From Lingula anatina (Eukaryota; Animalia; Brachiopoda): a stretch of 64,000 bases of DNA. The notes beneath the pieces were generated by a model that was not told where the DNA came from, ran no database searches, and saw only the letters and a program-made list of their open reading frames with translations. The position numbers and the translations under genes were made by a program. Location of the stretch: positions 9,424,001 through 9,488,000 of the forward strand of contig CM120649.1 of the NCBI GenBank assembly GCA_051362555.1. The letters run 5' to 3'. This document shows positions 1 through 64,000 of this stretch, one piece after another (the stretch's first letter is position 1; every line of letters begins with the position of its first letter).

Positions 1-91
1 TTCTGTACTCTTTTGTATCGTGAGTCGTGAAATGATATATAGTTTAACATCCGGGTATGTTTCTTGTCTCTCATTGCCACCATTTTTAAAG

Positions 92-507
92 GCGATAGAA
101 ATAAATATGAGCGAGAAAATGGCGATTTTCAAGACTTACTTGGAGAAAGTAAAATCAAGATGGCGGCTCCTCGCTACGGTAGGGACCTGCGAAGGGATAC
201 TGTTATTGAAATGATTGAAAACCCGGACTTTGATGAGAAGTTTTCGTGTGACAGTGACATAGACAGTGACGATGATATTCCATTATTTATGATATAAAGG
301 ACGATAGAAATATATATGAGCGAGAAATCTGCGATTTTCTAGACTTAGCTGGAGAAAGTAAAATCAAAATGGTGACTTCTCACTACGGAAGGGGCCTGCG
401 AATGGATACTGTTATTGAAATGATTGAAAACTACGACACTGATAAGGTGTTTTCGAGCGACAGTGATATAGACAGTGGCGATGATATTTCTTTATTTATG
501 ATATAAG
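92..507. repeat. Diverged tandem duplication, ~209-bp period, probably inside a DNA-transposon remnant that may end at ~1025
   Basis: cgatagaaat...gagcgagaaa...gtaaaatcaa.atgg...tttatgatataa occurs at ~92 and ~301. The first copy has CAAGATGGCGGC. GGGG-TTAA at 1018-1025 resembles a TTAA-type terminus. Confidence 0.6.
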
Positions 508-1573
508 TTTTATAGATGTTTTTGTCATAGATGGTGTTGAAATTTGACTTCTATTCAGCTCTGGCCACGATGGTGAGCTGAAAAGCTGGCTCAAGTATAT
601 ACCTGATAGCTAAACGAGCATAACTTGGAAATTTATGGAGTTAACTTGCTGAAATTTCCTGGATTGAAAGTTACTATAATTGACATCATCTCTGTGAATT
701 TTCAGGCAAAAGTATGGAGAAATAAAAAATTAATGTGCATAAGATAAATCAACTTTGTTTTATTCCACCCACTACCAAATGAAAATGTAGTTTTTAACCG
801 ACCATAACTCTTGATACTGCGTGTTGAATTTAAATGTAATTCTATTTTCATTTAGCTTGAAATATTGGCTTTTTAAAAATGTATACTTTATATGGGTAAT
901 AAAGGCAAACAAATAAATGATGGCCAATTTACTGAGGTGACCCGGCTTTTCAAGGCTAGCTCACAGAATTAATTGGGCACAGCAGAATTTTATGGGTCAG
1001 CATTAACCGGATCCTATGGGGTTAAATTGGTAATTTTTGGTAACACCATGGTCTTTTAAAAAAAGACACTGCATAGGGTTCTCAACTTCTCTCTTAAAAA
1101 TGGGCGGTGAAAATGATTTCCAAATAATTTAACTTCACTCTCACTTACTTTAAAATTTTGACTTCTAGAGAACCCTGCATTTAATGGTGATGATCATTTT
1201 AAATAAATTATTAAAATTTAATAAATTATTTGAGACACTTTTCTGTTATGATTGAAACAACTATATGGCACTTTCCTCTTTTTGTTTGTCACTTCATGTA
1301 ATTTTAGTATGATTAGTATTTCTGTATTACTATTTAATATTTAGTAACTTATGCTGTTCATTTTGGGCTTTTGGTTAAATTGTTATCCACTATTCAACAG
1401 CATCTTTGCTGCTTCTTGCAAGTCTGCAAATGGTGATGGTCAGATCTTAATACTTAGATCTCAGAATATTTCACCTTTCCATATCTCACTATACAAGCCA
1501 AGACTGGGATTGAACATTCTGTATTACTCAAATTACATACTACTTGTTAAATAAAATAATCTTTTCTGACCAG

Positions 1574-1747
1574 GCCCAAAGTCAAGAGTGTGAAGATGGC
1601 TTGAAGGTGCTTAAGGCAGAGAGGGAGAAATTGGAAGAGGAGGAGACGCAAATAGAGAAGAACTGCATTGAAATCAGACATGAGATGGAGAAGTATGAGA
1701 CTGTTTTAAAGGAGAACAGAGATAAGATAAGGCACTGGGAGAAAGCT
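1574..1747 (+). CDS. SMC4: SMC4 (condensin) internal exon, C-terminal coiled coil
   Basis: Acceptor ...tctgaccAG at 1572-1573, donor GTGAGT at 1748. Encodes AQSQECEDGLKVLKAERE...RDKIRHWEKA (coiled coil), phase 0, joins in frame to the exon at 6048. Confidence 0.85.
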
Positions 1748-1907
1748 GTGAGTTGGAATTTGCTGCTAGAAATCTTCCATTATTGCCCTTAGTTCTCCTC
1801 TGTTGCTATAGTACAAAATTAATAAATAACATCCCTGCTACAAAATATAAAATAACTAAATATACAAAATGTATAAGCTATCAAGCACAGACCTGATCTT
1901 TCATTAA

Positions 1908-2260
1908 TTAGTACCACCAGCGTGTATGCTGGCGGAACTCATGGTTTTAGCGCCGGCCCTTAGTTACTATTGAAGTTGACTAGGAGGTCATATACTGGCA
2001 GTCTTCCTGTGACCTTGAAATAGATCTTTGATCTATGTTTCACCAAGAAACTCAACTGATAAATTTCAGGGCTCTTATATTTACTTTTGAACTGGGATGG
2101 GAAGTCCTTTATTCTCAATCGCACTGCAACCTTGGATTTGACCTTTTATGTTTTCCCATGATTTTGTTGTAAATTGTTATTTTCTACAAACGAAAAATTG
2201 AGACTTATTGTTTACTGCATTTTGTAGAGCTTGTCAAGCACAACACTGGAGGTGGTGTCT
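1908..2260 (+). mobile_element. Second dispersed repeat family with a 5' hairpin (HINE/MITE-like), degenerate
   Basis: ttagtaccaccagcgtgtatgctggcggaactcatggttttag. Related heads at ~4442, ~10001 and inverted at ~40033-40085. TGACCTT-rich body. Confidence 0.5.
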
Positions 2261-2313
2261 CCCTCTAGTTTACATGCTGCGTTCATATATTTATCTAAGA
2301 GCACATTTTATTT

Positions 2314-2496
2314 TTTTATGTACAGACATAGATGTGTCTGGGATTGCTGTTACTGCATTCACCATTGTTGCTGTGCACTTTAAGTGATAAAACTTTAAGT
2401 GGGAAACAGTTTTACTCTTTGTCTTCAAACTTATGGAACTGATGAACATTGATAAAGTACAGGTTGAGTTCATAAATCAGCATGATTGGGCCATTT
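2314..2496 (+). mobile_element. Older HINE copy, 5' part; interrupted by the copy at 2497 and resumes after ~4197
   Basis: ttttatgtacagacatagatgtgtctg head plus a degenerate 161-bp monomer that continues as aaagttatgcgtttt at ~4200. Confidence 0.7.
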
Positions 2497-3719
2497 TTAT
2501 GTACAGACACAGATGTGTCTGTACATATAGCCATCATCTGCGTCTGTCGTCGCCGTTGTCGCCGTCGCCGTGCACTTTTACCGATAACACGATAAGTGGA
2601 AAACTATTTTACCTTTTGACTTGAAACTTGCAGAACTGATGAATATTCATAATACGCAGGTCAAGTTCGAAAATCAGCATGATCGGGTCACTTTTACGGA
2701 ATTTATGCTGTTTTTTCACTTTTTTCAGCATATATGCAGCACCAATAACACGATAAGTGGAAAACCATTTTACCTTTTGACTTGAAACTTACAGAACTGA
2801 TGAATATTCATAATACGCAGGTCAAGTTCGAAAATCAGCATGATCGGGTCACTTTTAGGTAATTTATGCTGTTTTTTCACTATTTTCAATATAAATGCAA
2901 CACTGATAACACAATATAAGAAAAACGGATTGGCCAATTGTAATTATACTCACAGGAGTGGTCAATCTTACTAGTAGGTTGAGTTCGAAAATAAGCATAT
3001 GGCTATTACTTAAGAAGTTATACTGTTTTTTCACATTTCCTCAGATTCAATTATTAGGCATGTTAGCAGTCTCATTATTTAACTAATAAGATGCCTAAAA
3101 GTGTTTGTTTGATATTTCCTGCATCTTTACAACATTGTTAGTTGATTATGTAAAAAACATGGTAAACTTGTTATCATGTATTGTGTAATAAAGTGTCAAA
3201 AATGGAAATAAACTCATATCATTGCAGTTTGTCAGATTCAATCATCCACTATGTTCAGAATCTCAGAATGGAGGAAATTGGACATTTAACACTGTTCTAT
3301 TGATACTTTTCCCATCTCATCAATTTTCTTAGTTGGACATATAAAAATGGCAGTAAAATGTTGTTTTTTTTTTATGTTAAAAAAGTGTTAAAAATGGAAA
3401 TAAACCCATTTCAGAACAGTGCTGTCTTGTTTACATTTTGGCATTATCAAGGCGTGACTTTGAAGTTCCATGGACCTGAAGACCTTTGCTAGTCACATTT
3501 TCTGAATATCTGTGATACAAATATTTTATAATTAAAAATTGATGGTCATTAAGCTGTTAAACATTATGTAATATTGCATCAAAATTTGAAGAAACCCCCA
3601 TTTTGGGCACTGCTTCCATGATGACCATTTAAGGAAAATCATGTCACTTACTGTTTTCAAACTTACAGGATAGAAACATGGGACTAAAATACAGCTTCAG
3701 TAGGCAATGCAGTCTGTTT

Positions 3720-3761
<42 letters not shown>

Positions 3762-4195
3762 GCAGTTAAACAGTTTTTTGTGAAAATTTAATTTTTCACA
3801 TATTGGCATTTACAAGGTGTGACTTTAAAGTTCCATGATCTTGAAGACTTTTGCTTGTCACATTTTCTGAATGTCCATGTTACTAATATTTTATTAATAA
3901 CATTTGATTGTCATTATGCTGTTAAACATTATGTAATGTTGCATCAAAATTTGAAGAAACCCCTATTTTGGGCACTGCTCCTATGATGACCATTTAAGGG
4001 AAATCATGTCACTTACTGTTCTCAAACTTACAGGAAAGAAACATGGGTCTAACATACAGCTTCAATAGGCAACGCAGTCTGTTTGGTAAATTTTTCTGGC
4101 AATTTAACAGTTTTTTGTGAAAATTTAATTTTTCACTTATTTGCATCTTTATTTTCTGTTCTTTGTCTGTACATTTGACAGCTTTGCTGCCTTGT
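2497..4195 (+). mobile_element. Non-autonomous Helentron-like element (HINE) with 161-bp internal tandem repeats
   Basis: 5' hairpin TATGTACAGACACA-GA-TGTGTCTGTACATA, (GTC/GCC)n microsatellite, 161-bp monomers (2586, 2747), 3' subterminal inverted repeat TGTCTGTACAT, small hairpin CAGC-TTT-GCTG, ends CCTTGTT, inserted in a T run. Confidence 0.85.
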
Positions 4196-4870
4196 TTCAA
4201 AAGTTATGCGTTTTTTTTTTGTTTTTTTTTTTTCTGCCTTTTTTAGCATATATATGCAATACTGATGACAAGTTTCAAGGAAAGCTGATGGGCCTATTGT
4301 TTTGACACTCACAGGACTGATCATTTATGCTGAAATACAGATTGATTTCTAAAATCACTTTGAACAGACCATATTTCCAAAAGTCTTTTTTCAGCATATT
4401 TTGTCTACTCTTTTAAAGATAACATGAAAACCATGTCATATTTGTACCATCAGCTTAGGCACTGGAGGTACACATAGTAGTCCCGACCTGTCTCATCCGC
4501 CAGCTCCACTGCCATGTCACCATTACCGTACTGCGTACCTATCTCTTGGATTTTTGTCACATATAATCTCAAGTCATTCCATGTAAATTTTGGGCTTTGT
4601 CGGTGTACAGATCTAGGTGTGGCGCTTGTTGAAATGCACCCTTGTCCAAAATTTGCAAAATGCTGAATATCTCCTGAACCAAAGGAATTATGGAAAAAAT
4701 TCTACAGACAGCTGACCGAAAGTCATGTGGAGATTTCAAAAATGCCCTAGGATTTGACCTTTGTCCATTATTTCAAAATTTTCTATGAGTGGAAATCTTT
4801 TTCAAAAGAATTTTTATTTGTGACGATTTTCAGAAAATACACAAACCTGAGCTATAATAATACAATAATA

Positions 4871-4921
4871 ATGACAATCTATGTACCAGTACAGAAATAA
4901 ATTGAATTGAATTGAATTGAA
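4871..4921 (+). mobile_element. Extremely 5'-truncated 3' end of the RTEX-like LINE family
   Basis: atgacaatctatgtaccagtacagaAATAAA(ttgaa)n matches the reverse complement of 34095-34144. Confidence 0.8.
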
Positions 4922-6047
4922 AAATATTATGGGCAGATGTTACACTCAGGCTCATTTTCAACTTCTTGAGTTTGGGTGCATTTTCAAGGGAGAAGCAGCC
5001 ACTAGATTAATTTTTCACATATTGGTATTGTTAGGGTGTGACTTTGAACTTCCATGGGCTTAAAAACCTTTGCTAGTCACATTTTCTGAGTATTGTTGAT
5101 ATTTATAATTCATTATTAAAAATTGATGGTCATTATGCTGTTAAACATTATGTACTATTGCATCAAAAGTGAGGAAAACCTTAATTTTGACACTGTTGCC
5201 AATTATTAATGACAATTAAAGGAAAACCATGTTACCAATGATTCTTGAACTTACTGAAAAGATCCATAGGACTGAAATGCAGCTAGAGTTGAAAAACCAG
5301 TCTGATTACATTTTTTATACTGGCAGCAATGCAATTCTTATGGAATTTTTATTTTTCACGTATTGGCATTTACAATGTGGGACTAAGAACTTCTACAAGC
5401 ATGAAGCCAAGTGGTAATCAAGTTTTCTAAATGCCCATGTTGTGTGTAGTAAATAATTGGTGGCAATTATGCTGTTAATCATTAGTAATATTACATCGAA
5501 CTTGCCACTGCCATGTTATGAAAAGAAAACTGTATTCGAACTATTTTGTAATTTACAAGATCTATTATTAGGATTGACATACAGCTCAAATTGGAAAACC
5601 AGCTTCATTGTGTTGTCCTTTTTTCTTGAGCCTATGCCATTTGAACTCTTATGGGCCTGAGGCCTTGTGCTATTTACATATTCATCTGTCCATATAACCT
5701 GCTATGCATAATTAAATTTTGGTGTTGACTGCTGTTAAGCATAATGTATTGTTGCATCAAAATTAACAGTAGCCTATTTTGTGCATCATTATTTTCTGCT
5801 TTTTGTCTGTACAGTTTTACTGCTTTGTTTCCCATTTGAAAACATGAAAAAAATCATTGTTGCTTTTGAGATTGATTGATATTTGGCCATTTAAGGCTAT
5901 CTCTAGTAGTGATACTTTACTGTTTTGTGGGTGTTTTTGTATTTGTCAGTTGTATTTTCCAATCTAGTGCCACATCTCCCTTGGCCTCGTGTATTTATTC
6001 ATAAAAGAAAATGTGATCTGTAATGTCCATATCAATTTTATCTTCAG

Positions 6048-6233
6048 AAATCTAAGCTGGCCTTGCATAAGTTTGATGATGGAACAGAGACAGAGGGCAG
6101 TCTGGAGGTGATTCCAGCTGAAGAACTGGCCAAAATGTCCAAAGAAACCGTAGCTTATGAATTGACCATACTGGAGGAAAAGATTGTGCAAGTTAAGCCC
6201 AATCTAGCTGCTATTGCAGAGTACAAAAAAAAG
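6048..6233 (+). CDS. SMC4: SMC4 internal exon
   Basis: tcttcAG acceptor, GTAAAG donor. KSKLALHKFDD...KPNLAAIAEYKKK matches SMC4 'KPNLGAIAEYKKK'. Confidence 0.93.
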
Positions 6234-6717
6234 GTAAAGGTTGGAGCTGAAATAGGTATTGAAATGCTACGTTTTTGCTGCATGCCTTAAAGAGTTTTGT
6301 ATGTTTTCAGCTGTTTCACAATCAGGGTGAACAATTAAATGTGGTAAATGTTACAAGTGTCTGATAAATTAACAATTTATGATTGGAGATTGCTGATAGA
6401 CTAATATCAAAGACACTGTTCATAGGAGCAAAATAAAAAAAGAATTATAATAATCGGATTACAATTTACAAAAATATAGCCAATTATGTGTTCAAAAAGT
6501 ACCCATTTTTAGCTGTTACGGTGGGTCATTTGCAATTAAGGTCATAAAGATGATGCACTAGCTCTTTATGACAGTGATTTATGGTGAATATGATATTGGT
6601 ATATAATTCCCACAACATCTGTCTTCTCTTCTAGCAGGTTCATCCAAAGATATGTTCTGAGAAAAAGAAATATTTTAACCATTTTGCAGAAACGGGCTTT
6701 GATACACATTTCACTTA

Positions 6718-8155
6718 TTCTATACAGACACAGATGTGTCTGTACATATTGCCATCACCTGCGTCTGTCCTCGCCGTCGTCGTCGGCGCCGTGCACTTTC
6801 CTTGTAAACACGATAAGTGGAAGGCAGTTTTACTGATAGGCCAATTGTCATTTAACTCACAGGAGTGGTCAATCCAGCTAAAACGCAGGTTGAGTTCAAA
6901 AATCAGCATAATCGGGCCATTATTTTAGAAGTTATGCTGTTTTTTCACATTTCCTCAGATTCAATTCTTGCATGTTAACAGGGCATGTTAACAGTCTCAT
7001 TATTTAATTAATAAGATACGTTAAAGTGTTTGTTTGACATTTCCTGCATCTTTACAACATTGTTAGTTGATTTTGTAAAAATGATGGTAAACTTGTTATC
7101 GTGTATTGTGTAATAAAGTTTAAAAAATGGAAATAAACTCATATCATTGCAGTTTGTCAGATTCAATCATTCACTATGTTCAGAATCTCAGAATGGAAGA
7201 AATTGGACAATTAACACTGCTTTATTGATATTTTTCCCATCTCATCAATTTTCTTAGTTGATCATATAAAAATGGCAATAAACTGTTAATTTTGTTTTAT
7301 GTTAAAAATTGTTAAAAATGGGGAAAAAAAACATTTCAGAACAGTGCTGTCTTGTTTACATTTTTGCATTTTCAAGGTGTGACTTTGAAGTTCCATGGGC
7401 CTGAAGACCCATGGTAGTCACATTTTCTGAAAATCCATGATACGTATATTTTATTATTAAAAATTGACAGTCATTATGCTGTTAAACATTATGTAATATT
7501 GCGTCAAAATTTGAAAAAAACCTATTTTGGGCACTGCTCCCATGATGACCATTTAAGAAAAACCATGTCACTTACTGTTCTCAAACAGTACAGTAAATAT
7601 GTACAGATGTACCTTGCACTTTTATTGTAAACACGATAAGTGGAAGGCAGTTTTACTTTTGGGCTTTATATTTAAAGAGCTGATGAATATTCATAAAACC
7701 CAGGTCAAGTTCAAAAAACAGGATGATCGGGCCATTATTGTAGAAGTTATGCTTTTTTCTTTCACTTTTCAACATATATGCAACACTGTAAACACATTTC
7801 AAGGAAAACCGATAGGCCTGTTGTCGTGAAACTCTCAGGAGTAATCGATCTTACTAAAACGGAGGTCAAGTTCGAAAATCGGCATGCAGCCTGAGTTGGA
7901 AAAGCAGTCTAATTGGCTTCTTTTTCTGGAAGTTATACATTTTCAAAGTGTGAACTTGAACTCTCATGGGCCTGAAGCCTTATGCTTGTTACACATTTTA
8001 CTTTCATTGGTATTTCCTGTTGAGCATAATTAAAAATTGATGTTGAATTTACAGTTTAACATAATGTACTTTTGCATCAGAATTGACAGTAGCCTATTTT
8101 GTGCATAGTTATTTCCTGCTTTTTGTCCGTACATTTGACAGCTTTGCTGCCTTGT
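6718..8155 (+). mobile_element. HINE copy
   Basis: Same head (tatacagacacagatgtgtctgtacata) and tail (tgtccgtacatttgacagctttgctgccttgtt). Confidence 0.8.
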
Positions 8156-9516
8156 TTTTTATGACAGGCTGATATCTTACAAAAGTTATTTGTTAGGAAA
8201 TATCGATGGCCAAAAATTTTCCAGAAAGTAATATAAGGTCAGGTTCTAATGTACTGCACTTCACTGTGTCTCAGTGTGCTTTACTCAGACATGCTGAAAC
8301 TTTTCAGAAGGGTCGTACATTCGGACCGGAAGTGATGAAGATTTTGATGTACCCAATGGACTTTTGCCAGACCAAAAATTTTCATTAAAATTGGTGGCAT
8401 TTCGTTCGCATGGTAGTACATAGAAGTAACTCTTGTACATAATATATATTCAGTATTAAATACTATCAATAATTTAGACATGTTGTATGTAAAAAACAAA
8501 AACTAACACTTATGAAGCACTACTTTATTGTGGTTCTCATTTCACAAGTTACAGTGTTCATAGAGAAGTGCTTGAATTTGTTTCTTCCTATGAAAGTCCT
8601 TAAATTCCACACTTTGTCTGTTAATTCAAACTCAATTTTGAATTTATTTGTTTAAAAATAAAATGGAAAAAAAAAAAACCAATTTCCACTGTTTAACAAT
8701 AGCAATATTTGGTGTTTATCATTCATGCAAGTTTGCAAATAACTAAATCAGTTTCTCCTTTTCCCTGAGTTTATGAGCGAAAATCATTTGCAAATTTGGT
8801 GCTTCACAAATAATACATATCTGTGATTGTAGTCCAAGTGGGAATGTTAATGCATGAAACTGCTAGCCACTTCACTGTATCAGTCTCTTCTGCATGGAAA
8901 CGAATGGCTTCCTGGATGGGACTTGGTGATATCATTATCAAAAATAAAAATAATGATGATATCAAAACTGCAACTGGTAACGACAACTCTTTGTGTATTC
9001 AATGCCTAAAAGCAGATTGGATATTTAAATTTTAACACCTTTATATACCACTGATTACGTTCGAAGAGTGACCGAAAATTTAAATTATCATTATGTAAAA
9101 CGGCGATATGCGGTATGCTGAATATAAACAGAAGGGCCCATAAAACTAATAGACATTAGACAACTTTAAAATCAATTTTACTGAGTGATCAGGTGACCTA
9201 ATTTCCATGCCAACAACGTTATTTAAAAAAATAATAATAATAGAATGTGTGCTTACCTTTTAAGGTCAAGTCTCACTTTCCTGGTCTTCTATACCAGCAA
9301 CTGTTTTTGAGAAAGGAGTCGGGTGTCAAAGTTTAGTGGTAAACATTTACCTTGCCATGTTAACATGTCCTTGCAGCATGGACTGCTCTCATGACAGCTG
9401 TCTGTGTGTCACAATCAATAAACCAATGACAGAGTGCGTAATAGCGGCTGGTCATGACCAATCGGAACAACAGTTTCAGCAATGTCTGATTACTATGCCA
9501 AAAGTAAAAAAAGGAT

Positions 9517-9590
9517 ATATTATATTATATTATATTATATTATATTATATTATATTATATTATATTATATTATATTATATTATATTATAT
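9517..9590. repeat. (TATAT)n microsatellite
   Basis: Perfect pentanucleotide array ~60 nt upstream of the SMC4 acceptor. Confidence 0.95.
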
Positions 9591-9650
9591 TGTTATGTTT
9601 ACTGATTAAAGAAATTTTACATAATAAAGTGTTGAATGATTTATTTTTAG

Positions 9651-9883
9651 GAAGAACTTTATCTTCAAAGAGTTGCAGAGTTGGACCAAATAACAGACCT
9701 GCGTGACCAGCAGCGCCAGCAGTACGAGGAGCTCCGTAAGCAGAGGCTTGACGAGTTCATGTCTGGGTTCAGCATCATTACCAGCAAGCTGAAGGAAATG
9801 TACCAGATGATTACGCTGGGAGGAGATGCTGAACTGGAGCTGGTTGACTCTCTGGATCCTTTCTCCGAGGGCATTGTATTTAG
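9651..9883 (+). CDS. SMC4: SMC4 internal exon, start of C-terminal ATPase head
   Basis: atttttAG acceptor, GTAGGC donor (phase 2). EELYLQRVAELD...LRKQRLDEFMSGF...YQMITLGGDAELELVDSLDPFSEGIVF is characteristic of SMC4. Confidence 0.97.
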
Positions 9884-12800
9884 GTAGGCAGGCAGTAAAC
9901 AGAGTTATTGCTTCACCAATGCAATGCACTCCCACATGTACATACTCACCTTTTCACACCAAAAAACATTTGCATTGATTGATGTAAGCCTTAATGTGAT
10001 TGTACCACCTGTGTAGGCGCTGGCAATACACATGGTTTTTAGTTCTGACCCCTCTTGTCCACTGGCTTTGCTGCCACATCATCGTTACCACTTCATAGTT
10101 ACTATAGAAGTCTGACTAAAAGTGATATGTGTAGATTTCAAATATGCCCTTGGATATGATCTTTGAACTTTATTTCAAGGTCAAACAAGCCAACATTTTG
10201 TAAAAATGGGAATTTAATGCACATAAAAATGTTTATGCTGATTTTTGGAAAATGCAGAGATATGCCAATAGTTAATGTTGAACTTGGATAGGAGTCTTAT
10301 ATTGGCAATATTGCTGTGACCTTGAATTTGGCCTTTGACCTGTATTTTGGCATGGACTTATTTTTGGAAATTTTTCAACTCTCATATCTCTAAATCTGGC
10401 AGAGATATGCCAATTAATAGTTACTATTGAATTTGAATAGGAAGTTGTATATGGGCATTCATAATATGGCCTTGAATTTGATCTCTGACCCACTTTTCCC
10501 CACGATTTTTTATGTACAGACACAGATGTGTCTGTACATATAGCCATCATCTGCGTCTGTCGTCGCCGTCGTCGCCGTCCTTGCCGTCGTGCACTTTTAC
10601 CGATAACACGATAAGTGGAAAACTGTTTTTTATTTCAGCTTGAAACTTACAGAATTGATGAATATTCATAATACACAGGTCAAGTTCGAAAATCAGCATG
10701 ATCGGGTGACTTGTAGGGAAGTTATGCCATTTTTTCACTTTTTTCAGCATATATGCAGCACCGATAACACGATAAGTGGAAAACCATTTTACTTTTTGGC
10801 CTGAAACTTACAAAACTGATGAATATTCATAATCCGCAGGTCAAGTTCGAAAATCAGCATGATCGGGCCATTTTTAGGGGAGTTATGCTATTTTTTCACT
10901 TTTTTCAACATATATGCAGCACTGATAACACAATATAAGAAAAACAGATAGGCCAATTGTCATTATACTTACAGGAGTGGTCAATCTTACTAAAATGCAG
11001 GTTGAGTTCCAAAATCAGCATAATCAGGCCATTATTTTAGAAGTTATGCTGTTTTTTCACATTTCCTCAGATTCAATTGTTAGGCATGTTAACAGTGTCA
11101 TTATTGAACTAATAAGATATGTAAAAGTGTTTGTTTGACATTTCCTGCATCTTTATGACATTGTTAGTTGATTATGTAAAAATGATGGTAAACTTGATAT
11201 CGTGTATTGTGTAATAAAGTGTCAAAAATGGAAATAAACTCATATCATTGCAGTTTGTCAGATTCATTCATCTACTATCTTCAGAATCTCAGAATGGAGG
11301 AAATTGGACATTTAACACTGTTCTATTGATATTTTTCCCATCTCATCAATTTTCTTAGTTGGTCATATACAAATGGTAGTAAACTGTTTATTTTGTTTTA
11401 TGTTAAAAAGGGTTTTAAAAATGGAAGAAAACCCATTGCAGAACAGTGCTGTCATGTTTCAGCATATATGCAGCACCGATAACACGATAAGTGGAAAACC
11501 ATTTTACCTTTTGCCTTGAAACTTACAGAACTGCTGAATATTCATAATAGGCAGGTCTAGTTCGAAAATCAGCATGATGGGGTCATTTTTAGGGAAGTTA
11601 TGCTGTTTTTCACTTTTTTCAGCATATATGCAACACTGATAACATAAGTGAAAAATCATTTTACCTTTTGGCTTGAAACTTGCAGAACTAATGAATATTC
11701 ATATTACGCAGGTCAAGTTCGAAAAGCAGCATGATCAGGTCATTTTCAGGGTAGTTATGCTGTTTTTTCACTTTTTTCAGCATATATGCAGCACCGATAA
11801 CACGATAAGTGGAAAACCATTTTACCTTTTAGTTTCAAACTTACAGAACTGATGAATATTCATAATACGCAGGTCAAGTTTGAAAATCAGCATGATCGGG
11901 TCATTTTTAGGGAAGTTATGTTGTTTTTCACTTTTTTCAGCATATATGCAACACTGATAACATGATAAGTGGAAAACCATTTTACCTTTTGGCTTGAAAC
12001 TTGCAGAACAAATGTGTATTTATAATACGCAGGTCAAGTTTGAAAATCAGCATGTTCGGGTCATTTTTAGGGAAGTAATGCTGTTTTTTCACTTTTTTCA
12101 GCATGTATGCAACACCTATAACACATTTGTGCTATATGATGGTACTGTAGGAATGGGTGATCACTAATTAAATTAAGGTCTATAAAGTCACTTGCCTACT
12201 GATTAATTTTCAATTGGCCATTAAATGAGATTACATAAAACACTCCTTGAGATTTCCCTGTAAAGTCCCATAGGTTTAGCTCTCTTAACTGTGTCACAAA
12301 ATTAGGATTTGGTGATAATTGTGCAGATAAATGGTGTTTAACATTGCAAATAAATTTACAACAAAAAAAAAAAGTGATATGCCAACATGCTATAGATGAA
12401 TAACAGTGCTTTATTTTTCTCAAACTTGGTGGGGTTATTAATATCAAGTTAATACAGCTAGATTGAAAGTTTGAATAGCAGCTTTATTGGAAATTTTACG
12501 TTTTATTTAAATTTTTTTTAAAATAATTTTTCAAACACTAGCATCCTCTAGATGTGATTTTTAACTCCCATCCACCAGAGGTGCCGTGCATTTTCTGTAT
12601 TTTTGTATATAATTGTTATTTCTTCAGATTTAATTCTTGGGCATGTCAACAGTCTCATTATGTAACTAATAAGATATGTAAAAGTGTTGTTTTGACATTT
12701 TCTGCTTCTTAACAATATTGTTAGTTGATTATATAAAAATGACGGTAAACCTGTTATTGTGCTTTGTGTAATAAAGTTTCATAAATGGAAAGGAACTCAT

Positions 12801-14549
12801 CATTGCAGTTTGTCAGATTTAATCATTCACTATGTTCAGCATCTGCAAATGGAGCAAATTGGACATTGAAAATTGTTCTATTGATATTTTTCTTATGTCA
12901 ACAATTTTCCTAGTTGAACATTTAAAAATGACAGTTTATTGATTATTTTGTTTTAAAAAAGGTGTTGAAAATGGAAAGAAAATCATTTCAGTACAGTTAT
13001 CTCTTGTTTACATTTTGGCATTTTGAAAGTGTGACTCTGAACTTCCGTGGCCTTGAAGACCTTCCCAAATCACATTTTCTGAATATTCATGATACTTTTA
13101 TTTTTTTATAAAAAAATTGATGGTCAATATGCTGTTAAGTATTATGTTTTATTGCATGAAAGTTGAAGAAAACCCTATTTTGGACACTGCTGCCAGGATA
13201 GCGATTAAGGGAAAACCATGTTACTTATGATAATCAACCTTACTGAGAAGACTGAAGTGCAGCTTGTGTTGGAAAACCATTGTAATTGTTTTCTGTTTTG
13301 AAAGCAATGCAGTAGAGTGCTATTTGGTGCAATAAATGTATATGGATAGTAGGCAATTATTTCAGGGTTATAAAGTAATTTGCTTAATTAATTTTCAAGT
13401 TATTTCAGGGTTGTAAAATAATTTGCTTAATTAATTTTCAAGTGGCCATTAAATGAGATTACATAAACACACATTGAGATTTCATTGTAAAGTCCCATAG
13501 GTTTATCTCTCTTAACTGTGTCACATAATTAGGAATCGATGATTATTATGCAGGTAAATGTTATTTAATATTGAAAATAAGTTTACAAAAAAAATTTTGT
13601 GTAACGCTTACATTAATGCTAAAGATGAATAACAGTGCCTTATTATTCTCAAACTCAATAGGGTTATTCATATCATGTTAGTAATTGTACAGCTAGATTA
13701 AAAGTTTGAATAGCAGCTTTATTGGTATTTTTTGTTATGTTTTATTTTACATTTTCTTTTAATTTTTTTTTTTTCAAACACTAGCATCTTCAAGATGACA
13801 CTTTCAACTGTCATCCACCAGAAGCGCTGTGTATTTTGTTTTTCCACATTAGCAGTTGTGCTGGTTTTTATGTCTTTAAACATTGTGTAATATTATTTTA
13901 TGCACTGTCATCATTTTTCACATATAGGGATTTTCATTATGTGAATTTGAACTCTCACATATGGTCCTGAAACTGTAATCTTATTGACCATGTTATTCTG
14001 TTGTATATATTTTTGAAATTTTTATCTTTTACCTACTGGCATTTTCAGTGTGGGACTTATAACTCCAAAGGGTATGTAACAGTTCACTTTTATTGATACT
14101 ACCTGTTGTGCAATATTTGCAACTTGACTTTACAGTTAAAGGGATAATAACTGTTCTTTTTTGGCAAATAATTTTTTTTCTAAAAAGTTTTTTTTGTTAA
14201 AATCTCTTAAGAAATTATTACAAAGTATAGCCACCTATGGAGGTCACATGGTCTGATGACAAGTTCAGATATCAGAATAATAGCTATGACTGCCCTTTTT
14301 GTGGTAAAACAAAATATATTATATTTCTGTGACTTGTTTACACTGTTTAAACTGAAGTTGGATGATTCATATCATGGTTATGCAGCTAGACTGAATGGCA
14401 GCTTTAGTGGAATATTTTTTGTAATTTTTTCTTTAATTTTAAATTTTTCAAACTGGCATTTTCAAGATGTGACTTATCACTCCCATCCACCAGGAGCCCT
14501 GTACTGTAACTTTGTAACACTTTCTGTATTTTTTTAACTTACAAGTATG

Positions 14550-14550
<1 letters not shown>

Positions 14551-14626
<76 letters not shown>
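14551..14626. repeat. (TA)n microsatellite followed by poly-T
   Basis: Direct reading. Confidence 0.95.
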
Positions 14627-14643
<17 letters not shown>

Positions 14644-14734
14644 TTTTAATTGAGTTTAAGCAATGAGTTTAAGAAATTTTCACTTTATCCCATTCTGGCA
14701 TTTCCAAAGTTTAACTCTTATCAGCCTCAAGCCT

Positions 14735-14957
14735 TAGGGACTATTTCCAGACCCTATCACGCTAACTGTGGATCGATGTATCTCCAAGGGAATTCTCGCT
14801 AAATTGCAATCAATGTAAGTGGCTTAGCTGTCTGTCACGCCTACTGAAACTGGCATGCCAGAATCCTAAGCCGCTTAAACTGAAAGCAATTTAGTGAGAA
14901 ACCCCTTGGAGTTGGATTGATCCTGTTAGATTGATCTAGGTATGGGAACTCAGTCTA
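14735..14957. mobile_element. Foldback MITE-like insertion with TAG...CTA ends
   Basis: Imperfect inverted repeat over its full length (ctccaaggg/cccttggag, ctcgctaaattgc/gcaatttagtgag, aagtggcttag/ctaagccgctt). Absent from the homologous HINE site at ~7975 (aagccttatgcttg). Confidence 0.7.
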
Positions 14958-16040
14958 ATGCTTGTTACACATTTTACTTTCATCCTAATTCAATGTTATG
15001 CACAATTAGAATTTGATGTTGGCTATGCAGTTACAGTAAGCATAATACATTAATGCATCAAAATTGACAGTATCCTATTTCCTGCGCTTTTTTTTCTGTT
15101 TTTTGTCTGTACATTTGACAGCTTTGCTGCCTTGTTGATAATTTATTTTCTATGAAAAATGTTGGTGGCAATCGTTAAAAAAAAAAACAGGCCTAAGCTT
15201 TCATATTATGGTGTGGAGTTACACTTGGAACGTCCTTTGATTTCCATGAGTTTGGTGTCAGTGGGTGCATTTTCATGGAAGACTCAGCAATTAGATGCCA
15301 AAACTGAAAACTCTCTGACTAATGGAACTGAATACTCGAGACCTCTCTCTCTCTCTCTCTCTCTTTAAGAGCTTGTCAAGTGCAGCACCGGAACCTTTCC
15401 CTTTCTTTGAAATAAGTTTGGTCTTGTTTTATTAGTGTATTACAAAAGAAAGGTGACATACAGAACTATATTTTATAGATGTAAGACATGTTTTCATTTG
15501 GAAAACCTTTTATTTTCTAGGCCACAAATATATAATCTTAAAGTGATTAATGAATTATATGCAAACAGGTATAATACACAACAATCACAATCCCAAAGAC
15601 CCATTATATTCAAACATACCCTTTCACCTCTTTCACATTCATTATACCCCCTTCTGATGACTGCAATCATAAACCAACTACCAGCAATTAAAACAAACAG
15701 GAAATTGATGCCTTTGAATTAAATGACACCACGAATCAAATCACTCAACGAATTGAATCTGTTTGCAACACTTGTGCTTTTTTTCATTTCATAACTCTAA
15801 GAAGCTGGGGTCCATGATCTGACTGTTTTTGTTTTACAGTAACTCTAAATTTACTAGCTGGCTTTGTGTAAAATGCTTGTTCCTTTGGAGAATCAACCTG
15901 ATTGTATTGTTTTTGTGATACTAAACCAAATGAATTTTTCGTTTTATAACAATATAGCAATATATAGTATTATGTATTAGTGCCAAACCTAATTTTTGCT
16001 TTGATTTAAACTCATCTAGACAGACCATACCTTTTACTAA

Positions 16041-16728
16041 GGCCACACTTTTTAATTTTTATGGATGACATCCTGCGCGCGCACCGATTTTCGTCCATTC
16101 TCCAAAAAAAAAAAAAACATTATCGCCCGGAACATTTCAGTGACATTCTGTCCAAAGCAGCACACATACCAGTGTTTTTGTAGCGAAAAAAAGGTCCACA
16201 ACGCAGGCAAGGTATTTGGTGGGCTGAAGGTTGGACAGGCCACCCGACAGTTTGGCTGCTTCGTGTGAGTTGAAGTAGACAAAATGGCATCGACCGAAAT
16301 GACCTTAATAGATTTGTCAGTATTAGGCATATCTTTGCATCATTATTTTTAACATTTCTGTGAAGTGTTCATTATGCTTTAATATTCTGAGAATACAAAT
16401 AAAGACGCACTGTTTGTTTGATATTTGTTTTATTGATTGCTATACCAACAAAATGCATGAAATAATCTTAAATAGATTTGGTAATATGCAGCATATCTAT
16501 TCATGACTTTTTGCCTTTTACAAAGTATTCACAATGCTTTAATATTTTGAGAGCATGCATGGATAAAGACATATTGTTAGTTTGATACGTGTTTCTGTGG
16601 TGAATTTGTGTTTCCAGCTGTGTTCTGACAGCATTCCTTTACTTAAGCAGAATATTTTTTTTTCACCCTCTCGCACCGATTTCGGGGTCCCCAGAGGATG
16701 TCATCCATAAAAATAAAAAAGTGTGGCC
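16041..16728. mobile_element. PIF/Harbinger-type (Tourist-like) MITE
   Basis: 34-bp TIR GGCCACACTTTTT(A/T)ATTTTTATGGATGACATCCT with one mismatch, flanked by TAA at 16038-16040 and 16729-16731. Confidence 0.88.
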
Positions 16729-16969
16729 TAAGGTAAAAAAAATTATGAATTTAAAAAATCATACTTTAAACTATTTCAGAATATATCTGGCCAAGATTCA
16801 TTGTATCTGTTTCTGTGATTTTATATGTTTATGTCAGTATTGTGCAGTCTTAATTGCCTGGTTTATATGTGAGGTTTACTTTAAACAAGGTGTAATGATG
16901 ATTGGATATGTCTTGGTGTGTTTTGAAAATGGAAATATGAAGGATATTGTTTAATGTTTTTTGTACTAG

Positions 16970-17153
16970 TGTGAGACCTCCCAAGAAGTCATGGAAGAAC
17001 ATCTCCAACCTGTCTGGTGGTGAGAAGACCCTGAGCTCATTGGCATTGGTATTTGCCCTGCACCACTACAGGCCCACACCTCTGTATGTCATGGATGAAA
17101 TAGATGCAGCTTTGGACTTCAAGAATGTTTCCATTGTTGCTAATTATATCAAG
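16970..17153 (+). CDS. SMC4: SMC4 exon with ABC signature and Walker B
   Basis: tactAG acceptor completes the split Ser codon. [67 protein letters not shown] donor. Confidence 0.98.
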
Positions 17154-17198
17154 GTAAAAGTTAGAATGACAGAGTTGTAATGTATATCTTTAATTTTT

Positions 17199-18330
17199 AT
17201 AATAATAATAATAATAATTTATTGAGCACATGAAATGAGTGTACATTTATAGGCTCTCTACACTACTAATTATAATATACTCAAGTTTAAATACATGTAC
17301 ATAGTAATAATAAAGTTAAAGTATAATACCAGGTGTTATCTCAATTTGGATAGCTTCCGTTTTCTCATAGCACTGTTTATAAACTTTACAATTGCGGACA
17401 CACCTCTCTTATTTGACACATTTCATAGGGCGGATAGTGTGTCGTCTGCTAGACCCTGCACATTTACCTCTGGTAAGGCAGCAAATAATGTTTCTCTGTC
17501 CAGTTTATAAGTAGTACACTCAAGAAAAAAGTGAACTTCATCTTCCACTGCATTACAGTGAGGACACTTTCTGTCCTCAATTTTTGTTTTGGGGTGGGTA
17601 AATCTGCCTCTTTCAATTTCTAACTCGTGGTCACTGACCCTCATTTTGGCTAGAATTTTTTTATATGTAAAAGGGACTTTTAATTCCAAATATGGCTCAG
17701 CTTCATAGGATTTCTTAATTTTGCTGTAGGTGCGGAGTTTGTTGTTGGTATTTCTATGGATTTCTTCGTTAGTTATTTCTATTTCAAGATCTGGTTAGTT
17801 GTGGATTTCGCAATTATGTCTGTTTGTATTAAGTTCCCAACATATTTTAATATTTGACATTGTCTGATACCAGTTACTTCTGTTTCCTATTTTTTCCTTG
17901 TTATATGCTTGTTTAACAATTCTGTTATCTGGGAGTTCTTGGAGTCTAGCACTGTATTTTGAGACTAATTTTACTTTGTCCAAATATATTGGGAAGCGAC
18001 CCATTTCTGCTCGGCAGGCATTATTGCTGGCAGATTTCCTTACACCTAATGACCACTAACAAAATTTCAAGTGTACTTGCTCGAAAGGCATTTTATTTAG
18101 TTTTTCCAAAGTCATCTTTTTTTGTGATAATATTTCTTGTCCCCAGACTTCACACCAATAAAGTAATATGGGCTTTATCATTTTGTCAAAGAGTGACATT
18201 GTAAGGAGTGGAGAGGAGATTTCATTTGATGCTAGTGCTCCTTTTAAGGCAAAGATTGCTTTGAGGGCTTTTTGTTTTAGATCATGCAAGTTTTTAAACT
18301 TTTGACCTCTGCACCAATCCAGCAAATGTT
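17199..18330 (-). mobile_element. 5'-truncated decayed RTEX-like LINE in the last SMC4 intron
   Basis: LFDKMIKPILLYWCEVWG; KMRVSDHELEIERGR...RKCPHCNAVEDEVHFFLEC (C-terminal zinc knuckle); AATAAA plus (TTA)n tail on the - strand. Confidence 0.88.
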
Positions 18331-19223
18331 CTCTGGTTGTATCTCTTGTGTGCTTAGAACTGAAAATTCATCTTAAGGTCTTTATCAGTGACACTTCTGT
18401 AAAACAATTGACGGACTTCAGAATTTGTGGAATAGATGAAATCATAACACAAGAGTTGAACCTGCCATCAAAAAAACTGCTGTGCAGAATTGTGTACAGT
18501 GGGACTTACTTGGCTCTTTTGATCCTAAAAGTTTGCTTCTGAGCAAGAAACTTCTTGTTTCATGTAAGGGCTTGCTAGTATTGCCAAATGTCACATATGC
18601 CGGTGAAAAAATTTTTTTAATATGGGTGTTGAACAAGATTTTGCCAAATTGGCAAAAGCATATTTGGCTGAGACAGGTAATCAGATGTGTTTCTACCAGT
18701 GAAATAGCACACAAACACATCCACCAGCATGTGTGTGTATTGTAATGCATGTCAAGCACAACACTTTTGGTGGTGTCTGTAATTTTGTTTTCTATATGGT
18801 TTACTGTTGAGTCAGTGTCTGGCTATCAATTGACAGTTATGTGCACCTTTACACACACATAGTAAATATCAGAATCCATTTTAAGGAGGGCCAATGCGAG
18901 AAACTTCTGCTTGCTCGATATCAATATGGTCTCTCTCCTTATTACAAATTCTGGAACAACCCCAAGGCTCATGATCACATTTTAGTTATGGAGCTATGAC
19001 TTCAAGCCCTATAGGGAGACCCTGACATGGGAAGCCTCGAATCTTCACCTTTCTGCTCAGTCCCAAAGGATACAGAGGAAACAACAAAACATGTAGTTGT
19101 GAAAAAGTCTTACTCTTATAAATTTTAAAAACCTTTTAAAGATGTTCAAGTCATAGATATATTGAGCAAAGTGATCACTTGATGCAGCCAGTCTTAACAT
19201 TGATTTCTCTTGTATCTTTTTAG

Positions 19224-19391
19224 GAACGTACCAAAAATGCACAATTTATCATCATCTCACTGCGTAACAACATGTTTGAACTGGCTGATCGTCTGGTGGG
19301 AATTTATAAGACCAACAATGCTACCAAGTCTGTGACAATCAATCCAAAGAAACTGTCTCTGCCTCTACAAGAAGTGCAGCAGGATGCTTAA
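19224..19391 (+). CDS. SMC4: SMC4 last coding exon
   Basis: ctttttAG acceptor. ERTKNAQFIIISLRNNMFELADRLVGIYKTNNATKSVTINPKKLSLPLQEVQQDA then TAA. Not listed in the ORF track; translated by hand. Confidence 0.96.
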   Translation, partial: ERTKNAQFIIISLRNNMFELADRLVGIYKTNNATKSVTINPKKLSLPLQEVQQDA

Positions 19392-20229
19392 GTAGGAAAA
19401 TGGACGTCAGTTGAATCAAAATTGATGCCAGTATCATAGCTGCCCCTCTGGTGTGACATTGATATTGCGTAGATCTCATTATCAACACTATCTCTCTGGT
19501 GTGACATTGTATTTGCTAAGAAGGAAGTTGATAATGCTTCGTAAATAGGTTTCTCACTTGTATTGAATGTAATGCAATGTTACTTATGCAGAGGAATTCA
19601 CACATTTGTAAAGAAGCATGGAAATACTGCAAATGACATGTTAATTTTTTACATATTGTCATTTTCAAGGTGTGACTGAACCTCCAACAATAACAGAGCT
19701 ATAAAATCACTTACCTTATTAATTAGCAAGTGATCGTTAAATGAGTACATAAAATGTGTTGGAAGAGACTGAAACCTGTGCCACATACAGTTTTTGAAAG
19801 TCTGCCTTGACAGTATTATATAATTGATAAGAATTGGTAATATTATGCACTTAAATGTTGCATTATATTGTGTATAAATTTACAAAAAAAATTGTATACT
19901 GTCAACATTTATGCTTAAGATAAAAAAAAAACTGCACTTTATTATCCTCAAACTTGGTGGGGTGATTCATTGTATGTTAATGCAGCTGAATTGAATTTTT
20001 AAGTTGCAGCTCTATTTGAGTATATCTTTTGTTATGCTTTCTTATTTTTTCAAACACTGGCGTTTTCAAAATGTGCCTCTTCACTCCCATCCACCTGAAG
20101 CCCTGGCTAGTAACATTATGTTGTGCACTGTCTTCATTATTTTTATATTGGGATTTTTTGCATATGAATTTGAACTCTTATGGGCCTAGCAAGATTAAAA
20201 GTTTGAATACGTAGCAGCTTTATTGAAAT

Positions 20230-21155
20230 ATTTTTTGTACAGATGTGTCTGTACATATAGCCGTCACCTGCGTCTGTTGTCCCCATCGTCGTCACCGTGC
20301 ACATTCACTGATAATGATAAGTGGTAAATGGTTTAACTTTTTGGCTTCAAACTTACAGAACATATGAATATTCATAAAACCAAGTTGAGTTGAAGAAAAA
20401 CCTATTTTGGGCATTGCCTCCATAGTGACCATTAAAGGGAAACCATGTCACTTACTCCTCTCACACTAACAGGAAAACACAGGACTGAAATAAGGCTTCA
20501 GTTGGAAAATCTCTCATTAGTAATTTTCTTGAAGTTTAATATACAGTTTTTTGTGAAAATTTAATTTTTCATATATTGGCACTTTCAAGGTGTGACTTTG
20601 AACTTCAGTTGGCTTGAATACCTTTGCAAGTCACATTTTCTGAATATTCATGATGATTTTATTATGTTATTAAAAATTGATGGTCATTATGCTGTTAAGC
20701 ATTATTCCCATATGGGGAATTTTCAATGTGGGACTTACAACTCGCAGGGGAGTGAAGTGAAGTTGCAATCAAATTTTTAAATGTCCATGCTATTAATAGG
20801 AGGTAATTGTTGGTAATTATACAGTTTATCATTATGTAATATTGCATCAAAATTGACAGCAACAAAAAAAAAAAACTACTTAGTGCACTGTCACCATAAA
20901 TGTTATGAAAAGAAAACTGTTACTTATCATTTTTCAAACTTACAAGAATGATTCCTAGGATTGAGTATCAGGACAATCCCCCCCTCCCCCCTCCTATTGG
21001 TATTACACTGTACCTTTTGTGCATAGTAACATTTTGATGTTGACTTTGCAGTTGAGCATAATGTATTATTGCATCAGAATTGACAAAGTGACCTATTTTG
21101 TGTATCTTTATTTATTTATTTATTTTTGTACATTTGACAGCTTTGCTGCCTTGTT
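20230..21155 (+). mobile_element. Degenerate HINE copy downstream of the SMC4 stop
   Basis: Partly deleted head (tgtacagatgtgtctgtacatatagcc) and tail gtacatttgacagctttgctgccttgtt. Confidence 0.7.
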
Positions 21156-22621
21156 CTGTACAATATTTTACAATATGTCACTTTGAGGCATAAAGTTTTG
21201 TGTAAAAGGTCTATCACATGTATGGAATTCTTTGATGTCTTCTGCTTTTTGAGCCTGTTTGTAATTTTTATTCTTTTCCAAATTTGCACTGTTCTGAAAA
21301 CTAGCTTTTGATACAGATGCTGGTACAGATTATCAGCCTAAGTTGGTATCAACATGAGCTTTCCTCAATGTTTTAATAGTAATTCATAGTGAATAGCATT
21401 ACACTAACAATCTCATGACAGTTTAAACACTAAACTGTTTAAAATAACTCGACAAAGTTTACCGTATTTCTTATAAATTTTTTCGTACATATTCTTCTGT
21501 CTGGAGAAAACATTTTTTTTAGTAGATTTTAGAAGGCCCTAGAAATGTTCATTCAATTTGAAGACAATTTGACATGCAGTTGGAAGTCGCTCCATTGGCA
21601 TAAAGGTCCCTGAAAGAGTATTTAATTCCTGCCCATTAAAAGCAGGATATCAGAAAACTTGTGATGATAGTAAAGTATTTGATTTACTCTTTGGGGAGTC
21701 ACCAGTATAGCAATTCTCACCTAATCAAGGAAAAAGTAAGGAAACAATTGCTTTTATAGTTGCTTGGAGTGAATAAGTAACCATTTTATATAAAACCTGG
21801 TGTTTTAAATGAGATATGTTTGCACGTGTACCCAGTTTACCCTGGCATGCGACTGGGGAAGACAGCAAAAATAGATGTGACCTATATCATTCTATTCTCA
21901 AAGTATTGTGAAACCAACATAGCATATGAGATACCTTATTTCTGCAACAGATCTGCAAATTTTTTTAGTAAAAGACACTATATGTTGAAATGCACTGATG
22001 AACTTAAAAAGTAAATTGTCAGGGACCACAATAAATGGGTATTATTATCCCAATTTAATTTTAAAATCTTGATATTATTAATTCAATCATTGGAATTTAA
22101 TATGTTATGGTATTTTTCTCAATGCATAAATGATCATATTCGCACATTGAAACTTGGCATATACAAGTAGATAATATTTCACACCTCTGAAGTTAAGATT
22201 TTATAGTTTTTGACTCGAGCCTGGTAATCTAGAAGTAGATTATGCATACCCTCTGATATCAAGGGCTTTTAAAATAGTATACAAAATTTAAGTATGAACT
22301 ACTCAGCATCTGACAAATACAAATAAAAGGGCATGTCTGGTGAGTTGATCAAGTGAAATAGCACAGGGTGCCATACAACAATATTATAACCGACTACTAG
22401 TGCACCCTGTAGCCAGTGAGTAGATTATATGATGCACTGTGTTAGTCCACCAGGCAGGGGCAAACTTGTGTTTAAAGTAATCATTAGGCTTATGGTTTAT
22501 CTGACTGACATTGTAATTTATAAAGTTGTACATAATCTCAAGGAATCCTGAAAAGGGAGAGAGGTCCTGATTAAAGCTTGGATTTGACAATGTTTGTACC
22601 ATGTATCTTTTAATTTAGTCA

Positions 22622-22627
22622 AATAAA
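22622..22627 (+). terminator. Candidate SMC4 polyadenylation signal
   Basis: AATAAA followed ~25 nt later by a GT/T-rich tract. Would imply a ~3.2 kb 3' UTR; other AATAAA sites exist. Confidence 0.25.
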
Positions 22628-23079
22628 TATTCTGTTAAAATTACAACATGAAGTTGTTTCATTCTTTTCCGTGATATAGGACAACCTGTTTGTGGCCCAT
22701 TATCCATTTTGCTTTAGGCTAAATTATCAATGATTTACTGACTTGTTCTTTCATTATCTTTCAGTAACTTGTTTAGGGCAATAAAACATAATCCCTGAAT
22801 TTTGGGAGAATGTTAGGTTTATGTTACCATAAAGTTTGGGAAACATTCTTCAGGAAAGTTTTCATAATGTTTTTGGAAGATTTTTGGGAAACATTACAAA
22901 AAAAAAAGTGGAGAACATTTTAAAATATGTAAGAAATAAGGCCATGTGGCCCTGTACATCACTATTGTATTTGGTAACATTTATTTGATTTCATCTATCC
23001 TATATTATTAATTTATCCAAGTTTAGACTACTGATCATGTTAAAATGACTTAAGACTATAAATAAATACATTATAAATA

Positions 23080-24246
23080 TATACTGGCCAAAAAATAAAT
23101 GCATTTTTTTTTTTTGTTTTTTTTTTTTGTTATTTTTTCATACATTAGTGTTGCATAAATGGTAGTATATACATGTAGTACAGTAACATGTGTGCCCTCC
23201 CCTAGCTGCAATGCAGGCAAGTACCCTTCTCCTCATGAACCCTACAAGACCTCTACCAGTGCTATGGCAATCATAAAAAGTTCATCTCTGAAGGAATAAA
23301 GAAAGTGGATGCTATATTTTTTAAAAGCTATTTTGGTCCTTTTTCGAGATTGAGCTTTATATTTAGGCATGATTTTGACCTCTGGTGACTTCCAAATTTT
23401 TTTTCAAATGAATGGCCATGCCTTTTAACATTAGAAATGATACCTATTACAAATTTTTAAGTTACCCAGTTTCCAAGATATGCCTACTAAAACACCCTCC
23501 CCTATGCATTGGTAACCATTTTGGATTTTTGGCACTTATCCATGGGGGATTCAGGTGGGAAATTATCTGGGTTTTATTGGCCAAAAAATGGATGGAATTC
23601 AGTTGAGAAATCTTTGTTAAGGTTTTTTCCCAACTTATTTGTTCATTTACTGGACAATGTCTAATTAATAACTCTAGAACATGGATGTGTATTCAGTATG
23701 TTAGTTTTAAGCTTGTCAGCACACATTTGTGCTGCAAATGAAACATATTCGGCATTTGTAAGTGTAGCACCTTTCAAGATAAGTCCTTGAAAATTTTCCA
23801 AGTCAGTACAGTCCATCAGCATGTGAGACATATACTACAACTTGGACATAATAACTTTATTATGTCCAAGACTACAAGAAGCATCCACTTGTGGCAATTG
23901 ATCAGTGTAAATTACGAAAGTGTCTTATCCATTGCAATTGATCCATGTAACTTATGCAAGATGGTCCAGCCCAACATGTAAATTACAATAGTTCCTCCAG
24001 CCTGACTACCCCAATTGACACTTTGTACTCCTGGAAGTGTGTCACCTGTTGTGAATGGTCTCAGTAAGTTGCAAGTCATTCCCGACAATTTGCAGCAATT
24101 TACTTTTTGAACTATGGGAAGCTTCACCCCTATTACATTTGGTCCATGTAAATGATATGTTGGTCCAGGCCAACTACTGGAACAGGTGGTTGTAACACAA
24201 AGCAATCCAGTACAACCACCGCAATTGACTTTTTTGATCTATTATA
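23080..24246 (-). mobile_element. Decayed Tc1-like DNA transposon relic
   Basis: The - strand at ~23185-23245 reads LVGFMRRRVLACIAARGGHTCY, resembling the Tc1 transposase C-terminus. Degenerate TIR-like ends tatactggccaaaaaataaatgc / gcaattgacttttttgatctattata. Confidence 0.5.
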
Positions 24247-24269
24247 TGACCCTTACGAAAATTGTCCTA

Positions 24270-24367
24270 TAGGATCCTATAAGATCCTGTAGGATTCTAT
24301 AGGAAATTGGCCCAATTTCCTAGAAGATTCTATAGGAAAAAGTCCTACAGGATCTTATAGGATCCTA
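24270..24367. repeat. Inverted repeat (perfect 25-bp arms) with an inner 11-bp hairpin
   Basis: TAGGATCCTATAAGATCCTGTAGGA (24270-24294) is the exact reverse complement of 24343-24367; TAGGAAATTGG-C-CCAATTTCCTA lies inside. Confidence 0.9.
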
Positions 24368-25448
24368 GGCTGGTGCGTGTTAGACGGGATTTTTTCTTCC
24401 AAATTTCTTCCAAGATTTTGCTCTAGTAGAGCTATATTGTAAGCCAAATTGTAAAATAGTTTTTATTTTCCAAAAATGACCAAAATAAGGGCTCCCATAA
24501 AGTATCATCAAATGCTTTTTAGGCTCTGGCAATGAATTGTGAATTTAATTAATTACAGTTTATGATTCAGAATCCATTCAATCTATTTACTAAACATAAA
24601 TGACAGATAGAACCAAAAACCTAACTCCCTCTTTCTGAGGAAGGGGAAGGCACCTGAACATTCTTAATTGGAGAAATTTGAGAAAAGCAAAAGAAAAGAG
24701 CCCTACATGCAGTTTTTCACAGCCCAGGGTTTTTGGTGGTCAGCCCTTGGAATTAAGCAGCTGAAAGTAAAAAATGCTGATATATTCTAAGACTTAGCTA
24801 AGCAATAAATATTGACAGCTATAATCTATACAATGCAAAGAGATTATTTTCACCAGGGTCCAATATGGACATGAAAAATATGTGAGTGATAAAAAACTGT
24901 TATAAAAGATTTCAAAATAAACAATACAAAAAAGGTAAATCTAAGCTAAATACAGTTTTTTACATACAAAATAAACATGTGCCTCATTAGAAGAAAGAAA
25001 ACCATGGCTTTATGATTTTTTCCCTTACTTTTCAAAACTAGATGAACTTCTCTGCAGCAGGCTCTTGTAGAAAATAGAAAGTTTCTTACATCTTATATAC
25101 CAAGTCCAATCTGGACACAAAATATGAGTCATATGAGAAAAATAAAACCATGGAGTTATGACTTCTTTCATATCAAAAATACAATTAAAAAAAAAAGATT
25201 TTAAAATATATGACACTAAAAATAAAATATCAAACAAAACTCAAGTTTAATAATATGTGGACAATTTTTAAATACATTAAAATGGCAAATTGATAAAATT
25301 GCAAAGAACAAAGCACAATATCCAGCATCTTGCATTGTTTCTGATGATGCACAACAAACAAAACATTAACTTTATACTTAAAAAGTTACCCTTGCAACTT
25401 GTATAGGCTATACCAGTAATTTCCTCATAACAAATATGAGAAAGAGTT

Positions 25449-25451
<3 letters not shown>

Positions 25452-25491
<40 letters not shown>

Positions 25492-25530
25492 ATAAGAGAG
25501 AGAGCGAGAAAGAGAAAGAAAGAGAGAGAG
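25452..25530. repeat. (GA)n microsatellite
   Basis: Direct reading. Confidence 0.9.
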
Positions 25531-25691
25531 GAGTTCATTCTGATATGTCTGATCAAAAATCATATCAAAAATATTTAAACATTCTGTAATACAATAATAC
25601 AATACAAAAATAAAGTTTAAACTATACTTAACTAACCCACCTTTGTAGAAAGTTATTGAAAAACTATTTACATATTGACAAATGCCCCTTA

Positions 25692-25858
25692 CAGGGGCGG
25701 ATTCAGAGATATTTTCTGACAGTCTTCCAAATTATCTTTGTTGATTCATTCTTCATTTTTGACCGTCTTCCGACGGAAAAATTAGACACCTTTCAATGTA
25801 AACTTGAAAATCTGACCATCTTCCGGAAGACCCAGAAGACGGCCTAAATCCGCTCCTG
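25692..25858. mobile_element. 167-bp MITE with a 5-bp TSD (possibly hAT5-like)
   Basis: TIR CAGGGGCGGATTCAG / CTAAATCCGCTCCTG; CCTTA duplicated at 25687-25691 and 25859-25863. Confidence 0.8.
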
Positions 25859-26059
25859 CCTTAGAAAAGATAAAACCGATTTCCCTATATTCTTCTTCTG
25901 TTGGGATGTGTAGTATTGTGTGTCTAGGGGAGACATCAGAAAACAGTATGGCAGATGGTACTCCAGAGGATGGACTTGGTGTGACATCAACTCTGGTCAG
26001 ATTCAGGATGTCAGGATCCAAGAGAGGCACAGTGAAATCTTACATTTCCACTTGATTTC

Positions 26060-28163
26060 CTAGATCTTGTTAACTTTGTGACTATAGATTTCAGGACAAA
26101 TAAGTTATTGTAAGTGCTATGTCCTTCCATGAAACCAGTTTAGTTGGGTTGAGGGACACTCTGTTGTGAGCATATCTTAATTTTTCAGTCTTGAAAGCAG
26201 AATAGAATTATATAGTTTTCCTACACAACTTGATATAGAGATACTAATACGGTAATTGTCTACATTACTGGGATCACCAGATTTATGGATGGGAACAATG
26301 AAACTTGTATTCCATATTTTTGGGTATTGTTTACTCAAAAATACTGCATTGAATAGTTTATGCAGGACTTGTACTACAGTATGATTGCCGTACTCGCTTT
26401 CAACATTTCATTGGTGACTCTATCTTCACACTAAGATTTGCCTGTCCCTAGAGTCTTGATTTGCTTAATTATATAAATATTTCGGCCTGTGTTATTTCAT
26501 GATCTTAACTGTCAAAATTCGCATTTCAGCCTCTTTAACTGGCAACTGAGACTCAAGCATTTGTTTTAAGTTGTCGTCGTATTTGCCTAAATCAGCACTT
26601 CTGCTGAGTTTTTTTAAATGTTCAAAAAAATTTAGCGGATCAACATGCTCTGTAGAATTTGAGTTATTTTTACTAGTGTTTAGATCTTGTACAGTTTGCC
26701 AAAAAGCCTTTGGATCTTTCCCTTCCATATTTTGAAGTTTTTCATGGAGGCCCGCCTTGTATTCATAAGAGGCTTTTTTGTAAGCTCTTTTGTATTTATT
26801 TAGGGATTTATAAAAAGTCCCCACCACAACTGGGTCATTTGGGTATTTACTTCTAGATTTTGCTGAAGTTTTTAGTTCTTGTTTCATTTCTAGCAGAGAT
26901 CTTGTGTACCACACTTTTTATGTACAGACACAGATGTGTCTGTACATATAGCAGGTGACCTGCGTCTGTCGTCGCCGTCGCCGTAGGCCGTCACCGTGCA
27001 CTCAGCGATAACACGATAAGTGGAATACCGTTTTACATTTTATATTCAAATTTACAGAACTGATGAATATTCATAATACGCAGGTCAAGTTCGAAAATCA
27101 GCATGATTGGGCCATTTTTAGGGAAGTTATGCTGTTTTTTTCACTTTTTTTAGCATTATTATAACACCGATAACATGATAAGTGAAAAACCTTTTTACTT
27201 TTTGGCTTGAAACTTATAAAACTGATGAATATTCATAATATGCAGGTCAAGTTCGAAAATCAGAGCTATCGGGTCAATTTTATGGAAGTAATGCTGTTTT
27301 TTCACTTTTTTCAGCATATATGCAACACCGATAACACAATAAGTGGAAAACCGTTTTACCTTTTGGCTTGAAACTTACAGAACTGATGAATATTCATAAT
27401 ACATTCATAATACACATTTTACTTTCATCCTAATCCACTGTTATGCAGAATTCGAATTTGATGTTGGCTATGCAGTTACAGTAAGCATAATACATTAGTG
27501 CATCAGAATTGACAGTATCCTATTTCCTGCGTTTTTATTTTCTGGTTTTTGTCTGTACATTTGACAGCTTTCCTGCCTTGTTTTCTTACTGGTCGTTTCT
27601 TTTTCAATTGCCTAATGCAACATAGTGATTTGTCTGCTGCAGATTTCATTATGGTGTTAAATCTAGTTACTAACTTTTCAGGGTTACTGGTTTCATAAAA
27701 ATTTGAGATCAGTTGTTGGCTTTGTGTACCACACTTTTTTTTCTAACTGGTCGTTTCTTTTTCAATTGCCTAATGCAACATAGTGATTTGTCATAGTGAT
27801 TTGTCTGCTGCAGATTTCATTATGGTGTTAAATCTAGTTACTAACTTTTCAGGGTTACTGGTTTCATAAAATTATGAGATCAGTTGTTGGCTTTCTACGC
27901 TGGAGAGAGCACTTAAAAATTTTTCACCTGAGTCTTTTGACCACCTATATTTTGATGGCACAGGATGTACATTGCTTGCATGTGAATTTTTCTGGGTAAT
28001 ATGACAGGGTAAGATGTATTGAAGTAGGCAATGATCTGAGTAGGAGGTCAGGTCCTCTACTTTAAAGAACAAAGAACAAAATACTTCTAGCGATTTCAGA
28101 GCTACACACCACATAATCTACTGTGCCGCACCCATTAGGCTGATAACTAGTATACCTTCCGAC
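26060..28163 (-). mobile_element. Decayed RTEX-like LINE ORF2 fragment (downstream part), host of the HINE and Gypsy insertions
   Basis: GRYTSYQPNGCGTVDYVVC, SDHCLL, KAFWQTV, WNTSFIVPIHKSGDPSNVDNYR and NNLFVLKSIVTK are collinear with the ORF2 at 34521-38078, with stops and frameshifts. Confidence 0.88.
26917..27582 (+). mobile_element. Short internally deleted HINE copy
   Basis: Intact head and tail, about 2.5 monomers. Empty site visible in the duplicate at 27722-27760. Confidence 0.85.
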
Positions 28164-28277
28164 TAAATAAGTACACTGCACTATTTGTCGTTAAGCGTTT
28201 ATTGGTCCAACTTGACAATGATCGCTATCTGAAACAGAAGGTAAATTACATAAGTCTACATAAATAATTATCCTATA
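28164..28277 (-). repeat. 3' LTR (114 bp)
   Basis: Identical by eye to 33235-33348; preceded on the element strand by the polypurine tract. Confidence 0.95.
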
Positions 28278-28286
28278 TCTCCCCCC
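28278..28286 (-). promoter_or_regulatory. Polypurine tract (PPT)
   Basis: GGGGGGAGA on the - strand directly abutting the 3' LTR. Confidence 0.85.
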
Positions 28287-28463
28287 AAGTCTTTAGGTTC
28301 ACTGATAACCAAAGTCAGTAGAAAGACTGAAATGTTTCAATGATCCGTGAGAGGGCACTAGTGTATGAAAACAAGTAAACTACAAAGTAACAGTTAAACT
28401 GAATATGCAAACGACAACAGGAACAGCAAACATTGGTGTGCAACTACACAGGAGTTCAAATGT

Positions 28464-31400
28464 TTATGACAGTTCATAGTCTTTTTGCCAAGCTGGGGGT
28501 CGAGTGGCACGAGTGGAGCGTCTAGGTTGTTCCATGGTAAGAGGCTGGGACATTCCAGGTTGACTATCCACTATCCTGGGGCGTGGAGGAGTACAAACAC
28601 GTGTGCTCACACTGACTGGCCTAGGTGGAGATGCATTCCCCAAAGGTAAAAGACGGCGCTTTGGGGTGACGGTCTCTTTGGATGGCGTATCTGTGGCGGG
28701 TGAGGGTGTGTTGAACAGTTGAGGTATGGGTGGTGCAGTCAATGATGGCGGGGTTTCACACTGCGTTTGTGTGTCATGAGAGTGTGGGGTAGCCTTGGCC
28801 TTAGGTGTTGCAGGTAGGCCAGGGATTTCTTCCTTGCGTTCCTCCTGATCAGTGGCAACCTTGGCAGGGAGTGTTGGAGGAGAGCCAGGGATTTCCTTCC
28901 TTGTCTCCTGAGCAGCTGCAAGTTTGGCAAGTGGTGGGGTAACATGCGGAAGCTGAAGATCACGGTCTATGGTCTGGATAGGTGTGGGTTGCAGGACAGG
29001 AGGGTAACGCCGGAGGAATTTCCTGTTCCGTAATGTGACTCGTCCCGAGCCATCTACTCTCACAACATATTGATCGAACTGCCGTACTTCAACCACGGTC
29101 CCAGTCTTGTCCCATTTCAGGGGGTGAGGGCCTGTCTGATTCTGGATTCGGACACGATCCCCTACTGCAAGGGGTGCAAGTCTCTTGGTGTGCTCCGTAA
29201 GGCGTTCTACCATCTTCATATGGCGATTTCTGAGCGCTTCCTCCCTAGCCTTAAGGGTCTCTTGCCAAGTGGTGTGTGGTTTATATCTTCCTGGTGGAAT
29301 GGGGATGAAATCACAGATGGGGTGCCCAAAGACGCACATTGCCGGTGAGAGTTTGGTGTCTCTGTCCGGGGTGTTCCTGTACTGAAGCATAGCACGCTGA
29401 AAGCTGTCCGTGTCCAGGTCACTATTAGGGCTGGTATTGTCTGTGATGAGGCGTTTTACTGTTTTAACCCCAACTTCAGCACGGCAGTTACTATGGGGAA
29501 AGGCTACTGATGACATACGATGATGTACCCCCCAATCAGAAAGAAACTTCTTGGTGGCAGTTGATGTGAACTCCGGTCCCCCATCTGAGGATAGCTCATC
29601 GGCTATGCCAAAGGTGACAAAGGTCCGTCGAAGAGAAGCTATCAGGCCAGCCGCTCCTTGGGATGCTCTCTCCACAATCGGCCAGTTGGAATACCGATCA
29701 ACAATGACAAGATAGGTTATCATAGAGGAGATCCCCTGATGGGCACTGTGCAATGTAGAGAGGACGTCTTGCCTTAATGCAGGTGGGATGACTACACGGT
29801 CTCTATACAACACAACTCCGTCGATTGTGCTGAGGTCCTCCTTGAACTGATAATACTCGCGAAGCTTGAGGGGGAACTCTTGGCGGCTCTCTGGCAGACC
29901 TGAGGTTATTAAGTCTACTAGCATAGCCATATCTGCATCACTTGTGGTTGCTGTGCGTACTCTGTCCCAGGTCACTGATTTCAAGGTGATGGATGCCAGA
30001 GAAGATGTAAGTGCAGAGATCATGTTTTCCTCCATGGGGATGTGATTGGGGGCAGGGGATCGGATTTGAGACAGAGGGTGATGTTGGCTGACAGTAGCAA
30101 CGTCATCAGGGAGTGGGAGCTTATCTGGATCTCCTGTGGGATGACGAGATACGCAATCTTCAGCAAGGTGTTTGACCCCACGTATATGTACCATCTGGAA
30201 ACGGTATCTGAGGGTCTTCTCCTTCAAATTGCTTAGGCCGGGGTTGTTGATATCATCAAGGGACCTGCCGCTAAAGACCTTCAGTAATGGCTTGTGGTCA
30301 ACTGCAATGATGAGGTCATGACATCCAAGGACAAAGTACCTTGTCTTGTTCAGAGCATCAGCAACAGCTAGGGCTTCACCCTCGATGGGGGCATATCGCG
30401 ATTCAGCAGAGTGGGTGAAACGGCTGCCTACAAGAGTAATCTTCCATCCAGATGGGCAGCAGAATGGTCGGATAGGCTGGCAAGAGCAATGCTTCTGTAG
30501 GAGCCAGAACTCAATTCCATTTTTGGACCAGTCAGTTGCAAGGCATGTGGGCCTGGACTTGTCAAATATTCGGACCCCCTCTTCAATTTCCTTGGAGATG
30601 ACAGCCTTGGATTCTTCGAAGAGACTGTTGAGATCCTCGTCCCATCTGAAGGGGGTTCCAGGTTGAAGAAGACATCTAAAGGGAAGCATTTTGTCTGCCA
30701 TGCTGAAGGCATATGATACCTGGTTGACCAAACCAAACCATGATCGCACATCAGTAATGTTTCGAGGGGTGGGAAAGTCCAAGATGGCCTGAAGGTACTT
30801 GGAACTGGGCTTGACACTGTCCAGGGTAATGTCAAATCCTGCAAATTCCACCTCATCTTGTGCGAAGACAAATTTCTCTGGGTTCAGGGTGATGCCATGT
30901 CTACCACAGATGTCTAACCACTCCACGGCTTTGAAGAAATTCCCCTCTATTGAGCTGGACCAAAGTAGGACATCATCGACACATTTGGTTTTGTTGGTGA
31001 TGTGCGAGACAATTTCGTCATATCTCCTGGTGTACCCATCACCTGAAGCAATGTACCCTTGGGGAGCAACCTTGTATCGGTATCTGCCCCAGGGTGTGAT
31101 AAACGTTGTAAGATGGCGATCCTCCTCACGAATGGGTACACTGTGATATCCATTCCAAGCATCCAGAACTGTCTTTTTCTTGCCTTGGGGCACAGCCCTG
31201 GCTTGGTGAAAAGGAGAAGGGGTGTGGTGGGTCTCTCGTGTAGCATGTGCATTCAGAGCCTGTAGATCAACTGTGCGGCGTAGCCTGCCATTGTTCTTCG
31301 CACATACAACCATGCGGTGGCACCAGGTGACTGGCTCACCAATTGGGACTGGTTCGATGACCCCTAGTCTGACATCTTGGTCAAGTCCTGCTTTCACTTC

Positions 31401-33209
31401 TTCCTGCCAGTGAAGTGGGACTGGTATTGGAGTGTGATAGGCTACTGGTGCAGCAGAAGGGTCTACCATCAATTTCATTGGCGGGCTGTCCATAAGGGGC
31501 AAGGGCTGATGATCACATGTATTAAACGTACTGGACCTGTAATAGTCCAGAAGGTATTCCTTCAGTCGCCCACGATTCTGTTCTGTCGCAGGGAAAGGCA
31601 GCTTCGTTGGAGGCGGGGGAGGTGGTTGACATTTGGGGCAAGTGCATGTGTGTTGGGCATCAGCGCCACGTGCTGTAAGGGTAATGTCAGGGAACACGGA
31701 AGCACACTGCGACATGTGATATGCACCCACAGTCGGGAAGGTCTTTGGTATGATGCCAAGTGCAATACATGCCTCCCTGCTGATAAAGAGCTTGTCAGAG
31801 CTGTCGGTGACATAAGTCATCTGTCTTGTTTCCACCAGTTTGCCAGATGGGCCCTTCCCAGCATAGTGAAGTATAGTTTCTCCAAGAATGTTGATGCCAT
31901 TGTTGACAGCAGTGTGCATCTTCATAGTGACTGGGATCAGGTCCTGCCGCTTCAGGCCTAGACGTTGGATTACCTTAATGCCAGCAAGGCAGCTCTGACA
32001 ACCAGTGTCAGCCATTGATGGATGTTCTATTGGTGTGGCTGAGGATAGAAGGCTGAAGCCTAGCTCTCTGTAATCATCTGCACAGACCGTGATTCTGAGG
32101 TTGACGAACGGTTGTGGTTTGGAAGCTCTTCGCACCCACGTGTCATTCAATTGATCATAGATATGATGATCTAAAGCAATGGCCCTGCCTTTTGTATGTT
32201 GTGTTGTGATGGTGACAGAGCAGAGCGATTCAAAGACGGTGCCTTCACAGTCATCTGCCTCATGACAGGAAGTAGTCTTCTGGCTCGGCTTGGGTTTGTC
32301 TTTGCTACGGCACACTATTTCAAGGTGGTGGTATCGTGTGCAGGTCTGGCATTTGTGCCCAAAGGCAGGGCAATCTCTCTTATGAATGCGTAGAGGAGCA
32401 GCCTTGCCATGGCCAGTTTTCCCGCAGTAGCCACAGGGGTCCTGGGGTGGTTTTTCGGCAGGGGTGGGGGTCTCTTTTTTCTTGCGACGGTAAGTGCTAC
32501 CGATGGCCTCAGCTGCTTGGGATTCTTGTAAGCGTGATGCGGAGCGCTTCCCTGCTTCTTTTGCTTCCACAAATTGGAGGACTTCCTCCAATGTCATGTC
32601 CTGGTTCTTATCCCCTAAAAGGTCTATTTGGATCTCAGAGTCTGCTAGTCCACGGGTTAGAACATCACGGGTCATCTCCTCTATGTAGCTTACAGCAGTG
32701 TTGCAACTGGGGCATGAGACAGAAAATTTGCATACTCCTGCCTGGCCTTTTAGACAGGCTCCATAGTTGCGGACAGGTTCATCTCTGTCTTGGCGCATGT
32801 TCTGTAGTGTCACTCTAGCCACCATTGTGTTCTCTGTGCGTACAGCTAATGCTTTGATTGCGGCCATCACCTCATCAACGGATTTGTTTGCAAGGCTTCC
32901 ACCTGCTGTCCTAGTTAGGTCTTTTCGCAAGGGGTCATCACAACATTCCAGCAATTGGATAACCCTGTCTTTGCCAGCTATCTTTGTTGCATCGGCATAT
33001 TCTGTCCATCTGGACTGAAAGTATGACCACTCTTCACTGGTACCGCAGGCTGATATTGTGGGCTGCTTGACTTTCTCCACTTTGGCTGCAGTAACAGGAG
33101 CGTTGGTATGAACAGAGCTGCGTGTGGTGAGTAGGGCTGCTACGATAGTGGCATCAAGGTCATCTGTGGTGTAGTCACAGCCTTCTATTGGGCACTGGAC
33201 CGCCGGCAT
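28464..33209 (-). CDS. Single-ORF Gag-Pol polyprotein (Gag with two CCHC knuckles, protease, RT, RNase H, internally deleted integrase)
   Basis: CGYCGKTGH...[21 protein letters not shown]; ADTGCQS; [20 protein letters not shown]; [19 protein letters not shown]; HSAHQG, SDGGPEF, AEVGVK. Order PR-RT-RH-IN indicates Ty3/Gypsy. Confidence 0.96.
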
Positions 33210-33223
33210 GTTGCCAGGTATGG

Positions 33224-33234
33224 GATAGCGATCA
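33224..33234 (-). promoter_or_regulatory. Primer-binding-site position, complementary to the element's own LTR
   Basis: TGATCGCTATC immediately 3' of the 5' LTR on the - strand; its reverse complement lies at 33290-33300 inside the LTR. Confidence 0.75.
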
Positions 33235-33348
33235 TAAATAAGTACACTGCACTATTTGTCGTTAAGCGTTTATTGGTCCAACTTGACAATGATCGCTATC
33301 TGAAACAGAAGGTAAATTACATAAGTCTACATAAATAATTATCCTATA
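33235..33348 (-). repeat. 5' LTR (114 bp)
   Basis: On the element strand TATAGG...CTTATTTA, containing TATTTAT, TCAGAT (Inr-like) and AATAAA. Confidence 0.95.
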
Positions 33349-33600
33349 CCGACCAGATATCCAATTTTTGTTCCATTTAAAATTCTCACACTGCATAAGT
33401 CCAGGAGTTTCTTACCAAAATTGTTCACCTTGTGAGAGTCCATATTGTTTCTAAAACCTGGTAAATCACAGGAATAAAACCCATTAGCTATGGGTATATG
33501 ATTTACAGAGTCCTCCTGCACAAAGAACTGTTGGCAACTTGAGTTATTTCATCGTGGAGAGAGTCAAACATGTCTACATTGGTGCGTACACAGTAAGTCA
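33349..33600 (-). mobile_element. Upstream (endonuclease) part of the decayed LINE split by the Gypsy element
   Basis: RNNMDSHKVNNFGKKLLDLC...RILNGTKIGYLVG parallels RNSMDSQKSNAFGGKLLELC...RILNGRKLGDLLG in the intact ORF2. Confidence 0.85.
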
Positions 33601-34520
33601 AGGGCAATATAACTTTAACAACATCTAATAGAAAAATGCCTAATCAACCCTTTAAACTCATTCACTAAATCATAACTTTTGCAATGCCATGCCTGTCATT
33701 TAAAAAGATTATTATCAGGATGTATCAAAAACAGTCATGAAATCAAGGGTTGTGGTAAATTAAACATGGCTCCTACTAGTATAATCTTGAGTTTGCTAGT
33801 TAATTTTCACAAAAAGATAAAAACACAGTATATAATGTATTTTTACTATTTTTATGATGATATTCACTAACTTTTTTTTCTTCTATTATATTGAAAGTCA
33901 ATCTTATCTAGTCAAGTTTTTATCTTGCTTATAGTCATATTTTACTTGACCTTGGCTTCATGCTCAATCACACTTTAAGCCTAAGGTTTAACAGTCAACT
34001 GTTAGAGAATGCCCTACTCCACCAACCACAGATTCAACAAGTGTGAATGTCTTTTGTTAGCCTGGCACCTAACATTAAATAAGTTATAATTTATAATTCA
34101 ATTCAATTCAATTTATTTCTGTACTGGTACATAGACTGTCATGACCTTGTACAATATGATATACTAATGACGATACAATACAGTTAGTGCATTACCATCT
34201 TTATATAATGGACATACGTATCAGTAAAATTACTCATAAAATATTCTATCTAAGCAATGCGATAAACCTTGGTGTGATTTTAAATTTACCATAAACATAC
34301 TATAAACATGTTACACAAAAAGAATATGTTTAAACTTAAACCAAGGTTACATAGCTGTTTAAAGCCAGTTTGATGACATGGATAATTACGACTAATGACA
34401 ATTACATAAGACAGATAAGTAAATAAGTTACACAGATATAAATATTGTGCCATGTTCAGTCCCACTGCCGAGTCACTTCTCACAACAGTGGGACCATACA
34501 CTGACATTTTAAGGGATATG

Positions 34521-37500
34521 CTAAGAGTTACCAAGCAGAGCAACTACTTCACTTCTTTTCTTGAATGATTTGATTATAAAGTTGGAGAGGGACACTAGAG
34601 TATCTTTTTTGGCACTGTTAAATACATGGCATAAATGACTGTCTGGTGACCTGGGATCAGCTTTTAGGATTGAGGTTTTACTTAAAAAGGTGACTCTGTC
34701 TGTTTTGTACATTGGGCATTGGAATATAAAATGGTATTCATCTTCAATTACCCCTTGGGTGCACAGGCGACAGATTCTGTCGCACCTTTCAGTTTTTGGC
34801 CTGGTGTGCCGCCCAGTTTCGATGTGGAGTTTATGGTCACTAAGACGTAGTTTAGCAAGGGTTGACAAGGTGTCATAATTTGTTATTTTATCAACATAAG
34901 TTGCCCTTTCACACTTTTGGTTAAGTATACGGAAGAGAGACAATTTACTGTTGGCTTGAAGTTTGCTATTGCACATTTGGGTAAAGTGGTCAGTTTGTCT
35001 TTGTTTGAAAATTGTGGTGAAGTTTTTTGGAGGTGACTGGCTAAGCCACACATCTCCAAGGCCAAATGTGAAAAGGATTTTTCGGATACCCTCAGACCAT
35101 GACATACAAGCTGGCCTGAGTGTGTGGACTGCGGGTGGGACATAAGGTGTCAGCAACTTGTAACTATTTATCTCTTGTATGTATGCTTGTTTCATTAGTG
35201 TAGCATCAGACAATTGAATAATTTTACACCATAGTTGGACAGATGCAAACTGTATTTTGGTATAGAGGGGAAGGCGGCCAAGTTCAGTGTATACACCATT
35301 GTTTGATACATTTTGATGGAGGCCAAGGATTTGTTTGCAAAATTTTAAGTGCAACTTTTCTGTAGGGCAGTTATCCGTTGACACAGAGTAGCCCCATATC
35401 TCTGAGCAATATGTAAGGATTGGGGAAATGAGGGTATCAAATAATTTCTCTTTTAAGGATATGTTAACATTACTCTGAAGTGGAAGAGACTTTGACAGAC
35501 TGAAGAATGCCTTTGTAGCACGTTGTAGGAGATTACTTTGGGTTTCTGTAAAGCTTCCTGATCGATTTAGAAGGAGACCTAGATACATGTATTTGTTGAC
35601 CTCTTGGATTGGTTTTCCATAAAGAAAAAATTTTTCACTGTGAGCTTTTGATTTTGAGTTGAAAATAACTATTTTAGTTTTGGTGACATTTACAGTCATT
35701 CTCCACTTGTTACAGAAATTTTCTACAATTTCCAAACTTTGCCTTAGCCCTTTGGGGGTCTTGGACATAAGGATGAGGTCATCAGCATAGAGTAAACCTT
35801 GTATTGGTATTCCATTTATATCTGGACTTGCAGCACTTTCGCCATCAATTGATCTAAGAAGGTCATCAATAAAAATATTAAAAAGAAATGGGCTCAATGT
35901 GTCACCTTGTTTTACGCCTAGTGTTGTATTAAAGGCCGGGGATATACCACTACTTGTCTTAACACATGCTTGGGAGTTTTCATACATGCTTTTAATGTTT
36001 TTATACATAAGTCCTCTTATTCCTAGAGTACTTAGCTTGAACAGTAGTCCATTCCTCCAAACACTATCGAATGCTTTCGAAAAGTCGATGAAACATGTGT
36101 ATAATTTTTTCTTTCCTTTCATAAATTTTGTAATAATGGACTTAAGTATAAAGATATTATCTGAAGTGCCATGACCATGTTTAAACCCAGTTTGATGAGG
36201 TAGGGGTACCCCTTGTTGTGATGTGTGTGCTTGAATTCTGTTTAACAAGACCTAGTTGTACAGCTTTCCGAGGCAGCTTGTAATAGATATTCCCCTGTAG
36301 TTGTTAACATTTGATTCGTCACCAGATTTGTGAATAGGGACTATATATGCCTTGTTCCATATTGCTGGGTACTTAGCACTTTTGTATATGATATTGAACA
36401 GTTTTACAATTACATCTATAAGATAATCCTTCCCTGATTTTATCATTTCGTTGGTTACCTTGTCTTCCCCTGTTGATTTGCCATTTTTCAATTTTTTGAT
36501 ATTGCTCATGATCTCATCAGCACTAATGTCATGGTCAAGTGCAGTTCTGTCTGGAGAATTCATTTCTCTTTGCCTTAGTTTGTTTTCTATTTTAAGCTTG
36601 AAGTCTTTATCAAAGTTATGTTTACTTGATTCAGTTTCCTCACAAAGACTTTTAAAATACTCATAAAATTCACTTGGTTCAATAAATTCAGTTTGTGTAG
36701 ACTCCATATTTAAATCTTTAACTGCTTTCCAGAAACATTTGGGATTTGCATTTTCCATGGATTGCAACTTTTGAAGTAGGCCTTTTTTATATTCTTTTTT
36801 TGCTTTCTTACATCCTCTCTTATAACGATTGAATGTTTGGTAGTATGATGCATTGACTGAATTGTCAAAGGGTTTCTTGCTCCTAAGTTTTGCTAAGTTT
36901 TTTAAGTGGGACCTCAGAGATTTTAAGTCATTGCTGTACCATGTTGCCCTTTTCTTGTTTTTTCGAGGGTGGACTGAGGTGTATTTTCTTGATTTAAGAG
37001 CCTTTTCAGCTGCAGTTGTGAATATTTCATTTACTAAGGGTAATGCCTCTTCAGGGGAGAGAGCTTGTGACATAAAGTAATCAACTTTTTGTTTTGTTTC
37101 CATATGACCCAGGGCCTCAACAAATTTAATATGAGAATTATTTTCCCAAATGAATTTAGTTGGCTTTGGCATCAGCTGAATTGATTTTGTATGTTTGTTG
37201 TAAGTAGTTTTGCAGTACAGTTCAAATTCAAGTAGGGCATGGTCAGAAAATATTGACAGATCATTGACGTGAAAGTATGGGATGTTGCTGTACAGAGTGG
37301 CACTACAGATGACATAATCAACAATGCTGTTACCAGCTGGTTGATAACAAGTATATTTGCCGAGTAGATCACCTAGTTTTCGACCATTTAAGATTCTTAA
37401 ATTGCAATCTTTGCATAACTCTAGCAGCTTTCCACCAAATGCATTAGATTTTTGGGAGTCCATTGAGTTTCTAGGAGGGGGTGGGTTGTATGCATCACTG

Positions 37501-38051
37501 AGATAATGGGCCCCAGAAATTAAGGTTAAGTCTGTGCTGTCATCTGTGATAAAGTCTGAGTTGACTTTTGTTCTGGCATTGAAATCCCCTTGAATAATTA
37601 TATCACAGTTAGCTGACACTGTTGTAAGTTCAGCTTTAAGTTTATCATATGGGTCTGCATTTGCATTGATCACAGAGTTGAGGGGACTTATGTAGACTGT
37701 GACAAGGATGACATCACGCCTAAACCCAAAGTAGAATTTGCTCAATTTAAGCATCAGAATATCTTCACACTTGCTTTCTAACTTGGTAACTCCAGCACTC
37801 ACTGATTTTCTAACAAATGCTACAATCCCACCTGAGTTTCTCTTGGCTCTCTTTGATTTTTTCCTACAACTACTGTATGATACAAAGCCTGGAATTTCTA
37901 TCTTGCTATCATTATCAGACCAGGTCTCCACTAAAGCTAATATATCAAAACTAGAAATTTTCTTCACTAGTTCAGCATCTTCCAGCTTACAGCCTACTCC
38001 ATGGATGTTCCATGAGCCAACTTTGATGCTATCCGAATGTACTTTTTTCAT
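34521..38051 (-). pseudogene. LINE ORF2 (AP endonuclease, reverse transcriptase, C-terminal CCHC) interrupted by one in-frame TAG at 36252-36254
   Basis: SWNIHG, LVETW, GDFNA, SIVDY, SDH; NYRGISITSCLGKLYN*VLLNRI; QTGF, FIDFSKAFDSV, GVKQGDTLSP, LYADD; CRLC...EDEYHFIFQC. The two ORF-track ORFs share one frame. Confidence 0.93.
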
Positions 38052-38383
38052 TATATAAAGACTGATTTTAATGAACAAGGCAGTGGATCCTTGCTGACAT
38101 CACTTAATTTGGAATTAAACTAAATATTTTTTTTTTAACACTGATAGTAATGGTGCACATATGCATGAATGTAAAGATTACCTACAACAACTTTAACAAT
38201 TTCAGATTTGAACAACTTTTTTACAGTAACAATTGGTTAAAACATTTTGTACTTACTGAGTTGGTTGGACTTCATAAGAGTAAATAATGGCGTGGACATT
38301 TGGAGTACTTATTATGTATACACATTACTTTTCCTTAATACTTTTCAGTTCTTTGTTTCTCAACCTTGTTTACATATGCTCAT

Positions 38384-39136
38384 TTAATCCCAGGAGCGAG
38401 TGTCAAAATGAGTGCCTGAGAAAATTTGCTGTCTGCTATATGGCCAATATCTCTCATCCCTGTCATGTTGTGGCTGCCTGCCATGGATGTATAGCTGTGG
38501 TTCTCTTCTGCGTACGTATCCCCATGAAACATTGGTTTTCCCCCACTTTCTATGTTGATGATGTGACTTTGGGGAGAGTAAGTGTCTAGAGTCTCCATAT
38601 GTCTGACGGCGGTAAGTGTCTTGGGTATGACTAACAGGTTTGACATCTCTGCGGGTCTGAATAATGACGGGGATGTTCTGCCCATTTGCTGTGTTGCAGT
38701 CATTGTCTTCATGGAAAGGTGGAATTCCAGATCTGTGCACACCTAGTGAGTGTTTGGTATGAAGTAGTAGACGAGGGAGTCCATGTCTATCATTTAGGTG
38801 TACATTGTCATGAAACATCCTTTTGTTCACTTTTCCAGAGTTATAACAGACAACTGGGTCATTGTTTTGAAATTTCAGCTTTTGTTTCTCACACACTTTC
38901 TCAATGGACCTGTTGATATTATTTATTTCATAGTAACTCTTGTCTTGCCGTGGAAGAATACTTGACATGATGATTGAAGCCTTTGTAAACTTTTTCTTAG
39001 CTGTAGATGCTAGTTTATCATATGCTATCCCTGGTGTCATTGTGCCATCTGCAAAGTATTTCAGATCATTAGTCCCTGTATGTAGCACAACACTGTCAAA
39101 GTCTGTTTTATCACATTCTTGGATAGCTTTTATCAT
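38384..39136 (-). CDS. LINE ORF1 C-terminal part with SGNH esterase domain (N-terminus missing)
   Basis: VVLHTGTNDL (GxND block) and FHDNVHLN (DxxH block), followed by a Q/R/H-rich tail. No GDS block upstream. Confidence 0.8.
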   Translation of the reverse strand: MIKAIQECDKTDFDSVVLHTGTNDLKYFADGTMTPGIAYDKLASTAKKKFTKASIIMSSILPRQDKSYYEINNINRSIEKVCEKQKLKFQNNDPVVCYNSGKVNKRMFHDNVHLNDRHGLPRLLLHTKHSLGVHRSGIPPFHEDNDCNTANGQNIPVIIQTRRDVKPVSHTQDTYRRQTYGDSRHLLSPKSHHQHRKWGKTNVSWGYVRRREPQLYIHGRQPQHDRDERYWPYSRQQIFSGTHFDTRSWD

Positions 39137-39303
39137 TTCTTCTACCCCACCACGTATATTCTACCCCACCACGTATATAATGTATACTTCCCTTTTAGCC
39201 AACAAAGAAACAAGAATACAGAATGCAATCACTGTTTAGTCTCTTTCTTTTAAAACTATGATCAATTGCTTGCCAAAATGTTTCTTCAAATGCAGTTAAA
39301 TCT

Positions 39304-39304
<1 letters not shown>

Positions 39305-39349
<45 letters not shown>
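39305..39349. repeat. Poly(A) tract
   Basis: About 45 consecutive A. Confidence 0.9.
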
Positions 39350-39350
<1 letters not shown>

Positions 39351-42300
39351 ATTTCCTTTCATTTTTGGTTTGTGGTTTATTAAATATTATTTATATAATT
39401 TTATCTGTCTCTTACTGTGTTACTTGAACAAATGGATATTTGTTGAATAATTGTTTATTTCAGGTGATCCTAGAGAGTAAACAACATACAGAACCTGGCA
39501 TGACAAGACTGGAAGGGACAGACTTTGCTGTGAATATCTATAGTTGGTGGCTCATAGAAACTTTCACAAAGTGTACCAAAATGTCAAGTAACTTTGTGAT
39601 AAAGAAGTTACTAGAGAGTTTTTTCAGCCCTTTATATGAACGATAAACACTTGAACTTGATTTTAGGACTTATCAAACAGTAATGTGTATATTGATGTTT
39701 TTTGTCCTCCACATGGATCTTTAAGATTTGGATGTTAAGCTTTGTGCACAGTGTGGTGAATTTGTAGGACTTTATGGTATACTCTTTTTTAGATGGATGG
39801 AGCAGGACAGAATGAGTAAAGAAGAGAAATGTGGCAGAGAGACCTAAAGAAGAGAAATATGGACATGGCTTGGATATTGCTGATTTTGTTCGATTTTTTA
39901 ATTTGATTAATAAATCACAAAATATGACTGTAATTTCTTGTTTGTTGTTGATAAACAGATTTATCAATATTTCTGTTCAATGACAGTACAGATGGTAGGT
40001 GTGCAAAAAGTACAGTGAAGCCGTACGAGACGGGCTGGGACTAAAACCATGAGTACCTCCAGCATACACACTGGTGGCACTAATAAATACATTGTAAATA
40101 ACTCATAGAAATATAATAAATACTATTTTCCCACCAAAATGGTGGTTATTGCAATTTTTCTGGAATGTGTGGTTGCCAGTGGACCATCACAGATGGCTAA
40201 CCTCTGTTACAATCTCTTAAGAGATGCGGGAAACACTAAATATTCTTTTAGGTAAAGTGCTTTTTCATGTAAGGATAGACAAAATTATATAAATATTTGG
40301 TTGACATTTTATCATGTCATATGATTTTTTCTTAAAACATATTTCATTCATGATATATGTATGACTGTCATTTGTCATCTAAAATCAGATAAGAGTAGAC
40401 ACTCACCTTTTTATTTATGTTTTACAACAATAATAATGATAATCACTTTAAGTTACTGTTGTACATATAATGATTCCTCTTAGATAAAGTGCATAAGGTG
40501 TGTGTGCTGCAGGTAATAAAGAGACCCTCAATTTGGAACTAAAAAAATGTTGCGAACCAGGCAAAATTAATTTTATTTTAAATGACATTATAACTGTATT
40601 TCAGCATATTAATTTTTCTCATAAAATTAACTTAGAGGGCTATTTTATTACTTCACTTGCACCGTTTTGTTCAAATCTTACAATTATTTTTCTCCAAAAT
40701 TGTATAAAAATGAAGACATAAATACAGTACAGTATTATACCCTTGATTTAGATGCTAGTTCACATGAATTGTTAACAAGTCCATCAGCAAACACCATTTT
40801 CAAAAAAATACTAACAGCATCCTATATTTGCAACTTATATAAATGGTAATAATACAAATATATTTTTAAAATTGTTATGGAATGCCCAATGTTATGCAAA
40901 AGTTTCATCCAATAATCTGTATATATAATATTTGATAGAAGTACAAGTATATATAATAGTAACATAATTTCCAGGATTTGATACACATATACCAGCTGCA
41001 GCCTCTTATGGAATTATACTGGATCTATTATCATGCTTGTAAATAAGACATGTCACACTTATAATCACTGGACCAGTTAAGATTCCTGTTTGCACTTGTA
41101 TAATTTATAAGTCATAAGTGTTGCATTATGAGATAATTAACCTGATCTTATGCCCAACAGGTATTATTTTGAGGTGCCTTTTGTCTGCAACAACTGAAAA
41201 TCAAGAAAAAGATAAATTGTTATCATAGCCCACATCAAACCAAAGGGCAAACTCAGTGGCATTTCCAGACAGACGTACATAACCCATCTATTTTGGAAGC
41301 TACAAAGAGTCTGGAATTTTAAGTATCAAAAACAGTGAGATCCTCAAAGGCTTTCTCTGGGCACAGTCAACTTTAAGGCAATTAAATGAATTTGCTAACT
41401 CAATCCATACATTTTAATATTAATGCATGTCCGGAAAATAAATAATGTCCATTATGTCTTTCTTAGAATTACATTTTTAGTATTTTAAATGTAACTTCCA
41501 ACTCTTACTTGTAAAAAATATTATAATTCTCATAATCATTATTTTAAGAAAATTAAATTCCTGTATTTCCTAAACTGAGAGTGGCTATGTTTAGCCTAAG
41601 CTTTAAAATGTCTGGCTGGCAGATCTTTGTCCAACCCTTATTCCAACAGGTGCTCCACTTTCTGAATAAAATTTTAAAAATAATAACAAAATCATTTATA
41701 TAATAAGAAAAAAAGGAAAACCCCCACACTAAGTAATAAATAAATAATTTATTTTCATTGCCCTATGAATGTTTCACTTGGGGGCTCTTCAGTGGTGTAC
41801 AAGTTTAGGACTTATATTGAAATGTGTGCTTCCTAGGTAACATAACTCACATGTACATATATACACCATAGCCCACAAGTGTAGCCATCTAGTTTTTTTT
41901 TGTGGTCAATGGTGACAAACTGGCACCCAATTTCTTTTCTTCTGGAAAAGTTGCTGAAAATGCATTACAAGAAAAATTATACGTCTCAACCTAATCATAA
42001 TATTGAATTGTTTACACTTTGCTCACATAAAAGACATAATTAATATAAACATATTATTAATGCAATACAATATGACATATTTATTTATCATTTTTTAAAA
42101 TGTTTTAAATTTAGCTACCCCCAATTTCTTGTGATTATGTCCTCTTCTTGGCCAGTCTCTCCATGAGAATTGACAAAGGTGTATTTCCCCTCCTTCCACA
42201 ATACTATAGGTTCAAGTGAAATAATAAGCCCCAGTCATTACAACGTATTTTCGAAGTAGCACAAAATGCAACAATTGGTGTTGGTGTGGCGAATTAATCA

Positions 42301-42528
42301 AACATCAGCTCTAATACAGAGTCTTAAACTCTCCAAATTATGTCTTTTAAATACACAAATAAATGAAGACTTTTTTTGTGAAACAGGACAATTAATAATG
42401 GCATAGATTTGTAATTGCCTAATTTAAAGGCGATTTTATAGCAGTGTTACAGTTATGGGAGAGACTGCCTACATAAGTAAAAAAAACCGAAATCCAAAAT
42501 TTAAATCTGATAAGGGTTGAATACTTAC

Positions 42529-42594
42529 ATGTACCAAGGCAGAGTAGTGTCCTCATCTAATGCAAACTCCCAGGTTATATTATCCAAGGTCTTT
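42529..42594 (-). CDS. Candidate isolated 66-nt exon of an unidentified - strand gene
   Basis: tgtgttttttatatAG acceptor, GTAAGT donor, symmetric phase; KTLDNITWEFALDEDTTLPWY. Protein not recognised. Confidence 0.35.
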
Positions 42595-43099
42595 CTATAT
42601 AAAAAACACAGAAAAAAAAACATAAATAGAAGCAAGTGGAATTGAACTCAAATTAATCTATTCACTGCAACTGGGACAGGAAACTATTACTATAAATGAA
42701 TGCCACCAAACCTATATATCTATGAAAATTTTAAAAAGAAACGAAACTATTGAGAATCATGATGTTTTTTAAACATAAATATGGAAGGTTACCTTTTAAA
42801 AAACTATTACATATATATTAATGAATTTTATAAAATGCCAGTACAGTTAAAGGTGTTTAAAACAAAAGCCAATGTTTTCATCATACTATTTGAGGTTTAA
42901 ATTATAATACCGACCACAAAAGACAGTGCAATCGCCTTTGAAGGTACATATGAACAGAGCATTGGTGGAGCATGGATTCCCAGTAACATATATAAACCAC
43001 TTCTACTAGTTTCTTATACAACTCAAATGAATTTGACACGCCAAGGGATAAACTGAATAAATCACTGGATCAGCCATAGAAGAGCTTTAGACTGCTCCT

Positions 43100-44313
43100 T
43101 TTTATGTACAGACACAGATGTGTCTGTACATATAGCCATCACCTACGTCTGTCATCACCATCGCTGTTGCCGTCGCTGTTGCCGTCGCTGTCGCCGTTGC
43201 CGTGCACTTTTACAGTAAACACGAAAAGTGTAAAACAGTTTTACCTTTTGGCTTGAAACTTACAGAACTGATGAATATTCATAATACGCAGGTCAAGTTA
43301 AAAAATCAGCATGATTGGGCTATTTTTTGGGAAGTTAAGGGTTTTTTTTTTGCTTTTTTCAGCATATATGCAACACCGTAAACACAATAAGTGAAAACCG
43401 TCTTTTTGGCTTGAAACTTACAGAACTGATGAATATTCATAATACACAGGTCAAGTTTGAAAATCAGCATGATTTATAAAAGTTATGCTGTTTTTTCCAT
43501 TTTTTCAGCATTTATGCAACACCGATAACACAATAAGTGGAAACCCATTTTTCTTTTTGGATTGAAACTTACAAATCTGATGAATATCTATAATACGCAG
43601 GTCAAGTTCGAAAATTGGCATGATCGGGCCATTTTTATGGAAGTTATGCTGTTTTTTTTTCACTTTTTTCAGCATGTATGCAACACCTATAACACATTTT
43701 AAGGAAAATTGATTGGCCAATTGTCTTGTAATTCACAGGAGTGATCAGTATAACTAAGATACAGATTCAGTTTTGAAAATAAGTTTGATCAGTTAAGTTT
43801 TGGTTAAGTTATGCCTTTTTTTGTATATAAGTGTTTTTTCTTTAAATTTAATTCTCACCATTCTCATTTTTTAACTAATTTAGATATGTTAAGTTGTTCT
43901 TTTGACATTTTCTGCATCTTAACAATATTGTTAGTTGATTATATGAAAATAACGGTAAACCTATTATTGTGTATTGTGTAATAAAGTGTCAAAAATGGAA
44001 ATAAACTCATATCTTAACAGTTTGTCAGATTCAATTATTCACCATGTTCAGAATCTCTGAATGGAGGAAATTGGACATTTTAAATTGTTCTATTGATATT
44101 TTTCCTATGTCAATAATTTTTCTAGTTGATCATTTAAAAATGAAAGTAAATTGATTATTTTGCTTAATGTAAAAAAGGTGTTGTAAATGGAAATAATCCC
44201 ATTTCTAGCTATCTCTTGTTTACATTTTGGCATTTAGAAAGTGTGACTCTGAACTTCCATGACCTTGAAGACCTCTCCATATCACATTTTCTGAATATCC
44301 ATGATACTTTTAT
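43100..44313 (+). mobile_element. HINE copy (5' part), interrupted by another HINE
   Basis: Canonical head, microsatellite and ~3 monomers; breaks at atgatacttttattttt. Confidence 0.82.
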
Positions 44314-45865
44314 TTTTATGTACAGACACAGATGTGTCTGTACATATAGCCATCACCTGTGTCTGTCGTCGCCCTCGTCGCCATGCACTTTTACTGATAA
44401 CATGATAAGTGGAAAACTTTTTTTTATTTCAGCTTGAAACTTACAGAATTGAAGAATATTCATAATAGGCAGGTCAAGTTAAAAAATCAGCATGATCAGG
44501 TCACTGGTAGGGAAGTTATGCTGTTTTTTCACTTTTTTCAGCATATATGCAGCACCGATAACAGGATAAGTGGAAAACCATTTTACTTTTTGGCTTGAAA
44601 CTTTAAAAAATGATGAATATTCATAATACGCAGGTCAAGTTTGAAAATCAGCATGATCGGGTCATTTTTAGGGAAGTTACGCTGTTTGTTCACTTTTTTC
44701 AGCATATATGCAACACCGATAACACGATAAGTGAAATACCGTTTTACCTTTTGGCTTGAAACTTAAAGAACTGATGAATATTCATATCACACAGGTCAAG
44801 TTCGAAAATCAGAATGATCGGGCCATTTTTAGGGAAGTTATGCTGTTTTTTTCACTTTTTTCAACACATATTTAATACAGATAAAAGGAAAACCTTCAGC
44901 CTTCTGCCTTTCGTCTTGCAACTCACAGGAGTGATCAATCTGACCAGTATACAGATTAAGTTTGAAAATAAGCTTGATCAGTTAAGTTTTGATGAAGTTA
45001 TTAGCCTTTTTTTATATAAGTGGTTTTTCTTCAGATTTAATTCTTAGGCATGTTAACAGTCTCATTATGGAACTAATTAGATATGTAAAAGCGTTGTTTT
45101 GACATTTTCTGCTTCTTAACAATATTGTTAGTTGATTACATAAAAATGACGGTAAACCTATAATCGTGCATTGTGTAATAAAGTATCAAAAATGGAAAGG
45201 AACTCATCATTGCAGTTCATCAGATTCAATCATTCACTATGTTCAGAATCTCCGAATGGAGCAAATTGGACATTTAAAATTGTTCTACTGATATTTTTCC
45301 TATGTCAACAATTTTGCTAGTTGATCATTTAAAAATGACAGTAAATTGATTATTTTGTTTTATGTAAAAAAGGTGTTGAAAATGGAAAGAAAATCATTTC
45401 AGAACAGTTATCTCTTGTTTACATTTTGGCATTTTGAAAGTGTGACTCTGAACTTCCATGGCCTTGGAGAACTTTCCATATTACATTTTCTGAATATCCA
45501 TGATACTTTTATTTTTTTATAAAAAAAATTGATGGTCATTATGCTGTTAAGTATTATGTTATATTGCATGAAAGTTGAAGAAAACCCTATTTTGGACACT
45601 GCTGCTAGGATAGCAATTAAGGGAAAACCATGTTACTTATGATACTCAAACTTACTGAAAAGTTTCATAAGACTGAAGTGCAGCTTGTGTTGGAAAACCA
45701 GTGTGATTGTTTTCTGTTTTGGAAGCAATGCAGTTCTTTAGAGTACTATATGGTGCAATAAATGTATATGGATAAAGGTGCAATAAATGTATATGGATAA
45801 ATGAGATTACACAAAACACTCGTTGAGATTTCCCTGTAAAGTCCCATTGGTTTAGCTCTCTTACC
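44314..45865 (+). mobile_element. HINE copy nested in the previous one, 3' end lost
   Basis: Canonical head inserted in a T run; the body ends at a LINE fragment. Confidence 0.82.
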
Positions 45866-46325
45866 ATTGTATCCAGTTTACACTATACGATGTATAAAGT
45901 ATTGGCTGAAATTCATTAGGATAGAACAGAGAAGTACCCCAGAGCTTGCTATAATATGTTGCGTACACTAGATGAACATGGAAGGACTAACTGGGTGACT
46001 AAAGTGAAACAAATAATTCATATGTATGGTTTTGGTTATATATATGCATGGATAGCACAAGATGTGGGTGTTATAAATACCTTTGTAAGCCAGTTTTTAC
46101 TAAGGCTGAAGGACTGTGCTAGACAAAATTGGGTTGAAAGCATACAAAAAGGTCCAAAACTTTGTGAAAACTATGCATTGTTTAAGAGTTTGTTAGAACC
46201 TGAAAAATATTAATTTGACGTAAATATTAGGAAATAGAGAGTAGCATTTTCAAGATTCAGGGCTTCAAATCAAAGACTTGCAATAGAAACTGGTAGACAT
46301 GAAAATTTACAAAAAATAGATAGAA
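45866..46325 (+). mobile_element. RTEX-like LINE ORF2 C-terminal fragment
   Basis: NWVTKVKQIIHMYGFGYI...LKDCARQNW...SLLEPEKY; AFSRFRASNQRLAIETGRH. Confidence 0.82.
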
Positions 46326-48241
46326 GAAACAACAAAGACATTGACAGTGATCAGAATACATACAAACACATTCAATGTCACAACAGACAATGCACAGTGA
46401 TCAGAATGTATACATGAAATTTTGTCTATATAAAGATTTACCCCCCCCCCAACTCTGAAGAGTTAACATTAACCATTGTCACCTTAAAATATATATAACT
46501 TGAGTGGGATCTAATTAAGTGACCCTTTTTCAAAATAATAATTTCTAAAGGTATAACATATAGCGGCAATGGTCACAATGGGATTAAAGAGAATTGCCAG
46601 TGTAGCAATATCATTGTTGTACTGACCTGTGATGAGGCTGCAAGGTTGAGATGAGTTCAGCAGTGCTCAGAGAGATGATAATCCAGGAAACACCTTCATC
46701 TCTACTGAAAACAGATAATAAATCATCAATAAAAGATATATATGTAGACACAGACAGTAGTTATAACACAGAAATAACACCAGTGATCAAAATATATTAT
46801 TATATTATAATAAACACATACAGCAACAATAAAGAAATATATAGACAGTGATGAGAATACATTCAGGCACATTTTATGTCACAACAGACAATGCATAGGT
46901 ATCAGAATGTATACATAAAATTTTGTCCATATGAAGATTTATGCTAAGCAAACCCTCGCCTCTCCAACTCCGAACAGTTCACATTAACCCTTGTCTCCTT
47001 GAAAATATATAAGTGAGTGGGATCTAAGTGAACCTTTTCCAAAATAATAATTTCTCAGGTATAACATATAGGGGCAATGGTCACAATGGGATTGAAGAGA
47101 ATCGCCAGTGTAGCAATATCGTTATTGCACCGACCTGTGGTGATGATGAGAGGTTGAGATGAGTCCAGCTGATCAGAATACATACAGACTCATTCAATGT
47201 CACAACAGACATTGCACAGGCATCAGAATGTATACACAAAATTTTGTCTATATCAAGATTTTTTGCTAAGTGCACAACTGCCTCCCACCCCCACCCAAAT
47301 CTCAATAGTTCACATTAACCCTTTATTGTCACCTTGAGCATATCTAAAACTGAGTACGAATGATATAATGGCACAATATTACAGATATAGAGATTTTTCT
47401 CCTGGTCATGTACGTACGTGTTATATAATACTGTAATATTTTCAAAATACTGGATAAGCTGAACACTTCTTTGTTTTGAGAAAATTGTATTCTAAAGATA
47501 ATACAACTTACAAAATTGGCATAGAATTATTTAGTTTAGTTATTTAAAATCGATTTTGAAGTTGTTTGAGTTTTTTTAATAATAAATTCTCATATATCTC
47601 TCTTACCACACCCTCCCACAAACAAGCTCTCACTAGCTCTCCCCCCCTCTCTCTCTCTATCTTTCTCTCACTCTCTCTCTCTCTCTCTCACACACACACA
47701 TACACTAACTCTCTCTCTCTCTCTTTGTCTGTCTCACACACACACACACATTCATGCTGCCGCCAAGTGGATAAAGCAAGCACTACATTGTAAAATGCAG
47801 CAATGGGAAGAGCATGCCCAAGCAGTAAAGTATCATATCTTGAAATAGAAAATATGTAACAAACCAAAGGAAAATGCACAAATTGATTTCTATAATTCAT
47901 TTAAATAAATTGTACACAAAATAGAATTCAAATGACTGCTCATGAGTGAAAAGTGCACTGTTTAAAATAAACAAGTTGGTAAAATTGACAAAGTCTGCCG
48001 GTGTTTATCTGCTGGTTGATTTTATTTATTTTGCCCTCGGCTGTTGTTTTGAAAATTTATATTAGAAACATTCTATTGAGTTTATGTTTTAAAAAGTAAA
48101 TCCATTGGAATTTCCTTAGAATAATAGGGGTCTTAATTCCTGGGTCAAAATCTGGTTGGGCCATTTTGGCCCACTTGGTCAAAAAAAGTGAGCCATTTTT
48201 AAAAAAATGTGTAACACAGAGATCAAAATATATAATTAAAT

Positions 48242-48417
48242 CAGGCCCGTAGCCAGGGGGGGGGGGGGGGTTCGGGGGTTAGAAAGAACCGCCCCTTTTG
48301 CTGGAAAAAGGTCCTTTCTGGATAAAATTTGATCTAGGTACATGAAGTTTTCATTGGAAAAGGTCCACATTTTTCCGAATAAGAACCCCCCTTTTGAAAT
48401 TGCTGGCTACGGGCCTG
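48242..48417. mobile_element. ~175-bp MITE with poly-G tract (also 51686-51873, 56104-56278, 60661-60834)
   Basis: TIR CAGGCCCGTAGCCAG / CTGGCTACGGGCCTG. Flanks TAAAT/TATAT compared with the empty paralogous site at 46785-46815 suggest a 5-bp TSD. Confidence 0.82.
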
Positions 48418-49364
48418 TATATTATAATAAACACATACAGTGACAATAAAGACATACATGTGGACAGTGATCAGAATACATACATACACATTCAATGTCT
48501 CAACAGACAATGCAAATTAAGGCATCAAGATGTATACATGAAATTTTGTTTATATCAAGGTGTTTGCTAAGTGAACCCTCGCCCCCCAACTCCAAACAGT
48601 TCACATTAACCCTTGTCACCTTGAACACATTAAAACTGATTTGGATTTCAATGACCCATTTCCAAATGATAATATCCCAGTTACAATTTAACATATATAT
48701 AGTGGCGGTGGTCACAATGGGATTGAAGAAAATCACCAGTGCAGCAATATCGTTGTTGCACTGACATGTGCTGAGGCTGCGAGGTTGAGATCATTTCGGC
48801 TATCCTCAGTGTGATGATAATCCAGGAAACACACCTTCAACTCTACTGAAAATAGATGATATATCATCACTTAAACTTTTTATAGACACATACAGTATAG
48901 TTACATCACAGAAATAACACAGTTATCAGGTTATATTATTATATTATAATTAACACATACAGAAACAACAAAGACATTGACAGTGATCAGAATACATACA
49001 AACACATTCAATGTCACAACAGACAATGCACAGTGATCAGAATGTATACATGAAATTTTGTCTATATAAAGATTTATCCCCCCCCCCAACTCCGAAGAGT
49101 TAACATTAACCATTGTCACCTTAAAATATATATAACTTGAGTGGGATCTAATTAAGTGACCCTTTTTCAAAATAATAATTTCTAAAGGTATAACATATAG
49201 CGGCAATGGTCACAATGGGATAAAAGAGAATTGCCAGTGTAGCAATATCATTGTTGTACTGACCTGTGATGAGGCTGCAAGGTTGAGATGAGTTCAGCAG
49301 TGCTCAGAGAGATGATAATCCAGGAAACACCTTCATCTCTACTGAAAACAGATAATAAATCATC

Positions 49365-51239
49365 AACAAGGCAGCAAAGCTGTCAAATGTACAGACAAAG
49401 AACAGAAAATAAAGATGCAAATAAGTGAAAAATTAAATTTTCACAAAAAACTGTTAAATTGCCAGAAAAATTTACCAAACAGACTGCGTTGCCTATTGAA
49501 GCTGTATGTTAGACCCATGTTTCTTTCCTGTAAGTTTGAGAACAGTAAGTGACATGATTTCCCTTAAATGGTCATCATAGGAGCAGTGCCCAAAATAGGG
49601 GTTTCTTCAAATTTTGATGCAACATTACATAATGTTTAACAGCATAATGACAATCAAATGTTATTAATAAAATATAAGTAACATGGACATTCAGAAAATG
49701 TGACAAGCAAAAGTCTTCAAGATCATGGAACTTTAAAGTCACACCTTGAAAATGCCAATATGTGAAAAATTAAATTTTCACAAAAAACTGTTTAACTGCC
49801 AAAATAAATAAATAAATAAATAAAAATACCAAACAGACTGCATTGCCTACTGAAGCTGTATTTTAGTCCCATGTTTCTTTCCTGTAAGTTTGAGAACAGT
49901 AAGTGACATGATTTTCCTTAAATGGTCATCATGGAAGCAGTGCCCAAAATAGGGGTTTCTTCAAATTTTGATGCAATATTACATAATGTTTAACAGCTTA
50001 ATGACCATCAATTTTTAATTATAAAATATTTGTTTCACAGATATTCAGAAAATGTGACTAGCAAAGGTCTTCAGGCCCATGGAACTTCAAAGTCACGCCT
50101 TGAAAATGCCAAAATGTAAACAAGACAGCACTGTTCTGAAATGGGTTTATTTCCATTTTTAACACTTTTTTAACATAAAACAAAATAAACATTTTACTGC
50201 CATTTTATATGACCAACTAAGAAAATTGATGAGATGGGAAAAGTATCAATAGAACAGTGTTAAATGTCCAATTTCCTCCATTCTGAGATTCTGAACATAG
50301 TGGATGATTGAATCTGACAAACTGCAATGATATGAGTTTATTTCCATTTTTGACACTTTATTACACAATACATGATAACAAGTTTACCATGTTTTTTACA
50401 TAATCAACTAACAATGTTGTAAAGATGCAGGAAATATCAAACAAACACTTTTAGGCATCTTATTAGTTAAATAATGAGACTGTTAACATGCCTAATAATT
50501 GAATCTGAGGAAATGTGAAAAACAGTATAACTTCTAAAATAATGGCCTGATTATGCTGATTTTCGAACTCAACCTGCGTTTTAGTAAGATTGACCACTCC
50601 TGTGAGTATGATTACAATTGGCCAATCCGTTTTTCTTATATTGTGTTATCAGTGTTGTATTTATATTGAAAATAGTGAAAAAACAGCATAAATTCCCTAA
50701 AAATGGCCCAATCATGCTGATTTTCGAACTTGACCTGCGTATTATGAATATTCATCAGTTCTGTAAGTTTCAAGTCAAAAGGTAAAATGGTTTTCCACTT
50801 ATCGTGTTATCGGTGCTGCATATATGCTGAAAAAGTGAAAAAACTGCATAAATTCCCTAAAAGTGACCCGATCATGCTGATTTTCGAACTTGACCTGCGT
50901 ATTATGAATATTCATCAGTTCTGTAAGTTTCAAGTCAAAAGGTAAAATGGTTTTCCACTTATCGTGTTATCGGTGCTGCATATATGCTGAAAAAAGTGAA
51001 AAAACAGCATAAATTCCCTAAGAGTGACCCGATCATGCTGATTTTCGAACTTGACCTGCGTATTATGAATATTCATCAGTTCTGCAAGTTTCAAATCAAA
51101 AGGCAAAATGGTTTTCCACTTATCGTGTTATCGGTAAAAGTGCACGGCGACGGCGACGACGGCAACGACGGCGACGACGGCGACGACAGACGCAGATGAT
51201 GGCTATATGTACAGACACATCTGTGTCTGTACATAAAAA
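49365..51239 (-). mobile_element. HINE copy in the array (3 monomers)
   Basis: Near-identical reverse complement of 2497-4195. Confidence 0.9.
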
Positions 51240-52822
51240 TGCAGCAATGGGAAGAGCATGCCCAAGCAGTAAAGTATCATATCTTGAAATAGAAAATATG
51301 TAACAAACCAAAGGAAAATGAACAAATTGATTTCTATAATTCATTTAAATAAATTGTACACAAAATAGAATTCAAATGACTGCTCATGAGTGAAAAGTGC
51401 ACTGTTTAAAATAAACAAGTTGGTAAAATTGACAAAGTCTGCCGGTGTTTATCTGCTGGTTGATTTTATTTATTTTGCCCTCGGCTGTTGTTTTGAAAAT
51501 TTATATTAGAAACATTCTATTGAGTTTATGTTTTAAAAAGTAAATCCATTGGAATTTCCTTAGAATAATAGGGGTCTTAATTCCTGGGTCAAAATCTGGT
51601 TGGGCCATTTTGGCCCACTTGGTCAAAAAAAGTGAGCCATTTTTAAAAAAATGTGTAACACAGAGATCAAAATATATAATTAAATCAGGCCCGTAGCCGG
51701 GGGGGGGGGGGGGGGGGGGGGGGGGTTTCGGGGGTTAGAAAGAACCGCCCCTTTTGCTGGAAAAAGGTCCTTTCTGGATAAAATTTGATCTAGGTACATG
51801 AAGTTTTCATTGGAAAAGGTCCACATTTTTCCGAATAAGAACCCCCCTTTTGAAATTGCTGGCTACGGGCCTGTATATTATAATAAACACATACAGTGAC
51901 AATAAAGACATACATGTGGACAGTGATCAGAATACATACATACACATTCAATGTCTCAACAGACAATGCAAATTAAGGCATCAAGATGTATACATGAAAT
52001 TTTGTTTATATCAAGGTGTTTGCTAAGTGAACCCTTGTCCCCCAACTCCAAACAGTTCACATTAACCCTTGTCACCTTGAACACATTAAAACTGATTTGG
52101 ATTTCAATGACCCATTTCCAAATGATAATATCCCAGTTACAATTTAACATATATATAGTGGCGGTAGTCACAATGGGATTGAAGAAAATCACCAGTGCAG
52201 CAATATCGTTGTTGCACTGACATGTGCTGAGGCTGCGAGGTTGAGATCATTTCGGCTATCCTCAGTGTGATGATAATCCAGGAAACACACCTTCAACTCT
52301 ACTGAAAATAGATGATATATCATCACTTAAACTTTTTATAGACACATACAGTATAGTTACATCACAGAAATAACACAGTTATCAGGTTATATTATTATAT
52401 TATAATTAACACATACAGAAACAACAAAGACATTGACAGTGATCAGAATACATACAAACACATTCAATGTCACAACAGACAATGCACAGTGATCAGAATG
52501 TATACATGAAATTTTGTCTATATAAAGATTTATCCCCCCCCCCCCAACTCCGAAGAGTTAACATTAACCATTGTCACCTTAAAATATATATAACTTGAGT
52601 GGGATCTAATTAAGTGACCCTTTTTCAAAATAATAATTTCTAAAGTTATAACATATAGCGGCAATGGTCACAATGGGATAAAAGAGAATTGCCAGTGTAG
52701 CAATATCATTGTTGTACTGACCTGTGATGAGGCTGCAAGGTTGAGATGAGTTCAGCAGTGCTCAGAGAGATGATAATCCAGGAAACACCTTCATCTCTAC
52801 TGAAAACAGATAATAAATCATC

Positions 52823-54510
52823 AACAAGGCAGCAAAGCTGTCAAATGTACAGACAAAGAACAGAAAATAAAGATGCAAATAAGTGAAAAATTAAATTTTC
52901 ACAAAAAACTGTTAAATTGCCAGAAAAATTTACCAAACAGACTGTGTTGCCTATTGAAGCTGTATGTTAGACCCATGTTTCTTTCCTGTAAGTTTGAGAA
53001 CAGTAAGTGACATGATTTCCCTTAAATGGTCATCATAGGAGCAGTGCCCAAAATAGGGGTTTCTTCAAATTTTGATGCAACATTACATAATGTTTAACAG
53101 CATAATGACATTCAAATGTTATTAATAAAATATAAGTAACATGGACATTCAGAAAATGTGACAAGCAAAAGTCTTCAAGATCATGGAACTTTAAAGTCAC
53201 ACCTTGAAAATGCCAATATGTGAAAAATTAAATTTTCACAAAAAACTGTTTAACTGCCAAAATAAATAAATAAATAAATAAAAATACCAAACAGACTGCA
53301 TTGCCTACTGAAGCTGTATTTTAGTCCCATGTTTCTTTCCTGTAAGTTTGAGAACAGTAAGTGACATGATTTTCCTTAAATGGTCATCATGGAAGCAGTG
53401 CCCAAAATAGGGGTTTCTTCAAATTTTGATGCAATATTACATAATGTTTAACAGCTTAATGACCATCAATTTTTAATTATAAAATATTTGTTTCACAGAT
53501 ATTCAGAAAATGTGACTAGCAAAGGTCTTCAGGCCCATGGAACTTCAAAGTCACGCCTTGAAAATGCCAAAATGTAAACAAGACAGCACTGTTCTGAAAT
53601 GGGTTTATTTCCATTTTTAACACTTTTTTAACATAAAACAAAATAAACATTTTACTGCCATTTTATATGACCAACTAAGAAAATTGATGAGATGGGAAAA
53701 GTATCAATAGAACAGTGTTAAATGTCCAATTTCCTCCATTCTGAGATTCTGAACATAGTGGATGATTGAATCTGACAAACTGCAATGATATGAGTTTATT
53801 TCCATTTTTGACACTTTATTACACAATACATGATAACAAGTTTACCATGTTTTTTACATAATCAACTAACAATGTTGTAAAGATGCAGGAAATATCAAAC
53901 AAACACTTTTAGGCATCTTATTAGTTAAATAATGAGACTGTTAACATGCCTAATAATTGAATCTGAGGAAATGTGAAAAACAGTATAACTTCTAAAATAA
54001 TGGCCTGATTATGCTGATTTTCGAACTCAACCTGCGTTTTAGTAAGATTGACCACTCCTGTGAGTATGATTACAATTGGCCAATCCGTTTTTCTTATATT
54101 GTGTTATCAGTGTTGTATTTATATTGAAAATAGTGAAAAAACAGCATAAATTCCCTAAAAATGGCCCAATCATGCTGATTTTCGAACTTGACCTGCGTAT
54201 TATGAATATTCATCAGTTCTGTAAGTTTCAAGTCAAAAGGTAAAATGGTTTTCCACTTATCGTGTTATCGGTGCTGCATATATGCTGAAAAAAGTGAAAA
54301 AACAGCATAAATTCCCTAAAAGTGACCCGATCATGCTGATTTTCGAACTTGACCTGCGTATTATGAATATTCATCAGTTCTGCAAGTTTCAAGTCAAAAG
54401 GTAAAATGGTTTTCCACTTATCGTGTTATCGGTAAAAGTGCACGGCGACGACGGCGACGACAGACGCAGATGATGGCAATATGTACAGACACATCTGTGT
54501 CTGTACATAA
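52823..54510 (-). mobile_element. HINE copy in the array (2 monomers)
   Basis: aacaaggcagcaaagctg ... tgtgtctgtacataa. Confidence 0.9.
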
Positions 54511-55444
54511 TAAAAGATATATATGTAGACACAGACAGTAGTTATAACACAGAAATAACACCAGTGATCAAAATATATTATTATATTATAATAAACACAT
54601 ACAGCAACAATAAAGACATATATAGACAGTGATGAGAATACATACAGACACATTTTATGTCACAACAGACAATGCATAGGTATCAGAATGTATACATAAA
54701 ATTTTGTCCATATGAAGATTTATGCTAAGCAAACCCTCGCCTCTCCAACTCTGAACAGTTCACATTAACCCTTGTCTCCTTGAAAATATATAACTGAGTG
54801 GGATCTAAGTGAACCTTTTCCAAAATAATAATTTCTCAGGTATAACATATAGGGGCAATGGTCTCACAATGGGATTGAAGAGAATCGCCAGTGTAGCAAT
54901 ATCGTTATTGCACCGACCTGTGGTGATGATGAGAGGTTGAGATGAGTCCAGCTGATCAGAATACATACAGACTCATTCAATGTCACAACAGACATTGCAC
55001 AGGCATCAGAATGTATACACAAAATTTTGTCTATATCAAGATTTTTTGCTAAGTGCACAACTGCCTCCCACCCCCACCCAAATCTCAATAGTTCACATTA
55101 ACCTTTATTGTCACCTTGAGCATATCTAAAACTGAGTACGAATAATATAATGGCACAATATTACAGATATAGAGATTTTTTCCCTGGTCATGTATGTATG
55201 TGTTATGTAACACTGTAATATTTTCAAAATACTGGATAAGCTGAACACTTCTTTGTTTTGAGATAAATTGTATTCTAAAGATAATACAACTTACAAAATT
55301 GGCATAGAATTATTTAGTTTAGTTATTTTAAATCAATTTTGAAGTTGTTTGAGTTTTTTTAATAATAAATTCTCATATATCTCTCTTACCACACCCTCCC
55401 ACAAACAAGCTCTCACTCACTCTCCCCCCCTCTCTCTCTCTCTA

Positions 55445-55499
<55 letters not shown>

Positions 55500-57226
55500 T
55501 ACACACTAACTCTCTCTCTCTCTCTTTGTCTGTCTCACACACACACACATTCATACAAACAGAAACACACTAAGACATCATTGAGATTAAATGAAGACTT
55601 CAGCAACACTGTAAGGTGCTGCCGCCAAGTGGATAAAGCAAGCACTACATTGTAAAATGCAGCAATGGGAAGAGCATGCCCAAGCAGTAAAGTATCATAT
55701 CTTGAAATAGAAAATATGTAACAAACCAAAGGAAAATGAACAAATTGATTTCTATAATTCATTTAAATAAATTGTACACAAAATAGAATTCAAATGACTG
55801 CTCATGAGTGAAAAGTGCACTGTTTAAAATAAACAAGTTGGTAAAATTGACAAAGTCTGCCGGTGTTTATCTGCTGGTTGATTTTATTTATTTTGCCCTC
55901 GGCTGTTCTTTTGAAAATTTATATTAGAAACATTCTATTGAGTTTATGTTTTAAAAAGTAAATCCATTGGAATTTCCTTAGAATAATAGGGGTCTTAATT
56001 CCTGGGTCAAAATCTGGTTGGGCCATTTTGGCCCACTTGGTCAAAAAAAGTGAGCCATTTTTAAAAAAATGTGTAACACAGAGATCAAAATATATAATTA
56101 AATCAGGCCCGTAGCCAGGGGGGGGGGGGGGTTCGGGGGTTAGAAAGAACCGCCCCTTTTGCTGGAAAAAGGTCCTTTCTGGATAAAATTTGATCTAGGT
56201 ACATGAAGTTTTCATTGGAAAAGGTCCACATTTTTCCGAATAAGAACCCCCCTTTTGAAATTGCTGGCTACGGGCCTGTATATTATAATAAACACATACA
56301 GTGACAATAAAGACATACATGTGGACAGTGATCAGAATACATAAAGACACATTCAATGTCTCAACAGACAATGCAAATTAAGGCATCAAGATGTATACAT
56401 GAAATTTTGTTTATATCAAGGTGTTTGCTAAGTGAACCCTTGTCCCCCAACTCCAAACAGTTCACATTAACCCTTGTCACCTTGAACACATTAAAACTGA
56501 TTTGGATTTCAATGACCCATTTCCAAATGATAATATCCCAGTTACAATTTAACATATATATAGTGGCGGTAGTCACAATGGGATTGAAGAAAATCACCAG
56601 TGCAGCAATATCGTTGTTGCACTGACATGTGCTGAGGCTGCGAGGTTGAGATCATTTCGGCTATCCTCAGTGTGATGATAATCCAGGAAACACACCTTCA
56701 ACTCTACTGAAAATAGATGATATATCATCACTTAAACTTTTTATAGACACATACAGTATAGTTACATCACAGAAATAACACAGTTATCAGGTTATATTAT
56801 TATATTATAATTAACACATACAGAAACAACAAAGACATTGACAGTGATCAGAATACATACAAACACATTCAATGTCACAACAGACAATGCACAGTGATCA
56901 GAATGTATACATGAAATTTTGTCTATATAAAGATTTATCCCCCCCCCCCAACTCCGAAGAGTTAACATTAACCATTGTCACCTTAAAATATATATAACTT
57001 GAGTGGGATCTAATTAAGTGACCCTTTTTCAAAATAATAATTTCTAAAGTTATAACATATAGCGGCAATGGTCACAATGGGATAAAAGAGAATTGCCAGT
57101 GTAGCAATATCATTGTTGTACTGACCTGTGATGAGGCTGCAAGGTTGAGATGAGTTCAGCAGTGCTCAGAGAGATGATAATCCAGGAAACACCTTCATCT
57201 CTACTGAAAACAGATAATAAATCATC

Positions 57227-59076
57227 AACAAGGCAGCAAAGCTGTCAAATGTACAGACAAAGAACAGAAAATAAAGATGCAAATAAGTGAAAAATTAAAT
57301 TTTCACAAAAAACTGTTAAATTGCCAGAAAAATTTACCAAACAGACTGTGTTGCCTATTGAAGCTGTATGTTAGACCCATGTTTCTTTCCTGTAAGTTTG
57401 AGAACAGTAAGTGACATGATTTCCCTTAAATGGTCATCATAGGAGCAGTGCCCAAAATAGGGGTTTCTTCAAATTTTGATGCAACATTACATAATGTTTA
57501 ACAGCATAATGACAATCAAATGTTATTAATAAAATATAAGTAACATGGACATTCAGAAAATGTGACAAGCAAAAGTCTTCAAGATCATGGAACTTTAAAG
57601 TCACACCTTGAAAATGCCAATATGTGAAAAATTAAATTTTCACAAAAAACTGTTTAACTGCCAAAATAAATAAATAAATAAATAAAAATACCAAACAGAC
57701 TGCATTGCCTACTGAAGCTGTATTTTAGTCCCATGTTTCTTTCCTGTAAGTTTGAGAACAGTAAGTGACATGATTTTCCTTAAATGGTCATCATGGAAGC
57801 AGTGCCCAAAATAGGGGTTTCTTCAAATTTTGATGCAATATTACATAATGTTTAACAGCTTAATGACCATCAATTTTTAATTATAAAATATTTGTTTCAC
57901 AGATATTCAGAAAATGTGACTAGCAAAGGTCTTCAGGCCCATGGAACTTCAAAGTCACGCCTTGAAAATGCCAAAATGTAAACAAGACAGCACTGTTCTG
58001 AAATGGGTTTATTTCCATTTTTAACACTTTTTTAACATAAAACAAAATAAACATTTTACTGCCATTTTATATGACCAACTAAGAAAATTGATGAGATGGG
58101 AAAAGTATCAATAGAACAGTGTTAAATGTCCAATTTCCTCCATTCTGAGATTCTGAACATAGTGGATGATTGAATCTGACAAACTGCAATGATATGAGTT
58201 TATTTCCATTTTTGACACTTTATTACACAATACATGATAACAAGTTTACCATGTTTTTTACATAATCAACTAACAATGTTGTAAAGATGCAGGAAATATC
58301 AAACAAACACTTTTAGGCATCTTATTAGTTAAATAATGAGACTGTTAACATGCCTAATAATTGAATCTGAGGAAATGTGAAAAACAGTATAACTTCTAAA
58401 ATAATGGCCTGATTATGCTGATTTTCGAACTCAACCTGCGTTTTAGTAAGATTGACCACTCCTGTGAGTATGATTACAATTGGCCAATCCGTTTTTCTTA
58501 TATTGTGTTATCAGTGTTGTATTTATATTGAAAATAGTGAAAAAACAGCATAAATTCCCTAAAAATGGCCCAATCATGCTGATTTTCGAACTTGACCTGC
58601 GTATTATGAATATTCATCAGTTCTGTAAGTTTCAAGTCAAAAGGTAAAATGGTTTTCCACTTATCGTGTTATCGGTGCTGCATATATGCTGAAAAAAGTG
58701 AAAAAACAGCATAAATTCCCTAAAAGTGATCCGATCATGCTGATTTTCGAACTTGACCTGCGTATTATGAATATTCATCAGTTCTGTAAGTTTCAAGGCA
58801 AAAGGTAAAATGGTTTTCCACTTATCGTGTTATCGGTGCTGCATATATGCTGAAAAAAGTGAAAAAAACAGCATAAATTCCCTAAAAGTGACCCGATCAT
58901 GCTGATTTTCGAACTTGACCTGCGTATTATGAATATTCATCAGTTCTGCAAGTTTCAAGTCAAAAGGTAAAATGGTTTTCCACTTATCGTGTTATCGGTA
59001 AAAGTGCACGGCGACGACGGCGACGACAGACGCAGATGATGGCAATATGTACAGACACATCTGTGTCTGTACATAA
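57227..59076 (-). mobile_element. HINE copy in the array (3 monomers)
   Basis: Same termini as 52823-54510, with one more 161-bp monomer. Confidence 0.9.
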
Positions 59077-60015
59077 TAAAAGATATATATGTAGACACAG
59101 ACAGTAGTTATAACACAGAAATAACACCAGTGATCAAAATATATTATTATATTATAATAAACACATACAGCAACAATAAAGACTTATATAGACAGTGATG
59201 AGAATACATACAGACACATTTTATGTCACAACAGACAATGCATAGGTATCAGAATGTATACATAAAATTTTGTCCATATGAAGATTTATGCTAAGCAAAC
59301 CCTCGCCTCTCCAACTCTGAACAGTTCACATTAACCCTTGTCTCCTTGAAAATATATAACTGAGTGGGATCTAAGTGAACCTTTTCCAAAATAATAATTT
59401 CTCAGGTATAACATATAGGGGCAATGGTCTCACAATGGGATTGAAGAGAATCGCCAGTGTAGCAATATTGTTATTGCACCGACCTGTGGTGATGATGAGA
59501 GGTTGAGATGAGTCCAGCTGATCAGAATACATACAGACTCATTCAATGTCACAACAGACATTGCACAGGTATCAGAATGTATACAAAAAATTTTGTCTAT
59601 ATCAAGATTTTTTGCTAAGTGCACAACTGCCTCCCACCCCCACCCAAATCTCAATAGTTCACATTAACCCTTTATTGTCACCTTGAGCATATCTAAAACT
59701 GAGTACGAATAATATAATGGCACAATATTACAGATATAGAGATTTTTTCCCTGGTCATGTACGTACGTGTTATGTAATACTGTAATATTTTCAAAATACT
59801 GGATAAGCTGAACACTTCTTTGTTTTGAGATAAATTGTATTCTAAAGATAATACAACTTACAAAATTGGCATAGAATTATTTAGTTTAGTTATTTAAAAT
59901 CAATTTTGAAGTTGTTTGAGTTTTTTTAATAATAAATTCTCATATATCTCTCTTACCACACCCTCCCACAAACAAGCTCTCACTCACTCTCCCCCCCTCT
60001 CTCTCTCTCTATCTT

Positions 60016-60056
<41 letters not shown>

Positions 60057-61782
60057 TACACACACTAACTCTCTCTCTCTCTTTGTCTGTCTCACACACA
60101 CACACATTCATACAAACAGAAACACACTAAGACATCATTGAGATTAAATGAAGACTTCAGCAACACTGTAAGGTGCTGCCGCCAAGTGGATAAAGCAAGC
60201 ACTACATTGTAAAATGCAGCAATGGGAAGAGCATGCCCAAGCAGTAAAGTATCATATCTTGAAATAGAAAATATGTAACAAACCAAAGGAAAATGCACAA
60301 ATTGATTTCTATAATTCATTTAAATAAATTGTACACAAAATAGAATTCAAATGACTGCTCATGAGTGAAAAGTGCACTGTTTAAAATAAACAAGTTGGTA
60401 AAATTGACAAAGTCTGCCGGTGTTTATCTGCTGGTTGATTTTATTTATTTTGCCCTCGGCTGTTGTTTTGAAAATTTATATTAGAAACATTCTATTGAGT
60501 TTATGTTTTAAAAAGTAAATCCATTGGAATTTCCTTAGAATAATAGGGGTCTTAATTCCTGGGTCAAAATCTGGTTGGGCCATTTTGGCCCACTTGGTCA
60601 AAAAAAGTGAGCCATTTTTAAAAAAATGTGTAACACAGAGATCAAAATATATAATTAAATCAGGCCCGTAGCCAGGGGGGGGGGGGGTTCGGGGGTTAGA
60701 AAGAACCGCCCCTTTTGCTGGAAAAAGGTCCTTTCTGGATAAAATTTGATCTAGGTACATGAAGTTTTCATTGGAAAAGGTCCACATTTTTCCGAATAAG
60801 AACCCCCCTTTTGAAATTGCTGGCTACGGGCCTGTATATTATAATAAACACATACAGTGACAATAAAGACATACATGTGGACAGTGATCAGAATACATAA
60901 AGACACATTCAATGTCTCAACAGACAATGCAAATTAAGGCATCAAGATGTATACATGAAATTTTGTTTATATCAAGGTGTTTGCTAAGTGAACCCTCGCC
61001 CCCCAACTCCAAACAGTTCACATTAACCCTTGTCACCTTGAACACATTAAAACTGATTTGGATTTCAATGACCCATTTCCAAATGATAATATCCCAGTTA
61101 CAATTTAACATATATATAGTGGCGGTGGTCACAATGGGATTGAAGAAAATCACCAGTGCAGCAATATCGTTGTTGCACTGACATGTGCTGAGGCTGCGAG
61201 GTTGAGATCATTTCGGCTATCCTCAGTGTGATGATAATCCAGGAAACACACCTTCAACTCTACTGAAAATAGATGATATATCATCACTTAAACTTTTTAT
61301 AGACACATACAGTATAGTTACATCACAGAAATAACACAGTTATCAGGTTATATTATTATATTATAATTAACACATACAGAAACAACAAAGACATTGACAG
61401 TGATCAGAATACATACAAACACATTCAATGTCACAACAGACAATGCACAGTGATCAGAATGTATACATGAAATTTTGTCTATATAAAGATTTATCCCCCC
61501 CCCCCAACTCCGAAGAGTTAACATTAACCATTGTCACCTTAAAATATATATAACTTGAGTGGGATCTAATTAAGTGACCCTTTTTCAAAATAATAATTTC
61601 TAAAGTTATAACATATAGCGGCAATGGTCACAATGGGATAAAAGAGAATTGCCAGTGTAGCAATATCATTGTTGTACTGACCTGTGATGAGGCTGCAAGG
61701 TTGAGATGAGTTCAGCAGTGCTCAGAGAGATGATAATCCAGGAAACACCTTCATCTCTACTGAAAACAGATAATAAATCATC

Positions 61783-63632
61783 AACAAGGCAGCAAAGCTG
61801 TCAAATGTACAGACAAAGAACAGAAAATAAAGATGCAAATAAGTGAAAAATTAAATTTTCACAAAAAACTGTTAAATTGCCAGAAAAATTTACCAAACAG
61901 ACTGCGTTGCCTATTGAAGCTGTATGTTAGACCCATGTTTCTTTCCTGTAAGTTTGAGAACAGTAAGTGACATGATTTCCCTTAAATGGTCATCATAGGA
62001 GCAGTGCCCAAAATAGGGGTTTCTTCAAATTTTGATGCAACATTACATAATGTTTAACAGCATAATGACAATCAAATGTTATTAATAAAATATTAGTAAC
62101 ATGGACATTCAGAAAATGTGACAAGCAAAAGTCTTCAAGATCATGGAACTTTAAAGTCACACCTTGAAAATGCCAATATGTGAAAAATTAAATTTTCACA
62201 AAAAACTGTTTAACTGCCAAAATAAATAAATAAATAAATAAAAATACCAAACAGACTGCATTGCCTACTGAAGCTGTATTTTAGTCCCATGTTTCTTTCC
62301 TGTAAGTTTGAGAACAGTAAGTGACATGATTTTCCTTAAATGGTCATCATGGAAGCAGTGCCCAAAATAGGGGTTTCTTCAAATTTTGATGCAATATTAC
62401 ATAATGTTTAACAGCTTAATGACCATCAATTTTTAATTATAAAATATTTGTTTCACAGATATTCAGAAAATGTGACTAGCAAAGGTCTTCAGGCCCATGG
62501 AACTTCAAAGTCACGCCTTGAAAATGCCAAAATGTAAACAAGACAGCACTGTTCTGAAATGGGTTTATTTCCATTTTTAACACTTTTTTAACATAAAACA
62601 AAATAAACATTTTACTGCCATTTTATATGACCAACTAAGAAAATTGATGAGATGGGAAAAGTATCAATAGAACAGTGTTAAATGTCCAATTTCCTCCATT
62701 CTGAGATTCTGAACATAGTGGATGATTGAATCTGACAAACTGCAATGATATGAGTTTATTTCCATTTTTGACACTTTATTACACAATACATGATAACAAG
62801 TTTACCATGTTTTTTACATAATCAACTAACAATGTTGTAAAGATGCAGGAAATATCAAACAAACACTTTTAGGCATCTTATTAGTTAAATAATGAGACTG
62901 TTAACATGCCTAATAATTGAATCTGAGGAAATGTGAAAAACAGTATAACTTCTAAAATAATGGCCTGATTATGCTGATTTTCGCACTCAACCTGCGTTTT
63001 AGTAAGATTGACCACTCCTGTGAGTATGATTACAATTGGCCAATCCGTTTTTCTTATATTGTGTTATCAGTGTTGTATTTATATTGAAAATAGTGAAAAA
63101 ACAGCATAAATTCCCTAAAAATGGCCCAATCATGCTGATTTTCGAACTTGACCTGCGTATTATGAATATTCATCAGTTCTGTAAGTTTCAAGTCAAAAGG
63201 TAAAATGGTTTTCCACTTATCGTGTTATCGGTGCTGCATATATGCTGAAAAAAGTGAAAAAACAGCATAAATTCCCTAAAAGTGATCCGATCATGCTGAT
63301 TTTCGAACTTGACCTGCGTATTATGAATATTCATCAGTTCTGTAAGTTTCAAGGCAAAAGGTAAAATGGTTTTCCACTTATCGTGTTATCGGTGCTGCAT
63401 ATATGCTGAAAAAAGTGAAAAAAACAGCATAAATTCCCTAAAAGTGACCCGATCATGCTGATTTTCGAACTTGACCTGCGTATTATGAATATTCATCAGT
63501 TCTGCAAGTTTCAAGTCAAAAGGTAAAATGGTTTTCCACTTATCGTGTTATCGGTAAAAGTGCACGGCGACGACGGCGACGACAGACGCAGATGATGGCA
63601 ATATGTACAGACACATCTGTGTCTGTACATAA
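61783..63632 (-). mobile_element. HINE copy in the array (3 monomers)
   Basis: Same termini and monomer number as 57227-59076. Confidence 0.9.
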
Positions 63633-64000
63633 TAAAAGATATATATGTAGACACAGACAGTAGTTATAACACAGAAATAACACCAGTGATCAAAATATAT
63701 TATTATATTATAATAAACACATACAGCAACAATAAAGACTTATATAGACAGTGATGAGAATACATACAGACACATTTTATGTCACAACAGACAATGCATA
63801 GGTATCAGAATGTATACATAAAATTTTGTCCATATGAAGATTTATGCTAAGCAAACCCTCGCCTCTCCAACTCTGAACAGTTCACATTAACCCTTGTCTC
63901 CTTGAAAATATATAACTGAGTGGGATCTAAGTGAACCTTTTCCAAAATAATAATTTCTCAGGTATAACATATAGGGGCAATGGTCTCACAATGGGATTGA

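Follow-up and report, generated by a model that had tools for sequence, protein, structure and literature searches.

How a Gypsy retrotransposon starts minus-strand synthesis when the bases after its 5′ LTR do not resemble a tRNA-type primer binding site (PBS) is the question raised by an element on the minus strand of Lingula anatina DNA, within the 64,000-nucleotide stretch analysed here (the window). A sequence-only reading of the window proposed that the element is primed by a piece of its own RNA and that it does so outside the Tf1/sushi chromovirus lineage. To our knowledge, self-priming has been demonstrated for Tf1 only, and its presence is taken to mark the Tf1/sushi group.

The element spans 5,185 bp and is bounded by two LTRs of 114 bp each, 100% identical by direct-repeat comparison (Table 1), with the 5-bp duplication GTCGG flanking it on either side. 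The LTR limits are backed by loose ends at 33348, 33235 and 28277 in contigs of DNA run X5, in which the empty-site joint 28160>33352 is also present; the LTR termini are TA...TA, a feature absent from the sequence-only reading. Since the two LTRs are identical, they point to a recent insertion. The single ORF encodes Gag, protease (PR), reverse transcriptase (RT), RNase H (RH) with a Cys-rich insert, and integrase (IN), and the LTRs, target-site duplication, polypurine tract (PPT) and PR-RT-RH-IN order are those of Ty3/Gypsy elements. Gag carries an N-terminal zinc-finger-like motif and two Cys-His knuckle-like motifs, and domain searches of the ORF returned neither a chromodomain nor an env, in keeping with the earlier description of a double-knuckle, chromodomain-less element. 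The window copy is probably not autonomous, because about 60 codons of integrase are missing, a gap that the sequence-only reading likewise did not mention. At the start of Gag, a C-x4-C...H-x3-H motif (window 33209-33100) is conserved in relatives P0003-P0121, its first His being replaced by Arg in the window copy; the PPT and the upstream AAGACTT are nearly invariant across relatives, whereas the PBS varies freely.

Table 1. Features of the Lingula anatina element, in window coordinates.
Feature	Position	Strand	Basis
5′ LTR, TA...TA ends	33348-33235	-	Direct repeat, 100% identical; loose ends at both limits in DNA contigs
3′ LTR, with second arm copy at 28229-28219	28277-28164	-	Direct repeat
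Target-site duplication GTCGG, 5′ side	33349-33353	-	Sequence
Target-site duplication GTCGG, 3′ side	28159-28163	-	Sequence
TATA-like TATTTAT, not kept in relatives	33331-33337	-	Sequence; TATA-like box in 3/29 families
Pyrimidine-rich tract with TTTCAG at its end, resembling an initiator (TCA+1G) or a splice acceptor	33300-33318	-	AG 10-14 nt before arm end in 24/29 families
Predicted self-primer GATAGCGATCA, with the cut expected at 33290/33289	33290-33300	-	Exact PBS complement; covariation in 27/29 families; cut placed by analogy with Tf1
Predicted helix P2, 5′ strand (TTGTC)	33285-33289	-	TT[G/C] pairs with [C/G]AA in 26/26 motif-bearing families, though the tree needs just 1-2 changes
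Likely poly(A) signal AATAAA, in R	33269-33274	-	Sequence; AWTAAA after arm in 17/29 families
Predicted helix P2, 3′ strand (GACAA)	33256-33260	-	Covariation and duplex-energy tests across families
Predicted U5 hairpin P3 adjoining PBS	33241-33253	-	Constrained fold; duplex energy, own versus swapped families (permutation p 0.008)
Non-tRNA-type primer binding site TGATCGCTATC	33224-33234	-	Sequence; LTR complement; Rfam and tRNA-pattern checks
gag-pol, single ORF, start ATG at 33209	28464-33209	-	ORF list; domain search
In-frame gap in integrase, ~60 codons (zinc-binding motif and start of core missing)	29710-29720, near 29715	-	Comparison with relative P0005; loose ends at 29715 in X17 and X5; no PF17921 hit
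Polypurine tract region against 3′ LTR, near-identical in relatives	28278-28293	-	Sequence

The element flanks (33349-33800 and below 28163, minus strand) are presumably a decayed LINE endonuclease fragment, and they are multi-copy, the empty-site joint reaching a depth of 416 in X5. A LINE occupies 34521-39160 on the minus strand, comprising an endonuclease ORF piece (36252-38099) and an RT piece (34521-36251) with one stop between them, and a GDSL-like esterase ORF (38384-39160) lies upstream in the same LINE. Arrays of a ~161-bp repeat are found at 2500-12100, 27000-27400, 43200-45000 and 50500-63700, and a 3.5-4.5-kb unit is present as 4-5 repeats of 99-100% identity from 46,400 to 64,000.

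Directly after the 5′ LTR the element reads TGATCGCTATC (33234-33224), and the exact complement, GATAGCGATCA, lies within the LTR at 33300-33290 (LTR nt 49-59), the duplex reaching 12 bp when the last LTR base is counted; the pairing that the sequence-only reading had described is thus confirmed. That 11-mer occurred by chance in 3 of 200,000 base shuffles of the LTR, and the LTR-PBS fold gave a z of -3.82, with 0 of 200 shuffles matching it. The accompanying landmarks, TCAG (33303-33300), TATTTAT (33337-33331) and AATAAA (33274-33269), were likewise located within the window LTR where that reading had placed them.

Relatives of the polyprotein numbered 346 among 7,992 candidates scored, with an identity of 52-85% among the 120 relatives listed, and the hosts named among them include a sea urchin, a mussel, a shrimp, two gastropods, a clam, a coral and a tubeworm. 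For the comparison of priming regions, the best 80 of 183 confirmed metagenome loci were taken by Gag N-terminal alignment, and LTR ends were anchored with a weight matrix; its training set was six elements with ends known from both LTR copies, and pairing played no part in the anchoring. Among the resulting 81 loci (80 and the window), 62 were anchored and 19 dropped owing to short flanks, weak anchors or broken starts; the anchored loci form 29 families at 80% DNA identity in gag, and priming is covered solely in the part of the clade near the window element. TA...TA ends are given by direct-repeat limits in the window element, the L022 family, L027, L046, L053 and L054. Scans of 10 intact homologues found no chromodomain in any of them, nor do the precomputed domains of the 120 relatives listed (of 346) include one; two viral-contig scans returned no relative, and matches to P0005 in the ESM Atlas were unnamed or CCHC Gag clusters.

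Of the 62 loci, 49 hold in their own LTR an exact complement of at least 9 nt to the post-LTR bases; by family the figure is 27 of 29 (range 9-18 nt), a count that holds for the first or the best family member alike, and with one mismatch allowed 58 of 62 loci reach 10 nt. When LTR and PBS were swapped between families, 4 of 812 pairs were complementary, all four with identical PBS, and the mean run was 12.2 nt against the own LTR versus 2.5 nt across families. The 27 matching families carry 25 different PBS 10-mers, which would require many mirrored changes; all four bases are seen at PBS positions 5, 7, 8 and 10, the first T alone is invariant, and positions 1-4 are biased to TGAT. The families are kin, and their counts are accordingly not counts of independent events. 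The 13 loci without an exact 9-nt match are mutated copies or have misplaced anchors; the two failing families are L007 (misplaced anchor, with an 11-bp repeat present) and L075 (6 nt exact, 10 with a mismatch). Covariation between PBS and LTR, the test that the sequence-only reading had called for, hence lends strong support to its claim of self-priming, although covariation shows that the pairing matters and not that the pairing primes. The first post-LTR base, from which priming has to proceed, is also where the PBS arm begins, which fits a role in priming.

The same reading held that the site after the LTR is not of the TGG type, and this was borne out: a tRNA-type pattern was found at 0 of 62 anchored loci, TGG occurring within 8 nt in three (two mutated copies, and one within the paired arm). 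An Rfam search gave a single chance hit (E 8.5), two tRNA-like ARAGORN hits among the loci are unrelated, and no second conserved primer site was seen within 44 nt.

Within one family in one assembly, the pairing can be observed in successive states: four copies shown keep the old arm and the old PBS, in L023 the arm is new in either LTR and the PBS still old, and in L026 both arm and PBS are new, the series of old, half-changed and new states expected if the primer rewrites the PBS. In L028, of the same family, the change is in the PBS alone. Extra copies of the LTR+PBS junction were also sought in the fetched loci, with none clear except a 4-nt extension in L049. The LTRs of L010, L013, L015, L016 and L027 contain a second copy in PBS orientation inside U3, ~35-45 nt upstream of the arm, which can there pair either way and may form a switch; L019, L025, L040 and L043 form a subclade lacking the YAG described below, with leaders of 170-460 nt and pairing of up to 18 nt.

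The structure around the primer duplex was compared in 29 families (the 27 matching families, with L005 and L007 anchored by hand). TT directly follows the arm on its 3′ side in 29 of 29, and 26 have a [C/G]AA motif 20-27 nt ahead of the LTR end, the third base after the arm being G where the motif has C (19 families) and C where it has G (7 families); this covariation would represent one or two changes on the Gag tree and is suggestive, not strong. Pairing over the next four positions is stronger than when families are swapped (p 0.006), and so is that of the hairpin at the U5 end (p 0.008; 26 families); a leader-LTR helix is unsupported in the same own-versus-swapped comparison of 26 families (p 0.44). 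The pairing region thus appears to fold as a three-way junction, which in the window lies 1.8 kcal/mol above the predicted minimum, and on these fold models the architecture seems to differ from that of Tf1. The predicted cut is the meeting point of the primer helix and P2, and both primer ends share the context A|TA, which would fit unprocessed TA ends.

For the start of the transcript, the sequence-only reading leaned on a TATA box; TATTTAT is indeed present in the window LTR, and with only 3 of 29 families carrying a TATA-like box at the distance expected the argument is weak and a conserved TATA box is ruled out. What recurs is a pyrimidine tract ending in YAG: in 24 of 29 families the AG precedes the arm end by 10-14 nt (binomial 1.9e-10; 5.8e-7 with one 8-family clade collapsed), and the pyrimidine fraction is 0.69 before the AG versus 0.46 further upstream. 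AWTAAA is found after the arm in 17 of 29 families, and U3 is as short as 35 nt. In a clade of eight families, pairing begins exactly at the A of TCAG-T, an initiator-like arrangement resembling the TCAKTY motif (PMC3601003); in five other family representatives it begins right after the AG, as at a splice acceptor, and the 5′ edge of the pairing falls at offsets of -4 to +6 from the YAG. A cap-templated C after the PBS was considered and rejected as unsupported, C being found there in 15 of 29 families, eight of them in one clade.

Seven RNA runs (6-30% of each read, at low depth) consist mostly of reads running through LTR copies, on either strand, and show no start peak of read ends; at that depth none showed a poly(A) site or splice joint, including at 33299-33301; depth steps near 33311 reflect a 1-base insertion in other copies. 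A skip of 190 nt at 31697-31888, in four reads of X20 and with non-canonical ends, is probably a deleted genomic copy. In X21 and X22, from one study, the LTR+PBS is joined to foreign sequence at 33224/33225 (3 reads per class and run). These joints may stem from non-autonomous derivatives or from inserted cDNA that carries a primer copy, and PBS tails are also possible in tRNA-primed elements; as a weak lead, the joints resemble the PBS tail of Tf1, which about half of Tf1 cDNA retains (PMC11042837).

The geometry, the covariation and the absence of a tRNA-type site are established, and it is very probable that the element's own RNA serves in some form as primer, because 27 of 29 families carry the complement of their PBS in their own LTR versus 4 of 812 cross pairs, across 25 different sites and with no tRNA-type site. 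The plain Tf1-like form of such priming, in which the 5′ end of the genomic RNA folds to the PBS and is cut by RNase H, is likely, with the start site, the cut and the cDNA steps modelled on Tf1. The genomic RNA would likely start at or just after the YAG (33301-33299), and the PBS would be bound by the first 11-12 nt of that RNA, with P2 and the U5 hairpin alongside in the three-way junction. The element's RNase H would cut after ...GAUCA (33290/33289), RT would extend from the final A, copying from the last LTR base, and copying of the primer during plus-strand synthesis would overwrite the PBS, a step that would account for the parallel changes of PBS and LTR. Against the plain model stand the 5′ edge of the pairing, which is not fixed relative to the YAG (-4 to +6) where a strict model of the primer as the first nucleotides predicts a fixed edge, and the short U3 (to 35 nt), the TATA-like box in 3 of 29 families and the unsupported leader helix (p 0.44).

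An alternative that retains self-priming would have RNA processing set the 5′ side of the primer, the pyrimidines and YAG acting as a splice acceptor (in cis from a host or internal exon, or in trans), or a 3′ R copy or a second RNA supplying the primer. The position of the AG in 24 of 29 families, the pyrimidine bias (0.69 versus 0.46), the short, TATA-less U3, the halt of pairing right after the AG in five family representatives, and CTAAY in L017, L032 and L048, which we take to be branch-point-like, all suit such an acceptor, and R sequence sits at both RNA ends. Pairing nevertheless crosses the AG in 10 families, G after the AG is rare, and four related families without the YAG still pair; a splice-junction primer built within the LTR was rejected, as no LTR donor completing the PBS was found in the 10 families with a known LTR start and YAG; the post-PBS bases share no exon-end or leader sequence, and RNA, at low depth, has no splice joint or loose end at 33299-33301. 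Processing of this kind is unlikely. Rather unlikely, too, is a fuller scheme, a tRNA-free system of independent origin in which the tiny TATA-less U3 would be a splice acceptor, host splicing would set the 5′ side of the primer and the three-way junction would present the cut to RNase H.

The pairing might also be kept for another purpose (packaging, dimerisation, masking of the 5′ poly(A) signal, or translation control), with a different RNA or a DNA fold-back as primer; covariation by itself is no proof of priming, and AATAAA does sit in the loop. This is improbable, given that the 3′ arm begins at the first post-LTR base, fixing the minus-strand start, that the 44 nt examined hold no other conserved primer site, and that a single host RNA could not match 25 different 10-mers. 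As for a tRNA half or other small host RNA acting as primer, with the LTR match arising by chance, half-tRNA primers do exist in Copia lineages (PMC6317226) and PBS positions 1-4 are biased to TGAT; the PBS is free beyond position 4, however, and the 27 of 29 families versus 4 of 812 cross pairs and the 3 in 200,000 shuffles leave this explanation highly improbable, the covariation having largely refuted it.

The primer of Tf1 is the first 11 nt of its RNA, cut between nt 11 and 12 (PMC7175516), and three duplexes are used, two of them formed by PBS-adjacent sequences (bioRxiv 2022.12.06.519325). As those reports and PMC4600332 describe them, the Tf1/sushi chromoviruses (Tf1, Tf2, Tj1, Tosmo1-3) have in common with the clade studied here the Gypsy domain order, a PBS beside the 5′ LTR, complementary in sequence to an ~11-nt stretch of the own LTR, and extra helices beside the primer duplex; a single ORF is common to Tf1, Tf2 and this clade. 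Here, by contrast, there is no chromodomain, the LTR ends are TA...TA and not TG...CA, the hosts are invertebrates, and the primer duplex of 9-18 nt is followed immediately by a second helix with no leader helix, a three-way junction in place of the Tf1 'pretzel'. RT-RNase H similarity to Ty3 is 100 bits, versus 180-330 bits for unnamed animal Gypsy neighbours, the scores coming from different programs. Pairing of the PBS with the own LTR and lack of a tRNA site are thus shared with the Tf1/sushi group, and the chromodomain, the TG...CA ends and the three-duplex pretzel are not; the clade would work like Tf1 while probably not being a Tf1/sushi member, and the claim that it lies outside that lineage is supported by the absent chromodomain, the TA...TA ends and the leader-helix result (p 0.44).

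Two Gag knuckles, no chromodomain and no env are features of the Mag lineage. These and a wide invertebrate range are common to this clade and Mag (the A, B and C clades, SURL, MolGy3 and MolGy11), and the integrase C-terminal W..G.V...Y.V...RNR and the RT motifs of the nearest outside hits are presumably Mag-like. TA ends, a CVDD RT motif, the Cys-rich RNase H insert and the lack of a tRNA site are points of difference in this clade. RT-RNase H searches fall into tiers, the group with the Cys-rich insert extending to ~43% identity, a sister group at 36-40%, and then hits near 30% whose motifs we take to be SURL-like; names of the nearest outside proteins are uninformative. In an RT-RNase H tree of the 75 of 154 proteins that were long enough, a 61-tip group sits on a long branch with no named element inside, its support not being reliably readable after re-rooting. 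LTRs of Mag A and Mag C end in TG..CA (TGT...ACA; PMC3601003, Table 3) in place of the TA ends found here. The clade may be one of the 16 MolGy clades of a mollusc survey (PMC6238403), the main text of which makes no mention of a PBS; a motif search in its supplements (five files) and those of PMC8556966 (11 of 14 files) gave no match and no clade name.

Elsewhere among LTR elements, TA...TA ends and predicted priming without tRNA have appeared in other settings. The Copia element AtRE1 may itself self-prime. It has TA...TA ends (bioRxiv 137141), and self-priming has been predicted for the plant Copia TAR lineage (Houba, Osr-1), outside the chromoviruses (PMC6317226); TAR and AtRE1 share these respective features with the present clade and differ in superfamily and hosts. 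LTR-type elements without a canonical PBS, bivalve ones among them, are represented by biv-TRIM and fungal GalEa with their conserved hairpin site (PMC6934838), whose inverted repeats, as that report presents them, are internal and not LTR-to-PBS, with no mechanism put forward. A tubeworm survey lists TATA among rare end motifs and gives no analysis of priming.

Across the accessible text of the literature searched, which excluded Repbase, GyDB and subscription journals, self-priming was nowhere reported for an invertebrate Gypsy clade that lacks a chromodomain, and the likely self-priming of this clade is probably undescribed in print. An independent origin of self-priming in the clade is plausible, and it would not be unprecedented, because self-priming is predicted in plant Copia TAR elements (PMC6317226). 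With an LTR of 114 bp and many natural compensatory variants, the cut is directly testable in vitro. Such elements would tend to be overlooked by annotation that demands TG..CA termini or a tRNA site. If true, the finding would carry self-priming across the invertebrates, into a large clade without chromodomains that is hosted by sea urchins, molluscs, crustaceans, annelids and corals and has an RNA architecture of a different kind. The order in which tRNA priming and hairpin priming arose, a question raised in PMC3601003, is touched by it as well, and elements primed in this manner would escape control by tRNA fragments.
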